Shown here piece after piece: positions 1 through 64,000 of a DNA stretch of 64,000 nucleotides. The DNA is from Clostridia bacterium (GTDB lineage Bacteria > Bacillota > Clostridia > Oscillospirales > SIG627): contig JAFWBD010000047.1 in assembly GCA_017507325.1 (NCBI GenBank), positions 1,146 to 65,145 of the forward strand. The letters are read 5' to 3'. The first letter of the stretch is position 1, and each line of letters begins with the position of its first letter. Under the pieces are notes generated by a model. The model searched no databases, was not told the origin of the DNA, and saw only the letters and a program-made list of their open reading frames with translations. The position numbers and the translations under genes are program-made.

Positions 1-424
1 TGATGGCAGTAGTCAGATTTCCCCCAAGGAAGGTGCCCTTGTAGATCTTATCATACATATCCACCACCACAACGTCACCCTCTACCAGAGAATCCACGAC
101 CCACTGGTTATAATTGCCCTTTCTTCCGTCCTCGGCGCCGCGGGCAAACATCACTTCGTGAAGATCGGGGCGAGTGGGAACGTAGGTAGCGGTCACGGCA
201 CGGCCGATGAGCTTTCTGCCGTCATCGTGGAGGGTTCTTAAGTCTCCCTCGAACTGGCTTTCATAGCCCTTGATAAAAATGGGCTTCCACAATTCCTCCA
301 AGGTCATATTCTTCATCTGATCCAAATATTTTTGAGGAACCTTGGGTCTTCCGTCGGGAAATCTCTCTCCCTTCCAAAGAGGGGTCAAGGCGATCACGGT
401 CTCTCTGTCGTTGATGGTAATCAT
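1..424 (-). CDS. RraA-family protein (RraA / 4-hydroxy-4-methyl-2-oxoglutarate aldolase-like). N-terminal part only; the gene runs off the left edge.
   Basis: Manual minus-strand translation from the ATG at 424-422 gives MITINDRETVIALTPLWKGERFPDGRPKVPQKYLDQMKNMTLEELW...GRKGNYNQWVVDSLVEGDVVVVDMYDKIYKGTFLGGNLTTAI. The frame stays open to position 1. The gene sits 12 nt downstream of the preceding same-strand gene. The family call is from recalled similarity only. Confidence 0.6.
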   Translation of the reverse strand, partial: MITINDRETVIALTPLWKGERFPDGRPKVPQKYLDQMKNMTLEELWKPIFIKGYESQFEGDLRTLHDDGRKLIGRAVTATYVPTRPDLHEVMFARGAEDGRKGNYNQWVVDSLVEGDVVVVDMYDKIYKGTFLGGNLTTAI

Positions 425-436
425 AGCGCTTCTCCT

Positions 437-1921
437 TTATTCAATCACAAGAAAATAGGTGCCGTTGGGATGCAAGGTCAATTTCAGGGGCTCGGCGGCC
501 TTTTGGATCAGGGCGGGCTTTAAATTCCCCTCCTCCCGAAGCAGAGCGATCTGCTCCGGGGTCAAAGGCTCAGCCATATGCTCCTTCTGATAGAGGCGAT
601 AGGGATTGGTGCTTTCCCCATCGATGCGATAAAGGGTAACGGTTTTCTCCTCCAAATCCTCCATATCAAGAACAATCTCTTCGGAAAGGACGGGGAGATC
701 CTCGGAAAAGAGCGGAGAGGAATAGGTCAGAAGAACCGCCGCATTTCCCTTTTCATCCGCTGTGGGCAACACGAAAACGTTCTCCCCCGCGCCTTTTGCC
801 TCCAACACGTTCTCCTTCAAGCGAGCGGCCAGCAAAAAGGCATTGTAAATGGGCTTTTTGATGAAATTCAAGGTGAAGAAATTGCGGAAGCCCGAGAAAT
901 CCTCGGTCATTTCGTGCTGACCCGACAGGCAGATCATCAATTCCTCCATTTTCAGATCGCTGAACACAATCTCGTGGATCAATTTGGCATAATAGGAGGA
1001 AAACATCTCGGTCTCCCTCATCATCAAAAGGGGGCAATCCTCACGGTTAGCAAAACCTCGGGTGGACATTCCCCATTCGTCGATCACAATGGGGGTATCT
1101 TCAAAGCCACAGTCAAGGATCACGTTGCGGTAACTGCGGATGCGCTCCACCAGATCCCGAACGCAGTAGGGGCGGGTGCCGTCGTTGAGGCGCTGAGGGC
1201 TGGTGCCGTAGGCGTGAAGGGCAATATAATCCAGCTTCAGGGAGTTTTTCTTCACGTGCTTCAAAAAGCCCTCCAAAAACGGCAAACGGTTGGCCAGAAC
1301 AGGTCCTCCCAAGGGAATTTTTTCGGAAACGCGGCGAACGCCTCGCTGGAAGGCATCGTACATCTTGCAATAATCCGCCAAGCGCTGTTCGTTCGCCTCC
1401 TTGGGAAGCTCCGAATGGAAAAAGGCGGAAATATCGGGCTCGTTGAAGCACTGACACAGCCAGGAGGATACCACCTCGATGCCGTAGCGCTCCACGTTAT
1501 GCTTGGTATATTCGTAGCAGACCTCTTCCCAGAGAGCATCGTCCGCAGGGGGAGCGGAATTCCACATTTTTCCCTTGTAACGGGTCTTATTCTTGGAAGA
1601 GCTGGTTTTGTTTTGAACCGACTGTGCCAGAATATCGGGCATTCCCGCATAAGCCAAAACGAAGCGATAGCCCTTCTCCACCATATAATCCAGGCGCAGG
1701 TCGCTGAGACGGAAATCATACAGAAGCTTGCCGCTTTCATCGGTATAAACGATATCCTCCAGCATTGCATACAATCGAACCGCACGCATCGCACCGTCCT
1801 CGGCCATACGGTCCAGAATGCGCTTTCCCCAAGGATCCTCCACCGCATCGGTGGGATGGAACACACAGCCGTTCCAAAAGTTTTTCTGTTTCTTTACAAT
1901 GTTTTTCGTAATGCGAATCAT
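437..1921 (-). CDS. Clan GH-A glycoside hydrolase, GH39-like (beta-xylosidase / alpha-L-iduronidase type), with no signal peptide
   Basis: 494-aa ORF. It has an acid/base-type motif CFNEPD and a nucleophile-type motif IVIDEWG. Its start overlaps the uxuA stop (ATGA). Confidence 0.75.
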   Translation of the reverse strand: MIRITKNIVKKQKNFWNGCVFHPTDAVEDPWGKRILDRMAEDGAMRAVRLYAMLEDIVYTDESGKLLYDFRLSDLRLDYMVEKGYRFVLAYAGMPDILAQSVQNKTSSSKNKTRYKGKMWNSAPPADDALWEEVCYEYTKHNVERYGIEVVSSWLCQCFNEPDISAFFHSELPKEANEQRLADYCKMYDAFQRGVRRVSEKIPLGGPVLANRLPFLEGFLKHVKKNSLKLDYIALHAYGTSPQRLNDGTRPYCVRDLVERIRSYRNVILDCGFEDTPIVIDEWGMSTRGFANREDCPLLMMRETEMFSSYYAKLIHEIVFSDLKMEELMICLSGQHEMTEDFSGFRNFFTLNFIKKPIYNAFLLAARLKENVLEAKGAGENVFVLPTADEKGNAAVLLTYSSPLFSEDLPVLSEEIVLDMEDLEEKTVTLYRIDGESTNPYRLYQKEHMAEPLTPEQIALLREEGNLKPALIQKAAEPLKLTLHPNGTYFLVIE

Positions 1922-2877
1922 CGTACTGCACCTCCCGTTGCATCCAAAATTCCTTTTAAATAGCCGATGGCAAAGAGTCTTCCCATGGCGTCATATCCGG
2001 GCAGGGTGGATTTTTCACCTGCCATTGTGGGAACGTGATCCACGCGAATGGGAACGTTGACTCCGTTTTTTACGTAAACCCTCATAAGATTTGCCATATC
2101 CAAATCTCCGTTGTCGTGGAAGGTTTCGCGGAAGTGGCGGGGCGTTCCCTTGGTATTGCGGAAATGGACCAGATGGATCTTCGGAGCAAATTCCGCAATG
2201 GTATCCTCCAGATCCTCTCCCATAATATAAAAATTTGCCTGACACATGGTGATACCGAGACTGTCGCTGGGGCAGATCTCATACACCGCACGCCGGATGT
2301 TCTCACGGCTGATCATAATCCTCTCCACGTCTCCCAAACGGGGCACGGGCGGATCGTCGGGATGAAGGGCCAATTTGATCCCATAGCGTTCCGCATCGGG
2401 CAGAACCGCACGGATGAAATATTCGTAGTTTTTCCAAAGCTGAGAAGCGGTAATGGCGTGGGGCGTGGGTGAAAAATGATCCAAGCAAAACTCCGTTACC
2501 TTGGCTCCGCCCCGCTCGGGAAAATCGGAGGAGGTTCGGTACCAGCCGATATGAGCCATAAAATTAAAGCAAATGGTTCCGATCCCCATTTTTTGCATAA
2601 TGGGGAACATTTTCAAAACCTTTTCAATGCACGCATCCCGCATGGAATCCCCTGCCTTGATATGATCGTGAACCTCGTTGGGCATCGGCTCGATCACCAA
2701 GGGGGTGATCCCGAAATCGGTAAAGCGACGAACCACCGTTTCCCAAGCGGCAGGATCGGTCAAATCAAAGGCGGGATCCTCCGGCAAGCGGATCACCCCG
2801 CATCGAACCCCCGATTGCAGGGCAAAATCCCAGGTGGCATCCCGCTCGCTTCTGAAATAATCGGCAAGAATCATCAC
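1918..2877 (-). CDS. uxuA: D-mannonate dehydratase
   Basis: 319-aa ORF with typical UxuA sequence (ALHPDDPP, HFRN..G, RVDHVP). It overlaps both neighbouring genes by 4 nt. Confidence 0.85.
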   Translation of the reverse strand: MMILADYFRSERDATWDFALQSGVRCGVIRLPEDPAFDLTDPAAWETVVRRFTDFGITPLVIEPMPNEVHDHIKAGDSMRDACIEKVLKMFPIMQKMGIGTICFNFMAHIGWYRTSSDFPERGGAKVTEFCLDHFSPTPHAITASQLWKNYEYFIRAVLPDAERYGIKLALHPDDPPVPRLGDVERIMISRENIRRAVYEICPSDSLGITMCQANFYIMGEDLEDTIAEFAPKIHLVHFRNTKGTPRHFRETFHDNGDLDMANLMRVYVKNGVNVPIRVDHVPTMAGEKSTLPGYDAMGRLFAIGYLKGILDATGGAVR

Positions 2878-3722
2878 ACGCCACCCAAGGTCAGAAAGCC
2901 GCCGTCCACCGGAACGGTGATTCCCGTAACAAAGCCCGAGGCCTCGTCATCCAGGAGCCACTTGACACAGCCCGTCAGATCTCTTGCCTCGCCGAAGCGC
3001 CCCATAGGAGTATGCCCGATCACCTGCTGACCCCGAGGCGTAAGTCCCTCCTCCACGGTACCCAGATAATTCTTACTGCGCTCGTTGACCATAAAGCCGG
3101 GAGCCACTGCGTTGATGCGAATCCCCGCGGGGGCAAAATACGCCGCAAAGGACTGAGTCAGATTGCAAACGGCAGCCTTACTCATGGCATAAGCAAAGCA
3201 GCGAGTCAAGGGACAAAAGCTATTCATCGAGGCAAAATTCACCACCGAGCCGCTTCCCTTGGCAATCATTTGCTTGGAAAAGGCCAAAAGCGGGATCACC
3301 GTTCCCATGGTGTTGATGTCCAAAACCGAGCGGAACGCAGCGATATCGATATCATACAGTCCCTTTTGACCCTCGGGCAATTCTCCCGTCAATTCTTTCG
3401 GATCGAATCGGGTAATGGTGGGCATCGCCTTTTGGTTGTTGCCGCCCGCACCGTTGATGAGAAAATCACAGCCGCCCGCTCCATGAACCAGCTGTGCCAA
3501 ATCCTCAACCGCCTTTTCATCGGTCACGTCGCAGGAAACGGCCGTAGGAGGCACGCCGCCCGCGGCGAGGATCTTTTCAGCGGTCTTTTCCAATTTATCC
3601 ATCGTTCTGCCTACCAGAAATACCTTGGCTCCCTCCAAGGAGAGCTGAAGGGCGATCTCGGAGCAAAGAGTTCCTCCCGCGCCCGTCACCACAGCAATCT
3701 TGTTTTCAAAGCGTTTTCCCAT
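2874..3722 (-). CDS. SDR-family oxidoreductase, probably a D-mannonate/fructuronate oxidoreductase
   Basis: 282-aa ORF with the Rossmann motif VTGAGGTLC and an SDR catalytic Y..xK (YAMSK). It lies between uxaC and uxuA. Confidence 0.8.
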   Translation of the reverse strand: MGKRFENKIAVVTGAGGTLCSEIALQLSLEGAKVFLVGRTMDKLEKTAEKILAAGGVPPTAVSCDVTDEKAVEDLAQLVHGAGGCDFLINGAGGNNQKAMPTITRFDPKELTGELPEGQKGLYDIDIAAFRSVLDINTMGTVIPLLAFSKQMIAKGSGSVVNFASMNSFCPLTRCFAYAMSKAAVCNLTQSFAAYFAPAGIRINAVAPGFMVNERSKNYLGTVEEGLTPRGQQVIGHTPMGRFGEARDLTGCVKWLLDDEASGFVTGITVPVDGGFLTLGGV

Positions 3723-3739
3723 TTTATTCTCCTCATTCT

Positions 3740-5029
3740 TTATTTTTTGATATGGTTCATTGCATTTTCAAAGCAAATTTTTCGTATCATTTCTCCCTGC
3801 GCCTCAAAGGACAGCTCCCATTCTCCCGCAGTATTTTGTTCATCCAGCCAATTACAGAGCAATCTGCGGAAATAATCGTGGCGGACAAAGGAAAGAATGC
3901 TTCGGGAATCGGTGGTCATCCCGATGAATTCGGAAACCAGCCCGAAGGAGGAAATACAGGAAAGAGCGTGGCGGATCCCCAGGGCGTGGTCGCACCACCA
4001 CCAAGCGGGACCCAATTGAACCTTAGAGGCCACCCCATCCTGAGCAAAGGAGCCCTGCAGCACCGAAAGAGGTGCCATATCGCCAAGATTCAAGGGAAAG
4101 AGCACCGTATCGGGAAGACCCTCCCGTCCCTCCATTTCTCCCAGCATAGAGCCAAGCGAAGAGAGGTCGAAGCCTCCTCCCACCGCCGCATAGCCGCCCG
4201 CGGGACCCGCAAGACGGGCAAGGCGGGGACCCACGCTTCTCTTGGCATCCAAATGAAGCAGAAGAGTCCAACCGCGCTTTTGATATTCCGACGCCAAAGC
4301 GATCAGTATTTTTTGCTTATGACCGTCCGTATCCCCTTGGAAGAAGCCATCGTCCAAAGCGTGATCCGCAAAGCGGCAGCCCGCCTCGTCGAAGCGATCC
4401 AAAAGAACCGAAACGGCACGGATATAGGAATCGAGATCCTCCCCGATGGGAAGAGCGGCTTTTTCCGAAATCGCTTTTTTCAGCTCCGTCGTAGGTGTCA
4501 AAAGCTGATCGCCCCGCAAGGAGGGTGCGGTGCTCTTCCCGTCAAACAGAGAAAGATCATCCAAAAGAGAGGCTACGGGGGATTGATACGCAATGGAAAA
4601 GCGGTTCAGAATGGCTCTGCAGGAAAATTCGGGAGAGGCCAGCTTTTCGCCGCAAAGGTCGTACAGATAGCGCGCACCTTTTCCGTCGGGAAGAAGATCG
4701 ATCCCGAAAATGCGGGAAAGCTCCATACGGCACCAATCGTAAACGGGATTCCCCGCAAAGCGGGGGAATACCTCGCAAAACTTTTCAAATTTCTCAAAGG
4801 GCTCGGACGAGCCCGTAATATAATACTCATCGACCCCGCAAATTCGCATCAGACGGTGCTTGTAGGGATCGGAGAACAGCCAAAGCTCTCCGACGTTTTC
4901 AAAGCGGCGGTCGCGGGCGATGTCCTCCACCGACAAATGATTGTGAAAATCCACAATGGGCAGATCTGCGGCAAACTCCCCGTACAGACGGCGGGCATTT
5001 TCCGTTTTGAGCAAAAAAGTTTCCTTCAA
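3740..5029 (-). CDS. uxaC: Glucuronate isomerase
   Basis: Contains the IVDFHNHL motif and DPYKHRLMR. The track ORF begins at the TTG at 5071, but that codon lies inside a TTGAAA-17-TATACT promoter. I therefore place the start at the TTG at 5029, 8 nt after GAGGGAG. Confidence 0.8.
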   Translation of the reverse strand: MKETFLLKTENARRLYGEFAADLPIVDFHNHLSVEDIARDRRFENVGELWLFSDPYKHRLMRICGVDEYYITGSSEPFEKFEKFCEVFPRFAGNPVYDWCRMELSRIFGIDLLPDGKGARYLYDLCGEKLASPEFSCRAILNRFSIAYQSPVASLLDDLSLFDGKSTAPSLRGDQLLTPTTELKKAISEKAALPIGEDLDSYIRAVSVLLDRFDEAGCRFADHALDDGFFQGDTDGHKQKILIALASEYQKRGWTLLLHLDAKRSVGPRLARLAGPAGGYAAVGGGFDLSSLGSMLGEMEGREGLPDTVLFPLNLGDMAPLSVLQGSFAQDGVASKVQLGPAWWWCDHALGIRHALSCISSFGLVSEFIGMTTDSRSILSFVRHDYFRRLLCNWLDEQNTAGEWELSFEAQGEMIRKICFENAMNHIKK

Positions 5030-5059
5030 GTTCTTTTCTCCCTCTCGCTTATTTTTTTC

Positions 5060-5088
5060 AGTATAGCACAAACCGAACGTGGTTTCAA
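5060..5088 (-). promoter_or_regulatory. Sigma-70-type promoter for the uxaC operon
   Basis: The minus strand reads TTGAAA (5088-5083), a 17-nt spacer ending in TGtGc, then TATACT (5065-5060). Confidence 0.55.
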
Positions 5089-5130
5089 GGAATTATCCGA
5101 TCTTTTTTAACACGATTCGATCACGATCTC

Positions 5131-5159
5131 TTGACAAATCCGCCCTTGGCGGATAGAAT
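5131..5159 (+). promoter_or_regulatory. Sigma-70-type promoter for the AraC-family regulator, divergent from P(uxaC)
   Basis: TTGACA (5131-5136), a 17-nt spacer, then TAGAAT (5154-5159). Confidence 0.5.
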
Positions 5160-5177
5160 GAAACCGAGGTGAGACGT

Positions 5178-5954
5178 ATGAAATATCAGTTTGATCTGCG
5201 AGAAGCGGATTTTTCGGTGGGAAGGGTGGATATTCAGAACGTATCCCGCCCCAAGGGCTACAAGCACTCCTTTCGTAACGGAAGAATCAAGCACGGCTTT
5301 ATCTACACGGTCAAGGGCTGTATGCTGGATCACTTTCATTCCGGAGAAAAAAAGGAGATCCTTGTGGAGGAGGGAGAGATCATCTTCATTCCCCGCGGCA
5401 GCAGCTACACGGGCATCTATCAGGAGGACGGAACCGAGATCAAGATCATCCAATTTGAATTGATCTCGGGCAGCCTTCCGCCCTATCTTTCAAGGCCCAC
5501 CAAGATCAGCCTTTCCGACGGAGGGAAGATCATCGATTCCTTTTTTACCCCGACGGAAAACCAAAGAAGCTCTCATCCCTTTTATTATTTATCACGGCTT
5601 TACGAGCTTTTGTGGCGGATCGACGAAAGCCTGGCGGGGATCCCCGCCAAATACAAAAGGCTTCGTCCTGCCCTTGACCGCCTTCAGACCCATTGGAATC
5701 GGGGAGAATCGGTGGCCTTTTACGCCTCTCTGTGCTTGATGAGCGAGGCGCATTTTCGAAGGCTTTTTCGGGAATATACAGGGCTGTCCCCCGTTGATTA
5801 CCGCAACGATCTGAGACTGAAAAACGCCCGTGCCATGCTCCAAAGCGGTGAATACAACGTCAGCACGGCCTCCGAGGCCTCGGGCTTTTCCAACCTTTCT
5901 TTTTTCATCCGTTTGTACAAGAAAAAGTACGGCCATACCCCGAAAAAGGAATAG
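5178..5954 (+). CDS. AraC-family transcriptional regulator (cupin-like sensor domain plus a C-terminal HTH)
   Basis: The C-terminus has the AraC HTH signature (EAHFRRLFREYTGLSPVDYRNDLRLKNA...FSNLSFFIRLYKKKYGHTP). The ATG at 5178 follows GAGGTGA. The track uses the GTG at 5169. Confidence 0.85.
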   Translation: MKYQFDLREADFSVGRVDIQNVSRPKGYKHSFRNGRIKHGFIYTVKGCMLDHFHSGEKKEILVEEGEIIFIPRGSSYTGIYQEDGTEIKIIQFELISGSLPPYLSRPTKISLSDGGKIIDSFFTPTENQRSSHPFYYLSRLYELLWRIDESLAGIPAKYKRLRPALDRLQTHWNRGESVAFYASLCLMSEAHFRRLFREYTGLSPVDYRNDLRLKNARAMLQSGEYNVSTASEASGFSNLSFFIRLYKKKYGHTPKKE

Positions 5955-5999
5955 ACGCAAGCAAAAATCCGCGTCGGGGACAGTCCGAATGATTCCTTC

Positions 6000-6028
6000 T
6001 TGACATTTCGGGAAAAGTATTGTACCAT
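6000..6028 (+). promoter_or_regulatory. Candidate promoter for the amidohydrolase / BNR gene pair
   Basis: TTGACA (6000-6005), a 17-nt spacer, then TACCAT (6023-6028). Confidence 0.4.
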
Positions 6029-6087
6029 TTCTTCCGTAGCCGACGGGCTAAAAATAAAATCGGGAAATTTTCCTTGAAAGAGCCGTT

Positions 6088-7299
6088 ATGATTCAAACGT
6101 ATTTGATTCGAAACGCATCCCTTTTTTCCGCAGAAAGCGGGCGGATGCAAACCCAAAGCATTTTGGTGGAAGGGGGCATCATCCGCGCCATCGGCCGTGA
6201 CCTTTCCCTTCCCGAGGGGGCGCTTCTTCTGGAGGCGGAGGGAATGATCATCTCGCCCGGTTGGGTGGACTGTCACGCCCATTTTTATTACGATGCCGAA
6301 AACGTGATCGGGGTGGATCCCCAGCGCTATCTGATCCCCTTTGGGGTGACCTATGCCTTGGATCCCGGCTCCGCAGGAGCGGCAGGCTTCGAGGATTTTC
6401 TTTCCCACGTGGGAAGGCGAACCGACCTGGGATTTTGCTCCTATCTGAACCTTTCCGAAATCGGCGTTCCGATCTTCGGCTATGAATTTACGGATCTTTC
6501 CCATCTGAAGTCCGATGCTGCCGAAGAAATGCTTCGTCGCTACCCCGAAAAGCTTATGGGGGTCAAGATCCGCATCAGCCAAAAGGTCTGCTCGGATCCC
6601 GCCACAGTGCTGAGAGAGGCCCGCGCGCTTTGCGATCGCACAAAGACCCGTCTTTGCGTTCACGCCACGGGCTGCGTTCTTTCTACGGAAGAGATTCTGC
6701 GCTTTCTGAAGACGGGCGATACCTTCACCCACTGCTTTGCCAAAACACAATCGGGTATTTTGGACGATCAGGGATACGTTCGCTCCTGCGTGCACGAGGC
6801 ACGGGAGAGGGGTATTTTCTTCGATCTGGGTCACGGCAAAGGAAGCTTTTCCTTTGAAGTGGCAAAAAAGGCGATCGAGCATGGCTTTCTTCCCGATTTT
6901 ATTTCCACCGATCTGCACATTGCGGGGGTCAACGGCCCCGTTTTTGATATGCCCACCGTTCTTTCCAAAATGCTTGCGCTGAATCTTTCCTTGGAGGAAA
7001 TCCTTCTGCGCATCACCGCAGAGCCCGTCAAAAAGCTGGGTCTTCGGGACAAAAGCCTTGCGATCCGCGTGGGAGAAAAGGCAGATCTGACTGCTTTTCG
7101 AATCAAAAAGGGAGATTTTCTCTGGCAGGATTCCATCGGAGAATCCCTTGCGGGTAAAGAGAGGATCGAATCGCTCTTCACCTGTTTGGGCGATCGGATC
7201 TTCACCCCCATCCGAAGCCGCGATGAAAACCGCCCGATCGGGCAGCCGCTTCCCTTTTGCCAAAATTCCAACCCGTCAAAAGTCACCAAAAACCAATAA
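6088..7299 (+). CDS. Amidohydrolase / deacetylase-family metallohydrolase
   Basis: 403-aa ORF. The N-terminal beta-sandwich is followed by an HxH metal motif (GWVDCHAHF). Confidence 0.75.
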   Translation: MIQTYLIRNASLFSAESGRMQTQSILVEGGIIRAIGRDLSLPEGALLLEAEGMIISPGWVDCHAHFYYDAENVIGVDPQRYLIPFGVTYALDPGSAGAAGFEDFLSHVGRRTDLGFCSYLNLSEIGVPIFGYEFTDLSHLKSDAAEEMLRRYPEKLMGVKIRISQKVCSDPATVLREARALCDRTKTRLCVHATGCVLSTEEILRFLKTGDTFTHCFAKTQSGILDDQGYVRSCVHEARERGIFFDLGHGKGSFSFEVAKKAIEHGFLPDFISTDLHIAGVNGPVFDMPTVLSKMLALNLSLEEILLRITAEPVKKLGLRDKSLAIRVGEKADLTAFRIKKGDFLWQDSIGESLAGKERIESLFTCLGDRIFTPIRSRDENRPIGQPLPFCQNSNPSKVTKNQ

Positions 7300-7311
7300 A
7301 GGAGAACCACT

Positions 7312-8424
7312 ATGAAGCACAGCATTGTATCCCGCATCACCGAAGGCGCCTTTCGCTATCAAGGATGGCCCACCGTAACAAAAGGAGAGGACGGCACTCT
7401 GTACGTCGGTGCCTCGGGGCATCGCCTCAATCACGTTTGCCCCTTCGGAAAAAATCTGATGTACGTCAGTTTTGACGAGGGTGAAAGCTGGTCTTGCCCG
7501 CAGATTGTCAACGACAGCTATCTGGACGATCGGGACGCCGGTATGCTCGCTTGGGGCGACGGCAATCTGCTGCTCACTTTTTTCAGCACCTCGGCAGAAA
7601 AATTCGAGGATTTTGATTTGGAGGACGGCAAGCCCCACGTGAACGTTCGCTCTCCTCTTGCCATGGGAATGCGTGCGCTTTGGGATACGCTTTCCAAGGA
7701 TCAATTGCACCCCGGATCCTATACCCGCATTTCCCGAGACAACGGAAAAACCTGGTCCGAGCCCCGCCCCGCTCCGGTTTCTTCCCCTCACGGCCCCTGC
7801 AGACTAAAGGACGGCAGTCTTCTTTTCGTCGGCTCCATCGTAACGGAAGGCTCGTTTGACAGCACCGATCATACCAAGCGGATCCAAGCCTTCCGAAGCT
7901 GCGATGACGGAAAAACCTGGCATTATCTCTCCCACATCCCCTATCCCGAGGGAGCGGATCAAGCCCACCACGAGCCCCACGCCATTCAAATGGCAAACGG
8001 AGATATTTTGGTGGCTGTTCGTTATGAGAACACCTATACTCCCGTGATGAAGAGTATGCGCATCTACACCGCCCTCTCCCACGACAACGGAAAAACCTGG
8101 GAAAAGGCGGGATTTCTGGATCAGCACGGTGCGCCACCGCATCTGCTGCAGCATTCCTCCGGCGCGGTCATTCTGAGCTATTCCCGCCGTTTGGAGCCTA
8201 TGGGGCAATACGTTCGCGTAAGCCGCGACTTCGGAAAGACCTGGTCGAAGGACACCATGATCAGCCCCGAGGAATCCACCGGGATTCCGGCTTGGGATCA
8301 CGGTTATCCCTCCTCCGTAGAGCTGGCAAACGGAGATATTCTGACCGTTTACTATCAGAAATGTCCGGGAGACGGTTACTGCTCCCTTCACAGCATTCGC
8401 TGGTCCTTGGACGAGCTTGAATAA
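7312..8424 (+). CDS. BNR-repeat (sialidase/GH33-like beta-propeller) protein with no signal peptide
   Basis: There are five SxDxGxTW-type Asp-boxes: SFDEGESW, SRDNGKTW, SCDDGKTW, SHDNGKTW and SRDFGKTW. AAAGGAGA lies upstream of the ATG. Confidence 0.8.
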   Translation: MKHSIVSRITEGAFRYQGWPTVTKGEDGTLYVGASGHRLNHVCPFGKNLMYVSFDEGESWSCPQIVNDSYLDDRDAGMLAWGDGNLLLTFFSTSAEKFEDFDLEDGKPHVNVRSPLAMGMRALWDTLSKDQLHPGSYTRISRDNGKTWSEPRPAPVSSPHGPCRLKDGSLLFVGSIVTEGSFDSTDHTKRIQAFRSCDDGKTWHYLSHIPYPEGADQAHHEPHAIQMANGDILVAVRYENTYTPVMKSMRIYTALSHDNGKTWEKAGFLDQHGAPPHLLQHSSGAVILSYSRRLEPMGQYVRVSRDFGKTWSKDTMISPEESTGIPAWDHGYPSSVELANGDILTVYYQKCPGDGYCSLHSIRWSLDELE

Positions 8425-8472
8425 GCCGCATCCCATGCCTTCCGATCAGACGACAAAACCAATACAATAAGT

Positions 8473-8510
8473 AAGAAGAGAGAATCAAGCCGTTCTCTCT
8501 TCTTATTGTT
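8473..8510 (+). terminator. Rho-independent terminator after the BNR gene
   Basis: A perfect 12-bp stem, aagaagagagaa (8473-8484) pairing with ttctctcttctt (8493-8504), an 8-nt loop and a T-rich tail. Confidence 0.6.
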
Positions 8511-8574
8511 TCGTCTCTTATTGTTTCGTCTTGTTTTGAATCCGTATCGCTCCGATCCCGCGCAAAATTTTTCT

Positions 8575-9648
8575 CTATTGTGCCGAGGGCGGCAAAACGG
8601 TAACGGGAACGCTGATCTCCAGATCGCTCCCCCAGATCATCACGGAAAATTGGCCGGGAAGCGCCTGCTCCCCTACGGTGACCAGAATCGTGCGAACTCC
8701 CTCGGAATCCGCCCCGCTCACCTGAAAGTTTCCCGCAAAGGAGAGCCCTACGGCAATTTCGGTGCTTTGAGAATGCTTCACCGTTAAGAGGAAGCTCTCG
8801 CCGGGCTTTGCCTCGCTTTTCTCCGAGGTACACGAGGCGGGAATATCGTAAAACACCCAAAAGCTGTAGGTTAAATCTCCGAAATAATCCGCTCCCTCGC
8901 TCTGATACCAGCGGCAGGATACCGTACAGCTGAGATTTTCCTCCTTTTCCAAACGGATCTCGCCCATCTCGCTGTAATTGCCGAAAAACAGCTCCTTCCC
9001 CTTGGAATCCACCAAAAGCACGTTGCAATAATCGGGCTTGATGGAAAAGGCGATCTCAGGCTTGGTGCCGGCTGACAACACCGCCGTTTCTCCGCCGCCC
9101 TCCGATACCTTACGCTCCAAAACCTGCCCGTTGGTTCTCACGTAATGCCAATCCCCGGCGGTTTCGGCGGGCAAGAACGAACGCTCTCCCGCCTTCCACT
9201 GTGCCGTGGGGTGCGAGGCAAAGGAAAGGCCGTAATCCTCCAGGAGAGGATGGCTGTGCAAGGAAAGAGCCACCTCGGAAGGAAAGAGAAAGAATTTTCC
9301 CTCCGAATCCCGATACACGCAATCGATTTCGGAATCGCTCAAATAAAAGATATATTCTACGTCGTGATCCAATTTGTGAAAGACCACCCGAACCGCTCGG
9401 TAAAAGGAGAGGTCCTTGGCGGGCTTTTCAATGGCGGAGCCGCTGCTTGCCGCCTCCACGAAAAAGCGGATGTCCTCCCGCTCCTCCACGGTCTTTTTCT
9501 CCTCGCCGGGATACAGGGTGATCCTTTGCACCGTTCCCTTACCCGGGGCGGAATCCTGGTTTTGCGAAATCACAAAAAACAAAATCACCAGAGGGATCGT
9601 AAACAGCGCGATCAGAAGGCCCCAAGCGGGCTTTTTTCTTCCCTTCAT
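8575..9648 (-). CDS. Hypothetical single-pass membrane-anchored protein (357 aa) with a large extracytoplasmic domain
   Basis: The start MKGRKKPAWGLLIALFTIPLVILFFV (a TM helix) is the ATG at 9648. It overlaps the repressor stop in an ATGA arrangement. The upstream part of the 401-aa track ORF overlaps the repressor gene and is rejected. Confidence 0.7.
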   Translation of the reverse strand: MKGRKKPAWGLLIALFTIPLVILFFVISQNQDSAPGKGTVQRITLYPGEEKKTVEEREDIRFFVEAASSGSAIEKPAKDLSFYRAVRVVFHKLDHDVEYIFYLSDSEIDCVYRDSEGKFFLFPSEVALSLHSHPLLEDYGLSFASHPTAQWKAGERSFLPAETAGDWHYVRTNGQVLERKVSEGGGETAVLSAGTKPEIAFSIKPDYCNVLLVDSKGKELFFGNYSEMGEIRLEKEENLSCTVSCRWYQSEGADYFGDLTYSFWVFYDIPASCTSEKSEAKPGESFLLTVKHSQSTEIAVGLSFAGNFQVSGADSEGVRTILVTVGEQALPGQFSVMIWGSDLEISVPVTVLPPSAQ

Positions 9649-10379
9649 GCTTTGCTTTCCTTTCCTTCGGAGCCCCGCTCCGTAATCACTCGGCCCACCA
9701 ATTTCAAATCGTCGCTTTCCAGCACGTGAATGGGCTCGTATGCGGGATTGACGGAAACCAGATGGGTCTCCCCCTGCCATACCTCGTATTTTTTACAAAG
9801 GCTCTCCCCGTTCAGCAAAAAGATTCCGATCTCCCCCGAGGCAATCTCTCGGCATTTTTCCACGTATACCAGATCCGAATCCGAAAACAAGGGCTCCATA
9901 CTGTCCCCCGACAGACGAATCGCAAAGGAGGCCCCAAAGGGGATATCGTCCACCCTCACCGATTCCGTACGGCTTTCCTCCGTCAAAACGGGCAAAGGCT
10001 CGCCGGCGGCGGCGGGAGCAAGAAAAACGGGAACCGAGGCCATTTTCGCTTTCCCCTCCGTTCGGCTGTTATCCGCCTCCCGTTCCAAAAGGGACAGCAC
10101 CGTATTGCGGCCGCGGCGATCCAAAAAGGAATAGAGCTCCAAAATGCGCTTTTCCTCGGGAGAAAGCACCTCACCTTCCTCTTCATCAAACACCAGCGCC
10201 TCCACCGAGGTTCCCAGTGCCTTGGCAATGCGAAAAATACAGGTCAAGCGGGCCGTATCGGTCTCTCTTTTGAGCATACTGTCCAGCGTGGTATAGGGAA
10301 TTCCGCTTTCCTTGGCAAGAGTAGCCTTGGTCATACCGTTTTCCTTAAGCAGGGCTTTCACCTTTTGACTGAATGACAT
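9645..10379 (-). CDS. XRE-type HTH plus S24 peptidase repressor (LexA/CI/HdiR-like, self-cleaving type)
   Basis: The N-terminal HTH reads MTKATLAKESGIPYTTLDSMLK. A LexA-like cleavage-site strand AAAGEP, the nucleophile motif GDSMEP and a downstream Lys (CKKYE) are all present. Confidence 0.85.
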   Translation of the reverse strand: MSFSQKVKALLKENGMTKATLAKESGIPYTTLDSMLKRETDTARLTCIFRIAKALGTSVEALVFDEEEGEVLSPEEKRILELYSFLDRRGRNTVLSLLEREADNSRTEGKAKMASVPVFLAPAAAGEPLPVLTEESRTESVRVDDIPFGASFAIRLSGDSMEPLFSDSDLVYVEKCREIASGEIGIFLLNGESLCKKYEVWQGETHLVSVNPAYEPIHVLESDDLKLVGRVITERGSEGKESKA

Positions 10380-10580
10380 TCCGCTTTTCTCCCTTTTTCA
10401 TTACTTTTTCTATTGTAACACATTTTATTTGAAAAGTAAAGATGTTTTCTTTTCCTCATATTATAGGCGGTAAACTTTATTTCGCCTTTAAAAATCATCA
10501 TTCTCCTTTCTTTTCTAATGTTTTTGGGATTTTTTTCTTTCAAATTGAAAATTTGAGGAGCAAAAGAGGCTTTAAAAGAC

Positions 10581-10609
10581 TTGTTTTTTTATTGGAAATA
10601 TGCTATACT
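10581..10609 (+). promoter_or_regulatory. Candidate promoter of the kor-suc operon
   Basis: TTGTTT (10581-10586), a 17-nt spacer ending in TGc, then TATACT (10604-10609). Confidence 0.4.
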
Positions 10610-10689
10610 TTCTCTATTGTTGTAAAAAAACGATCAAAATCAGAAAGGTAATACTGCAAACCAAAAAGGGTTGCAAACGGTTTTTCAAT

Positions 10690-10890
10690 ATGGCTACGAA
10701 GAAAAAATTGGTTTTGAATACCGCTTGGTGCAAGGGTTGCGGCGTTTGTGCGGCCTTTTGTCCCAAAAACGTTTTGGCTTTGAAGGGTGACAAGATCGCC
10801 GTCCAAAACGAAGAGGCTTGCATTCGCTGCGGGCTTTGCGAATTGAGATGTCCCGATTATGCCATCTGGCTGGAGGAGGTAGAAGCATGA
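10690..10890 (+). CDS. korD: 2-oxoacid:ferredoxin oxidoreductase delta subunit (2x[4Fe-4S] ferredoxin)
   Basis: MATKKK... carries two CxxCxxCxxxCP motifs (CKGCGVCAAFCP and CIRCGLCELRCP). Its stop overlaps the korA ATG. Confidence 0.85.
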   Translation: MATKKKLVLNTAWCKGCGVCAAFCPKNVLALKGDKIAVQNEEACIRCGLCELRCPDYAIWLEEVEA

Positions 10891-12017
10891 AGCAAATGAA
10901 ATTGATGCAAGGCAACGAAGCGTGCGTGGAAGGTGCCATTGCCGCAGGATGCCGCTTTTATGCGGGTTATCCCATTACGCCCTCCGCGGAGATCGCCGAA
11001 GGCTGTGCTGTGAGAATGCCGCAGGTCGGCGGAAAATTCATTCAGATGGAGGATGAGATCGCCTCCTGTGCTGCCGCCATCGGTGCCAGCGCCGCAGGCG
11101 TAAAATCCATGACCGCCACCTCGGGCCCCGGTTTTTCCTTAAAGCAGGAAAATCTCGGCTACGCCTGCTTGACGGAGATCCCCTTCGTTCTGGTGGACGT
11201 TCAGCGTGCCGGCCCCTCCACGGGTCTGCCCACCTCTCCCTCTCAAGGGGACGTGATGCAGGCAAGATGGGGCACCCACGGCGATCACCCCGCCATCGCG
11301 CTCTCTCCCTCTACGGTGGAGGAATGCTATACGCTGTGTATCAAATGCTTTAACCTTGCGGAAAAATACCGCACTCCCGTTATTTTCTTAATGGACGAGA
11401 TCGTCGGTCACCTTCGGGAGAACGTTGAGATCCCCGAGGAGGGCGAATTTGAGATCGTAAACCGCACCGTTCCCGCATCTCCCGCCGAGGCCGGCCCCGC
11501 TTACGCCTGCAAAAACGGTTCTTTGATCCCCGAAATGGCTCCCTTCGGACACGGCCAGCGCTACAACGTTACGGGGCTCATTCACGCCGCTGACGGCTTC
11601 CCCACCAACTCCACCGAAATTGCCGATGCGCAGGTGAAGAGGCTGGTGGCCAAAATCGAGGAAAATTTGGATGACATTCTGGCTTGGGAGGAAACGGATC
11701 TGGAGGATGCCGAGGTTTGCATCCTTTGCTACGGCGGCACCGCCAGAAGCGCTCAGAGCGCCGTGGAGGCACTCCGCGCCGAGGGCATCCGCGCGGGCAT
11801 TTTCCGCCCCATCACGCTGTGGCCCTTCCCCGGAAAGCGCTTGGAAGAAATTTCCCGAAAGGTCAAGAAGGTTTTGGTGGCCGAGCATAACAACGGTCAG
11901 ATCCTTTTGGAAGCAGAGCGCGTGATCAAAAACAACTGTCGGATCGATTTTATCGGCAAGGTGGACGGAACCGTTATCACCCCCGACGAGATCGTACGCA
12001 AGGTAAAGGAGGCGTAA
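10887..12017 (+). CDS. korA: 2-oxoglutarate/2-oxoacid:ferredoxin oxidoreductase alpha subunit
   Basis: The MKQMKLMQGNEACVEGAI..YPITPSAEI N-terminus is typical of KorA/PorA. The start is the ATG at 10887 (ATGA overlap with korD). Confidence 0.9.
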   Translation: MKQMKLMQGNEACVEGAIAAGCRFYAGYPITPSAEIAEGCAVRMPQVGGKFIQMEDEIASCAAAIGASAAGVKSMTATSGPGFSLKQENLGYACLTEIPFVLVDVQRAGPSTGLPTSPSQGDVMQARWGTHGDHPAIALSPSTVEECYTLCIKCFNLAEKYRTPVIFLMDEIVGHLRENVEIPEEGEFEIVNRTVPASPAEAGPAYACKNGSLIPEMAPFGHGQRYNVTGLIHAADGFPTNSTEIADAQVKRLVAKIEENLDDILAWEETDLEDAEVCILCYGGTARSAQSAVEALRAEGIRAGIFRPITLWPFPGKRLEEISRKVKKVLVAEHNNGQILLEAERVIKNNCRIDFIGKVDGTVITPDEIVRKVKEA

Positions 12018-12021
12018 GGCT

Positions 12022-12840
12022 ATGGCATCAAAATTGATCGATGAATATTTTCGCGAGGATCACCTGCCTCACATTTGGTGTGCCGGCTGCGGACACGGCA
12101 TTTTGATGAGAGACGTGGCTCAGGCCGTACACAATCTCGGGTTGGATAAGGACCGCGTGGTTCTGGTATCCGGTATCGGCTGCTCCTCCCGTGCGGCAGG
12201 CTATATGGATTTCAACACCATGCATACCACCCACGGCAGAGCCTTGGCCTTTGCCACGGGCGTTAAAATGGCAAGACCCGAACTGGAGGTCATCTGCATC
12301 ATGGGCGACGGTGACGCCAGCGCCATCGGCGGAAACCATCTGATCCACGCCGCACGGCGTAACATCGGCATCACCGCCATCATTTTCAACAACGATATTT
12401 ACGGTATGACGGGCGGTCAGTACTCCCCCACCACTCCCTACGGAGAAAAGGGCACCACCGCTCCCTACGGCAACATCGACCGTCCCTTTGACATTGTGAA
12501 GGTTGCCGAGGCGGCCGGTGCCACCTACACCGCAAGAGGAACCGCTTACGATGCGGTCCGCACCACAAAGCTCATCGAAGAGGGCATTCGCCACAAGGGC
12601 TTTTCCGTGATCGAATGCGCCTCTATTTGCCCCACCTATTACGGAAGAAAGAACAAAAAGGGCAGTGCGGTGGATATGTACCGTTGGCAAAAGGAAAACA
12701 GCGTTTCGGTGGAAAAAGCCAAGGGTATGACCGAAGAGGAATTGAAGGGCAAATTGATCGTCGGTGAAATCTCCCGCAGTGAATTTCCCGAATTGACCGA
12801 GCAATACCAAAAGATCATTGAAAAGGTTCAAGGGAAATAA
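12022..12840 (+). CDS. korB: 2-oxoglutarate/2-oxoacid:ferredoxin oxidoreductase beta subunit (TPP-binding)
   Basis: Contains WCAGCGHG and the TPP motif GDGD..AIGGNH. Confidence 0.9.
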   Translation: MASKLIDEYFREDHLPHIWCAGCGHGILMRDVAQAVHNLGLDKDRVVLVSGIGCSSRAAGYMDFNTMHTTHGRALAFATGVKMARPELEVICIMGDGDASAIGGNHLIHAARRNIGITAIIFNNDIYGMTGGQYSPTTPYGEKGTTAPYGNIDRPFDIVKVAEAAGATYTARGTAYDAVRTTKLIEEGIRHKGFSVIECASICPTYYGRKNKKGSAVDMYRWQKENSVSVEKAKGMTEEELKGKLIVGEISRSEFPELTEQYQKIIEKVQGK

Positions 12841-12854
12841 GGGAGGAGAGCGCT

Positions 12855-13385
12855 ATGAGTAAAATGGAAATTCGCCTTGCCGGTACCGGCGGACAGGGTC
12901 TGATCACGGGTACCATTATTTTGGCGGAGGCAGGCATTTTCGAAAACAAATTCGTTGCCCAGTCCCAGTCCTACGGACCGGAGGCCAGAGGCGGTATGTG
13001 CAAGGGCGAGGTCATCATTTCCGATGAGAAGATCGGCTTTACCAAGGTGACAAAGCCCACCTTCGTGATGGCACTTTCCCAGCCCTCCTTCGGCAAATAC
13101 TGCCGGGATCTTGACGAGGATTGCTTTGTTCTGGTGGATGAGAGCATTGTCATCCCCGAGGACTGGAGCCACAAGAATTTCTTGAGCTTGCCGATTTTGG
13201 CAACCGCCAGAGAAAAGGTAGGCAAAATGCAGACGGTCAACATCGTTTCGGTGGGAGCCATCAACAAGATTCTGAATTTCTCCTCGGAGGAAAACATCAA
13301 GAAAGCCGTTTTGATGCACGTCCCCAAAGGAACGGAGGAATTGAATCTGAAGGCGCTGGAGGAAGGCGCCCGTTTGGTCAAATAA
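12855..13385 (+). CDS. korC: 2-oxoacid:ferredoxin oxidoreductase gamma subunit
   Basis: 176-aa ORF with the GTGGQG motif, in fourth position of the kor cluster. Confidence 0.85.
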   Translation: MSKMEIRLAGTGGQGLITGTIILAEAGIFENKFVAQSQSYGPEARGGMCKGEVIISDEKIGFTKVTKPTFVMALSQPSFGKYCRDLDEDCFVLVDESIVIPEDWSHKNFLSLPILATAREKVGKMQTVNIVSVGAINKILNFSSEENIKKAVLMHVPKGTEELNLKALEEGARLVK

Positions 13386-13416
13386 TCAGTAACAGAAAGC
13401 AAGGTAACACGAATTT

Positions 13417-14598
13417 ATGAAAATACACGAGTATCAATCCTGCGAGCTCTTTGAGCGCTACGGAATCCCCTGCCCCAAGGGATATTTGGCAATGTATCCC
13501 GAGGAAGCGGTGGAGGCCGCCCGAAAATTGGGGGCGTTTCCCGTGGCCGTGAAGGCTCAGATCCACTCCGGCGGTCGAAGAAAGGCCGGCGGCGTGAAAA
13601 TTTGTTTTTCCAAATCCGAGGTTCGGGAATATTCCAAGGGGCTGATCGGAAAGGTTTTGTACCCCCATCAGGCAGGCCCCGAGGGGAAATTGGTTCGCCG
13701 CATTTACATCACCGCAGGCAGCAACATTGAGCAAGAATACTACGTTTCCATGACGGTGGATGCCGAAAACGCCTCGGTGGTGATGATCGCCTCCGCAGAC
13801 GGCGGAACGGAGATCGAGGAGCTCAGCCGCACCCATCCCGAAAAGATCTTCCGTCTGAACATCGACCCCGTGATCGGCTACAAGGATTATAACGGTTGGG
13901 AAATGGCCAAAATGCTGGACTTTGAAGGCGAGCAGGCCAAGACCTTTGTGAAGATCGCAAGAGGTATGTACCGTCTGTTTATGGATAAGGACTGCTCTTT
14001 GGTGGAAATCAATCCCTTGATCACCACCAAGGAAGGCGATCTGATCGCACTTGACGCCAAGGTCAATTTTGACGACAACGCCCTCTTCCGTCACCCCGAC
14101 ATTATGGAATTGAGAGACTACGACGAGGAGGATCCCAAGGAGATCGAAGCCTCAAAATATGATCTCAACTACGTTTCGCTGGATGGCTCCGTGGGCTGTA
14201 TGGTCAACGGCGCAGGCCTTGCCATGGCGACCATGGATATCATCAAAAACTTCGGCGGTGAGCCTGCAAACTTTTTGGACGTGGGCGGCTCGGCCACCAC
14301 GGAGAGAGTGAAGGCGGCCTTTGAGATCGTTCTTTCCGATCCCAACGTTCGCTCCATTCTGGTGAATATTTTCGGCGGAATTATGAAATGCGACGTGATC
14401 GCCCAAGGCATCATCGAAGCCGCAAAATCCATGGAAATCCGTGTTCCCGTGGTGGTTCGTCTGGACGGAACCAACGCCGAGGAGGGCAGAGCCCTGCTGC
14501 AGAAGTCCGGTCTGGATCTGATTCCCGCGGAGACCTTTGCCGAAGCGGCAAAGGCCGCAGTAGAACTTGCAAATCAAGGGAAGGAGGCTGCAAAATGA
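13417..14598 (+). CDS. sucC: Succinyl-CoA synthetase (ADP-forming) beta subunit
   Basis: [18 protein letters not shown]... is the ATP-grasp N-terminus. [14 protein letters not shown] is also present. Confidence 0.9.
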
Positions 14599-15494
14599 TT
14601 CTGATTGATAACAACACCCGTGTGATCGTTCAGGGAATCACCGGTTCCCAGGGCAGATTTCACACCCAGCAAATGCTGGAATACGGCACCAAGATCGTAG
14701 GCGGCACCTCTCCCGGCAAGGGCGGTATGGAGGTTCTGGGCGTTCCCGTTTTCAACACCGTTAAGGAAGCAAAGGAAGCCACCGGTGCCAATTGCTCCAT
14801 ACTCTATATTCCCCCCGCCTTTGCGGCCGACGGCATTATGGAGGCCATTGATGCGGAGATCGAGCTTGTGGTTTGCATCACCGAGGGCATTCCCGTTTTG
14901 GATATGATGCGGGTGAAGAATCATCTGAAGGGAAAAAAGACCCGTCTTGTGGGTCCCAACTGCCCCGGTCTGATCTCTCCCGGTGCCTCCAAGGTGGGCA
15001 TTCTTCCCGGATACATTCACACCCCCGGTCACGTAGGTGTCATCAGCCGTTCCGGCACCCTGACCTATGAAGCGGTCTACCAGCTGACCACGCTGGGGAT
15101 CGGTCAATCCACCGCCGTGGGTATCGGAGGCGACCCCATCCGCGGCACGGGCTTTATCGATCTTTTGGATATGTTCAACCGTGATCCCGATACCTTGGCC
15201 GTGGTGATGATCGGCGAGATCGGCGGCTGCGGTGAAGAAGACGCCGCAGAGTGGATCCGTGCCCATATGAAAAAGCCCGTTTGTGCCTTCATCGGCGGCA
15301 AAACCGCTCCCAAGGGCAAGAGAATGGGCCACGCCGGCGCCATCATCAACGGCGGCAAGGGCACGCAGGCGGGCAAGGTCGAGGCCTTGGAGAAGGCAGG
15401 CGTCACCGTAGCCTCCACCCCCGATAAGATCGGCGAAACCTTGGTGGAGGTCATCAAAAAAGCAGGCATTTACGAAAAATGCCTGACCAAATAA
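14595..15494 (+). CDS. sucD: Succinyl-CoA synthetase alpha subunit
   Basis: [20 protein letters not shown]... begins the protein. The phosphohistidine loop MGHAGAII is present. The ATG at 14595 overlaps the sucC stop. Confidence 0.9.
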
Positions 15495-15549
15495 TTTTTT
15501 CGAATGCAAACGTTCCCCTTGCCGCCAAAACGGCGGGGCCAACAAAAAG

Positions 15550-15585
15550 GCCGATACGGAAATCAAAATCCGTGTCGGCTTTTTT
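15550..15585. terminator. Bidirectional rho-independent terminator between sucD (+) and the GT2 gene (-)
   Basis: An 11-bp stem, gccgatacgga pairing with tccgtgtcggc, flanked by AAAA upstream and TTTTTT downstream. Confidence 0.7.
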
Positions 15586-15619
15586 CGCTTCCCATTTTTC
15601 AAAGGAAGGCTTTCTTTTA

Positions 15620-16570
15620 TTATTTTTGCTTCGGATCTTCCCGATTATCCAGGATCTCCTTGACCAGATAGACGGGTCTTCCCTTGACCTCCTCGTACAT
15701 TTTGGCCAGATACTGCCCCACAATACCGAGGCAGAGAAGCTGGATTCCCGAAAGAGAAAGGATCAGGGAGGCAAGGGTGGGAAAGCCCGCCACGGGATCC
15801 CCGAACAGAAGGGTCTTGATGACCACAAACAGCATCATCACAATGGCAATGAAAAACAAAAGCAGTCCCAAAACAGAGGACAGGATCAAGGGCTTATCGG
15901 AAAAGGCCACAATCCCGTTCACGGCATAGGAGGCAAGACGCCAGAAGCTCCACTTGGTCTTGCCCGCGTGGCGCGCCTCCACGTGGTAGGGCATATAATG
16001 GGTGCGAAATCCGACCCAAGAAAAGATCCCCTTGGAAAAGCGGCACCTTTCGGGAAGGGAAAGGATGGCATCCACCATTTTCCGATCCAGCACGCGAAAA
16101 TCGCTGGCGGAGCGGTAAAACTCAATGCTGGTGAGACGGTTGATGAGGCGGTAAAAGGTCTTTTTGAAAAAGCTGAGCACCTTTCCCTCGCGACGGACGT
16201 CCTGATACGCCGCCACGCAATCGTAATCGGGGTTTTCCCGAAGAAACGCAAGCATTTGGGCCACGTATTTCGGATTTTGCTGGAGATCCGCGTCAATGAT
16301 GGCCACCTTCTCTCCCCTGCTGTGAGAGAGCCCTGCCAAGAGAGCCGCCTCCTTCCCGAAATTCCGCGAAAAATCAATCACGCGAACGGGCACGGGCGAC
16401 AAAGATGCCACCTCGGACAATTCCCTTTTGGTTCCGTCCCGACTGCCGTCGTTCACGAAAACGATCTCCATATCGGAAGCGTATTCCTTCAATTCCTCCA
16501 TCAGCCTTTCGTGGAGAGGATGAAGATTTCCTTCTTCGTTGTAACAAGGGACCACTACCGTTAAATACAT
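15620..16570 (-). CDS. Family-2 glycosyltransferase, polyprenyl-phosphate sugar transferase type (GtrB/DPM1-like) with C-terminal TM helices
   Basis: MYLTVVVPCYNEEGNL, a DAD-type motif (IIDADLQ) and two C-terminal hydrophobic helices. The ATG at 16570 follows AAGGAGA. Confidence 0.85.
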   Translation of the reverse strand: MYLTVVVPCYNEEGNLHPLHERLMEELKEYASDMEIVFVNDGSRDGTKRELSEVASLSPVPVRVIDFSRNFGKEAALLAGLSHSRGEKVAIIDADLQQNPKYVAQMLAFLRENPDYDCVAAYQDVRREGKVLSFFKKTFYRLINRLTSIEFYRSASDFRVLDRKMVDAILSLPERCRFSKGIFSWVGFRTHYMPYHVEARHAGKTKWSFWRLASYAVNGIVAFSDKPLILSSVLGLLLFFIAIVMMLFVVIKTLLFGDPVAGFPTLASLILSLSGIQLLCLGIVGQYLAKMYEEVKGRPVYLVKEILDNREDPKQK

Positions 16571-16595
16571 AGCTTCTCCTTTTTCTTTTCCCGTT

Positions 16596-17522
16596 TTACC
16601 GAGCGGGCAAAACCAAGCGAACCGCCGCGGGAATGATCTCAATCTCGGGGTTCTCCATTTGGAAGATCTCTCCGTCCGCTTGGAGACAAAGAGGCTTTTC
16701 CGACAGAAGGCGGATTCTTTTACATCTGGTAAAATAAATGTCCGGAACGGTTTCCAAATGCTTCCCTTCCTTATAATCCTTTACGTAACGGAGAAATTCC
16801 ATACGGGAAAGGGAATGAATGGTCACAAAATCCATCAGACCGTCGTTGATCTCAGCCAAGGGCGCCGCCTTGAAGCCGCCGCCGTAGTATCTGCCGTTGG
16901 CCACCACCGCAAGGGTGACGCTCCCGTTCCCCACGGAAAGCGCTTCTCCGTCCACCTCAAAGGAAACGGGATTGTTCATAGAAGACAAAAAGGTATAGCC
17001 CAAGGAGATCTTGTAGGCGGCTCCGCCCGAGATCAGCGGAAGCTTTTTGATCCGATTCTGCCTTCTGGCGGTAATGGCGTCCAGCCCGACGGAAATGCTG
17101 TTTAAGCTGTAAACGTCACCGCAACGCAAAACGTCGCATGGGATCTCCGTGCCGCGAATGCAGGCGGACAGATCCAAAAAATCTTCCTTGGAAAATCCTT
17201 CCAGCGTGCGGATAAAATCGTTTCCGCTTCCCACGGGAACGGGACAAACGGCAACGGAATCGGCACCGACCACGCCGTTGATGACCTCGTGGAGGGTTCC
17301 GTCGCCCCCGCAGGCGTAGATCCTCGTTTTTTCATAAGGCTCCCTGCAGGCGGCGCGGGCAAATTCCGTCGCATCCCCCTTCTTTTGGGTCAGAAGGATC
17401 TCGTATTTTTCATTCTCCCGATCCGTATTGAGGATAAAGGCGCGGCGGATCCTCTCGGTGATCTCCTCCACGGGGCTTTTGACCCCCGCCTTCGGGTTTA
17501 CGATAAACAAATGTCTGATCAT
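16596..17522 (-). CDS. Diacylglycerol-kinase-family lipid kinase (YegS/DagK-like)
   Basis: Contains the ACGGDGTLHEVINGV motif. Confidence 0.85.
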   Translation of the reverse strand: MIRHLFIVNPKAGVKSPVEEITERIRRAFILNTDRENEKYEILLTQKKGDATEFARAACREPYEKTRIYACGGDGTLHEVINGVVGADSVAVCPVPVGSGNDFIRTLEGFSKEDFLDLSACIRGTEIPCDVLRCGDVYSLNSISVGLDAITARRQNRIKKLPLISGGAAYKISLGYTFLSSMNNPVSFEVDGEALSVGNGSVTLAVVANGRYYGGGFKAAPLAEINDGLMDFVTIHSLSRMEFLRYVKDYKEGKHLETVPDIYFTRCKRIRLLSEKPLCLQADGEIFQMENPEIEIIPAAVRLVLPAR

Positions 17523-17534
17523 AAAAAGCTCCTG

Positions 17535-19214
17535 TCAGCGAATTCTTCGAACCGACTCCGTCGGCTCTTTTTTGTTTTGCCAAGCCGAAAGAATCCTTTT
17601 TACTTGCTCGGGCGTTTCCACGGTAAAAATAAAATGCTGATCGGTCAGCCCCTTTTCCTTCAATTCCTTCTGCTTGTCAGCCATATACAAAGGAACCGAA
17701 TTCAAAACAATGCTGCGTCCGCCCTCCTCGATCACGGGGAACAAAACGCCTCTTCTGTCCCGAAGCGCTCCCCCGGAGGGCTTTTTCTCCAAAAGCATCA
17801 AGGGAATTCTGCCGTACACGATCACTCTCTTTTTTCCTCTCAGATCCCGAAGCTGAGCGAGATTCAATTCGGGGGATACGATGGCATCCGCCAGAAACGG
17901 AAAGGCATTCAAGGAAAAGCTGTTGGTCAGATTCAAGCGAAAATCACCGTGCAGGGTAACGGGCAGATCCTCGGCCAACGAAAAATGGCCGAGATTTCCC
18001 ACCAAAACGTGCTTTGCCCCCTTGGCCACAGCCTTTTCCAAATCCTCTCGAACCTTTCCCCATTCGCTGTCAAACACCACGGGAGGCAGAACGACCCCGT
18101 TGGCAGCCCCGCCCTCAAAGGACGCCAAGGGCAGGTATTTCTCTCGGAAAAAATCGCCCTCGGGAATCTGATCGGGAGAAAGGAAGCGGGCAGTACGGCA
18201 AAAAGGAGATTTCTCCTTGGGGGGCAATTCGGAATGCGGGGAGAGAACCTCCCGTTTTTCCGTTTCGATCCGCTTTCCCCGAGGACCCCCATCCCGAAAC
18301 GAGACGCGAACCCCTTCGCTTTTGCTTTTATCCCCCTCGGTGCGGATTCCCAGCATCTCCTCGCCGATCCTTTTGGTGAAATATCCGTCGGTAAATCCGC
18401 TGCGGGAAAACACCGCCGCCGTTTTTTCAATCTCCTTGGGGGTGGCATTCCGATTTTCATCCAAAAGCGTTCTCCACAGACGGGTGACGGAATACACGTA
18501 GGCAGGGCTCTTCATCCGCCCTTCGATTTTCAGAGAGCGAATCCCCATCGGGATCAGCTCGGTCACGTGGCGGGCGAGGGTCAGATCCTTAAAGCTCAAA
18601 AGGTAGCCCCCCCGATAGGGCAAGCGGCAGGGCTGGGCGCATTCGCCGCGGTTTCCCGAGCGATCGCCGATCATACTGCTCATCAGACATTGCCCCGAAT
18701 GACTGGCGCAAACAGCTCCGTGAACGAAGGCCTCGATCTCCAAGGGGGAGTTCCCGCAAAGCTCCGCCAGATTCTCCCGATCCAATTCCCTTGCGCACAC
18801 CGCACGGAAAAAGCCCTCGGAGGCCAAATACCGCACCGCCTCCGTATTGTGGGCGGACATTTGGGTGCTGGCGTGCAGCTCCATACGGGGAAAATTCAAA
18901 TGCAAAAGCCTTGCCAGACCCAAATCCGCCACAATGAGGGCATCCACCCCCTCACGGTACAAAGCGGCGGCAAGAGAGAGCGCCTCCGGAATTTGCCGAT
19001 CGGTCAGAAGGGTGTTGAGGGTCACGTATACCCGAACGCCCCTTTCGTGACAGCGCCTCACCACGGAGGGAAGAGAATTCCGATCAAAATTTTTGGCATT
19101 CATTCTGGCATTGAATTCGCGGGTGCCAAGATACACGGCATCCGCACCGCCGAAAAGAGCCGCCGAAAGAGTTTCCTCCCCACCGACGGGACAAAGTAGC
19201 TCGGGCTTTTTCAC
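17535..19214 (-). CDS. U32-family peptidase-like protein
   Basis: The MKKPELLCPVGG....GADAVYLG N-terminus is typical of U32. The start is a GTG preceded by GGGGAGA. Confidence 0.8.
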   Translation of the reverse strand: MKKPELLCPVGGEETLSAALFGGADAVYLGTREFNARMNAKNFDRNSLPSVVRRCHERGVRVYVTLNTLLTDRQIPEALSLAAALYREGVDALIVADLGLARLLHLNFPRMELHASTQMSAHNTEAVRYLASEGFFRAVCARELDRENLAELCGNSPLEIEAFVHGAVCASHSGQCLMSSMIGDRSGNRGECAQPCRLPYRGGYLLSFKDLTLARHVTELIPMGIRSLKIEGRMKSPAYVYSVTRLWRTLLDENRNATPKEIEKTAAVFSRSGFTDGYFTKRIGEEMLGIRTEGDKSKSEGVRVSFRDGGPRGKRIETEKREVLSPHSELPPKEKSPFCRTARFLSPDQIPEGDFFREKYLPLASFEGGAANGVVLPPVVFDSEWGKVREDLEKAVAKGAKHVLVGNLGHFSLAEDLPVTLHGDFRLNLTNSFSLNAFPFLADAIVSPELNLAQLRDLRGKKRVIVYGRIPLMLLEKKPSGGALRDRRGVLFPVIEEGGRSIVLNSVPLYMADKQKELKEKGLTDQHFIFTVETPEQVKRILSAWQNKKEPTESVRRIR

Positions 19215-19379
19215 AAAAATCTCCCCCTTTCCCCAAAAGAATCAAAAATACAACATATTATATCACATTTTACAAGAAAAAGAAAGAGATTTTTACGAAA
19301 AAGAGTGTACTTCTCCATATATATGATTTCGTTATTGATTTTATAAAAAAACGGTATATTCGGATATGGTGTACTTGCA

Positions 19380-19408
19380 TTGACTTTTTTCTCTTTTCTC
19401 TATAAAAT
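19380..19408 (+). promoter_or_regulatory. Candidate promoter of the YidE/YbjL-type transporter gene
   Basis: TTGACT (19380-19385), a 17-nt spacer, then TAAAAT (19403-19408). Confidence 0.4.
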
Positions 19409-19445
19409 AGGAAAGGAACGGAAGATTCCACAAAGGAGAACGGAT

Positions 19446-20682
19446 ATGATTTCATTTTCAATTGTCGGCCTTACTCGCTTGATGCTTTGCCTGATGCTGA
19501 TCATCGCCGCCGGCTATCTGCTGGGGAGAATCAGTATCAAAGGAATCTCATTGGAAACCGCGGGGGTTTTTTGTTGCCGCCCTGCTGTTCGGTGCTCTCT
19601 TTCCCGCTTTTTTGGAATCACAGCTGTCGGTGGGTCCCGAGGGGGCGCGCGTTTCCTATCTGTGTCAGGCCTTGGATCTGGTTAAGAATCTCGGCTTGAT
19701 CCTCTTCGTATCGGCCGTCGGCTTTATTGCGGGTCCCAAGTTCTTCGCCAATTTCAAGCGAAATTTCAAGTCCTACGTTCTGCTGGGTGCCGTGATCATT
19801 CTGGCGGGCGGGCTGACCGCCGTGGGCTGTTTGTATCTCGGTCGGCTTTTGGAGGGCGGCAGTGCCGATTTTGATCCCGATAAGCTGTCCGCTATGATCG
19901 CAGGGCTTCTCTCCGGTGCCTTGACCTCCACCCCTGCCTTTTCCACCGCGCTGGACACGGTGCGGAAGGTTTCGCCGGAATTCGAATCCGTGGTTTCCGT
20001 GGGCTATGCCATTGCCTATCTGTTCGGCGTCATCGGTGTGGTGCTGTTCGTTCAGCTGATGCCCAAGATCTCCCGCGCCGATATGGCCGAGGAGCGGAAA
20101 AAGCTTGCGGAGATCTCCTCCTCAGAGGGCAAAAAAGCTCCTGAAAACCCCTTCCTTTTGGACGATTTCGGAATCGCTCCCTTCGCCTTGGCTTCGGCCA
20201 TCGGCCTTCTTTTGGGCAAGATCGAATTCTGCGGCTTCTTTTCCCTTGGGTCTACGGGAGGCTGTCTTCTCGCTTCCCTTGTGATGGGGCATTTCGGACG
20301 GATCGGGAAAATCAGTCTGATGCCGAAAAATTCCACCCTCAAGGTTTTCCGTGAATTGGGTCTGGTGCTGTTTTTGATCGGCGCGGGGATTTCCGGCGGT
20401 ATGGATTTTGTGGAGCACTTCAAATTGATCTACTTCGTATACGGCGCCATTATGACGGTGGTGCCCTTGGTACTCGGCTATTTGTTTGCCAAATACGTTT
20501 TAAAGCTTCCCCTTCTCAACAAACTCGGCTCCATCACGGGGGGAATGACCTCCACCCCCGCCTTGGGAACGCTGATCCACGTTGCGGGAACGGAGGACGT
20601 GGCCGCCGCCTATGCCGCCACCTATCCCGTCGCTCTGATCGCGGTGGTTTTTGTTTCCCAGCTTCTCATTCTTTGCTTCTGA
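19446..20682 (+). pseudogene. YidE/YbjL/AspT-family transporter interrupted by a +1 frameshift in a G5T6 run
   Basis: Frame 0 reads MISFSIVGLTRLMLCLMLIIAAGYLLGRISIKGISLETAGVF up to the T-run at 19567-19572. The family sequence then continues in frame +1 (VAALLFGALFPAFLESQLSVGPEG...LGLILFVSAVGFIAGPKFF...) to 20682. Removing one T restores a single ORF. Confidence 0.75.
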
Positions 20683-20690
20683 TTTTTCAG

Positions 20691-20718
20691 GGAGCGTGCC
20701 GTGCACGCTCCTTTTTTT
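20691..20718 (+). terminator. Rho-independent terminator after the transporter gene
   Basis: The stem ggagcgtgc pairs with gcacgctcc and is followed by T7. Confidence 0.7.
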
Positions 20719-20742
20719 GTGCCCGAAATCCTATGTCGGACA

Positions 20743-20772
20743 TTGACGAAAACCCACCTCTTGTGTTATAAT
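20743..20772 (+). promoter_or_regulatory. Candidate promoter of miaB-mutS-mutL
   Basis: TTGACG (20743-20748), an 18-nt spacer ending in TGt, then TATAAT (20767-20772). Confidence 0.55.
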
Positions 20773-20803
20773 ATCAAAGACTGTAGAAGGAGGAAACGAT
20801 GGG

Positions 20804-22144
20804 ATGAAAGAGAAGAAAATATACGTCAATACCTTTGGCTGTCAGCAAAACGAGGCCGACAGCGAAACCCTCCTTGCCATTGCAGAATCCAAGGGCTACA
20901 AGGAAACGGACCGTGCCGAAGATGCCGATCTGATCCTGTTCAATACCTGCGCCGTGCGGGAGCACGCGGAATTGAAGGCCCTTTCCACCACGGGTGCTTT
21001 GAAGCATCTGAAGGCAAAGAATCCGAATTTAAAGATCGGCCTTTGCGGCTGTATGGTACAGCAGGAGCACCGTGCCGAGGATATCCGCACCAAATACCCT
21101 TACGTGGATTTCGTATTCGGCACCAACAAGATCAGCTCCTTCGGCGATATTTTGGATCGGGTGGAGCATTCTAAAAAGCGTCTGTTTTTGGTGGAATCCT
21201 ATGAAAAGAATCCGGGGAAAATCTGCGAGGGTCTCCCCGTGAAGCGAAAATACCCGTACCGTGCCTACGTTTCCGTCATGTACGGCTGTAACAATTTCTG
21301 CACCTACTGCGTGGTTCCCTACGTTCGGGGAAGAGAGCGCAGCCGCGAAAAGGAATCCGTTTTGGAGGAGGTGCGGGGTCTGGTGCAAAACGGGTGCAAG
21401 GAGATCACCCTTCTGGGGCAAAACGTGAATTCCTACGGAAAGGATCTGGCCGCCCCCGTCTCCTTCTCCCGTCTTTTGGAGGAGATCTGCAAGATCCCGG
21501 GGGATTTTGTGGTAAAGTTTATGACCTCCCATCCCAAGGATGCCACGGAGGAGCTGTTTGACACCATTTGGAAAAACCCCAAATGCGAGCGTCATTTTCA
21601 CCTTCCCCTTCAGGCGGGAAGCAACGAGATCCTAAAGAAAATGAACCGAAAATACAGCTTTGAGGAATACTACGCCCTGGTGCAGTCCCTTCGCCGAAGG
21701 ATGCCCGAGATCGCCATTACCACCGATATCATCGTGGGCTTTCCCGGAGAGAGCGAGGAGGATTTTCAAAGGACCCTCAATGCCATGGAAAAATGCCGCT
21801 TTGACGGAATTTTCAGCTTCAACTACTCTCCCCGCAAGGGAACCCCTGCCGCAAAGCTGCCCGATCGCATTCCCGACGAGGTGTTAAAGGACCGTATGGC
21901 GCGGCTTTTAAGGCTTCAGGAATCCATTCAGACGGAGAAAAACCGAGAAATGGTGGGGCGGACTCTGCGCGCACTCTGCGAGGGAGAAAGCAAAACCGAT
22001 CCCCGCTACCTTTCGGCTCGGAGCGACAGCGGAAGACTCATCCATTTCCCCAAGCCCGAAGCCGCTCCCTCCGCCGGTGACTACGTTGCGGTCAAAATTA
22101 CCGAAGCCCGTTCCATTATGCTGTTTGGAGAGGTCGTATTATGA
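20804..22144 (+). CDS. miaB: tRNA-i6A37 methylthiotransferase (radical SAM)
   Basis: MKEKKIYVNTFGCQQNEADSE is the UPF0004 domain. The radical-SAM motif CNNFCTYC and a TRAM C-terminus are present. Confidence 0.9.
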   Translation: MKEKKIYVNTFGCQQNEADSETLLAIAESKGYKETDRAEDADLILFNTCAVREHAELKALSTTGALKHLKAKNPNLKIGLCGCMVQQEHRAEDIRTKYPYVDFVFGTNKISSFGDILDRVEHSKKRLFLVESYEKNPGKICEGLPVKRKYPYRAYVSVMYGCNNFCTYCVVPYVRGRERSREKESVLEEVRGLVQNGCKEITLLGQNVNSYGKDLAAPVSFSRLLEEICKIPGDFVVKFMTSHPKDATEELFDTIWKNPKCERHFHLPLQAGSNEILKKMNRKYSFEEYYALVQSLRRRMPEIAITTDIIVGFPGESEEDFQRTLNAMEKCRFDGIFSFNYSPRKGTPAAKLPDRIPDEVLKDRMARLLRLQESIQTEKNREMVGRTLRALCEGESKTDPRYLSARSDSGRLIHFPKPEAAPSAGDYVAVKITEARSIMLFGEVVL

Positions 22145-24750
22145 GCCCGATGATGCTGCAATATTTTGAAATCAAAAAGCAATACGAGGATTATCTTCTG
22201 TTTTACCGTCTCGGTGATTTTTACGAGATGTTCTTTGAGGACGCCAAAATTGCCTCCAGGGAATTGGATCTGACCTTAACCGGTCGGGATTGCGGAGAAC
22301 AGGAGCGGGCACCTATGTGCGGTGTTCCCTACCACTCCTGCGACGGCTACATTGCAAAGCTCATTGAAAAGGGCTACAAGGTGGCCATTTGCGAGCAGAC
22401 CCAGGACCCCGCCACCTGCAAGGGGATCGTCCCCCGCGAGGTGATCCGCATCATCACCCCCGGTACCGTAACCCTGGGGGATGCGCTGGAGGAGGGGAAA
22501 AACAACTTTTTGGCCACGGTGTTTCTGGAAAAGGGGCGCGGTGCCTGTGCCTTTTACGATCTGTCCGAAAGCTGTCTCTACGCCGTTTCCATGGAAAACG
22601 ACCGTGAGGACGGGCTGAACCGTGCCGTCATCAATGAATTTGCCAAGTTTTCCCCCAAGGAGATTCTGATCAACCTTCCCGAAACGGAATGCGAGCCCTT
22701 GATGGCCTACGTGCACCGCAGGGAGGGAGTTTTGCTCTCCTGCGGGGTGTACGATCTGTTTGAGGAAAAAAACGTTTCCCTCATTGAGCGCCAATTCGGA
22801 AAGAGCCCTCGGGATTTGGGAATCAGTTCGGAGGAAATCCCCTTGCAAAGAGCCTGCGCCGCTCTCATCGCCTATTTGTCCCAAACCCAAAAGACCGTTC
22901 TTTCCTCTCTGACCGAAATCAAGATCTACGATCAGAACCGCTATCTTGCCATTGACGCAAGCTCCAGACGGAATCTGGAATTGGTGGAAACACAGCGCAC
23001 GGGAGAAAAGCGCGGCTCCCTTCTCTGGGTGCTGGACCGCACCAAAACCGGCAGCGGTGCCCGTATGCTCCGCCGCTGGATCGAGCAGCCCCTGACCAAC
23101 CCCCGCGCCATTGCCAAGCGCCAAAGCGCAGTGCTGGAATTCTGCAACAATCTTCCCTTAAAGGACCGCATTCGGGAGGAGCTTTCCCCCGTTCAAGACA
23201 TCGAACGGATTCTCTCCCGCATCATTTACAGCGGAGGCAACGCAAAGGATCTGTTCGCCCTGGGCGCCACCATCTCCCGTCTCCCCGAGCTGACCGAGAC
23301 CCTGAAATCCTGCAGCTCCGAGGCCTTAAGCGAGATCTACCGTATTTTTTCGGAATCGGTGCTCCCGCAAACCGAGCCGCTGGCCGAGCTTTTGAGAGCG
23401 GCCATCCGCCCCGATCCTCCCTTCTCCGTGCGGGAGGGCGGCTTCATTCAAAGAGGGTATCACGCCGAATTGGATGAATTAAACGATATGATGACCGAAA
23501 GCCAAAGTTATTTGGCCAAGATCGAGGCTATGGAGCGGGAATTGACGGAGATTCCCAAATTAAAGATCGGCTATAACCGCGTGTTCGGCTATTATTTCGA
23601 GGTTTCCAAGCTGCACAGCGACAAGGTTCCCGATCGCTACATCCGCAAGCAGACCCTGACCGGTGCCGAGCGATACATCACCAGCGAGCTGAAGGATATG
23701 GAAAGCCGCATTCTCGGTGCCAAGGACCGCGCCGTCGCCTTGGAATACGATCTTTTCTGCGAGATCTGCGAAAAGGTCAAATCCCTTTCCTCCGTTCTGC
23801 AGGAGGCCGCCTCCCTTTTGGCGCAAACGGACGTTTACGCCTCCCTGGCCCAAGCGGCGCTGGAAAACAACTACACCTGCCCCATGGTGGACTATTCCGA
23901 CCGCATCCGCATCGAGGATGGGCGCCATCCCGTGGTGGAAAAGGTGACCCGAGGCTTTTTCGTTCCCAACGATGCCCTGCTGGATTGCGGGGAAAACCGT
24001 ATGGCCATCATCACAGGTCCCAATATGGCGGGAAAAAGCACCTATATGCGTGCGTGCGCCATCATCGTTATTATGGCACAGATGGGCTCCTTCGTCCCTG
24101 CAAAGGAAGCGCAGATCGGAATCGTGGACAAGATCTTCACCCGCGTGGGCGCCAGCGACGATCTTTCCCTGGGACAATCCACCTTTATGCTGGAGATGAG
24201 CGAGGTGGCCTACATTCTGGACAACGCCACCAAAAAGAGTTTGATCATTTACGACGAGATCGGCCGCGGTACCTCCACCTACGACGGAATGAGCATTGCC
24301 CGCGCCGTTGTGGAATACACCGCAGGGAAAAAGTGCGGTGCCAAAACGCTGTTTGCCACCCATTATCACGAGCTTTCCGAATTGGAAAGAAGCCTTCAGG
24401 GCGTGAAAAATTACAACATTGCCGCCAAAAAGCGCGGCGACAGCGTGATCTTTTTAAGGAAGATCGTTCCCGGCTCCGCCGATGAAAGCTACGGCATCGA
24501 GGTTGCGGGGCTGGCGGGCGTTCCCGCCGAGGTGATCCGCCGTGCCAAGGAGGTTCTGCGGGAATTGGAGCTCTCCCGTCCGCGGGAAAACGCGCTTCCT
24601 CCGAAGGAGCGGGAGGAGGAGCTCCCCATGATTTCCTCCATCAAGGACAGCATCATCGACACCCTCAAGAGCATCAACGTGGATACCATCACCCCCATTG
24701 AGGCCCTCAGCAAGCTCTACGAGCTTTCCCGCGAGGCCAAGGATCTGTAA
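22141..24750 (+). CDS. mutS: DNA mismatch repair protein MutS
   Basis: The N-terminus reads MMLQYFEIKKQYEDYLLFYRLGDFYEMFFEDA. The Walker A motif is GPNMAGKST. The start overlaps the miaB stop (ATGA). Confidence 0.95.
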   Translation: MSPMMLQYFEIKKQYEDYLLFYRLGDFYEMFFEDAKIASRELDLTLTGRDCGEQERAPMCGVPYHSCDGYIAKLIEKGYKVAICEQTQDPATCKGIVPREVIRIITPGTVTLGDALEEGKNNFLATVFLEKGRGACAFYDLSESCLYAVSMENDREDGLNRAVINEFAKFSPKEILINLPETECEPLMAYVHRREGVLLSCGVYDLFEEKNVSLIERQFGKSPRDLGISSEEIPLQRACAALIAYLSQTQKTVLSSLTEIKIYDQNRYLAIDASSRRNLELVETQRTGEKRGSLLWVLDRTKTGSGARMLRRWIEQPLTNPRAIAKRQSAVLEFCNNLPLKDRIREELSPVQDIERILSRIIYSGGNAKDLFALGATISRLPELTETLKSCSSEALSEIYRIFSESVLPQTEPLAELLRAAIRPDPPFSVREGGFIQRGYHAELDELNDMMTESQSYLAKIEAMERELTEIPKLKIGYNRVFGYYFEVSKLHSDKVPDRYIRKQTLTGAERYITSELKDMESRILGAKDRAVALEYDLFCEICEKVKSLSSVLQEAASLLAQTDVYASLAQAALENNYTCPMVDYSDRIRIEDGRHPVVEKVTRGFFVPNDALLDCGENRMAIITGPNMAGKSTYMRACAIIVIMAQMGSFVPAKEAQIGIVDKIFTRVGASDDLSLGQSTFMLEMSEVAYILDNATKKSLIIYDEIGRGTSTYDGMSIARAVVEYTAGKKCGAKTLFATHYHELSELERSLQGVKNYNIAAKKRGDSVIFLRKIVPGSADESYGIEVAGLAGVPAEVIRRAKEVLRELELSRPRENALPPKEREEELPMISSIKDSIIDTLKSINVDTITPIEALSKLYELSREAKDL

Positions 24751-24769
24751 ATAAGAGAAAGGAGCTTTT

Positions 24770-26836
24770 ATGGCAAAAATCAATCTTTTGGACGTGCAAA
24801 CCGCCAACCTGATCGCCGCGGGCGAGGTGGTGGAGCGTCCCGCCAACGTATTAAAAGAGCTGCTGGAAAACGCCATCGACGCCAAAAGCTCCGTGATCGT
24901 AACGGAGATCGAAGAGGGCGGAACCTCCATGATCCGTATCAGCGATAACGGCGTGGGGATGGAAAAGGAGGATCTGCCTCTTTGCATCCGCCGTCACGCC
25001 ACCAGCAAGATCCGCGCTGCCGAGGATCATACGGCCATTTCCACCCTGGGCTTCCGAGGCGAAGCACTGGCCGCCATTTCCTCCACCTCCCGCTTTACCG
25101 TTCTCTCCAAGCGCCGAGAGGATCCCTTCGGCCATCAAATGACCGTGGAGGGAGAGACCGTCCTTTCCTTGGAGGAATGCGGCTGTGCGGACGGTACCAC
25201 CGTGATCGTCCGAGATCTTTTTTTCAATCAGCCCGCCCGCAAAAAATTCTTAAAGCGCAATCAGACGGAAAGCGCCGCCATTTTGCAATATCTCCAGCGC
25301 ATTGCCGTATCTCATCCCGAGATCGCCTTCCGACACACGTCGGACGGGGTTCAAAAGCTTCAAACCGTGGGAAACGGTAAGCTGTACGATTGTATTTATT
25401 CCGTTTACGGCAAGGAATTTGCCTCCGCTCTGGTCCCCGTGGAGGAAGCCTTGGGGGACTATACCGTCAAGGGCTTTATCACCCGTCCCGAGGCGGCTCG
25501 GAACAACCACAGCTATCAGAGCTTTTATATCAATTCCCGCTACGTGAAAAGCCGCACCATGCAGTTTGCCCTGGAGGATGCCTACAAGAGCTTTGTCAAG
25601 AGCGAGAAATTTCCCGGTTGTATTCTGTTTCTGGAATTGGATCCCGAGCGGGTAGACGTCAACGTTCATCCCGCAAAGCTGGAGGTTCGCTTTTCCGACG
25701 AAAGAGCCGTATACAACGCCGTATACCGTGCCGTCCGCAACACCCTCTCCACCCTTTCCAACCAATTGGCAAGAGATGAGTATTTCAGCGCCGTGGAACA
25801 AGCCCGCGAAGGGAAAAATCCCGTCATTCCCTCCATTCGGGAAACCCGTGCCGCACCTGCGCCCTCGGCGGAAATCATGAGCGGCATCAAAAAAGAAAAC
25901 AAGTGGGAATTGCCTCTGTTTTCTCCCGCCAAGAGCCGTGGAACAAGCCCCTTGATCCCCGAGGAGGAAAGGATTCTTCCCCAAAAGGTTTCGGTGGAAA
26001 AAGCAGATTTCACCCTCTCCGACAAGCCACAAGAAAGCATTGCGAAAGCGAATGAGCCCTCGCAGGCTCTTGAAGAAAAAAGCTCTTTTGGCTTCGATGC
26101 CGAAAAAGAGAAGACCGCCTCTGTGTCATCGGAATCCCCCTTGGCCCCCAAGGTCAAAGCGCCCGCCGTTCCCGAGGCGTGGCAGAAAGAGCCCCCCGAG
26201 GCGATCCAACTGTCTATGGAGCAGGTGCCCGCAGGAAAGGAAAACCCCCTTGCCGAAAAGGGAAGCATTCGCGGCGTGCTGTTTTCCGCCTTTATTCTGT
26301 ACGAAGCGAACGATCGGGTCTATCTGATCGATAAGCACGCCGCCCACGAAAGGATCCTCTACGAAAGCTTGAAAAAAAGCCATCGGGAGGAGGCCGTTCA
26401 GCTGTTTTTGGAGCCTCGGCTTTTGCGCTTGCCGCCCGTGGAGGCCGCGTGCCTGGCCGAGCATTTATCGGAATTTTGTGAAGCAGGCTTCTTTTTGGAG
26501 GATTTCGGAGAGGACAGCTTCCTCTTACGGGGCATTCCCCTGGAATTGACCCGACTTTCTCCCGACACCGTCCTTTCCCTTTTGGAAAAGGCGGCAGCGG
26601 AACTGCAACTTGGCGGAAGAGCCGGCGGAACGGCGGAAGCAAGATTCGACCGTATCCTGTATTCCATGGCCTGTAAGGCCGCAGTCAAGGCGGGGATCCC
26701 CTCCTCCGACAGCGACCACGAATGGCTCGTGGAAAAAATCCGCGAGATCGACAACGTCACCGTATGCCCTCACGGGCGCCCCATTCTGATTTCCTACACC
26801 AAAAAGGAAATCGAAAATCTCTTTTTAAGAACTTAA
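24770..26836 (+). CDS. mutL: DNA mismatch repair protein MutL
   Basis: The GHKL N-terminus reads IAAGEVVERPANVLKELLENAIDA. A C-terminal dimerisation/endonuclease region is present. Confidence 0.95.
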   Translation: MAKINLLDVQTANLIAAGEVVERPANVLKELLENAIDAKSSVIVTEIEEGGTSMIRISDNGVGMEKEDLPLCIRRHATSKIRAAEDHTAISTLGFRGEALAAISSTSRFTVLSKRREDPFGHQMTVEGETVLSLEECGCADGTTVIVRDLFFNQPARKKFLKRNQTESAAILQYLQRIAVSHPEIAFRHTSDGVQKLQTVGNGKLYDCIYSVYGKEFASALVPVEEALGDYTVKGFITRPEAARNNHSYQSFYINSRYVKSRTMQFALEDAYKSFVKSEKFPGCILFLELDPERVDVNVHPAKLEVRFSDERAVYNAVYRAVRNTLSTLSNQLARDEYFSAVEQAREGKNPVIPSIRETRAAPAPSAEIMSGIKKENKWELPLFSPAKSRGTSPLIPEEERILPQKVSVEKADFTLSDKPQESIAKANEPSQALEEKSSFGFDAEKEKTASVSSESPLAPKVKAPAVPEAWQKEPPEAIQLSMEQVPAGKENPLAEKGSIRGVLFSAFILYEANDRVYLIDKHAAHERILYESLKKSHREEAVQLFLEPRLLRLPPVEAACLAEHLSEFCEAGFFLEDFGEDSFLLRGIPLELTRLSPDTVLSLLEKAAAELQLGGRAGGTAEARFDRILYSMACKAAVKAGIPSSDSDHEWLVEKIREIDNVTVCPHGRPILISYTKKEIENLFLRT

Positions 26837-26853
26837 GGAAAGGCAGAACCGCT

Positions 26854-27420
26854 ATGGCAAAAATCAAATGGAAGCCCGGAACCCTTTTGGCACCCGTTCC
26901 CGCCGTTCTGGTTACCAGCGGAACCTTGGAGAAGCCCAACGTTGCCACGGTGGCTTGGACGGGCGTTGTTTGCTCGGAGCCCCCCATGACCTACGTTTCT
27001 CTCCGAAAAAGCCGCTATTCCCATCAGCTGATCTCCCAAAGCGGCGAATTCTGCATCAATCTCACCACGGGAAGCCTGGCCAAAGCCACGGATGCCTGCG
27101 GCGTTTACACGGGAGAAAAGGTGAACAAGATCAAGGCCTATTCTCTGACGGCGGAAAAAGCCTTTTGCGTTTCCTGCCCCACCCTGGCGCAAAGCCCCGT
27201 TTCTCTGGAATGCAGGGTCACGGAGATCAAAAGCCTCGGCTCTCACGATCTGTTTCTGGCCGAGATCGTTTCCGTGGACGTGGATGAACAATACGTGGAC
27301 GAAAAGGGCCGTTTGGATCTGAAGCGTGCCAACCTTCTGGCTTATTCCCACGGAGATTACATTCAGCTGGGCAAGAAGATCGGCTCCTTCGGATATTCGG
27401 TAAAAAAGAAGAAAAAATAA
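26854..27420 (+). CDS. Flavin-reductase-like domain protein
   Basis: MAKIKWKPGTLLAPVPAVLVTSG....NVATVAWTG is typical of the flavin reductase family. The ATG at 26854 follows AAGGAAAGG. Confidence 0.75.
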   Translation: MAKIKWKPGTLLAPVPAVLVTSGTLEKPNVATVAWTGVVCSEPPMTYVSLRKSRYSHQLISQSGEFCINLTTGSLAKATDACGVYTGEKVNKIKAYSLTAEKAFCVSCPTLAQSPVSLECRVTEIKSLGSHDLFLAEIVSVDVDEQYVDEKGRLDLKRANLLAYSHGDYIQLGKKIGSFGYSVKKKKK

Positions 27421-27446
27421 TTTATTTATCATTTATTCACTTTTTG

Positions 27447-27475
27447 TTGACATTTTTACTCAAGTATGCTATATT
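27447..27475 (+). promoter_or_regulatory. Near-consensus sigma-70 promoter
   Basis: TTGACA (27447-27452), a 17-nt spacer ending in TGc, then TATATT (27470-27475). Confidence 0.6.
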
Positions 27476-27501
27476 GAAAAAAACGATCATAGGAGGTACT
27501 T

Positions 27502-28056
27502 ATGGATTCTCAGCAGCTCAACCCCACGCCTCAGACCCCCGCCGTGGAAAGTGCTCCCGTAAAGGAGAACGTTTTGGCAGGTGCCGTCGGCGCCTTCCTT
27601 TTCGCCCTGGTCGGCGGTGTCCTTTGGTTTGTGTTGTATCTCGTCGGCTTTTTCGCCGGCATCAGCGGCCTGGTGGGCGCGGTTTGCGCCGTCAAGGGCT
27701 ATTCTCTGTTTTCCAAAAAGGAGAGCGTGAAGGGCATCGTCATTGCCATCGTTATGGTGGTATTGGTGATGGCCGTGGCTTGGTATCTCTGTCTCTCCTA
27801 TGACATTTACGTGGCGCATCAGGAATGGTTCGAAAGCGAAGAGATCGATTTTTCCCTCTCCTTCATCGAATCGGTTCAGGCCGCGCCCTACTATCTTGCC
27901 GATCCCGACGTTGCCCCCGCCTATCTGTTGGATCTGGGCATCGGACTTGTTTTGTGCTTTGTGGGTGCGGGCAGCTTTGTTTCCAACAAGATCAAGGCCG
28001 CCAAGGCTGCATCCAAAGCTTCCGAAGCAAGCCCCGAGGGCCCAAAGCTTTCCTGA
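27502..28056 (+). CDS. Hypothetical multi-pass membrane protein (184 aa)
   Basis: It has three to four hydrophobic helices. AGGAGG lies upstream and a terminator lies downstream. Confidence 0.7.
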   Translation: MDSQQLNPTPQTPAVESAPVKENVLAGAVGAFLFALVGGVLWFVLYLVGFFAGISGLVGAVCAVKGYSLFSKKESVKGIVIAIVMVVLVMAVAWYLCLSYDIYVAHQEWFESEEIDFSLSFIESVQAAPYYLADPDVAPAYLLDLGIGLVLCFVGAGSFVSNKIKAAKAASKASEASPEGPKLS

Positions 28057-28080
28057 TTTTTCGTCCAAAAAAGCCCGATT

Positions 28081-28110
28081 TGCCGACCGAACTTCGGTCG
28101 GCATTTTTTT
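28081..28110 (+). terminator. Rho-independent terminator
   Basis: gccgaccg (28082-28089) pairs with cggtcggc (28095-28102), followed by T7. Confidence 0.7.
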
Positions 28111-28198
28111 ATTTTCATTTTAAGAATCACGCCAAAGCTTTCCCAATCATTTTTTGCAAAAAAAATACCCTTCTTCGCCGTTTTTTATCAAAAAAATA

Positions 28199-28227
28199 TT
28201 GACGGAAAAGCAAGTTTTTATTATAAT
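28199..28227 (+). promoter_or_regulatory. Near-consensus sigma-70 promoter of the giant surface-protein gene
   Basis: TTGACG (28199-28204), a 17-nt spacer, then TATAAT (28222-28227). This implies a 5' UTR of about 105 nt before the AAAGGAG RBS. Confidence 0.65.
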
Positions 28228-28340
28228 TACTTTGAATAATCAGATCCTCGCTTGGCAAAAAAAGCTTGTTGTTTTCAAGCCTTTTCGTACTTCGAAGATC
28301 CGAACCACCCCTTTGTCTCAAAATATGAAAGGAGCAAACA

Positions 28341-31300
28341 ATGATCCCCAAAACCAGCTTTTCGAAGCGCGCAACCAGCCTGATTCTGGCAGTTGCCATT
28401 CTCTTCACCATGATCCCGATGGTCATTTCCACCGGTGCGGCCTCCGTAAACGGAAATCGTATATCGGATCCCTCCACCATGGATTCATGGAGAAACTACT
28501 TCCCCATTTCGGGAAATATTACCACCGAAAACGCAGGCGGCGTTTGGATGGATAAATCCGTCTTCACCGACGCCTCCGCTTTTGCGGGCCTCGGCATTAC
28601 GCAGGACAAGCAAAACAGCTTTTTGGTTGCCCTGTCCGCCATGGCCGCCAATATGAGCGTCACCGGAACCTCCAGTGTTCCTACCGATTCCATGCTGATT
28701 TTGGACGTCAGCGGAAGTATGAACGACGGGGAAAACGACGTGGCAGAGGAACTTGTGGAGGCTGCCAACGAAAGCATCGCCACCCTTTTGAATGCCAATG
28801 CAAAAAGCCGCGTGGGCGTTGTGCTGTATTCCGGCTCCTCTTCTTCCTCCACCAACTACACGTCTGCCGCTATGCTTCTTCTCCCCTTGGGTCGCTACGC
28901 CACGGGAGCAGACAACGAGTATCTGACCTACACCGTATCGGGAGGCAATGGCTCCACCACCGAGACCATCGGCATCGACCTTGACGTGGTATACGAGGGG
29001 AGCAGCACCAAGCCCACCTCCCTTTCCAAGGACGTTGTGGGAGCGACCTACATTCAGCGCGGCCTTGCCGTGGCTATGGAGGAATTTGTCAAGGCAGAGA
29101 ACGTGATCGCTTCCGCCGATCGCCGTAAGCCCGTTGTGGTTCTGATGTCCGACGGCGCTCCCTCTCTGGGCAGCACCAACTTTACCGATCCCGGAAACGG
29201 CCAGAACCGTGGGTTTAATATGGGCAGCGGCAGCGGAACCAGCGCCGCTCTCGGCTTTGTTTCTCAGCTGACCGCCTCTTATACCAAGGCAAAGATTGAG
29301 GAAAAATACGGCACCGAGGCACTGTTTTACACCCTGGGTCTCGGTCTCGGCTCCCGCGACAGCGTGGCTTTGAGCGTGATGGATCCTTCCAACCCCAACG
29401 GTTCCAACGCCGTGGACGATTTTTGGAATGAAAACCGTGCGGGAAACTGGTTCCAGTCCGCCTTCAAGGGCTACAATCACGTGAACGTGGGAGATCGGAT
29501 CGAGGTGGAGGACAACAAATATATCACCAAGATCGAAACGCCTTTGGAGCAGAATTACGTGGATCAGTACTTTGCCGCCAGCACCACCAATCTGGTGCAG
29601 GTATTCCAAAGCATTATCAGTATGATCCAGCTCCAATCCGCCTACTTCCCCACGCTGGTTTCCGAAAGCGAGGATCACTCGGGCTTCGTTTCCTTTGTGG
29701 ACCGCATCGGCAGCTATATGAGCGTTACCGATATCAAGGGCATTCTCATTCACGATCAGCTGTTCTCCGGTGCCGATCTTGCCTCTAACTTTGTGGCAGG
29801 TGGAGGAGAATTGGGCAGCGGAAGCGCGCCCACCGACTTGGGTCTGAAAATGGTGGAGGCCGTTCGCACAAGACTCGGCCTGCCAAACGACGACGTGGCA
29901 AGAGCGCTGATCTTTCTGGCCTATGAAAACGGGCAGCTCCGCTACACGAGCGCCGACGACTTTTCCAACTACATCGGTTGGTATGCCAACGCCGCAGGAG
30001 AATATCTGGGCTTCTATCACGAGGGTGTTACCACCCTTCCCGCTCCTACGGGAAATGCGGCCACCGACCCCGCCTTCATCATCCGCTCCTACGGCTACCT
30101 CGGTGAGGTGGACGAGAGCCACGGTGTGGTCAAATCCGATATGATGTTCGCCACCGTTCAGGTGCGCAAGAACATTGCCAGCGGAGAGGAATTGGTTACC
30201 TTTGCCGTTCCCGCAGCCTTGATCCCCACCGTAACCTACAAGGCAAGTCTGGATCGGGACGGAAACCTGTCCGAGCTTTCCGTGGAGGGTGCCACGAACC
30301 CCATCCGTCTGGTCTATGAGGTCGCCCTGGATGATTCGATCAATTCCTTCAACGTAAAAGAAATGGTATCGGCCGAGTATCTTGCCGATCCTCACAACGT
30401 CAACAGCGACGGCTCCGTGAACTTCTACACCAACCAGTGGGAGCATCAGAACACCACCGGTTACGGAACCGTAAACACCTACAGCTACTTCAACCCCTCC
30501 AGACAGAACGATAAGTACTATTATCAGGAGGATGCCACCGTTTACCGCAACGAGAGCGGTGCTCTTTATGAGGGCGATGCCCGTCCCGCGGATAACGAAA
30601 CCGTTTACCGCGCCATCAAGGTCTACACCAACAAGGGCGGTCTGAAAACCGAAACGCAGTACGTTCCCCTCTCTCTTGAAGCGAAAAGAACCTCCGTCCG
30701 CCGTAGCGACGGCTCTTGGTACGTGCCCAAGGGCAACGTGCACGTGGATATCAACGGCTTTACCGTTTACAAGGGCGGTCTGGAAACGGCCGATCCCACC
30801 CGGAACCTCACCGGTACGCTGGCAGAATCCTTCATTGCCTTCGTGGACACCCATAACCACAGCGTAGACGAGGCCGGCTATGAATTCTACGTAGGCGCCA
30901 CCCTCGGAAACAACGGCAAATACACCGTGATCCCCGAAACCGGCATCAAGCTGACCAAGACCATGGCCGACGGTGTCTCCGCCCCCTCCGATCCCTTCAC
31001 CTTCCATCTTTCCAATCTGACCGATCTTGCGGATAACACCGTTTATCCCGCATGGCACGTGGACGAAAACGGCATCGGGCAGGAGATCGGAATCGCCTTC
31101 ACGAGCGGAGTCGCCTCCGTGGAATTGAAGGCAGGCGAAGCCCTTTACATCGGCGGTATGACAAGCGGCGATATCATCGAGGTCCGCGAGGAAGAAACGG
31201 TGCTGTATCTTCCCACCGCAAGCGGCCTTTCCGCAAACGGAACCGTTACGGTGGCACAAAATGAGATGCGTGCCGTATCCTTTGTCAACGACACCCGAGG

Positions 31301-34300
31301 CACCGGCTCTCTGACCGTGACCAAGGAGATCAGCCATCAGCTCGGCGCTGATTACACGACCCCCGCAGACAAGGAATTTTCCGTTCAGGTCACCCTTTCG
31401 GGAATCGAAACGGCAAATCAAACCTTCCGTGCCAAGCTTTCCTCCGCTGCTGCCGAGAGCTCGGTTCAGACCGATGCCAACGGAAGCTTCCGCTTCACGC
31501 TGAAGGACGGTGAGCGGCTGGAGATTTTCGACATTCCAAACGGCACCGTTGCCGCGGTCGTCGAAGAAAATCCCGGCACGGGCTTTACCCCCACCTATTT
31601 TGAAAACGACAGTCTCGGAGACGGTATTCTGACCGTGCAGGATTCCGTTTTCGTAGAAATCATCAACAGCTACGTTGCCCTTCCTACCACGCCCGCCGAC
31701 AAAATTACGCTGAGCGGAACCAAAGACTATCTCAACGAGGACGGCTCCAACGCTTGGCTCAACAGCTCCCTGAGCTTCGAATTCGCTCTGGAAAAAGCCA
31801 CGGCAAACGGCTGGGATCGAATCGGCACCGCATTTGCCACCGGCTCGGCACCCTCCTTCTCCTTTGATCTTTCCTCGGAAAGCTATACGGCCGTAGGAGC
31901 TTATACCTACCGCATCGTGGAAATCATTCCCGATAGCCGTGAACCCGGTCTCCTTTACGATACCACCGAGCACAGCTTTACCGTGATCGTGACCGATGCG
32001 GATATGGACGGTGCTCTGGAGATCAGCAGTGTGATCTCCGATCACGATTCTCATCACATCACCTACAACGAAAGCGAAAAGAAATGGGCCGTTCGGGCTG
32101 ACTTTGTCAACACCCATTACGCCGAAGCTCCCGCACCGCTTTCCCTTCATTTCCTCAAGCAATTCGATAACAAATCTCAATCTCCCCTTTCCTACAGCGG
32201 ATTCCTCTTCCTTCTGTTTTCCGATGCCGAATGCACCACCCCTGCAAAGGCTGAAAACGGAATCGAAAGCATCAACTACGTTGCCACCGCTTCGAACGGC
32301 AAGGGCAAGATCGATCTGGTGTTTGACGAGGCCGGAAGCTACACCTTCTGGGCCAAGGAGGATCCCTCCGGCATCCTCGGTATGCAGGACAGCAGCCAGG
32401 TCGTGAAGATCGACGTGACCGTCACGCAAAAAGGCTCCGCGCTGGAGGCCGTCGCGGTCTACAGCATTCCGACCAATACCGCCGGCGAATTGGTTTACAC
32501 CAACACCTACGATCCCACCGACGCCGTTTTGAATCTGACCGCTTCCAAGGTCATCATCGGAAGAGATATGAAGGATGGCGAGATCTTCACCTTCGAGTTG
32601 GCCTCCTCCGACAACAGCGGCGAAGTGATCCGCGGCAGCATTCGCGATCTGAAAAACGGTGTTCCCGCCGAGATCCAATTTGAAAAGGCTTTGCGCTTTG
32701 AGAAGGTCGGCCAATACCGCTATCACCTGACCGAAACCACCTCAAGTGCCGACGGTCTCACCGCAGACGGAACCACGTTCCACATTCTGGTCACCGTAAG
32801 CGATCAAAACGGAACCTTGGTAGCCGACTATCAGGTTCTGAACCACAGCGATGACAGCATTCTCTTCACCAACCGCTACAGCGCTCAAAGCACCACCTAC
32901 ACCGTAACGGGTGAAAAGGTTTTAGAGGGCAAGCCTCTTCTCAACGATGAATTCACCTTCGAAATGGTGGAGGCTGACGAGAACGGCAATCCGAAGGCGG
33001 GCGGTGCAAGATACACCGTGAAAAACGACGCTGACGGCTCCTTTGCCTTTGAGGCGCTCCGCTTCACCAAGGCGGGCAGCTACCATTATCTCATCAGCGA
33101 AATCCCCCACGGTGCGGAAAACGGCATCGTTTACGATACCGCAAAGCATCTGATCCGCATTGACGTCAGCGATGATCTCAGCGGCAATCTGGTTGCCAAC
33201 GCCACCCTGCCCCAAGGCGGGATCCGCTTTGTCAACCGCTACGTTCCCGCTCCCACCTCCGTGACGGTTTCCGGCAACAAGGTTCTTCTGGGGCAGACCC
33301 TCGGAGAGGATTTTGAATTCGAGCTGTACGAGTGGAAGGAGAACGGAACGATCGGCGAAAAGCTTGAGACCGTGAAAAACAACGCCGACGGCTCCTTTGT
33401 CTTCACCAAGTTCGGTACCCTGAACCCCGCAAGCGGCAAATGGGAATTGACAGAGGCCAAGAGCTACTACTTTATGATCCGCGAGGTAGGCGGCGGACAG
33501 GATATTGACGGTATTCTGTACGATAGCACCGTCTATTACATCCGAATCGACGTAGAGGACAACCACAACGGTCTTTTGATCGCTTCGGTTCACGCATACG
33601 ATCAAAACATGCTTCCTCAAATGGGCATTGATTTTGAAAACGAATACCGCGTCACCGAGGGCGACAGCATTCAGCTCGGCGGCTCCAAGGACATCAGCGG
33701 ACGGGAAATGACCTCCTCCGACGTATTCACCTTCGAAATTTACGCATCCGATGAAAACGGAACCCTCGGCGAGAAGCTTTCAAGCACGCAGAACAGCGGA
33801 AAGAATTTCGCCTTCACCCTTTCCTACACGCCCGATGACGTCGGTAAGACCTTCTACTACCTGGTGAAGGAAGCCCTCGGCGGCACCACCGTAGATCGCG
33901 TGACCTACGACAACAGCGTATATCTGGTGTCCGTTACGGTCAAAGACGGCGGCAAGGGAAAGATCCTGATCGAGGATCCCGTGATCGTCAAGAAGGGCTC
34001 CGATTCCCCCACGACTCTCTCCTTTGTCAACGTATTCACCCCCAAGCCCGCCGATGCAAGCCTTGATATTTCCGCAAACAAGGTCCTTCTGGGCAGAGAT
34101 ATGAAGGTGGGCGAGGTCTTCACCTTTGAGCTTTGTGCCATTGCAAACGGCGCTCAGCCCATTCTCGGAACGGTTCGCGGAGCCAAAAACGGCGTGGCAT
34201 GTGCCATCGTCTTCGAAAAATCCCTCAGCTTCTCCGAGGAGGGCGAATACCATTACACCCTGAAGGAAACCACCGCAGACGGCAACGGCTTGAAGGTTGA

Positions 34301-35705
34301 CAAGACCGTTTACGAAATCGTGGTGACGGTAGAAGAGGTAAACGGACGGTATGAGATCGATTACACCGTAACGGGCCAGACCTCCCCCGTGATCTCCTTT
34401 ACCAACACCTACACCGCAAAAGAAGCCACCGCCACCTTGAGCGGCAAGAAGTATCTGAACGGAAACGCCTCCGAAAAACCCTTCTCCTTCAATCTCTACG
34501 AGTCCAATTCCAATTGGACCTTCGGCGAAAAGATCGAAACGGCAGAGAACGGAAGCGACGGCATCTTCACCTTCACCAAGCTCGGTATCAAGAACGGCGA
34601 CGGCGACTTCACCTTCACCCGAGTCGGCAGCTACTACTACCTGATCCGTGAGGAGGGCGCCGGTCAAGACGTTGACGGCATTCTCTACGATTCCGCCGTG
34701 ATCCGCGTTCGCGTTGACGTCAGCGACGACGGGAACGGACAGCTGGTTGCCACGGTCCATCTCCTGGATGAAAACGGTCAGCCCAAGGAGGCTCGCTTCG
34801 ATAACCTGTACCGCGTGACCGAGGGCTGCACGGCAGAGCTTGGCGGCAAGAAGGAAATGAGCGGACGGGAAATGACCTCTTCCGACGTATTCACCTTCGA
34901 GATTTACGCATCCGATGAAAACGGAGCCCTTGGCGAAAAGCTCCAAAGCGTGCAGAACAGCGGCAAGGACTTCAAGTTCACCCTCAACTTCAAGCCCGAG
35001 GATGCCGGCAAGACCCTCTACTACCTGGTGAAGGAAGCCCTCGGCGGTACCACCGCAGATCGCGTGACCTACGACGACAGCGTATATCTGGTTTCCATCA
35101 AAGCAAAGGACGGCGGGGGCGGCGTTCTGGTAACCGAGGCTCCCGTGATCGTAAAGAAGGGCGGCACTGCTCCCGCAGAGCTGATCTTCCGCAACGTATT
35201 CACTCCCAAGCCCGCTGATCTGAGCGTTAGCATTCAGGCTCAGAAGACGGTGAAAAACGAGGGGAACGGCACTCCCATCGGACCCGAAGGATTCGAGTTT
35301 GTGCTGGAGGATATCGCCACCCGAAACACCGTGACCAAGGTCTCCGATGAAAACGGTCTGGCTCAATTTGCGCTGACCTTCTCGGAGGATGACATTGGCA
35401 GCACCTTCCGTTATACCTTGAGCGAAAAGGACGGCGGAAACGAAAAGATTACCTACAGCAAGGCAGTCTACGAAATCAGCATCACCATTTCTCTCGGAAG
35501 CGACAACAAGCTGGTTGCCACCGTTTCCGACGGAACCAATACGGCTGACAGCTTTGTCGGTGCCTTTGAAAACGTTTACGACTCAAACGAGGCACCCCCC
35601 ATGGGCGACAGCAGCAATCTTTCCCTTTATTTGACCATGATGATCCTCAGCGGCGGCGCCGTTCTCACCATGGCGGCCAAGGGTAAGAAGAAGCGCGCTC
35701 GCTAA
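28341..35705 (+). CDS. Giant cell-surface adhesin-like protein (2454 aa): signal peptide, VWA domain, Cna-B/Ig-like region, 10 Spy0128/FctA-type isopeptide modules and a C-terminal hydrophobic anchor with a basic tail
   Basis: The signal peptide reads MIPKTSFSKRATSLILAVAILFTMIPMVISTGAAS. The VWA MIDAS motif is LILDVSGSMN, with ...VVVLMSDGAP further on. Ten modules of about 125 aa each carry Lys (e.g. VTGEKVL), Glu (YHYLISE) and Asn (IRFVNRY) triad positions. The C-terminus reads ...EAPPMGDSSNLSLYLTMMILSGGAVLTMAAKGKKKRAR. Confidence 0.9.
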   Translation: MIPKTSFSKRATSLILAVAILFTMIPMVISTGAASVNGNRISDPSTMDSWRNYFPISGNITTENAGGVWMDKSVFTDASAFAGLGITQDKQNSFLVALSAMAANMSVTGTSSVPTDSMLILDVSGSMNDGENDVAEELVEAANESIATLLNANAKSRVGVVLYSGSSSSSTNYTSAAMLLLPLGRYATGADNEYLTYTVSGGNGSTTETIGIDLDVVYEGSSTKPTSLSKDVVGATYIQRGLAVAMEEFVKAENVIASADRRKPVVVLMSDGAPSLGSTNFTDPGNGQNRGFNMGSGSGTSAALGFVSQLTASYTKAKIEEKYGTEALFYTLGLGLGSRDSVALSVMDPSNPNGSNAVDDFWNENRAGNWFQSAFKGYNHVNVGDRIEVEDNKYITKIETPLEQNYVDQYFAASTTNLVQVFQSIISMIQLQSAYFPTLVSESEDHSGFVSFVDRIGSYMSVTDIKGILIHDQLFSGADLASNFVAGGGELGSGSAPTDLGLKMVEAVRTRLGLPNDDVARALIFLAYENGQLRYTSADDFSNYIGWYANAAGEYLGFYHEGVTTLPAPTGNAATDPAFIIRSYGYLGEVDESHGVVKSDMMFATVQVRKNIASGEELVTFAVPAALIPTVTYKASLDRDGNLSELSVEGATNPIRLVYEVALDDSINSFNVKEMVSAEYLADPHNVNSDGSVNFYTNQWEHQNTTGYGTVNTYSYFNPSRQNDKYYYQEDATVYRNESGALYEGDARPADNETVYRAIKVYTNKGGLKTETQYVPLSLEAKRTSVRRSDGSWYVPKGNVHVDINGFTVYKGGLETADPTRNLTGTLAESFIAFVDTHNHSVDEAGYEFYVGATLGNNGKYTVIPETGIKLTKTMADGVSAPSDPFTFHLSNLTDLADNTVYPAWHVDENGIGQEIGIAFTSGVASVELKAGEALYIGGMTSGDIIEVREEETVLYLPTASGLSANGTVTVAQNEMRAVSFVNDTRGTGSLTVTKEISHQLGADYTTPADKEFSVQVTLSGIETANQTFRAKLSSAAAESSVQTDANGSFRFTLKDGERLEIFDIPNGTVAAVVEENPGTGFTPTYFENDSLGDGILTVQDSVFVEIINSYVALPTTPADKITLSGTKDYLNEDGSNAWLNSSLSFEFALEKATANGWDRIGTAFATGSAPSFSFDLSSESYTAVGAYTYRIVEIIPDSREPGLLYDTTEHSFTVIVTDADMDGALEISSVISDHDSHHITYNESEKKWAVRADFVNTHYAEAPAPLSLHFLKQFDNKSQSPLSYSGFLFLLFSDAECTTPAKAENGIESINYVATASNGKGKIDLVFDEAGSYTFWAKEDPSGILGMQDSSQVVKIDVTVTQKGSALEAVAVYSIPTNTAGELVYTNTYDPTDAVLNLTASKVIIGRDMKDGEIFTFELASSDNSGEVIRGSIRDLKNGVPAEIQFEKALRFEKVGQYRYHLTETTSSADGLTADGTTFHILVTVSDQNGTLVADYQVLNHSDDSILFTNRYSAQSTTYTVTGEKVLEGKPLLNDEFTFEMVEADENGNPKAGGARYTVKNDADGSFAFEALRFTKAGSYHYLISEIPHGAENGIVYDTAKHLIRIDVSDDLSGNLVANATLPQGGIRFVNRYVPAPTSVTVSGNKVLLGQTLGEDFEFELYEWKENGTIGEKLETVKNNADGSFVFTKFGTLNPASGKWELTEAKSYYFMIREVGGGQDIDGILYDSTVYYIRIDVEDNHNGLLIASVHAYDQNMLPQMGIDFENEYRVTEGDSIQLGGSKDISGREMTSSDVFTFEIYASDENGTLGEKLSSTQNSGKNFAFTLSYTPDDVGKTFYYLVKEALGGTTVDRVTYDNSVYLVSVTVKDGGKGKILIEDPVIVKKGSDSPTTLSFVNVFTPKPADASLDISANKVLLGRDMKVGEVFTFELCAIANGAQPILGTVRGAKNGVACAIVFEKSLSFSEEGEYHYTLKETTADGNGLKVDKTVYEIVVTVEEVNGRYEIDYTVTGQTSPVISFTNTYTAKEATATLSGKKYLNGNASEKPFSFNLYESNSNWTFGEKIETAENGSDGIFTFTKLGIKNGDGDFTFTRVGSYYYLIREEGAGQDVDGILYDSAVIRVRVDVSDDGNGQLVATVHLLDENGQPKEARFDNLYRVTEGCTAELGGKKEMSGREMTSSDVFTFEIYASDENGALGEKLQSVQNSGKDFKFTLNFKPEDAGKTLYYLVKEALGGTTADRVTYDDSVYLVSIKAKDGGGGVLVTEAPVIVKKGGTAPAELIFRNVFTPKPADLSVSIQAQKTVKNEGNGTPIGPEGFEFVLEDIATRNTVTKVSDENGLAQFALTFSEDDIGSTFRYTLSEKDGGNEKITYSKAVYEISITISLGSDNKLVATVSDGTNTADSFVGAFENVYDSNEAPPMGDSSNLSLYLTMMILSGGAVLTMAAKGKKKRAR
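31700..35580 (+). repeat. Intragenic tandem array of 10 isopeptide-type modules, including a higher-order duplication (A-B-C-D / A'-C'-D')
   Basis: The protein-level periodicity is described above. At DNA level, module D (33645-34055) and module D' (34808-35220) are closely similar. 33696-33761 and 34860-34925 differ at only 2 positions. Confidence 0.85.
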
Positions 35706-35715
35706 GAGAGCATAG

Positions 35716-38682
<2,967 letters not shown>

Positions 38683-38703
38683 AATCACTCTTTGCCGAAT
38701 CGG

Positions 38704-38733
38704 TTGACTTTCCTTTCCCGAATGTGATATACT
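38704..38733 (+). promoter_or_regulatory. Candidate promoter of the sugar-transferase gene
   Basis: TTGACT (38704-38709), an 18-nt spacer ending in TGa, then TATACT (38728-38733). Confidence 0.5.
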
Positions 38734-38770
38734 GTTAGGGCTGTCGAAAAAAACAAAAGGAGGTGAAAAA

Positions 38771-40171
38771 ATGAAACGAAAAATTCTGCGCGAGGACGTG
38801 CGAGTGGTGTTTCGCGGGCTCAGCTGTCTTTTGGAGATCCTGCTGCTTTGCGTGATCTATTATTTGGTGTGGCGGAAGGGCTACGAAAACGAAAATTTTC
38901 CCGATTATTACGTTCGGGGAAAATACGTGCTTGCGGGGCTGTACGGACTGCTTCTTTCCCTTTTGTTCGGAAGCCTGGAGGGCTTTCTCTTCGATCAGAA
39001 GCGAAGCTTCGATTTGGTTTTGGGGCAGATCATCGCCTTGATCATCGTTAATTTTTTCACCTATTTTCAATTGTCCCTCATTGCCAACCATTTGATCTCC
39101 CCCGTGCCTATGCTCTTTTTGCTGGTGCTGGAAATTGCGGTGGCGGTGCTTTTGATCATCGCCTTTACGCGGTTTTTCCGTTTTCTTTACGCTCCGCAGA
39201 AGATGCTCTTGGTTTACGGATCCGACGATGCGGTGTCCTTAAAGATCAAAATGGATACCCGCAGGGACAAATTCAACGTCACCGATCTGATCTCCCACAA
39301 GGAGGGGTATGACGCCATTTGCCGTCGGATCGAGAGCTTTGACGCCGTCATTCTCAACGATCTGCCCGCCCGTCTGCGGAACGATCTGATCAAATTCTGC
39401 TACCGCAAGAATTTGGCGGTGTACGTGGTTCCCAAAATCTCCGACATTTTGGTTCGGGGCGGCAAGACCGTCACCCTCTTTGATACCCCCTTGATCCAGA
39501 TCAAAAAGGCGGGAATCGATCTGCATCAGCGCGCCGTCAAGCGTTTGATGGATATTGTTCTGAGCCTTGTGATCCTGCTTCTTACTTCTCCCCTTCTCAT
39601 TGGGGTGGCCATTGCCATCAAATGTGAGGACAAAGGCCCCATTTTCTTCAAGCAAAAGAGGCTTTCTCTCGGGGGGAAGGAATTTGATATTCTCAAATTC
39701 CGAAGTATGATCCCCAATGCGGAGCGGATCACAGGTGCAGTGCTTTCTGCGGGAAAGAGCGATCCCCGCATTACCCGTGTGGGCCGCTTTGTCCGTGCCA
39801 CGCGCCTGGATGAGCTCCCCCAATTCATCAACATTCTCAAAGGGGATATGAGCATTGTGGGTCCCCGACCCGAGCGTCGAGTCTTTGTAGAGGAATTTCA
39901 AAAGACCATTCCCGAATTCGAATTTCGCACCAAGGTAAAGGGCGGTCTGACGGGCTTTGCTCAGATCTACGGAAAATACAACACCTCCCCCTATGACAAA
40001 TTACGCCTGGATCTGATGTATATTGAAAACTATTCCCTCCTATTGGATCTGCGCTTGATCCTTCTGACGGTGAAGATCATTTTCAGCAAAGAAAGCACCG
40101 AGGGAACCGATCTGGCCAAAAAAACGGAAGAGGAGCGGGATGCGCTTCTGAAAAAAATGAAAAAGAATTGA
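38771..40171 (+). CDS. Polyprenyl glycosylphosphotransferase (WbaP/EpsL-type priming sugar transferase)
   Basis: N-terminal TM helices are followed by a C-terminal bacterial sugar-transferase domain (GPIFFKQKRLSLGGKEFDILKFRSM ... DELPQFINILKGDMSIVGPRPE). Confidence 0.9.
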   Translation: MKRKILREDVRVVFRGLSCLLEILLLCVIYYLVWRKGYENENFPDYYVRGKYVLAGLYGLLLSLLFGSLEGFLFDQKRSFDLVLGQIIALIIVNFFTYFQLSLIANHLISPVPMLFLLVLEIAVAVLLIIAFTRFFRFLYAPQKMLLVYGSDDAVSLKIKMDTRRDKFNVTDLISHKEGYDAICRRIESFDAVILNDLPARLRNDLIKFCYRKNLAVYVVPKISDILVRGGKTVTLFDTPLIQIKKAGIDLHQRAVKRLMDIVLSLVILLLTSPLLIGVAIAIKCEDKGPIFFKQKRLSLGGKEFDILKFRSMIPNAERITGAVLSAGKSDPRITRVGRFVRATRLDELPQFINILKGDMSIVGPRPERRVFVEEFQKTIPEFEFRTKVKGGLTGFAQIYGKYNTSPYDKLRLDLMYIENYSLLLDLRLILLTVKIIFSKESTEGTDLAKKTEEERDALLKKMKKN

Positions 40172-40184
40172 TCCGGAAAAGAAG

Positions 40185-40225
40185 AGAGAGTCAGCGGCAT
40201 TGTGTAACCGTTGACTCTCTTTTTT
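40185..40225. terminator. Bidirectional terminator between the sugar transferase (+) and GH28 (-)
   Basis: A 13-bp stem (40185-40197 pairing with 40208-40220, one G-U pair). T5 follows downstream and an A/G-rich run lies upstream. Confidence 0.6.
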
Positions 40226-40240
40226 CGTATTCAAATTCCT

Positions 40241-41530
40241 TTACGCTTCGAAATTGCAATCGGTGATTTTGAGATTTTTGCAATTTTCCATCTGGCAAAG
40301 CCCCTTCCACTGAGAAGAAAGCGCCTCGGGAATCACAAATTCCAGGTGATCCAATTCCACATCCTCGGCGCCCTTGCCCCAAATGGCATACCAGCCCTTT
40401 TCATCGGGGGCTCTTTCATCAAGAACATAAAGCGTATCGATGAAATCCACCTTCATATCCCGAATGGAAATATCGGAGATCATTCCCGCGTCATCGGCTA
40501 CCAAATGGGATGAGCACATAGCCTTGGCGCGGATGTTACGGATGCGGATATTACGGATATAGGCACCGTTTTCCTGGAAAAAGCGCAGGGGGAAGGAAAC
40601 CTGATCCGCTACGATGTTTTCCACCAGAATATCGGACATGGATACACCGCCGCGCTTTTTATAGGAGGTGATGAATTCCACCACCGTACCGGCTCTGGCC
40701 ACGGTGAGGCCCGAAATGTTGACGTTGTGCACCTCGCCAACGCCAACGCCCACGCGAACCGCGACGGCAGAGGTGGAAATGACACAGTTGGAAATGGAAA
40801 CGTGCTCACAAACCCTCTTGCCGGACAAAAGGTGGGAGCAGGAAGCACGAACGGTGATGGCGTCGTCCCCCGTGGTGATGATACAGTCGGAAACCGTTAC
40901 AAAACGGCAGGTGTCAATATCGATTCCGTCGGTATTGGCGTGGGTATTGGTATTCCGAATATGAAGCCCGCGCACGCGAACCCGCTCACAGCCGTACAAG
41001 AAAACCGTCCAGCAGGGGGACTCGAAAACAGAAAAATCCGAAAGAAAAACATCTGTGCACTCCACAAAGACCATCAATTGCCCTGCACGAAGAGTTTCCT
41101 TGTTTTTGGCCTTGGCAATGCCGTAGCCCCAGGTATAATTAAAGGATTTACAGCGGTGGGGCTCCTCAAAGAAGGCCTCCCCCGCACCGTCAATGGTGCC
41201 GAGACCGGTAACGGAAACGCCCGTTTTGTGATGGGCAATGATCAAGTGCTTTCCCGTCCACTCCTCCTTGTCGCTACCCCAATTTTCGGGGTAGGCGTCC
41301 GGGGCGTTGTAATCGTCCAGGCAGGCGCTTGCCTTCAAGATTGAGCCTGCTTCCAAATGCAGCTCCACGTGATCCTGAAGAAAAATACTGCCGCTGAGAA
41401 ACACGCCGGCGGGAACCGAAACGCGGCCGCCGCCCGCTTCGGCCACGGCATCCACAGCAGCTTGAATGGCCGCGGTATTCAAATGCTCTCCACCGGGGAC
41501 AGCACCGTAATCCAGAATTGAAACGTTCAT
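40241..41530 (-). CDS. GH28 glycoside hydrolase (polygalacturonase-like right-handed beta-helix), with no signal peptide
   Basis: Contains NTDGIDID and TTGDDAITV motifs. The N-terminus YGAVPGG....NTAAIQAAVDA is typical of GH28. Confidence 0.85.
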   Translation of the reverse strand: MNVSILDYGAVPGGEHLNTAAIQAAVDAVAEAGGGRVSVPAGVFLSGSIFLQDHVELHLEAGSILKASACLDDYNAPDAYPENWGSDKEEWTGKHLIIAHHKTGVSVTGLGTIDGAGEAFFEEPHRCKSFNYTWGYGIAKAKNKETLRAGQLMVFVECTDVFLSDFSVFESPCWTVFLYGCERVRVRGLHIRNTNTHANTDGIDIDTCRFVTVSDCIITTGDDAITVRASCSHLLSGKRVCEHVSISNCVISTSAVAVRVGVGVGEVHNVNISGLTVARAGTVVEFITSYKKRGGVSMSDILVENIVADQVSFPLRFFQENGAYIRNIRIRNIRAKAMCSSHLVADDAGMISDISIRDMKVDFIDTLYVLDERAPDEKGWYAIWGKGAEDVELDHLEFVIPEALSSQWKGLCQMENCKNLKITDCNFEA

Positions 41531-41731
41531 AATGATATGGCTCCTACTTTCATTTTGTTTCTCCTATTGTAGCCTTGAAAATGAGTTTTGTCAAGGTATT
41601 CTGTAAATTCTCCAAGGAAGATTCCATCGGTATCGGGATGGGTCTCTCAACCTTTTTTCCAAGAGGCATATACTACAACAGCAGCCCCTTGGGCTGCCAT
41701 TTTGAGAACGATACCAAAAAAGGAGATCCAT

Positions 41732-42586
41732 ATGGCCATTTTTACCAACCAGGCTACCTTGACCTACAACAACGTCACCACCAATTCCAACGTAGCAACG
41801 GGAGAGCTTCTGGAGGTCCTTTCGGCAACGAAAACCGCCGTTACGCCCAGCTATACACCCGGCTCCGATATCACCTACGTGATCAGCATTCTCAATTCGG
41901 GAGGAACCGCACTCTCGGGAATCAATATCAGCGATGATCTGGGCGCTTTCCCCTTTGGGGCGCAAAACCTTTCCCCCTTGGTCTACCAAGCGGGCTCGGT
42001 GCGTCTTTTCATCAATGGGATCCTGCAGAGCACTCCCACGGTAACGGGAGAAAATCCTCTGACCGTAACGGGCATTTCCATTCCCGCGGGCGGTAACGCC
42101 ATTTTATTGTATGAGGCTGTTGCCACGGAATTTGCTCCCTTGGACATCGGCGCACAGCTCATCAATACCGCCACCGTAAGCTTTGGCGGGACAGCCGCTC
42201 CCGTTCAAGCCACCGCCTCGGTGTCCCCCGCTTCCGCACCCAATCTGACCATTACCAAAACCATTTCCCCTGCGGTGGTAACGGAAAACAGCCGTGTGAC
42301 CTATACCTTCATCATTCAGAATTTCGGAAACACCGCCGCTCTCGGAACCGATAACGTTGCGGTGACCGACACCTTCCTTCCCATCCTCTCCGATCTGACC
42401 GTTCAGCTGGACGGTGCCGCCCTGACCGCAGGAAGCACTTACAGCTATAACCAAAGCACGGGCCTTTTTGCTACGGTGCCCGGGGTCATTACCGTTCCTG
42501 CGGCAAGTTTCACCCAAAACAGCACCACGGGGGCTTGGGAAATCACTCCCGGTGCAGCCACCCTAACCGTAACGGGAACCATCTGA
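41732..42586 (+). CDS. DUF11 / 'conserved repeat domain' protein (two repeats, 284 aa), with no signal peptide
   Basis: The protein starts MAIFTNQATLTYNNV... Repeat hallmarks are TKTAVTPSYTPGSDITYVISILNSGGTA and TITKTISPAVVTENSRVTYTFIIQNFGNTA. The ATG at 41732 follows AAAGGAGA. Confidence 0.8.
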   Translation: MAIFTNQATLTYNNVTTNSNVATGELLEVLSATKTAVTPSYTPGSDITYVISILNSGGTALSGINISDDLGAFPFGAQNLSPLVYQAGSVRLFINGILQSTPTVTGENPLTVTGISIPAGGNAILLYEAVATEFAPLDIGAQLINTATVSFGGTAAPVQATASVSPASAPNLTITKTISPAVVTENSRVTYTFIIQNFGNTAALGTDNVAVTDTFLPILSDLTVQLDGAALTAGSTYSYNQSTGLFATVPGVITVPAASFTQNSTTGAWEITPGAATLTVTGTI

Positions 42587-42613
42587 TTCCGATCCGAAAG
42601 CAGCTTTTCCCTC

Positions 42614-42664
42614 AAAAAAGGGGCTGTAAAAAACGATTCGTTTTTTACAGCCCCTCTTGTTTTC
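42614..42664. terminator. Bidirectional terminator (DUF11 gene + / vanZ operon -)
   Basis: A 15-bp perfect stem, 42620-42634 pairing with 42640-42654. A6 lies upstream and a T-rich tail downstream. Confidence 0.75.
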
Positions 42665-42689
42665 CCAAAAGCATCGGAGAGCACTCGGC

Positions 42690-43178
42690 TCAAGCTTTTT
42701 CCCGTATTCTGTTTTGCCGTCTCCCGTACAAAAGAAGGAAAACGTATCCTGCGCCATACCCGATATAGCAGGCCGCCAAATCCACAATGGAATCGGTCAG
42801 CGAGGGACTGCGCCCCACCCCGAGGGTCTGCAGATGCTCATCCGCCAAGGCAACAAAGGCACAGCAGTAAAAGATGCGATAAAAGGCATCCTTCCGATTT
42901 TCACCGTAAGGAAGTAAAACCGCCACAGTGAACAGCGCGGAAAAAAGACAGTATTCCAAAACGTGCCCGATCTTGGCAAACATCACCCGATGAGCCGCCT
43001 CAAAGACGATATCCCTGCCCGTAAGCCATTCCAGAACCGTCTCCACCGCCTTCATCACCCGTCCCTTTCTCTGCCCCACCAGAAAATCGGATTGGAGAGA
43101 ATTGGAGAAGATGAAAAGGAGCGCCAGCACCGTCAAAACGGAAAGGATCTTCCACAGCAAGCGTTTTCGTTTACTCAC
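42690..43178 (-). CDS. VanZ-family membrane protein
   Basis: 162-aa ORF with 4 TM helices and a VanZ-like pattern (H..EY..F..L ... DE.LQ...GR). It overlaps the trmL stop by 8 nt. Confidence 0.7.
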   Translation of the reverse strand: MSKRKRLLWKILSVLTVLALLFIFSNSLQSDFLVGQRKGRVMKAVETVLEWLTGRDIVFEAAHRVMFAKIGHVLEYCLFSALFTVAVLLPYGENRKDAFYRIFYCCAFVALADEHLQTLGVGRSPSLTDSIVDLAACYIGYGAGYVFLLLYGRRQNRIREKA

Positions 43179-43677
43179 CTTTTTCCTCCGTCAGATGTCC
43201 CTCCAAGGCAAAGCCCTCAAAATTCCATTGACGGAGCACCTCGTAGACCCCGATGGCAACGGAATTGGAAAGATTCAAGCTCCGTATGTGGGAAAGCATC
43301 GGCAAGCGAAGGGCCGTGGACAAATTCTCGCGGATCAGATCCTCGGGAAGTCCCTTGGTCTCTTTTCCGAAAAACAGATAGACCTCCCCCTCAAAGGAAG
43401 CCTCGCTGTAATTCTTTTTCGCCTTGGTGGAAAAATAATAGAAATGCCCCCGATTCTTTTGAAAAAAATCCTCCAGATTCGGGTAAATCCTCAAATCGAG
43501 ATATTGCCAATAATCCAGCCCCGCCCGCTTCAGATAACGGTCGCTGATCTCAAAGCCCAGGGGCTCGATCAGATGCAAAACTGCGCCGGTGGCGGCGCAG
43601 GTTCTTGCAATGTTTCCGGTGTTCTGAGGAATCTCAGGCTCAACCAGAACAATATTCAGTTTTCTCTTTTCAGGCAT
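43171..43677 (-). CDS. trmL: tRNA (cytidine/uridine-34 2'-O)-methyltransferase, SpoU/TrmL type
   Basis: LNIVLVEPEIPQNTGNIARTCAATG ... SLNLSNSVAIGVYE. The ATG at 43677 lies internal to the longer track ORF. Confidence 0.85.
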   Translation of the reverse strand: MPEKRKLNIVLVEPEIPQNTGNIARTCAATGAVLHLIEPLGFEISDRYLKRAGLDYWQYLDLRIYPNLEDFFQKNRGHFYYFSTKAKKNYSEASFEGEVYLFFGKETKGLPEDLIRENLSTALRLPMLSHIRSLNLSNSVAIGVYEVLRQWNFEGFALEGHLTEEKGE

Positions 43678-43894
43678 GGCTTGCAATGTAATCGCAAAGA
43701 TCCTGAACGGTGATGATGGAATGGATATCGTCCTCTTCGATCTCGGAGCCGAATTTCTCCTCACAGAGAACGATAAAATCCGCAATTTCCAAGGAATTCA
43801 ATTTCAGATCGTTGACAAATTCAGCCTCGGGGGTGATAAGCGCAGGGTCCACTTCCAATTCTTCGGTCAAAATTTTCTTCAATTCTTCAAACAT
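43670..43894 (-). CDS. Stand-alone acyl carrier protein (74 aa)
   Basis: A four-helix ACP pattern with a phosphopantetheine Ser in DLKLNSLEIADFI. AGGAGA lies upstream. Confidence 0.8.
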   Translation of the reverse strand: MFEELKKILTEELEVDPALITPEAEFVNDLKLNSLEIADFIVLCEEKFGSEIEEDDIHSIITVQDLCDYIASHA

Positions 43895-43905
43895 TGTTTT
43901 TTCTC

Positions 43906-45630
43906 CTATTGAATGGCATATCGAATAATTTTTTTGGATGTATTCTTTTCAAATTCCGTGCGTCGCATCTCGATGCCGCGGATTTGTTTGAAAGACGGAA
44001 GGGTTCGGTTCAATTCGGCGATCTTTTCCTTGATCACGTTGCCCACCTCGCTTAAGTCCTCGCCGTAGCCCAATTCAGAGGCGCGGGCAAGATCGGGGAA
44101 AATCAGCGCCGTGACGGAAACGGTACCGTCCTGTGCGGTTCTGCCCACCACCACGCATTCCTTGATGATCTCGATCTTACCGAGATACTCCTCGATCTCC
44201 TCGGGGAAAACGTTTTTGCCGTTATTCAAAACGATCACGTTCTTCTTTCGGCCGGTGATATAAATGAAGCCGTCCTCATCCAGATAACCGTAATCTCCGG
44301 TGCGGAACCAAGCCCCCTGCAGGACCTCGTCGGTGGCCTCGGGATTTTCGTAATACCCCTTCATCACGCTGGGACCGCTGACCACGATCTCACCGATCAT
44401 TCTGCCGTCCTCCTCGTATTCCTCATCGATCTTCACCGTAAGGCCGGGAATGGCAGGGCCGACAGAGCCTGCGCGGTTATCCTTTTCGGGGCAAACGCTG
44501 ATCAGGGGAGCGCACTCGGTGATCCCGTAGCCTTGACAAAGCTTGATCCCGAAGGCCTCAAACTCCGCCACCAGATCGGCGGGCATAGGGGCACCGCCGC
44601 AAATGATTCTCTTGAGTCTGCCGCCGAACACGTCCCGCACGCTCTTGAACAGAAGCTTTCTCGGATCGATGTGTACCTTTCTGAGGGCACCCGACACAGC
44701 CATACTGCCCCGAAGCAGCTTTTCCTTGCCGCCCTTTCTGGCAGTTTCCCAGATCCTTTTGTATACAGTGGTGACAAAAAGCGGAACCAAAACCAGCCCC
44801 GTGGGACGGAAGAGCTGGAAATTGCGAACGATGTGCTTGAGCGAATCGTTGATGCAAACCGTAGCACCGATACAAAGGGGCGTTAAGATCCCACAGGTCA
44901 TTTCATAGGTATGATGAATGGGGAGAACGGAAACGACCACGTCGTCCTCCTCAAAGCCCGTGGAGGCATAAGAGCCGTTGACCGCGTGGATCAGATTTTT
45001 CTGACACAGCATCACACCCTTGGAAGAGCCCATGGTGCCCGAGGTGAACAAAACGGCGCAGACCTTTTCCAGGTCCACGGGAACGCCCGCATACCGATCG
45101 GAGCCCTCCTCCACCAGCTTGCGGCCGAAATTCAAAACGTCCAAAAAATCTGCCTCCCCCTTTTCGGGACGGCAAGGCTCCGAGCACTCCTTCTTTTCGG
45201 GAGAAACGGAGATAAAATAATCCACGGTGGGAAATTCTTCTTTATTCTCGAAATAAGTTCCAAACTTGTGGGAATAGACCACAAAACGGCATCCCACCTT
45301 GCGAATAAATCCGCAAACGGCCTCGGCACTCAATTCCTTATCCAGCGGAACGATCACGCCGCCGCTGATCACCGTGGCAAGATAGGTGATGATCCATTCG
45401 GGAGAGGTCTCACCGATCACCGCAACGGGTGCCCCCTCCAGCCCCAATTCCAAAAAGGCCTCGCTCAGTGCGCGAACCCTCTCCTCAAAGCCGGAAAAGG
45501 TGACAGACTCCAATTCGCCGCATCGTTTATAAACCAAATAGTCTTTTTCGGGAACACGGGCGGCTGTACGGGACAGCATACTGCGAAGGTCATAAGCCGG
45601 CTCCCTTTGCTTTTTTTCATAATATCTCAT
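43906..45630 (-). CDS. AMP-dependent acyl-CoA/acyl-ACP ligase (long-chain fatty-acid ligase-like)
   Basis: Contains the AMP-binding motif LFTSGTMGSSKGVML, then YGITE and TGDYGYLDEDGFIYITGRKK. Confidence 0.85.
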   Translation of the reverse strand: MRYYEKKQREPAYDLRSMLSRTAARVPEKDYLVYKRCGELESVTFSGFEERVRALSEAFLELGLEGAPVAVIGETSPEWIITYLATVISGGVIVPLDKELSAEAVCGFIRKVGCRFVVYSHKFGTYFENKEEFPTVDYFISVSPEKKECSEPCRPEKGEADFLDVLNFGRKLVEEGSDRYAGVPVDLEKVCAVLFTSGTMGSSKGVMLCQKNLIHAVNGSYASTGFEEDDVVVSVLPIHHTYEMTCGILTPLCIGATVCINDSLKHIVRNFQLFRPTGLVLVPLFVTTVYKRIWETARKGGKEKLLRGSMAVSGALRKVHIDPRKLLFKSVRDVFGGRLKRIICGGAPMPADLVAEFEAFGIKLCQGYGITECAPLISVCPEKDNRAGSVGPAIPGLTVKIDEEYEEDGRMIGEIVVSGPSVMKGYYENPEATDEVLQGAWFRTGDYGYLDEDGFIYITGRKKNVIVLNNGKNVFPEEIEEYLGKIEIIKECVVVGRTAQDGTVSVTALIFPDLARASELGYGEDLSEVGNVIKEKIAELNRTLPSFKQIRGIEMRRTEFEKNTSKKIIRYAIQ

Positions 45631-45748
45631 ATCGAATCCTTACTTTTCCCTAAAGGAAATACAAAATTCTCACGTTCAGACAAATAAAAAACACCGAAAT
45701 GCCTATCGATTATACTCCACAATACGCGATTTGTCAACCGCAACTCTT

Positions 45749-46306
45749 TTACAGCTCTCCCACCTCGGCTCTTTCAATGAGCTTTACCGTATCCGCGCGG
45801 AAGCTTTCCACGTCTCCGAGATTCATCAAAAACAGATCCGCCATGGCAATGGGACCGCCCTTTTCCATATTTTCGATCTCGGCAATATCACGGCTTTCCG
45901 CCTCCTTCGGGGTCAAGGGACGGATCACCCTTTGGGAAATTCTCTCGTAGCGCTTCTTCCGCTCGGTGATGATGGCAACCACCGTCAAGCGATCACCGAA
46001 TTCCTCCCGCAGAACCTTCAATTCCGACCAGGAATACAGCCCATCCAGACAAACGGGCTTTTTTTCCGCCTTTTCTCGGATCTCTTCCTTTAAAAGGATG
46101 GCAAAGGCCGCAGGACCCAAATTTCTCCTCAATTCCTCCCGAACGGCTCTTTCGTTGACCTCGTTTCTCTCAAGCCCGCGCTTTTCCAATTCCTTCATGG
46201 TCACGCCGCCGAAATATACGTATTCCCATCCGCGGGCACGAAACTCCTCACAGCAAACGCTTTTTCCGCTGCCGCACATTCCCACCAACGCAATCACTTG
46301 ATTCAT
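45749..46306 (-). CDS. P-loop nucleotide/nucleoside-kinase-like protein (185 aa)
   Basis: The Walker A motif VGMCGSGKS lies at the N-terminus. Size and layout resemble small NMP / dephospho-CoA-kinase-like proteins. Confidence 0.65.
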   Translation of the reverse strand: MNQVIALVGMCGSGKSVCCEEFRARGWEYVYFGGVTMKELEKRGLERNEVNERAVREELRRNLGPAAFAILLKEEIREKAEKKPVCLDGLYSWSELKVLREEFGDRLTVVAIITERKKRYERISQRVIRPLTPKEAESRDIAEIENMEKGGPIAMADLFLMNLGDVESFRADTVKLIERAEVGEL

Positions 46307-46412
46307 TTTACAAAATTCCTTTCATAATTTATGATCCTTACGGTCTATTCTACCTCTTTTCTCGGAAAAAAACAAGGTTTCCGTAAAAAAAAGCGAAGTA
46401 TTCATCTTTTTA

Positions 46413-46441
46413 TTGACATTTGGCCCATTTTCATATAAAAT
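46413..46441 (+). promoter_or_regulatory. Candidate promoter of nth
   Basis: TTGACA (46413-46418), a 17-nt spacer, then TAAAAT (46436-46441). The track ORF's start codon is the TTG of this -35 box. Confidence 0.5.
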
Positions 46442-46478
46442 TATAAAGAGTATATTTTTCAAAAAAGAGGGTACGGTT

Positions 46479-47141
46479 TTGGAGAAAGCATTTTGTCCTC
46501 GGCTCTCCCTTTTCTCCGCAAAAAAAGGGGAGCGAGCCGCAGAAATCAACCGCATTTTAAAGCTGCTGTATCCCCATGCCGAATGTGCCTTAAATTTTCG
46601 GGGAGATCCCTTCCGTCTTTTGGTGATGGCAAGGCTCTCCGCACAATGCACCGATCAGCGCGTGAACGAGGTTTCCGAGAAGCTTTTCGTGCTTTTTCCC
46701 GACGTTTACGCCTTTGCCGAGGCCGATCTTTCCCGTTTGGAGGAGGCGGTGCGCCCTTGCGGTCTTTTTCGAACCAAGGCCCATCAGATCCGCGAAATGA
46801 GCCGTGTGCTTCTATCGGAGCACGGCGGCAAGGTCCCTGCGGAGAAGGACGCTCTTTTAAAGCTACCCGGCGTGGGGGAAAAGATCGCCAATCTGATGAT
46901 GGGTGACGTGTTCGGCGATCCTCAGATCGTGGCGGATACCCACTGTATTCGTTTGGCCGCGCGCTTTCGCCTGACAGACAGTCAGAATCCCCGCATCGTG
47001 ACGCGGGATCTTGAAAAAATCATTCCCAAAGAGGATCAATCGGATTTTTGCCACCGAATCATTTTATTGGGCAGAGAATACTGCAAGGCGCAAAGGCCTC
47101 TCTGTGACAGATGCCCGCTGAAGAAGCGGCCGACCGAATAG
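46479..47141 (+). CDS. nth: Endonuclease III (HhH-GPD DNA glycosylase)
   Basis: Contains the catalytic Lys context GLFRTKAHQI, the HhH LPGVGEKIANLMM, and VADTH. The C-terminus reads CKAQRPLCDRCPL. The start is set at the TTG at 46479, 7 nt after AAGAGGG, because 46413-46441 looks like the promoter. Confidence 0.8.
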   Translation: MEKAFCPRLSLFSAKKGERAAEINRILKLLYPHAECALNFRGDPFRLLVMARLSAQCTDQRVNEVSEKLFVLFPDVYAFAEADLSRLEEAVRPCGLFRTKAHQIREMSRVLLSEHGGKVPAEKDALLKLPGVGEKIANLMMGDVFGDPQIVADTHCIRLAARFRLTDSQNPRIVTRDLEKIIPKEDQSDFCHRIILLGREYCKAQRPLCDRCPLKKRPTE

Positions 47142-47220
47142 CCCCGCATTTTTTTGAAACGGTGTTTTCGGCGGACTTTTTCCCTTGATCGAGATTGAAA
47201 GCGAGAGAATACGAAGCGAT

Positions 47221-49152
47221 ATGAATAAAACCTGGAAAATTTTAGTATTGGCTTGGCTGATTCTGCTGGCAGCGCTGTTTTTGGTGCTGATCTTTGCCGT
47301 TTTTTCCGACGACGAGCCCCAAGTTCAAACCCATGAAGCAGAGCAGACCACGGAGGATTTCCATCCGATCAAGACAGAGCCTGGCCGCACCCAAGAAGAA
47401 ACCTCCCCCTCCACCGAGCCCTACGAGAAGGATGATTATTACGTGGAGATCGGCAACCCCTCCGCCCGTTTTCCCAGCCTGAAGGACGCCTTTCGGAGCA
47501 TTGAGGGCAGGGTTTGGTCCAAAACGGACGTGGTGAAGATCTATTTGACGGGCACCGTTAAAACCGATGAAGCGGAAACCGTTCTCTTCGGGCAAAAGAC
47601 CATCTGGACCACCGCTCAAACCAAGCTTCCTATTATTATAGAGGGCTACGGCAGTGCCGAGATCCGCATTGGGTCTGCTCGCGTGGCCTGTGCCAACGAT
47701 TATACCTTCCGCAAGATGGACATTCTTTTGGGCGATAAGGATTCCCAAACGCAGTTTTTCGCAGGAGTGGGCGACGTATCCTTTGAGCACGTTACCCTGA
47801 ATCGGATCAAAACCGGCGGGGATATGACCGCTCATTTTTACGCCGACAACTTCACCCTGGACGTGTTTGAGGGCTGGAACCGTGCCCGTATGGAGGTTTT
47901 GAAGAATCGGGATGGGGACCGAAAGCTCTCCTCCTCGCTGACCTTCGGCATCGGTACCCGCTACGTTCACGTCAGCAGTCACGATACCGCCCCCGCCTTG
48001 AGCGCCGTGGGCTTTGACGGTGAGGCCTTTGAGGGAGATCCCCTTTCCTTTGCCGTTTCGGCTTCTCCCGCCGATTTCAAGACGAAATTTGTCGTTTCCG
48101 GCGGCACCACCTCCCGTATCGGTGCCAGAGTGGGACTCGCTCCCGTCAGTGAAGCCACGGTGGAGCTGAAAAGCGGAACGGCAGACAGCATCGTGGGAGA
48201 CAGCCATACCGATGATCCCGAGACACCCGAGGTTTACGTGGGCAACACCGTTTTGCGTGTCAGCGGCGGCTCGGTTCCGGGCAGCGCGGGCATCCGCGGT
48301 CTTTGCTATGCCACCCAAAAGGGTGATCTGACCATTGAGATCTCCGGCATTCATTACGGTTTCAACCCCACCCGCATTTCCTCCGTGGAGGGAACGCTGT
48401 TTGCCTACGTGGAGGGAACGGCCACCTTAAACATTTCCGGCGGTATCATCGAACGAAAGGCCTGCGGCGGTGCGGCAAAGCGAACCGTTAATCTCATTTC
48501 GGGCGGCATCATCGGCGGTGATTTCTTTGCCCTGGGATCCGGCTCCTCCGAGATCGTTACCACCACCGTAGTGGGCGGCACCTTTGAAGGCGTTGTTTGG
48601 GCAGGGCAAATCTCCCATACGCCCGACTCTGCCGAAATCGGCGGAGGAAATCTCCCCCCCGTTTGCAATCTTCTGATCCAAGGCGGCACCTTCCGCAAGG
48701 ATATCATTGCGGGATCGGAGGATCCCGAGGGACCCAAGGCCACGGTAACGGTGCACGCCACCGTCGCCGATATCACCTTTTACGGTACCCTTTCTCCCCG
48801 CAAGGCCCCCGCGGGAAGCGGCGTTGCCCCGCAGGATGGCCCAATCATTCTGAAGGGCGGCAGCTATTCCCTTCTTTTGACGCAGAACACCACGCTGATC
48901 TTTTCTCAGTATAACGGAAGCGGCCAAAACGTGGTCCAGACCCAGGCCTGGAAAAACGGCAATCTTTATCTGCAGATCCCCGAATCCTCCGATTACAGAA
49001 GGATTTATCTGTCCAATGTCGAGGGCATTTCGGGCTCCGCCGCCGTCTCTCTCACAGACGGCACCTACCGCTGGATCTATCGGAGGAACGAAGCGCCTCC
49101 CGCGACCCCCGATACCTCCGATACGGAAAATCCCCCCGCCGTTACCCCGTAA
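47221..49152 (+). CDS. Hypothetical N-terminally membrane-anchored protein (643 aa) with periodic hydrophobic-x-GG-x repeats (beta-solenoid-like)
   Basis: The TM helix reads MNKTWKILVLAWLILLAALFLVLIFAVF and is followed by an acidic/Pro linker. Repeats include VVSGGTTSRIGA, RVSGGSVPG, NISGGIIERKACGG, LISGGIIGGDFF, TVVGGTFEGVVW, LIQGGTFRKDII and ILKGGSYSLL. An alternative TTG start lies at 47185. Confidence 0.7.
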   Translation: MNKTWKILVLAWLILLAALFLVLIFAVFSDDEPQVQTHEAEQTTEDFHPIKTEPGRTQEETSPSTEPYEKDDYYVEIGNPSARFPSLKDAFRSIEGRVWSKTDVVKIYLTGTVKTDEAETVLFGQKTIWTTAQTKLPIIIEGYGSAEIRIGSARVACANDYTFRKMDILLGDKDSQTQFFAGVGDVSFEHVTLNRIKTGGDMTAHFYADNFTLDVFEGWNRARMEVLKNRDGDRKLSSSLTFGIGTRYVHVSSHDTAPALSAVGFDGEAFEGDPLSFAVSASPADFKTKFVVSGGTTSRIGARVGLAPVSEATVELKSGTADSIVGDSHTDDPETPEVYVGNTVLRVSGGSVPGSAGIRGLCYATQKGDLTIEISGIHYGFNPTRISSVEGTLFAYVEGTATLNISGGIIERKACGGAAKRTVNLISGGIIGGDFFALGSGSSEIVTTTVVGGTFEGVVWAGQISHTPDSAEIGGGNLPPVCNLLIQGGTFRKDIIAGSEDPEGPKATVTVHATVADITFYGTLSPRKAPAGSGVAPQDGPIILKGGSYSLLLTQNTTLIFSQYNGSGQNVVQTQAWKNGNLYLQIPESSDYRRIYLSNVEGISGSAAVSLTDGTYRWIYRRNEAPPATPDTSDTENPPAVTP

Positions 49153-49279
49153 GCTCCCCTTTTCACGGCATCTGCACCGAGAAGGCCTCGGCTTTCAAGG
49201 TGAGTTGTATACATTTTTTGACCTTATGATGATTTCAAATCAAGCATCAAAAAAAACAAACACGAAAGGAACTACCCCC

Positions 49280-50800
49280 ATGAAAAACAGCATTTTCCGC
49301 CGATCCACCTCGTGGATCCTCCTGCTGGCCACCCTCGTGTGCGCCGCACTCCCGCTTTTAACCTCCTGTACCGATACCACTCCCGCTACCGGTACGCAGA
49401 CCCAAACCGGTGAGCCCACCACGGAAGAGGCCGGCACCACCGCAGGGGAAACCGAGGAGGAAAACACCCACGTCAGACCCACCATCGACTTTACCATTCC
49501 CGATGACAAAAACCTTGTAAAAATGCTCGAAACCGTGCCCCTCGCCAATGCCAATATGACCGAGGCTGAGCTGCGCGACGTAGTTTTGAAGTTTATGAAG
49601 GTACAGCTGACCTTTGCCTACACCCCCGATTTCGGCGACAATTACGACGAAAGCTCCTATACCTATTACATCAAGAACCTCAAGAGCCTTTACGGCGGCC
49701 AGGAGGGTACCAGAATCACCTTTGAAGAGGGCAAGGCCTACGGCGGCGTCCCCTATAAGGGAAATACCTGCGGCACCATTTACCGCTGGCTCCCCTTCTA
49801 TGAGGAAGAAACCGGCTTTATGGATTGGGAACCCATCATCAATTCTCAAAGACTGAATTGGAAGAACGCCGACAACGGCGAAATTTGGCCCAACGTAGGA
49901 AGCTCCGTATTCGGCAACTCCTGCTCCTCCGCTTGCTTCTGGGCTTGGGGCAGAGTTACCAACCAGCTCAAGGGACCCTGGTGTGCCAGCTGGCTCCCCT
50001 CCAACGGCTACGTTCAGGTTGGTGATTATCAGCTCGGCGCTGACAACAAGAGAGCCGAGGGCAATGATGCGATCCTTGCCGCCAACGGCAGACAGAAAAT
50101 GTATCAGGCTTACGCGCAGGTGAAGGCCGCCGACGGCTTTGTCAGCGACGGACACGCCACCATGGCCATTTCCGATGCCCACGTGGTCTACAATGCCAAC
50201 GGCACCATCAACGGAACCGAAAGCTACGTTCTCATTGCTGAGCAGAAGGCTTCCTTCTTGACCGCTTCTCCCGCAAAGGGCGGTGTGGATCTCTATTCCC
50301 CTATGAATTCCGAAGGCGCCACCTACCGCATTATGGGTAACTGGCCCGGCACCATCGTAAACGAAAAGGTTAAGGAGATGAAGTGGAACTTCGTTTATCT
50401 CTTCGATACCGGTTACCTTCCCTTTACCATTCCGGAATTCTCCGGTGCCGATCCCGTGGAAAAGGCTGAAGCAAGCATGAGTCACCCCTCCGAAACCATC
50501 AAATTCCACACCATCAAAGCGAAGACCATCACCTCCAACTACTGCATTTCCGACGTAACGATCAACGTAAAGAACAAGGACGGCAAGATCGTATACTCCG
50601 GCTTTTACTGCCCCACCGGCGTTCCCTCCAAAACCGTCAGCTTGGAAGGCGCGCTTCTGAACAACGTGATCTACAAGAACAAGGGCGCCATCAATCTGGC
50701 TCTCTCGGGCTATACCGACGGCAACTACACCCTTGAGGTTCAGTGCCGCGTTTCCACCGGTGAGCTGTTTACCGTTTACACCGGAACCATCACCGAGTAA
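49280..50800 (+). CDS. Paralog 1 of an uncharacterised lipoprotein family (506 aa)
   Basis: Lipobox LLTSC and a Thr/Glu-rich linker. Shared motifs are LQLTFAYTPD, YRWLPFY..ETGFMDWEP, FGNSCSSACFWAW, DGHATMAISDAHVVY, PFTIPE and CRVSTGE. Confidence 0.85.
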   Translation: MKNSIFRRSTSWILLLATLVCAALPLLTSCTDTTPATGTQTQTGEPTTEEAGTTAGETEEENTHVRPTIDFTIPDDKNLVKMLETVPLANANMTEAELRDVVLKFMKVQLTFAYTPDFGDNYDESSYTYYIKNLKSLYGGQEGTRITFEEGKAYGGVPYKGNTCGTIYRWLPFYEEETGFMDWEPIINSQRLNWKNADNGEIWPNVGSSVFGNSCSSACFWAWGRVTNQLKGPWCASWLPSNGYVQVGDYQLGADNKRAEGNDAILAANGRQKMYQAYAQVKAADGFVSDGHATMAISDAHVVYNANGTINGTESYVLIAEQKASFLTASPAKGGVDLYSPMNSEGATYRIMGNWPGTIVNEKVKEMKWNFVYLFDTGYLPFTIPEFSGADPVEKAEASMSHPSETIKFHTIKAKTITSNYCISDVTINVKNKDGKIVYSGFYCPTGVPSKTVSLEGALLNNVIYKNKGAINLALSGYTDGNYTLEVQCRVSTGELFTVYTGTITE

Positions 50801-50827
50801 ACAAGCGGGAATCGTTTTGGAGATTTT

Positions 50828-52336
50828 ATGAAACGTATTTTTCCCAAAATCATTACGTCCGTTTTATGTTCGGCCATTCTTCTTTCCGCTCTGCTTCCCC
50901 TTCTCTCCTCCTGCACGGGAGGAGAGGAGGGCGGCCGGACCCTTCCCGAAAGCACCTTGACCGAAGAAGGCAATGCCTCTCCCACCGAGGAGACCGAGGA
51001 GATCAAGGTAAGACCGCAAATCGATTTTGTGATCCCCGAGGACAAAAATCTTGCCATTCAATTGGAACAGATTCCCATCGCCCGTGAGGGAATGAGTGAG
51101 GCGGAATTGCGCAGCATTGTATTGAAATTTTTCAAATTGCAGTTAACCTTTGCCTACACCCCCGATTTTGGAGAAGAGATGGATTCATACTCCTATTATA
51201 TCTCTGCATTAAACAAGCTTTACGGCTACGACGGGTGCAAGATCACCTTTGAGGAAGGCAAGGCTTACGGCGGTGTCCCTTATATGCAGGCGACCTGCGG
51301 AACCGCATACCGTTGGCTGGCCTTTTACGACAGAGAGACCGGCTTTATGGATTGGGAGCCCATCATCAATTCCCGCCGCCTGAATTGGTCCAACTCCGGC
51401 GGAACCACCTACCCCGATGCGGGAAGCTATATTTTCGGTAATTCCTGCTCCTCCTCCTGCTTTTGGGCATTCGCGCGCGTCAGCAATGAATTGAACTCCT
51501 GCTGGACTGCAGGCTGGAGCCCCAATAACGGCTTTGTGAAGGTGGGCGATTTTGAGCTGAACGAAAGCGGCACCATCGGGGACAGCAGTAAAACGCTTAC
51601 CGCCATGAACGGAAAGCAAAAAATGTACAATGCATACGCCCTGATCAAGGGCGGCGACGGATTGGTTCATACCGGCCACGCCGTTATGGCGATTGAGGAT
51701 GCTCACGTGGTCTATCAATCCAACGGACTGATCGACGGCGAAAACAGCTATATTATCTACGCTGAGCAGCAGGCACACTTCAGAACCGCCTCCCCGCTGG
51801 ATGGCGGCGTAGAGCTTTACTCTCCCTTGAACGGCGACGGTGCCACCTTCCGCATTCAGGGCTTCTACCCCGGTACCGTAATGAACGGCCAGGTAAAAGA
51901 GATGAAGTGGACCTTCAACACCCTTTATGAAAAAGGGTATTTCCCCTTCACCATTCCGGAATATTCCGGTGCGGCCCCCATAGAGCCGGCAACCGCCACC
52001 ATCGGCCATGATTCCGACAAAATCCGTCTTTCCGGCTTGAGGATGAAAACCCTTTCCTCCAATTACTACGTTTCCGACGTACACTTCTCCGTAAAGGATG
52101 CAAACGGAAAAGAGGTTTTCACCGCCGTTTACTGCAGTGACGGAAAAACCTCCGCTCATTCTATGAAAAACGTCCCCTTAAACCCTGCTCTCTTTGCAAA
52201 TCCCATTTACGATTCCAAAGGATATATTAACTTCAATTTGTCAAAATATACCGACGGCAATCACACCCTTGAAATCCAATGCCGCGTTTCCACCGGTGAA
52301 ATGCTCAGTGCTTACGTCGGCACCTTAACGGAGTAA
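50828..52336 (+). CDS. Paralog 2 of the lipoprotein family (502 aa)
   Basis: Lipobox LLSSC, with FGNSCSSSCFWAF and TGHAVMAIEDAHVVY. It starts 27 nt after paralog 1. Confidence 0.85.
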   Translation: MKRIFPKIITSVLCSAILLSALLPLLSSCTGGEEGGRTLPESTLTEEGNASPTEETEEIKVRPQIDFVIPEDKNLAIQLEQIPIAREGMSEAELRSIVLKFFKLQLTFAYTPDFGEEMDSYSYYISALNKLYGYDGCKITFEEGKAYGGVPYMQATCGTAYRWLAFYDRETGFMDWEPIINSRRLNWSNSGGTTYPDAGSYIFGNSCSSSCFWAFARVSNELNSCWTAGWSPNNGFVKVGDFELNESGTIGDSSKTLTAMNGKQKMYNAYALIKGGDGLVHTGHAVMAIEDAHVVYQSNGLIDGENSYIIYAEQQAHFRTASPLDGGVELYSPLNGDGATFRIQGFYPGTVMNGQVKEMKWTFNTLYEKGYFPFTIPEYSGAAPIEPATATIGHDSDKIRLSGLRMKTLSSNYYVSDVHFSVKDANGKEVFTAVYCSDGKTSAHSMKNVPLNPALFANPIYDSKGYINFNLSKYTDGNHTLEIQCRVSTGEMLSAYVGTLTE

Positions 52337-52341
52337 TGTTT

Positions 52342-53853
52342 ATGAAAAATTCGCATCATTCCCGAAGAGTCACCGCGCTGATCTTATCTTTGATCTTTGC
52401 TGTTTTACCCCTGTTAACCGCCTGCCGGACCGAACCCTCCGTAACGGAGGGTTCGCAAACGCAAACACAAACGCAAGCGGGAACCGAGACCGATGGCGGC
52501 GGCGCCGCAACGGAAGAAAAAAAGGTTCGCCCCAAAATTGATTTTGTGATCCCCGAGGACAAAAATCTTGCCATTCAATTGGAAAAGATTCCCATCGCCC
52601 GTGAGGGAATGAGCGAAAAGGAATTGAGAGAAATCGTTCTGCAATTCATGGAGCTGCAATTGACCTTTGCCTATACCCCCGATTTCGGGGACGAGGAAAA
52701 TTCCGCCTTTGTTCATTCGATTCCCGCCCTAAATAAGCACTACGGGTTTGACGGCTGTCAGATCACCTATGCGGAAGGAAAGGCTTACGGCGGAATGCCC
52801 TATATGCAGGCAACCTGCGGCTCCGTTTACCGCTGGCTTCCCTTTTACGATGCCGAAACCGGCTTTATGGATTGGGAGCCCGTTGTCAGAACCCAGCGTC
52901 TGAATTGGTACGTCTCCTCCGATCCCAACACCATCTATCCCAATGCGGGCAGTTACATTTTCGGCAACACCTGCGCCTCCTCCGTGTTCTGGGCCTACGG
53001 CAGAGTTTCCAACTCCATCAAATCCTGCTGGTCCAACGGCTGGAGCATTGCCAACGGCTTTGTGAAGGTGGGCGAATATCAGCTCACCGAGAGTGAATCC
53101 GTCACCGATCGCAGTAAGGACATCACCGAAATGAACGGCAAGCAGAAAATGTACCGTTCTTACGCCGCAGTCAAGGGCGCGGACAGCCTGGTTCATACGG
53201 GCCACGCCATTCTGGCAACCGCGGACGCCCACGTGGAATACCATCCCAACGGTACCATTGACGGAGAGAAGAGCTATCTTCTCATTGCCGAGCAGAAGGC
53301 CTCCTTTTTGACCGCAGCCCCCAATCAGGGCGGCGTGGATCTGTATTCCCCCTTGAATTCCGACGGCGCCACCTACCGCATTATGGGTAACTGGCCGGGC
53401 ATTACCATCAACGGTAAGGTCAACGAGATGAAGTGGACCTTCTCCTATCTGTACGAGAACGGCTACATTCCCTTTACCATTCCCGAGCTCGTTGGTCAAG
53501 CCCCCGTGGAGAAGGCCACCGTCAGTTTCAGCTACTCGAAAGACAGCGTTGAGCTGTACAAGCTCAAATCCATGGTCATCACCGCCAACTACTACATTTC
53601 CGACTTGGAATTTGTGGTAAAGGATCAGAGCGGTAAAGAGGTATTCCGCGGTGTCTACTGCGGAAAGGGCTCTCAGATCGTGGATTCGATCACCCTTTCG
53701 GATGCCCTTTTATACAATCCCATTTACGAAAACAAGGGCTATCTCAATTTAAATCTGACCCAATATACCGACGGAACACACACCCTTGAGATCGGTTGCC
53801 GTGTCTCCACCGGTGAAATGCTTCCCGTTTATTCCGGAACCTTATTGGAGTAA
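52342..53853 (+). CDS. Paralog 3 of the lipoprotein family (503 aa)
   Basis: Lipobox LLTAC, with FGNTCASSVFWAY and TGHAILATADAHVEY. The ATG at 52342 lies 9 nt after GGAG. The ATG at 52336 overlaps the previous stop and is the alternative. Confidence 0.85.
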   Translation: MKNSHHSRRVTALILSLIFAVLPLLTACRTEPSVTEGSQTQTQTQAGTETDGGGAATEEKKVRPKIDFVIPEDKNLAIQLEKIPIAREGMSEKELREIVLQFMELQLTFAYTPDFGDEENSAFVHSIPALNKHYGFDGCQITYAEGKAYGGMPYMQATCGSVYRWLPFYDAETGFMDWEPVVRTQRLNWYVSSDPNTIYPNAGSYIFGNTCASSVFWAYGRVSNSIKSCWSNGWSIANGFVKVGEYQLTESESVTDRSKDITEMNGKQKMYRSYAAVKGADSLVHTGHAILATADAHVEYHPNGTIDGEKSYLLIAEQKASFLTAAPNQGGVDLYSPLNSDGATYRIMGNWPGITINGKVNEMKWTFSYLYENGYIPFTIPELVGQAPVEKATVSFSYSKDSVELYKLKSMVITANYYISDLEFVVKDQSGKEVFRGVYCGKGSQIVDSITLSDALLYNPIYENKGYLNLNLTQYTDGTHTLEIGCRVSTGEMLPVYSGTLLE

Positions 53854-53896
53854 CGCAATACGATTGGATCCGCATTCTTGTTTCAAGGAGGTAGCA

Positions 53897-55396
53897 ATGA
53901 ACTCTTTCTTTTCTCGTAAATGCATCGCATCGCTTCTTTTGCTGGCAACGCTTGTCGGCACCGCTCTCCCCCTTCTTTCTTCCTGCGACGGTGCAGCTCC
54001 CGCCACCGAAACCAAAACCGTAGCCTCCACCGAGGAAACGGGTACAGGCGAGACTGCCCCCGCAACCAAAGAAAAGGAACGGCCCAACGTTGCCAAGGGT
54101 GTCATTCCCGAGGAAAAAAATCTGGTTTTGCAAATGGAAAAGATTCCCATCGCCAACAGCTCCATGACGGAGGATCAGCTGCGGGATATCATTTTGCAAT
54201 TTATGAAGCTTCAGCTGACCTTTGCTTATACCCCCGATCTGGGTGACCGCGAGGATTACGGATATTATATTTCCGCCATTTCCGATGCCTACGACGTGAA
54301 TATCAACGACGAAAGCATTGACAACTGCAAGGTTACGTTCCAAGAAGAGAAATACTACGGCGGCATTTTCTACTGCGGACAGACCCACGGCTCCGTTTAC
54401 CGCTGGCTTCCCTTTTACGATGCCGAAACCGGCATTATGGATTTTGAGCCCATCATCAACTCCCGCCGCATCAACTACAAGGATAAGTGGCCCGACGGCG
54501 GAAGCGGTATATTCGGAAATTCCTGCTCCTCTGCCGTATTTTGGGCCTTCTGCCGCGTTTCCAATAAATTGACCAGTTGCTGGACGGCTCATTGGAGCCC
54601 GAAATACGGCTTTGTCAAGGTGGGTGATTTCACCCTCTCCGAGAACGATACCATTTCCGGCGACAGTGACCAGATCGCATCCAAAAACGGTTCTCAGAAG
54701 ATGTACCGCGCCTATGCGCAGGTGCAAAAGGCCGACGGATTGGTTCACTCCGGCCACGCCATTATGGCGGTGGAGGACGCCCACGTGGAATACCACCCCA
54801 ACGGCACCATCGACGGCGAAAACAGCTACATCATTTTCTGTGAGCAAAAGGCCTCCTTCCTGACGGGCTCCCCTGAGGACGGCGGCGTGGATCTTTCCTA
54901 TCCCTTGAATGACAGCGGTGCCGTTTATCGCGTTCAAGGCAACTTTCCCGGCACCTGCACCCGTGAAAAGTGGAACTTCTCCTACCTTTATTCCAAGGGC
55001 TGGTTCCCCTTTACCATTCCGGAGCTTGCAGGACTGGATCCCGTGGAGGATCCCGTTGTGGAGATCAACCACGAGGGCGATACCATAAAGTATTCCGCCC
55101 TCCGCTCCAAGGCCATTACCGCCAACTATATCATTTCCGATATTCACCTTACCGTTACCGATCGGAGCGGCAAAGAATGCTTCACCGGTATGTATGCCGT
55201 TCCCAGCGGCGGAGCCGAGGCGCTGTGGCGCGTGGGTCTCAACACCGCTCTCTACAGCAACACCCTTTACGGAAACAAGGGTCATATCGGATGGAACCTT
55301 TCCGAGTACACAAACGGAAATTACACGCTGAATATCGATTGCCGCATTTCTACGGGTGCTTTGATCCGCGTATATTCCGGAACCCTGGTTGAATAA
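53897..55396 (+). CDS. Paralog 4 of the lipoprotein family (499 aa)
   Basis: Lipobox LLSSC, with FGNSCSSAVFWAF and SGHAIMAVEDAHVEY. AAGGAGG lies upstream of the ATG at 53897. Confidence 0.85.
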   Translation: MNSFFSRKCIASLLLLATLVGTALPLLSSCDGAAPATETKTVASTEETGTGETAPATKEKERPNVAKGVIPEEKNLVLQMEKIPIANSSMTEDQLRDIILQFMKLQLTFAYTPDLGDREDYGYYISAISDAYDVNINDESIDNCKVTFQEEKYYGGIFYCGQTHGSVYRWLPFYDAETGIMDFEPIINSRRINYKDKWPDGGSGIFGNSCSSAVFWAFCRVSNKLTSCWTAHWSPKYGFVKVGDFTLSENDTISGDSDQIASKNGSQKMYRAYAQVQKADGLVHSGHAIMAVEDAHVEYHPNGTIDGENSYIIFCEQKASFLTGSPEDGGVDLSYPLNDSGAVYRVQGNFPGTCTREKWNFSYLYSKGWFPFTIPELAGLDPVEDPVVEINHEGDTIKYSALRSKAITANYIISDIHLTVTDRSGKECFTGMYAVPSGGAEALWRVGLNTALYSNTLYGNKGHIGWNLSEYTNGNYTLNIDCRISTGALIRVYSGTLVE

Positions 55397-55414
55397 TCTC
55401 TTAGGAGGAACAAA

Positions 55415-56938
55415 ATGAAATCCCGATTTTCCCGCAAATGCACCGCTTTTCTTCTCCTGCTGGCAACGCTTGTCGGCACCGCGCTCCCCCTTCTTTCTTC
55501 CTGTGACAGCACGCCCCCCGCTACCACCGAGAACCTGACCGAAACCGAGGCTACCACCACCGAAGAGGAGCTTGTCCTCAAGCCCTATGATGAGGAAACG
55601 TGGGAAAAGCCAAACGTTGCCACGGGTGTGATCCCCGAAAACAAGAATCTGGTTCTGGAAATGGAAAAAATTCCGATCGCCAACGATTCTATGACCGAGG
55701 CCGAATTGCGCGCCATCATTCTGCGCTTTGCCGAGCTTCAGCTCACCTTCGCTTACACCCCCGATCTGCGTGACCGCGAGGATTACGGCTATTACGTTTC
55801 CGCCATTGCCGATTCTTACGGTGCCGATTACAACAGCGGAACGCTGGATAACTGCAAAATTATGTACTACGAAGAAAAGTACTACGGCGGTATTCCCTAT
55901 ATGGGTCAAACCCACGGCTCCGTTTACCGCTGGCTTCCCCTTTACGATGCCGAAACCGGCCTTGTGGATTGGGAACCCATCATCAACACCCGCCGCATCA
56001 ATTACAAGGACAAATGGCCCGACGGCGGAAGCGAATATTTCGGGAACACCTGCTCCTCCAACGTTTTCTGGGCCTTCGCCCGCGTGACCAATAAGCTCGG
56101 CAACTGCTGGACCGCAGGCTGGGGTACCAAATACGGCTACGTTAAGGTAGGTGACTTTGATCTCCCCGAAAGCGGGCAAATCTCCAGCAACAGTAAGGAC
56201 GTTACGCAGAAAAACGGCAGACAGAAAATGTATCGCGCTTATGCCCTTGTGAAGGGTGCGGACGGCCTGGTTCACACCGGACACGCTATTATGGCGGTGA
56301 AGGATGCCCACGTGGTCTACAACACCAACGGCACCATCAACGGCGATGAAAGCTATATCATTTTCTGCGAGCAAAAAGCCTCCTTCTTAACCGCATCCCC
56401 AAAGGATGGCGGCGTGGATCTCTCCTACCCCTTGAATTCGAACGGCGTAACCTATCGCATTCAAGGCAACTGGCCCGGAACGGTTGCCAACGGAAAGCTC
56501 AAGGAGATGAAATGGACCTTTACTTATCTCTATGAGCACGGCTGGCTTCCTTTCACCATTCCGGAGCTTGTAGGTCAGGATCCCATTGAAAAAGCCACCG
56601 CCACCATGGGTCACAACAGCGATACCATTAAGCTCTCCGCACTGAAATTGAAGACGGTCACCTCCAACTACTACATTTCCGACGTTCAATTCACCGTTTT
56701 GGACAAGAAGGGTAACAAGCTCTTTAACGCGATGTACGCCGAAGGCAACGTTGGTGCCAATGGGCTCTTCTCCCTTGAACTTTCCAATGCCCTTTTCAAC
56801 AACCCCTTCTATTCCAACAAAGCTCGCGTCAATCTGGCTCTTTCCGAATATGCCGATAAAGACTGCACCTTGATTATCGATTGCCGCGTTTCCACGGGTG
56901 AATTGATCCGTATGTTCGAAGGAACTTTGACACAGTAA
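55415..56938 (+). CDS. Paralog 5 of the lipoprotein family (507 aa)
   Basis: Lipobox LLSSC, with FGNTCSSNVFWAF and TGHAIMAVKDAHVVY. AGGAGGA lies upstream. Confidence 0.85.
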   Translation: MKSRFSRKCTAFLLLLATLVGTALPLLSSCDSTPPATTENLTETEATTTEEELVLKPYDEETWEKPNVATGVIPENKNLVLEMEKIPIANDSMTEAELRAIILRFAELQLTFAYTPDLRDREDYGYYVSAIADSYGADYNSGTLDNCKIMYYEEKYYGGIPYMGQTHGSVYRWLPLYDAETGLVDWEPIINTRRINYKDKWPDGGSEYFGNTCSSNVFWAFARVTNKLGNCWTAGWGTKYGYVKVGDFDLPESGQISSNSKDVTQKNGRQKMYRAYALVKGADGLVHTGHAIMAVKDAHVVYNTNGTINGDESYIIFCEQKASFLTASPKDGGVDLSYPLNSNGVTYRIQGNWPGTVANGKLKEMKWTFTYLYEHGWLPFTIPELVGQDPIEKATATMGHNSDTIKLSALKLKTVTSNYYISDVQFTVLDKKGNKLFNAMYAEGNVGANGLFSLELSNALFNNPFYSNKARVNLALSEYADKDCTLIIDCRVSTGELIRMFEGTLTQ

Positions 56939-56965
56939 AATCCGCTTTTCTTGATTCTGATTTTT

Positions 56966-56998
56966 CCACCCTGCCGATTTCGGCAGGGTGGTTTTTTT
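56966..56998 (+). terminator. Rho-independent terminator closing the lipoprotein array
   Basis: An 11-bp perfect stem, ccaccctgccg pairing with cggcagggtgg, a 4-nt loop and a T7 tail. Confidence 0.8.
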
Positions 56999-57010
56999 GA
57001 CGGGAAGGCA

Positions 57011-57047
57011 CAAAAAAAGATGGGCAGAGAGCACTCTCTGTCCATCT
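57011..57047 (-). terminator. Rho-independent terminator of the convergent hydrolase/CotH operon
   Basis: The stem agatgggcagagag pairs with ctctctgtccatct (one G-U pair). The plus-strand A7 at 57012-57018 gives a T7 tail on the minus strand. Confidence 0.7.
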
Positions 57048-57992
57048 TTATGATGGATCGGATTTGGAAGCCTCCGCCCAAGGCTCGGATAAAAACGCTC
57101 GGATCTCAGCGATCACCTCATCCTTGCAAAAATCCAAGAGGATCTCGTGGCGGTAGCCCTCAAAAAGACGGTATCGGGATTTTTTCCCGTTTTTGACCAA
57201 GGCCTCATGGACCCAACGCACCCCCTTGCCGTAATCCCCCACGGGATCCTCCTTCCCCGAAAGAAGCAAAACGGATAAATGGGCAGGCGTCCTTCGAAAG
57301 CAAGCGCGGGAATTGGCACGGTGATGGAGGCGGATCAGATCCCCCAAGGCACTGACGGAAAAGGAAAAGATGCAATAGGGGTCGTCTCGGTAGCGGAGAA
57401 GATTTTGGGTATCCACCGTCAGCCAGCGATTGCGATAGTCTCCGGGAAAGCGGTGATCGTAATTCCCGAACACCAATTTTTTCATCAAGGGGGAAACGTG
57501 CCGCTTTCCGCAAAAGGCGGAAATCAAATCGGCAAGGATGATCCCCAAGGGCGCCAAGGGGTTTTTGCCTGCGGTGCCCATCAGAATCAGCTTTTGCGGG
57601 CATACCCCTTCCGTCACGGCAAGGCGGGCAATAAAAGAGCCCATACTGTGCCCGAAGAGAACGTAGGGCAAATCTTCCCCCAAGCGATTCCGAACGGTGC
57701 GGCCCGCCACGCCCACGTCCAAAACCAAATGACGCCAACCGTCTTTCTCGGCAATAAAGCCCAATTCGCTCCGATCCTTTGCCGTGTGCCCGTGACCCAA
57801 ATGATCGTAAGCAAAGGCGGCGTAGCCCTCGCGGGCCATCTCCTCCAGCAAAGCCTCGTAGCGAACCGTATATTCATTCATCCCGTGAAGGGCGTGAAAG
57901 ATTCCTTTGATTTCCCCCTCAGGACGATACAGCACCCCCGAAAGGGTATGGATCCCATCCGAGGAGGGAAAGCTGATACTTTCTTTTTTCAT
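57048..57992 (-). CDS. Alpha/beta hydrolase (lysophospholipase / monoacylglycerol-lipase-like)
   Basis: Contains the nucleophile elbow GHSMGS and the oxyanion HGM motif (ALHGMNEY). The ATG at 57992 avoids overlap with CotH. The track starts at 58022. Confidence 0.8.
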   Translation of the reverse strand: MKKESISFPSSDGIHTLSGVLYRPEGEIKGIFHALHGMNEYTVRYEALLEEMAREGYAAFAYDHLGHGHTAKDRSELGFIAEKDGWRHLVLDVGVAGRTVRNRLGEDLPYVLFGHSMGSFIARLAVTEGVCPQKLILMGTAGKNPLAPLGIILADLISAFCGKRHVSPLMKKLVFGNYDHRFPGDYRNRWLTVDTQNLLRYRDDPYCIFSFSVSALGDLIRLHHRANSRACFRRTPAHLSVLLLSGKEDPVGDYGKGVRWVHEALVKNGKKSRYRLFEGYRHEILLDFCKDEVIAEIRAFLSEPWAEASKSDPS

Positions 57993-57996
57993 GTTT

Positions 57997-60525
57997 TTAC
58001 CAATCCGCAATTTGGCTGTCAATCCAAGCGGCGCGATTTCGCAAAAAGTCCTTCAAATAATGGATCTGGGAGGAATAGGTGGTATAATACTTGGTATCAA
58101 AACGCTCAAAGGCCACTTTTTTTCCCAAAATATCCCAACGCTCGAAATTCTCGTCTGCCGAGGCGGAAAGGCGGGCGTAATTTTCATCAATGGTGGTCAT
58201 CGCCGTGGAAAGGAGGGTATTCTTCATTTCATTCCAGCGATTCTTGAAGCGCTCTTGAAATTCGGGATCCTCCAAAAGGTGGGTTGACCAGGTCTCACCC
58301 ACGTAATCATCCTCCGAGGTGCTGACCCAAACGTTGAAGCCCGCCACGTCCTTGGAGAAATTGCCGAAGGCCAAATCAAAATCCCAAACGGGACCCATAC
58401 GCACCTTTTCTCCCGCATCCTTGATCAGATAGGTACTGCGCCGCCAGGCACAGTCGGTATTATTGGTCAATTCGATCATAATCAGCCAATCTACCAGCGT
58501 ATCCATATCCAGATATTCCTCGTAGCCCTCACCCTTCAAAACCGCTTCGTTGGCCTTCAGAAGATACTGATTGATGTAGTCGAACTGCTCCGAGGTCAAG
58601 CCGTTGAAATCGGGACCCTTGATGAGAACGAATTTCACCAAGCCTGCATGGAAATAGTTCATTCCCTTGACGTCCACTCCGCTGACAACACCGCCTGCCT
58701 CCATAAAAAAGCCGCAGTCCAGCTGAGACAGATCGTGGGTCACCTCGATCCTTCCCTCGCCCTCCTCCAGATGCTCTCCGAGGGTATAGACCCCCAGATA
58801 TTCTCCGTTCACAAACAGATCCACAAATTCCTGAGTAGGGCAATATTCGAAGGAAAGGGTGGAAGCCATCGCCTGAGCCAATTGATTGCGCATCAGGGAT
58901 TTATCGGCATAGTTGGCAAAGAGGGCCCATTCCTCCCCTGCAGGAAGCCCCAGAAGAGAGGTGGCTTCATCAAAATGGATCTTATAAGGCTTTTTCTCCC
59001 ACTTCCACGTGGAATTTCCTCGGCCGCGAATGCGGATATGGGTTTCCTCCAAGGAAGGGATCTCGGTTCCCTCTCCGTCCAGCGCGAAGGTGGCGGAGAT
59101 GTATTGGGTGCGGGAATCGATGGCGGCGCCCCCTTCGGTTTCGATATACAAAACGGGAATCTCATATTTCTCCCGTGCCACGAAAATGCCGTAGGCATAT
59201 TGCCTTCCCTCCCCGTCGGTGGCAACGATCCGCCCCGTGGGAAGATCCCCTTCCAGATGAGCCTCGCCTCCCTCACAGGAAAGGGTATAGCGGCAATCCT
59301 TCAAGGAAGCGGCGGAAACGGAAAAGGGCAAAAAGCCTACCAAAAGGTTCCCCTCGGGGGAAAACACCGCATCCTCCTTCAAAATCTCATTGTCGGCCAA
59401 AAGGGTGAGGGTCACCGAAAGCTCTGCCGTCCCGCCCAAGGTGGTACGCTCCCCGTTATAGGAGCGGATGTTGCTGACCCGCTCCACAGTGGATCGAATG
59501 GGAAGAGCCCCCTCTCCCGACCAAAAAACGTCCGAACAAGGTGCGAAAAAGCGCAGATTCGAGGCCGAGGGCGCTGTCCCCAAAAGATGCTCCACCCGAT
59601 AGGACCCCTCAGTATCGGAGGCAAATTCCAAATGGCCTTGGGAAAAATCGATCTTCTTTTCAAAAACCAGATTCAAATGCACCCCAAAGGAAAGCTTGTG
59701 CTCCACGGGGAAGGATTCGGTGAAGATCACCGTGGCATTCTCGTGCACGGAAGGGATCGCCTCCTCCGAGGCAAGGCGGGAAAGCTGAGAAAAATTCTCC
59801 ACGGGAAACAGATCCCGATGCAGGCTCTTTCCGTTCCAGGATTTTGCGGTCAGGTAAAAATCTCTCATCCGACGGGAAAAATTCGCCTCGAATCGGCGGG
59901 AATACAGCTTACAATCGGGCGCCGAAACGTAAAGATCGCCCGAAAAGACACGGTCGGGAAACAAAACGATCCTTCCCGAGCCCTCACAGCGAACGCTGCA
60001 CTCCGAAAAGGAAAAATCTCCGAAAAGACGAAAAGGAGCCCGCAGCGAAAGGCTTTCCAAGGCCGTGGGGCGGTAAAACACCAGATCTCCCCCCTCTTCC
60101 AAAAGGGATGCGGCCGTGGCGGCAGAGGCGGCATCGGCAAGGTATGCCGCGTCGTGCTTTTCCCCCAGCACCGCCAAAGAAAGATACCCTTCCGCAAGGG
60201 AAAGAGTCAGCTCAAGTTCCGATTCGGGAGCCAATTCCTTCCGCTCCAGCAGCTCTCCCTCTTGAAGAAAAAGAAAGCACAGCGTCTCCCTCTCGCCGTT
60301 TTTCAGCTTGAAGGTATGCTCTCCCGAGGAAAAGAAGGCCCCTTCTCGGTCGTTCATCACCTCAACCCCGTTTTCGGTCAGCAAAAAGGAACGGGATTTC
60401 CGCAGAAACGCACCGCCGAAGGCGCCAACCCCATAAAAATACAGCGTGGCACATAAAAAGATCACAAAAAGCAAAAAGGAAGCGATCACAGCGGTGATCA
60501 ATGGCTTTTGTTTTTTTGTTTCCAT
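57997..60525 (-). CDS. CotH-kinase-family protein with an N-terminal membrane anchor (842 aa)
   Basis: The TM helix is KPLITAVIASFLLFVIFLCATLYFY. The C-terminal CotH core reads IRIRGRGNSTWKWEKKPYKIHFDE...EWALFANYADKSLMRNQLA...WRRSTYLIKD...GPVWDFDLAFGN. Confidence 0.85.
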   Translation of the reverse strand: METKKQKPLITAVIASFLLFVIFLCATLYFYGVGAFGGAFLRKSRSFLLTENGVEVMNDREGAFFSSGEHTFKLKNGERETLCFLFLQEGELLERKELAPESELELTLSLAEGYLSLAVLGEKHDAAYLADAASAATAASLLEEGGDLVFYRPTALESLSLRAPFRLFGDFSFSECSVRCEGSGRIVLFPDRVFSGDLYVSAPDCKLYSRRFEANFSRRMRDFYLTAKSWNGKSLHRDLFPVENFSQLSRLASEEAIPSVHENATVIFTESFPVEHKLSFGVHLNLVFEKKIDFSQGHLEFASDTEGSYRVEHLLGTAPSASNLRFFAPCSDVFWSGEGALPIRSTVERVSNIRSYNGERTTLGGTAELSVTLTLLADNEILKEDAVFSPEGNLLVGFLPFSVSAASLKDCRYTLSCEGGEAHLEGDLPTGRIVATDGEGRQYAYGIFVAREKYEIPVLYIETEGGAAIDSRTQYISATFALDGEGTEIPSLEETHIRIRGRGNSTWKWEKKPYKIHFDEATSLLGLPAGEEWALFANYADKSLMRNQLAQAMASTLSFEYCPTQEFVDLFVNGEYLGVYTLGEHLEEGEGRIEVTHDLSQLDCGFFMEAGGVVSGVDVKGMNYFHAGLVKFVLIKGPDFNGLTSEQFDYINQYLLKANEAVLKGEGYEEYLDMDTLVDWLIMIELTNNTDCAWRRSTYLIKDAGEKVRMGPVWDFDLAFGNFSKDVAGFNVWVSTSEDDYVGETWSTHLLEDPEFQERFKNRWNEMKNTLLSTAMTTIDENYARLSASADENFERWDILGKKVAFERFDTKYYTTYSSQIHYLKDFLRNRAAWIDSQIADW

Positions 60526-60544
60526 ATTTCTCCTATCGGTTCAG

Positions 60545-60721
60545 TTATTTTTTCAGAATCAGAATTTTCTCGTTGATCAAAACGCCGCCCTCCTTGCACT
60601 CCCGCAGAATGGCGCGGACAGCCGATTCCTTTTCGCAGGGAACCATTTGATCCGTAAAATAATACATTTCGCAATAATCACCGCCCAAGGGCGTTTTGCC
60701 GTGAATGACCTCGTAAACCAT
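60545..60721 (-). CDS. Small hypothetical protein (58 aa), below the ORF-track cutoff
   Basis: Manual translation gives MVYEVIHGKTPLGGDYCEMYYFTDQMVPCEKESAVRAILRECKEGGVLINEKILILKK*. AGAGAGG lies upstream. It ends 19 nt before the CotH start on the same strand. Confidence 0.45.
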   Translation of the reverse strand: MVYEVIHGKTPLGGDYCEMYYFTDQMVPCEKESAVRAILRECKEGGVLINEKILILKK

Positions 60722-60780
60722 ATAAAACCTCTCTTTTTCATTCTATCACAAAATCAGGCGAAAATAAAGGGGACGATTCG

Positions 60781-62307
60781 TTACCGTGCAAATGTAAAAA
60801 TCAGAAAGCAAAGTCCCCCTGCCGCCATCAGGACGGCGTGGAGGATCAGAAGGGACCGGATCCGTCCCTTGCGGATCAAAAGAAACGCCAAAACCGCCAG
60901 CACCCCGATCCCCAAAATAGGCGCGGCATTCCCAAAAGCATACTCCGTTTCAGAGGCCTCGGCCAAAACGTGAACCAATCGCAAAAAGAGACCGTTCGGA
61001 GCCTTCAAAAGTGAAACCGCCTCCGTCAGCGCGGGAAAAGCCAGCCCCAATGTCATTGCAAGAAGAGAAAACAGCATACAGCAGGAAAAGAGCGGAATTA
61101 AAATCAAGGCATAAAGGGGTGAAAGCGGAGATGCGGCACCGAACAGAAAAAGCTGGATCGGAAAGGTAAAGACAAAAACGCAGGAGGAGATCAGAAAGGA
61201 CTCCAAAACGTAAGCGGCAAGGCGCAGAGCAGGGCGAGCGCGAAGGGCGGAATCGGAAAAGGCGGGATGGGATCGCAAATTTTCCCCAAGAGGCAGTGCC
61301 GCCACCAGAATTCCGAAGGTCGAGCCGAAGGAAAGAAGGAAGGAGGGCGACAAAATGCACCACGGCTCCCACGTTACCAAAACCCACGCGGCAAACACCA
61401 GCGCCGTTACCGAATCGCTGCGACGGCGGAGCATTCTCCCCACCAAGGGGAAGCTTGCCATAAAGGCCGCTCGAAAAACCGAAACCGAGAACCCCGTAAA
61501 AAACGTTAAAAACCAGACCGCACCCAAAAGGGCCCAGCGGCGGTGACGGGACCGAAGGGGAAATAAAAGCAAAAAGGAGGATAAAAATCCCAAAAGTCTG
61601 GAGATATGCAGTCCCGAAACGGCCAAAAGATGAGAGGATGCGGTCTTCCGAAAGGCAAGGCGATCGGAACGGGACAAGGCCGAATGATCCCCCACCAAAA
61701 TGGCTCGGGCAAAGGCGGCCTCTTCCCCCTCTCCCAGCGCGGCACCGCTTTGATCCCGCAGAGAACCGATCCAGGTGTAGAATCGGCTTTTTCCGACCGT
61801 TTCGAAATCGGAGGAAGAGGCAAAGGCCACGTGCACGCCCTCCATCCGATCCGATTCGGAAACGGGAACGGGATTCGAAAGAACGGTTCGGATCCGATCG
61901 CCCACCGCAGGAGGAGATTCCGTGTAGACGCGCACCTTTTCCCGAACGGGCTCGGTCAAATTCAGATCCGCAAAGCCCTCGCCTCTGCCGGTCACGTATC
62001 CTTCGCAAGCGATCTCCCCTGCCGTCCATTCCGCGCGGCTTCTCTCCTCCAAAAGGCAGATCCCCATTCGCCCCAAGGCCAATCCGATCCCCAGCACCGC
62101 GCAAAGAAGCACCAAGCGCATTTCACGGTATGGCGACAAAGCGGCAAATAGCAGAAGGATCAGACCTGCGGCCGCCAAAGGAAGCCCTGCCTTCTTTGCA
62201 CCGAGAATCAACAAAAGGAACAGAGAGAGCAAAAAGGGAATCCCCACCGCATTCAGCCTTTGACGAAAAAAGAGGGAGGGAAAGCGCGCGGAACCATTCA
62301 TATCCAT
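60781..62307 (-). CDS. comEC: ComEC/Rec2-family membrane protein (OB/DUF4131-like N-terminus plus competence channel domain; no metallo-beta-lactamase domain seen)
   Basis: Polytopic membrane protein with LLAVSGLHISRLLGF (the SGLH motif of the competence domain). It is 508 aa, and the C-terminus ends in TM helices. Confidence 0.75.
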   Translation of the reverse strand: MDMNGSARFPSLFFRQRLNAVGIPFLLSLFLLLILGAKKAGLPLAAAGLILLLFAALSPYREMRLVLLCAVLGIGLALGRMGICLLEERSRAEWTAGEIACEGYVTGRGEGFADLNLTEPVREKVRVYTESPPAVGDRIRTVLSNPVPVSESDRMEGVHVAFASSSDFETVGKSRFYTWIGSLRDQSGAALGEGEEAAFARAILVGDHSALSRSDRLAFRKTASSHLLAVSGLHISRLLGFLSSFLLLFPLRSRHRRWALLGAVWFLTFFTGFSVSVFRAAFMASFPLVGRMLRRRSDSVTALVFAAWVLVTWEPWCILSPSFLLSFGSTFGILVAALPLGENLRSHPAFSDSALRARPALRLAAYVLESFLISSCVFVFTFPIQLFLFGAASPLSPLYALILIPLFSCCMLFSLLAMTLGLAFPALTEAVSLLKAPNGLFLRLVHVLAEASETEYAFGNAAPILGIGVLAVLAFLLIRKGRIRSLLILHAVLMAAGGLCFLIFTFAR

Positions 62308-62340
62308 CTCCCTTTCACGGTATTTTTCATCAAGGATTTT

Positions 62341-62380
62341 GGGGAAAGAAAGAATTTTCCCGGCAAAGACCGGGAAAATT
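62341..62380 (-). terminator. Candidate terminator after the CapA-like gene
   Basis: An 11-bp stem, aattttcccgg (62353-62363) pairing with ccgggaaaatt (62370-62380). On the minus strand a T/C-rich tail follows. Confidence 0.45.
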
Positions 62381-62384
62381 CAAA

Positions 62385-63725
62385 TCAAGAGACCGATACG
62401 GGCACAGCGGGAAGCCCCAGCTTGGCACGGGCGGCATTGAGCCCGGAGGCCACCAGCTCCATGGTTCGGTTATAGGAAGCCTTGGCATCCTTGACCGTGG
62501 CATCGGTGAGCTTAAAGCTTTTCCAATCCGCAACGCTCAGATCCAAGGGAATGATCTGGTAGACCAAGCGGCCTTGGCGGCTTTCTCGGATGACCCACAT
62601 GGGCTCAATATTAACCTCGGAGAGGCGAACCAAGCCGTCGCTCCACTTTTCGAAGGTAACGCCGAAGATCATCCCGTCCTCGGTATGTCCCGAGAAATTG
62701 TCGCTGTCCATCAAAAAGGCTCTTTGATTGGAAATGGCATTGCCCGTGGAATAAATGCAAAGGGTTTCATTTCCGTTATCCCCCACGATGGTCTCAAAGG
62801 GCTGGATCACGTGAGGATGACCGCCCACGATCACGTCCACACCCAATTCGCAAAGCCTTTTGGCAATGTTCTTCTGATATGAATTGGGCTTGTATTGGTA
62901 TTCATTGCCCCAATGCATATAGAACATAATGAATTCCGCACCGTCCCGACGCATGGCGGCAATGGTGTTTTCCGCCTCCCGATAGAAATCCTCCAAGTGA
63001 TAATAACTGAAGCTTGTGACCAGGGCACTGGTCTCCGCACTCATCGGATTCCCGTTCAAGGACTTGGTTCCGTTTTGATTGAAGGTGGAATAGGTATAGC
63101 AGGCCATTCCGATTTGGATGCCGTTGAGGTTTTTCACCGTGTACGTGCTCTCCGAGGCGGCGGCACGAGTCCCCAAAGCCTCCAGCCCCTTCTCCCGTAT
63201 GACCTGCAGGGTACGGTAGAAGCCTGCCTGGCGGGTGTCGTAGGAGTGGTTATTGGCAGTCAGAAGCAGATCCACACCTGCGCCCTTCAGCGCATCCACC
63301 ACACTGTCGGGGCAGTTGAAGCCCGGATAACCCGAGGGATATTTTCCCACAACGGGATTTTCTCCCCCCAGAGTCACCTCCAAATTGGCAACGGTATAAT
63401 CGTATTTGGATAAATACGGGGTGATAAATTCATAATTCTCCGTAAAGTCATACACTCCGTTCCCGCGGTGAGCCGACTCGTAATTGGTGGAATGGATGAG
63501 AATATCCCCGATCACACCCACGGAAGCGGTGGCGACGGCGTGGGGATATTCCAATTCCGTAAGCTTCTCCTCCGCAGAGGCGGGAGCGGAAGGGGCGGAG
63601 GGATCTCGGGATTCCCCCGTTTCCACGGTAAAGGGAGCCTGCTGAACGCAGGACAGAGTCAGCGAGGCGCAAAGAAGAAGGATCACGCCGAGGGTGAAAA
63701 GACGAATTTTTTTGTTTTGTTTCAT
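62385..63725 (-). CDS. CapA-family (PGA_cap metallophosphatase-like) lipoprotein
   Basis: MKQNKKIRLFTLGVILLLCASLTLSC carries the lipobox. GDILIHS, ANLE, NNHSYD and GGHPHV are metallophosphatase-type motifs. Confidence 0.8.
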   Translation of the reverse strand: MKQNKKIRLFTLGVILLLCASLTLSCVQQAPFTVETGESRDPSAPSAPASAEEKLTELEYPHAVATASVGVIGDILIHSTNYESAHRGNGVYDFTENYEFITPYLSKYDYTVANLEVTLGGENPVVGKYPSGYPGFNCPDSVVDALKGAGVDLLLTANNHSYDTRQAGFYRTLQVIREKGLEALGTRAAASESTYTVKNLNGIQIGMACYTYSTFNQNGTKSLNGNPMSAETSALVTSFSYYHLEDFYREAENTIAAMRRDGAEFIMFYMHWGNEYQYKPNSYQKNIAKRLCELGVDVIVGGHPHVIQPFETIVGDNGNETLCIYSTGNAISNQRAFLMDSDNFSGHTEDGMIFGVTFEKWSDGLVRLSEVNIEPMWVIRESRQGRLVYQIIPLDLSVADWKSFKLTDATVKDAKASYNRTMELVASGLNAARAKLGLPAVPVSVS

Positions 63726-63735
63726 ACTGTATTCC

Positions 63736-64000
63736 TTATTTTTGGTCGTAAATGGTGGCAGAGCCCTTATAGAGATACACCGCGGGATTGAGCTTTCTCC
63801 AATTGTCCAAAACAATTTCAAAATGCACGTGATTTCCGGTGGAATCGCCCGTGCTGCCCAGCTCTGCGATCTTATCTCCCTGCTTGACCTTTTGTCCGAG
63901 GGTCACACAGATCTTATTGCAATGGGCGTAGAGGGTGCTGTAGCCGTCATCGTGCTGGATCACCACGCAATATCCGTAGCCCGAATAGGAATGGCCCGGA
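63736..64000 (-). CDS. M23-family metallopeptidase, C-terminal part only; the gene runs off the right edge
   Basis: ...GHSYSGYGYCVVIQHDDGYSTLYAHCNKI...GDKIAELGSTGDSTGNHVHFEI contains the HxxxD and HxH motifs. The frame is open to position 64000. Confidence 0.8.
   Translation of the reverse strand, partial: PGHSYSGYGYCVVIQHDDGYSTLYAHCNKICVTLGQKVKQGDKIAELGSTGDSTGNHVHFEIVLDNWRKLNPAVYLYKGSATIYDQK

Follow-up and report, generated by a model that had tools for sequence, protein, structure and literature searches.

Five tandem lipoproteins of an unnamed Clostridia family with a candidate Cys-His thiol enzyme core

The five genes at positions 49280-56938 of the window, by which we mean the whole 64,000-nucleotide stretch of Clostridia bacterium DNA that was analysed, encode lipoproteins of a family that is large, unnamed and restricted to Clostridia, from gut and rumen. 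With moderate confidence, and drawing on a predicted structure and on conservation across the family, we read the array as a set of surface lipoproteins whose core may act as a thiol (Cys-His) hydrolase or acyl-transferase on an elaborated papain-like/NlpC-P60-like scaffold.

All five genes (499-507 codons each) lie on the + strand and are separated by spacers of 27, 5, 43 and 18 nt. Copy 1 (49280..50800) encodes a lipoprotein of 506 aa that matches the family HMM with E=6e-115; its lipobox Cys30 is at 49367-49369, and the conserved Cys215 and His292 are at 49922-49924 and 50153-50155. Copy 2 (50828..52336, 502 aa), the copy that was modelled, consists of a signal peptide and lipobox with Cys29 (50828-50914), a Thr/Glu linker to 51007, a core region with the conserved Cys and His (51008-51994) and a C-terminal beta-sandwich (51995-52333). 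The corresponding Cys and His residues are Cys211 (52972-52974) and His288 (53203-53205) in copy 3 (52342..53853, 503 aa), Cys210 (54524-54526) and His287 (54755-54757) in copy 4 (53897..55396, 499 aa), and Cys213 (56051-56053) and His290 (56282-56284) in copy 5 (55415..56938, 507 aa). Each gene has its own ribosome-binding site, GGAG or GGAGG upstream of copies 2-5 (a strong GGAGG for copies 4 and 5) and a weaker AAAGGAA upstream of copy 1. Copy 3 could also begin at an ATG slightly further upstream, at 52336, which overlaps the copy 2 stop codon, but GGAG is just 2 nt away from it; since this spacing is too short, and is proper for the ATG at 52342, the latter was taken as the start. An intrinsic terminator on the + strand (56966..56991; 11-bp stem with 9 G-C pairs, T7 tail) closes the five-gene unit. 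It is the sole strong one, other terminator-like matches being at background level (16 found vs 18 expected), and the five genes are probably co-transcribed.

The lipoboxes of copies 1-5 read LLTSC, LLSSC, LLTAC, LLSSC and LLSSC, and all lead into a Thr/Glu-rich linker. In all five N-termini a K/R-rich segment and a hydrophobic stretch come before L-(T/S)-(S/A)-C, which falls within residues 25-30 and agrees with the pattern [LVI][ASTVI][GAS]C, and on these sequence features the products are predicted to be membrane-anchored, outward-facing lipoproteins. The mature bodies share 52-65% pairwise identity, and at this level of protein identity synonymous sites are saturated. The first-pass annotation, made from the letters and their open reading frames, had described five diverged tandem paralogues with lipoboxes, spacers of about 5 to 43 nt, individual ribosome-binding sites and no visible terminator before 56966, and this description holds.

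Window positions 51239-54870 recur at 99.9% identity on an independent ENA scaffold (L024), the sole difference being an N-filled gap. As this scaffold matches across the junctions between copies 2 and 3 and between copies 3 and 4, these junctions are no assembly artefact. The product of copy 3 is identical to a protein (P0001) encoded on an independent ENA scaffold. No ABC-transporter family was matched by any of the large ORFs that were scanned, out to about 8 kb to the left and right of the array. A functional link to the upstream gene of 655 aa was considered and rejected, its homologue being found beside no related array.

At 50% identity the family falls into 936 clusters, of which 243 are at E<=1e-30, and its members are abundant among the Clostridia that live in animal guts, uncultured Oscillospiraceae included. 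Relatives are without exception annotated as 'hypothetical protein' in their sources, and despite its size the family is without a name, a profile or a solved structure. Other Clostridia MAGs also contain tandem arrays, with numbers that vary between genomes from 3 to at least 7 copies. Many relatives have a lipobox, others carry SLH (PF00395), dockerin or BspA-type LRR modules, and some are without a signal peptide; the family thus uses three routes of surface anchoring (lipid, SLH and dockerin). Co-directional diverged paralogues with individual ribosome-binding sites and lipoboxes and a variable copy number are also typical of other tandemly amplified surface lipoproteins of Firmicutes, whereas the unit repeated here has a conserved putative active site and is not a binding protein or antigen. 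No conserved gene neighbourhood was found around related arrays, and no neighbour hints at a substrate; one related array sits right behind a ceramidase-like gene. Since tblastn against phage and plasmid collections gave no family match, we judge this not to be a mobile-element or phage family.

Profile searches agree with the earlier remark that no family could be named. Pfam and NCBIfam gave only sub-threshold matches to DUF3244 and New_glue for the five proteins, and nothing relevant was found with Pfam for 111 members, 18 bodies and 24 edited cores or with PHROGs for the 18 bodies. The NLPC_P60 profile did not match the five copies, the 111 members (E<=0.1), the 18 bodies (E<=10) or the 24 edited cores (E<=10), and the transglutaminase-like profile PF01841 did not match the 111 members or the 18 bodies. 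Searches of PDB sequences and profiles with alignments A1, A3, A4 and A7 returned only signal-peptide or chance matches, and the edited-core profile found nothing among PDB sequences and Pfam. DUF3244 (PF11589) matched the C-terminal sandwich in 8 of the 111 members below its curated cut-off (18.9 vs 25 bits).

The predicted structure depended on the depth of the alignment: with the five paralogues alone as input AF2 gave an unusable model (pLDDT 40.7), and with 140 sequences a confident one of copy 2 (pLDDT 96.8, pTM 0.94). In the latter the mature protein consists of a core (about 330 residues) and, at the C-terminus, an Ig-like beta-sandwich (about 110 residues), a layout shared by all five proteins. 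In the numbering of the copy 2 body, to which 60 is added for the full-length protein, a helix at 147-156 begins at Cys147, bearing out the suggestion that the conserved Cys caps a helix N-terminus. A strand at 218-221, carrying an (A/G)DG-hydrophobic sequence, directly precedes a strand at 224-228 that starts at His224, and a further strand at 248-254 ends at Gln254. Papain-like enzymes have the core order alpha(Cys N-cap)-beta1-beta2(His)-beta3(polar) (PMC10318531), and the Cys helix, His strand and Gln strand of the model follow that order; the core fold is proposed to be papain-like. When the whole model was compared with PDB and BFVD using Foldseek, the matches listed were all weak ones of Ig/FN3/CBM type to the C-terminal sandwich (E ~1e-3 or worse, TM <0.2). 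The 50 matches listed for the whole chain, in which the sandwich dominates, included no structure of the papain, NlpC/P60, CHAP or transglutaminase type. The sandwich bears a weak resemblance to DUF3244 and Ig-, FN3- and CBM-like domains, but its matches lie below the curated cut-off or at a whole-chain TM <0.2, and its NY.ISD motif is specific to the family.

Within the array 5 of 5 copies share the DAHV motif, the Cys in FGN(S/T)C and the His in GHA without variation. Across the family the Cys is present in 207 and the His in 208 of 212 domain instances from 197 proteins (about 98%), and in alignment A5 both Cys147 and His224 are found in 140 of 140 sequences, so the conservation claimed for these two residues extends far beyond the array. 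The same was not true of DAHV, whose His (position 233) is kept in 25 and Asp in 35 of 140 sequences, Val being the commonest residue at the His position. The invariance of this motif is therefore a property of the five copies, and a family-wide catalytic triad with the Asp-His of DAHV was rejected. Highly conserved in A5 are also Tyr92 (140/140), Gln254 (139/140) and Asp217 (138/140).

The Cys and His are lost in just two proteins built of several repeats, and there only in internal ones. Four of these repeats have neither residue; Gln254 is replaced in all four and Tyr92 in three, and Tyr87 and Asn145 are replaced in the two such repeats of protein P0002. These dead repeats keep Arg35, Asp217, Ser247, Glu318, Asn352 and Tyr353, and also the Asp or Asn that occupies position 239 (His+15) in 122 of 140 sequences. 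Loss of Gln254 and Tyr92 together with Cys and His, while other residues are kept, is the pattern expected for an active site as opposed to a scaffold, here seen in four repeats of two proteins. Because they vanish along with Cys and His, Gln254 and Tyr92 would be better candidates than DAHV for the rest of the active site. Glu318, Asp217 and Ser247 were rejected as catalytic residues, all three being kept in the dead repeats, and for the same reason Asp/Asn239 is probably not catalytic. In the full-length copy 2 protein the four candidates are Tyr152 (51281-51283), Cys207 (51446-51448), His284 (51677-51679) and Gln314 (51767-51769).

The closest known system is the NlpC/P60 superfamily (Pfam PF00877, MEROPS C40), with E. 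coli MepS and Anabaena AvPCP (2HBW) among its members. Both families show, in this order, a Cys at a helix N-terminus, a 'small-D-G/L-hydrophobic' strand and a His that opens the strand after it, and in the present family a candidate Tyr ahead of the Cys and a candidate polar third residue on the following strand would extend the likeness. Both are extracellular, occur with SLH or dockerin modules and have tandemly repeated modules. The candidate Tyr-Cys-His-Gln quartet is moreover made up of the same residues as that of the cellulosomal module RflaF_05439 of Ruminococcus flavefaciens (PDB 4EZY), an NlpC/P60 domain (PMC3573020). On the other hand, the present family matches the NlpC/P60 Pfam profile at no threshold and has no NlpC/P60 structure among its best 50 Foldseek matches. 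Its core has about 330 residues vs about 120. One insertion separates the YGG motif from the Cys (about 45 residues) and another follows the Cys helix (about 35 residues). A DGxIDG hairpin precedes the candidate third residue, which is found at His+30 where NlpC/P60 has it at +12 to +15, and a C-terminal Ig-like domain is a fixed part of the protein.

Direct comparison by hhalign gave a probability of 0.5% against MepS alone. Against a profile of 11 NlpC/P60 sequences (MepS and 10 phage C40 domains) the unedited alignment was not significant (P=0.13-0.28) and covered only the Cys motif; in the best local alignment the family Cys falls on the NlpC/P60 catalytic Cys. With the two family-specific insertions deleted the alignment was weak but colinear through the YGG motif, Cys, GD strand and His (P=0.007), and its score of 22.3 exceeded the maximum of 18.0 seen in 30 column shuffles; this deletion was guided by the hypothesis, and the better score depends on it. 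The order of motifs and the topology of secondary structure suggest homology to papain or NlpC/P60, which Foldseek and hhalign do not demonstrate. The order Cys, His, candidate polar residue is also that of other papain-like and transglutaminase-like enzymes (clan CA; Transglut_core, CHAP, NAT), whose Cys likewise opens the core helix and whose His sits on the second of the core strands (PMC10318531). The Asp/Asn at His+15 lies at the distance known from papain and transglutaminases, whose Cys is flanked as CW, unlike the GNxCSxxxFWAW of this family, and neither a profile nor a fold match connects the family to them.

Such absences may also mean that the core is a thiol enzyme (hydrolase, transferase or lyase) on a fold unrelated to papain and NlpC/P60, a new clan in which the Cys-helix/His-strand arrangement arose by convergence. 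We regard this as rather unlikely. No structural neighbour of the core appears among the PDB and BFVD matches listed despite the high pLDDT, profiles from Pfam, NCBIfam and PDB sequences are silent, the unedited hhalign comparison is not significant, and the third residue (at His+30) and the Tyr (ahead of the Cys by 55 residues) are both unusually spaced for NlpC/P60. Yet the order of Tyr, Cys, His and Gln and their positions in the secondary structure fit a papain-like core (PMC10318531, PMC3573020), the colinear alignment beats 30 of 30 shuffles, NlpC/P60 relatives are known to escape detection by sequence (PMC3573020), and the sandwich dominates the 50 whole-chain Foldseek matches listed. 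A bolder proposal is about equally tentative: instead of deriving from NlpC/P60, the core would found a structural clan of its own, made up of extracellular thiol enzymes confined to Clostridia of gut and rumen and acting on a substrate class new to Cys-His enzymes (e.g. a lipid amide, or a glycoconjugate from host or diet), and the tandem arrays would then give a repertoire of specificities.

A non-catalytic role as surface binding or adhesin modules is improbable. The arrays would then reflect antigenic or ligand variation, and the Cys and His would be structural or bind a metal together with Glu or Asp, for which the invariant Glu318 and Asp217 are possible ligands; both are, however, kept where Cys and His are lost and so do not form one ligand set with them. 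The Ig-like sandwich with its weak DUF3244 and CBM-like matches, the fusion of some members to BspA-type LRR adhesin-like giants or to SLH or dockerin modules, and the resemblance of the DGxIDG loop at 239-244 to calcium-binding loops would all suit binding. A lone free Cys at a helix N-cap with a His at a strand start is, in contrast, a hallmark of thiol enzymes (PMC10318531), and it is the Cys helix and the His strands that are most conserved and the sandwich that is least. The idea that these are solute-binding or nutrient-capture lipoproteins serving a transporter encoded elsewhere is effectively refuted, as the first-pass annotation had anticipated: a lipobox with an acidic linker ahead of a body of some 440 residues is the typical layout of Firmicutes ABC substrate-binding proteins, but no substrate-binding family matched in Pfam or NCBIfam (five copies) or in Pfam (111 members), no periplasmic-binding-protein fold was among the Foldseek matches listed, the model is not a two-lobed alpha/beta fold, and no ABC genes were found among the large ORFs within about 8 kb of this array, nor beside most related ones.

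For the favoured papain-like/NlpC-P60-like thiol enzyme we infer the catalytic roles, the hydrolase chemistry and the substrate class as follows. Cys147, at the N-terminus of the core helix, would be the nucleophile. His224, which opens the second core strand and comes after the 'ADG-hydrophobic' strand, would act as general base. Gln254, which closes the long strand that follows, may orient the His, and Tyr92, in a YGGxPY motif, may help to form the oxyanion hole. The targets could be an extracellular amide- or ester-linked polymer, either a cell-wall peptide or a host or dietary glycopeptide or protein. Identity between the five copies falls to 44% in the loop at 161-193, which directly follows the Cys helix, and to 47% in the sandwich, as compared with 60-70% elsewhere. 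Because the paralogues differ most in these two regions, the array would most likely supply a set of enzymes with differing specificities for substrates or targets.

The confident model and the candidates Cys207, His284, Gln314 and Tyr152 of copy 2 make the family directly testable. If it is a family of thiol hydrolases, the papain-like superfamily would gain an unusually large and insertion-rich architecture, and a sizeable enzyme family would be added to the surface biology of gut and rumen bacteria, with cell-wall remodelling, inter-bacterial competition and the processing of host or dietary polymers as possible settings.

The + strand carries five ORFs in a head-to-tail row (copy 1, 49280-50800, 506 aa; copy 2, 50828-52336, 502 aa; copy 3, 52342-53853, 503 aa; copy 4, 53897-55396, 499 aa; copy 5, 55415-56938, 507 aa), with spacers of 27, 5, 43 and 18 nt, and the only strong intrinsic terminator is found at 56966-56991. 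GGAG or GGAGG is present at normal spacing 5' of copies 2-5, and the ribosome-binding site of copy 1 is weaker (AAAGGAA). For copy 3 the ATG at 52342 suits the ribosome-binding site, unlike one at 52336 that overlaps copy 2's stop codon. Since no convincing promoter was identified in the 127-nt gap 5' of copy 1, we infer co-transcription only from the gene spacing. Every product has a lipobox (LLTSC, LLSSC, LLTAC, LLSSC and LLSSC in copies 1-5) after a basic n-region and a hydrophobic core, followed by a Thr/Glu/Gly-rich linker. The mature bodies are 52-65% identical in pairwise comparisons, copies 4 and 5 (65%) and copies 2 and 3 (64%) being closest, and the 64-kb window holds no further copy. 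The tandem, diverged paralogous lipoproteins described in the first-pass annotation were borne out in every detail. An independent scaffold of metagenomic origin, L024, agrees at 99.9% with window positions 51239-54870 and confirms the junctions between copies 2 and 3 and between copies 3 and 4.

A 64-nt tract of copy 3 (52818-52881), encoding GSVYRWLPFYDAETG(F/I)MD(W/F)EP, is 95% identical to 54388-54451 in copy 4, and outside it the two proteins share only about 55% identity; the tract could reflect a short gene conversion or strong constraint. Antisense shadow ORFs of up to 876 aa lie opposite the family genes on the - strand (53744-56374, 49358-50509, 51209-52159 and 52729-53499), the longest covering copies 4 and 5. 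On L024 the truncated copy 2 was passed over by the gene caller in favour of an antisense ORF of this kind (minus strand, 1-771).

The 655-aa product of the + strand gene directly 5' of the array (47185-49152) has a membrane anchor at its N-terminus, an acidic linker and a body that is rich in Gly and beta-helix-like; Pfam gave no match for it, and none of the related arrays examined has a counterpart beside it. On the - strand, a gene for a CotH-kinase-family protein (57997-60525; 842 aa, membrane segment at the N-terminus) overlaps the start of the downstream S33-type alpha/beta hydrolase gene (57048-58022) by 26 nt, and both converge on the array terminator. Further away, a 2454-aa surface protein (28341-35705, + strand) combines ten Spy0128-like isopeptide (FctA) domains with DUF7601 and a VWA domain and has the appearance of a giant pilin or adhesin; GH2 beta-galactosidase and GH28 genes come after its gene.

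None of the five proteins matched a Pfam or NCBIfam model (the best was a sub-threshold DUF3244 in the C-terminal part) or a PDB sequence, in keeping with the initial statement that no family could be named. A profile built from the five bodies matched, among 1.84 billion cluster representatives, 936 proteins at E<=1e-3, 681 at E<=1e-10 and 243 at E<=1e-30, mostly of 410-460 aa and with a lipoprotein-type N-terminus. No Pfam match ran through the core in any of 111 members, PHROGs gave no match, the family was not found in phage and plasmid collections, and no paper describing it was found in the literature. Every source name retrieved was 'hypothetical protein [Clostridia bacterium]'. Relatives in species-representative genomes belong to Oscillospiraceae, Clostridia and Eubacteriales MAGs, and three of five MAG records were labelled water-buffalo caecum, roe-deer caecum and sheep rectum.

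The copy-number survey suggested in the first-pass annotation showed that arrays of three to at least seven genes recur. The entire 10-kb contig of L001 (Clostridia MAG GCA_017508505.1) consists of at least seven family genes in a row; three were found at L002-L004 (one fused to an LRR giant), at L009, at L010 and at L021, and single copies at L006, L008 and L023. These loci share no common gene neighbourhood. On the metagenome contig L021 (8666-14123), a 12-nt gap separates the three family genes from a preceding gene of neutral/alkaline ceramidase type (PF04734), and genes for a BNR sialidase-like protein and a DUF4886 protein are close by; this may point to a substrate of the lipid-amide or glycoconjugate class.

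Some members of the closest subfamily (46-63% identity) have SLH domains instead of a lipobox; others carry a dockerin, and yet others are giant proteins with BspA-type LRRs plus dockerin in which the domain is C-terminal. The domain is therefore displayed outside the cell via at least three anchoring routes. A minority of members have no signal peptide and two domain copies. One of these, with two complete domains in at least 700 aa (L001, 7911-10012, ending at the contig edge), terminates that array of lipoprotein members, and proteins like it, ~770 aa long, occur often among the representatives (P0012, P0014-P0018).

Seven columns are invariant in an alignment of 140 sequences (Arg35, Gly89, Tyr92, Cys147, His224, Glu318 and Gly430; copy 2 body numbering, +60 for full length), and Asp217, Ser247, Gln254, Arg157, Asn352 and Tyr353 are at least 98% conserved. 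A census of 220 domain instances in 197 proteins gave 212 that cover the Cys/His position; Cys is kept in 207 and His in 208 of them, so that the Cys and first His singled out originally are conserved family-wide. The proposed third element, DAHV, did not hold: His233 is present in 25/140 sequences (Val in 72/140) and Asp231 in 35/140, and even the consensus of the window's own subfamily is DAVVV.

The five instances without Cys, His or both are all internal repeats of two multi-repeat relatives, P0002 and P0148, whose other repeats retain both residues. Among the four repeats lacking both, Gln254 is replaced by Lys or Ile in all and Tyr92 by His or Trp in three, and the two P0002 repeats have also lost Tyr87 and Asn145; Arg35, Asp217, Ser247, Glu318, Asn352 and Tyr353 are retained in all four. 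Because residues are lost together in these dead repeats, a small sample of four, the active-site set is probably Tyr92, Cys147, His224 and Gln254, perhaps with Asn145, and the retained residues scaffold.

AlphaFold2 reached a pLDDT of 40.7 with the five paralogues only, and 96.8 (pTM 0.94) with 140 sequences. The model has a core (1-329) and a beta-sandwich (330-442). Helix 147-156 begins at Cys147, as anticipated from the sequence, and is followed by a long loop and two helices, a short (A/G)DG-hydrophobic strand (218-221), a strand opened by His224 (224-228), a hairpin excursion with the DGxIDG loop, and a strand (248-254) terminating in (E/D)253-Gln254. The (N/D)x(D/N)GxI(D/N)G loop between the His and Gln strands (body 236-247, window about 51713-51748) is conserved in all members and resembles DxDxDG-type calcium-binding loops; single members give weak EF-hand Pfam matches.

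In papain-like enzymes the Cys opens the core helix, His is on the second core strand, and a polar residue on the third (Asn, Gln, Asp, Glu, His or Ser) completes the set (PMC10318531), and NlpC/P60 enzymes have an additional oxyanion-hole Tyr upstream of Cys (PMC3573020). One example, the Ruminococcus flavefaciens cellulosomal module 4EZY, uses Tyr71-Cys109-His215-Gln230, and the paper on it reports that relatives of its type escape sequence detection (PMC3573020). Tyr92-Cys147-His224-Gln254 agrees with this set in order, residue type and secondary-structure position. The papain or NlpC/P60 idea of the first-pass annotation is suggested by these points; direct tests of homology gave weak or negative results. 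When the whole chain was searched with Foldseek against PDB and BFVD, the top 50 matches listed comprised only sandwiches of Ig, FN3 and CBM type (E about 1e-3 or worse, TM <0.2), the sandwich domain dominating. An NlpC/P60 reference profile was assembled from ten diverse phage C40 domains and E. coli MepS; against it, hhalign placed only the Cys motif of the unedited family profile, Cys on Cys (P = 0.13-0.28). After deletion of the two family-specific insertions, 96-139 and 161-195, the two profiles ran colinear across YGGxPY, GNxCS, the ADG strand and GHV (P = 0.007; score 22.3 versus 6.6-18.0 in 30 column shuffles), a result that is suggestive only, since the hypothesis guided the deletions. 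The edited core found no NlpC/P60 chain among PDB sequences and matched no Pfam model.

A convergent new thiol-enzyme fold is a less probable alternative, as is a non-catalytic binding module using Cys and His for metal or structure; a third rival, a solute-binding protein, is effectively excluded. The best-supported reading is an extracellular thiol-enzyme family, whose core would be a strongly elaborated papain-like / NlpC-P60-like one with a fixed Ig-like domain attached. Within the window array, the loop that directly follows the Cys helix (161-193) is 44% identical and the sandwich 47%, against 60-70% for the remainder, a pattern that fits diversification of substrate-facing parts. Judged by analogy to the superfamily, candidate substrates would be peptidoglycan peptide stems, other gamma-glutamyl or D-amino-acid amides, proteins or glycopeptides, and acyl amides or esters. 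If the papain-like assignment is true, the family is a new, unusually large form of a known enzyme kind, and if false, a new clan; in both cases this 'dark' family of gut and rumen Clostridia is abundant, well defined and testable.
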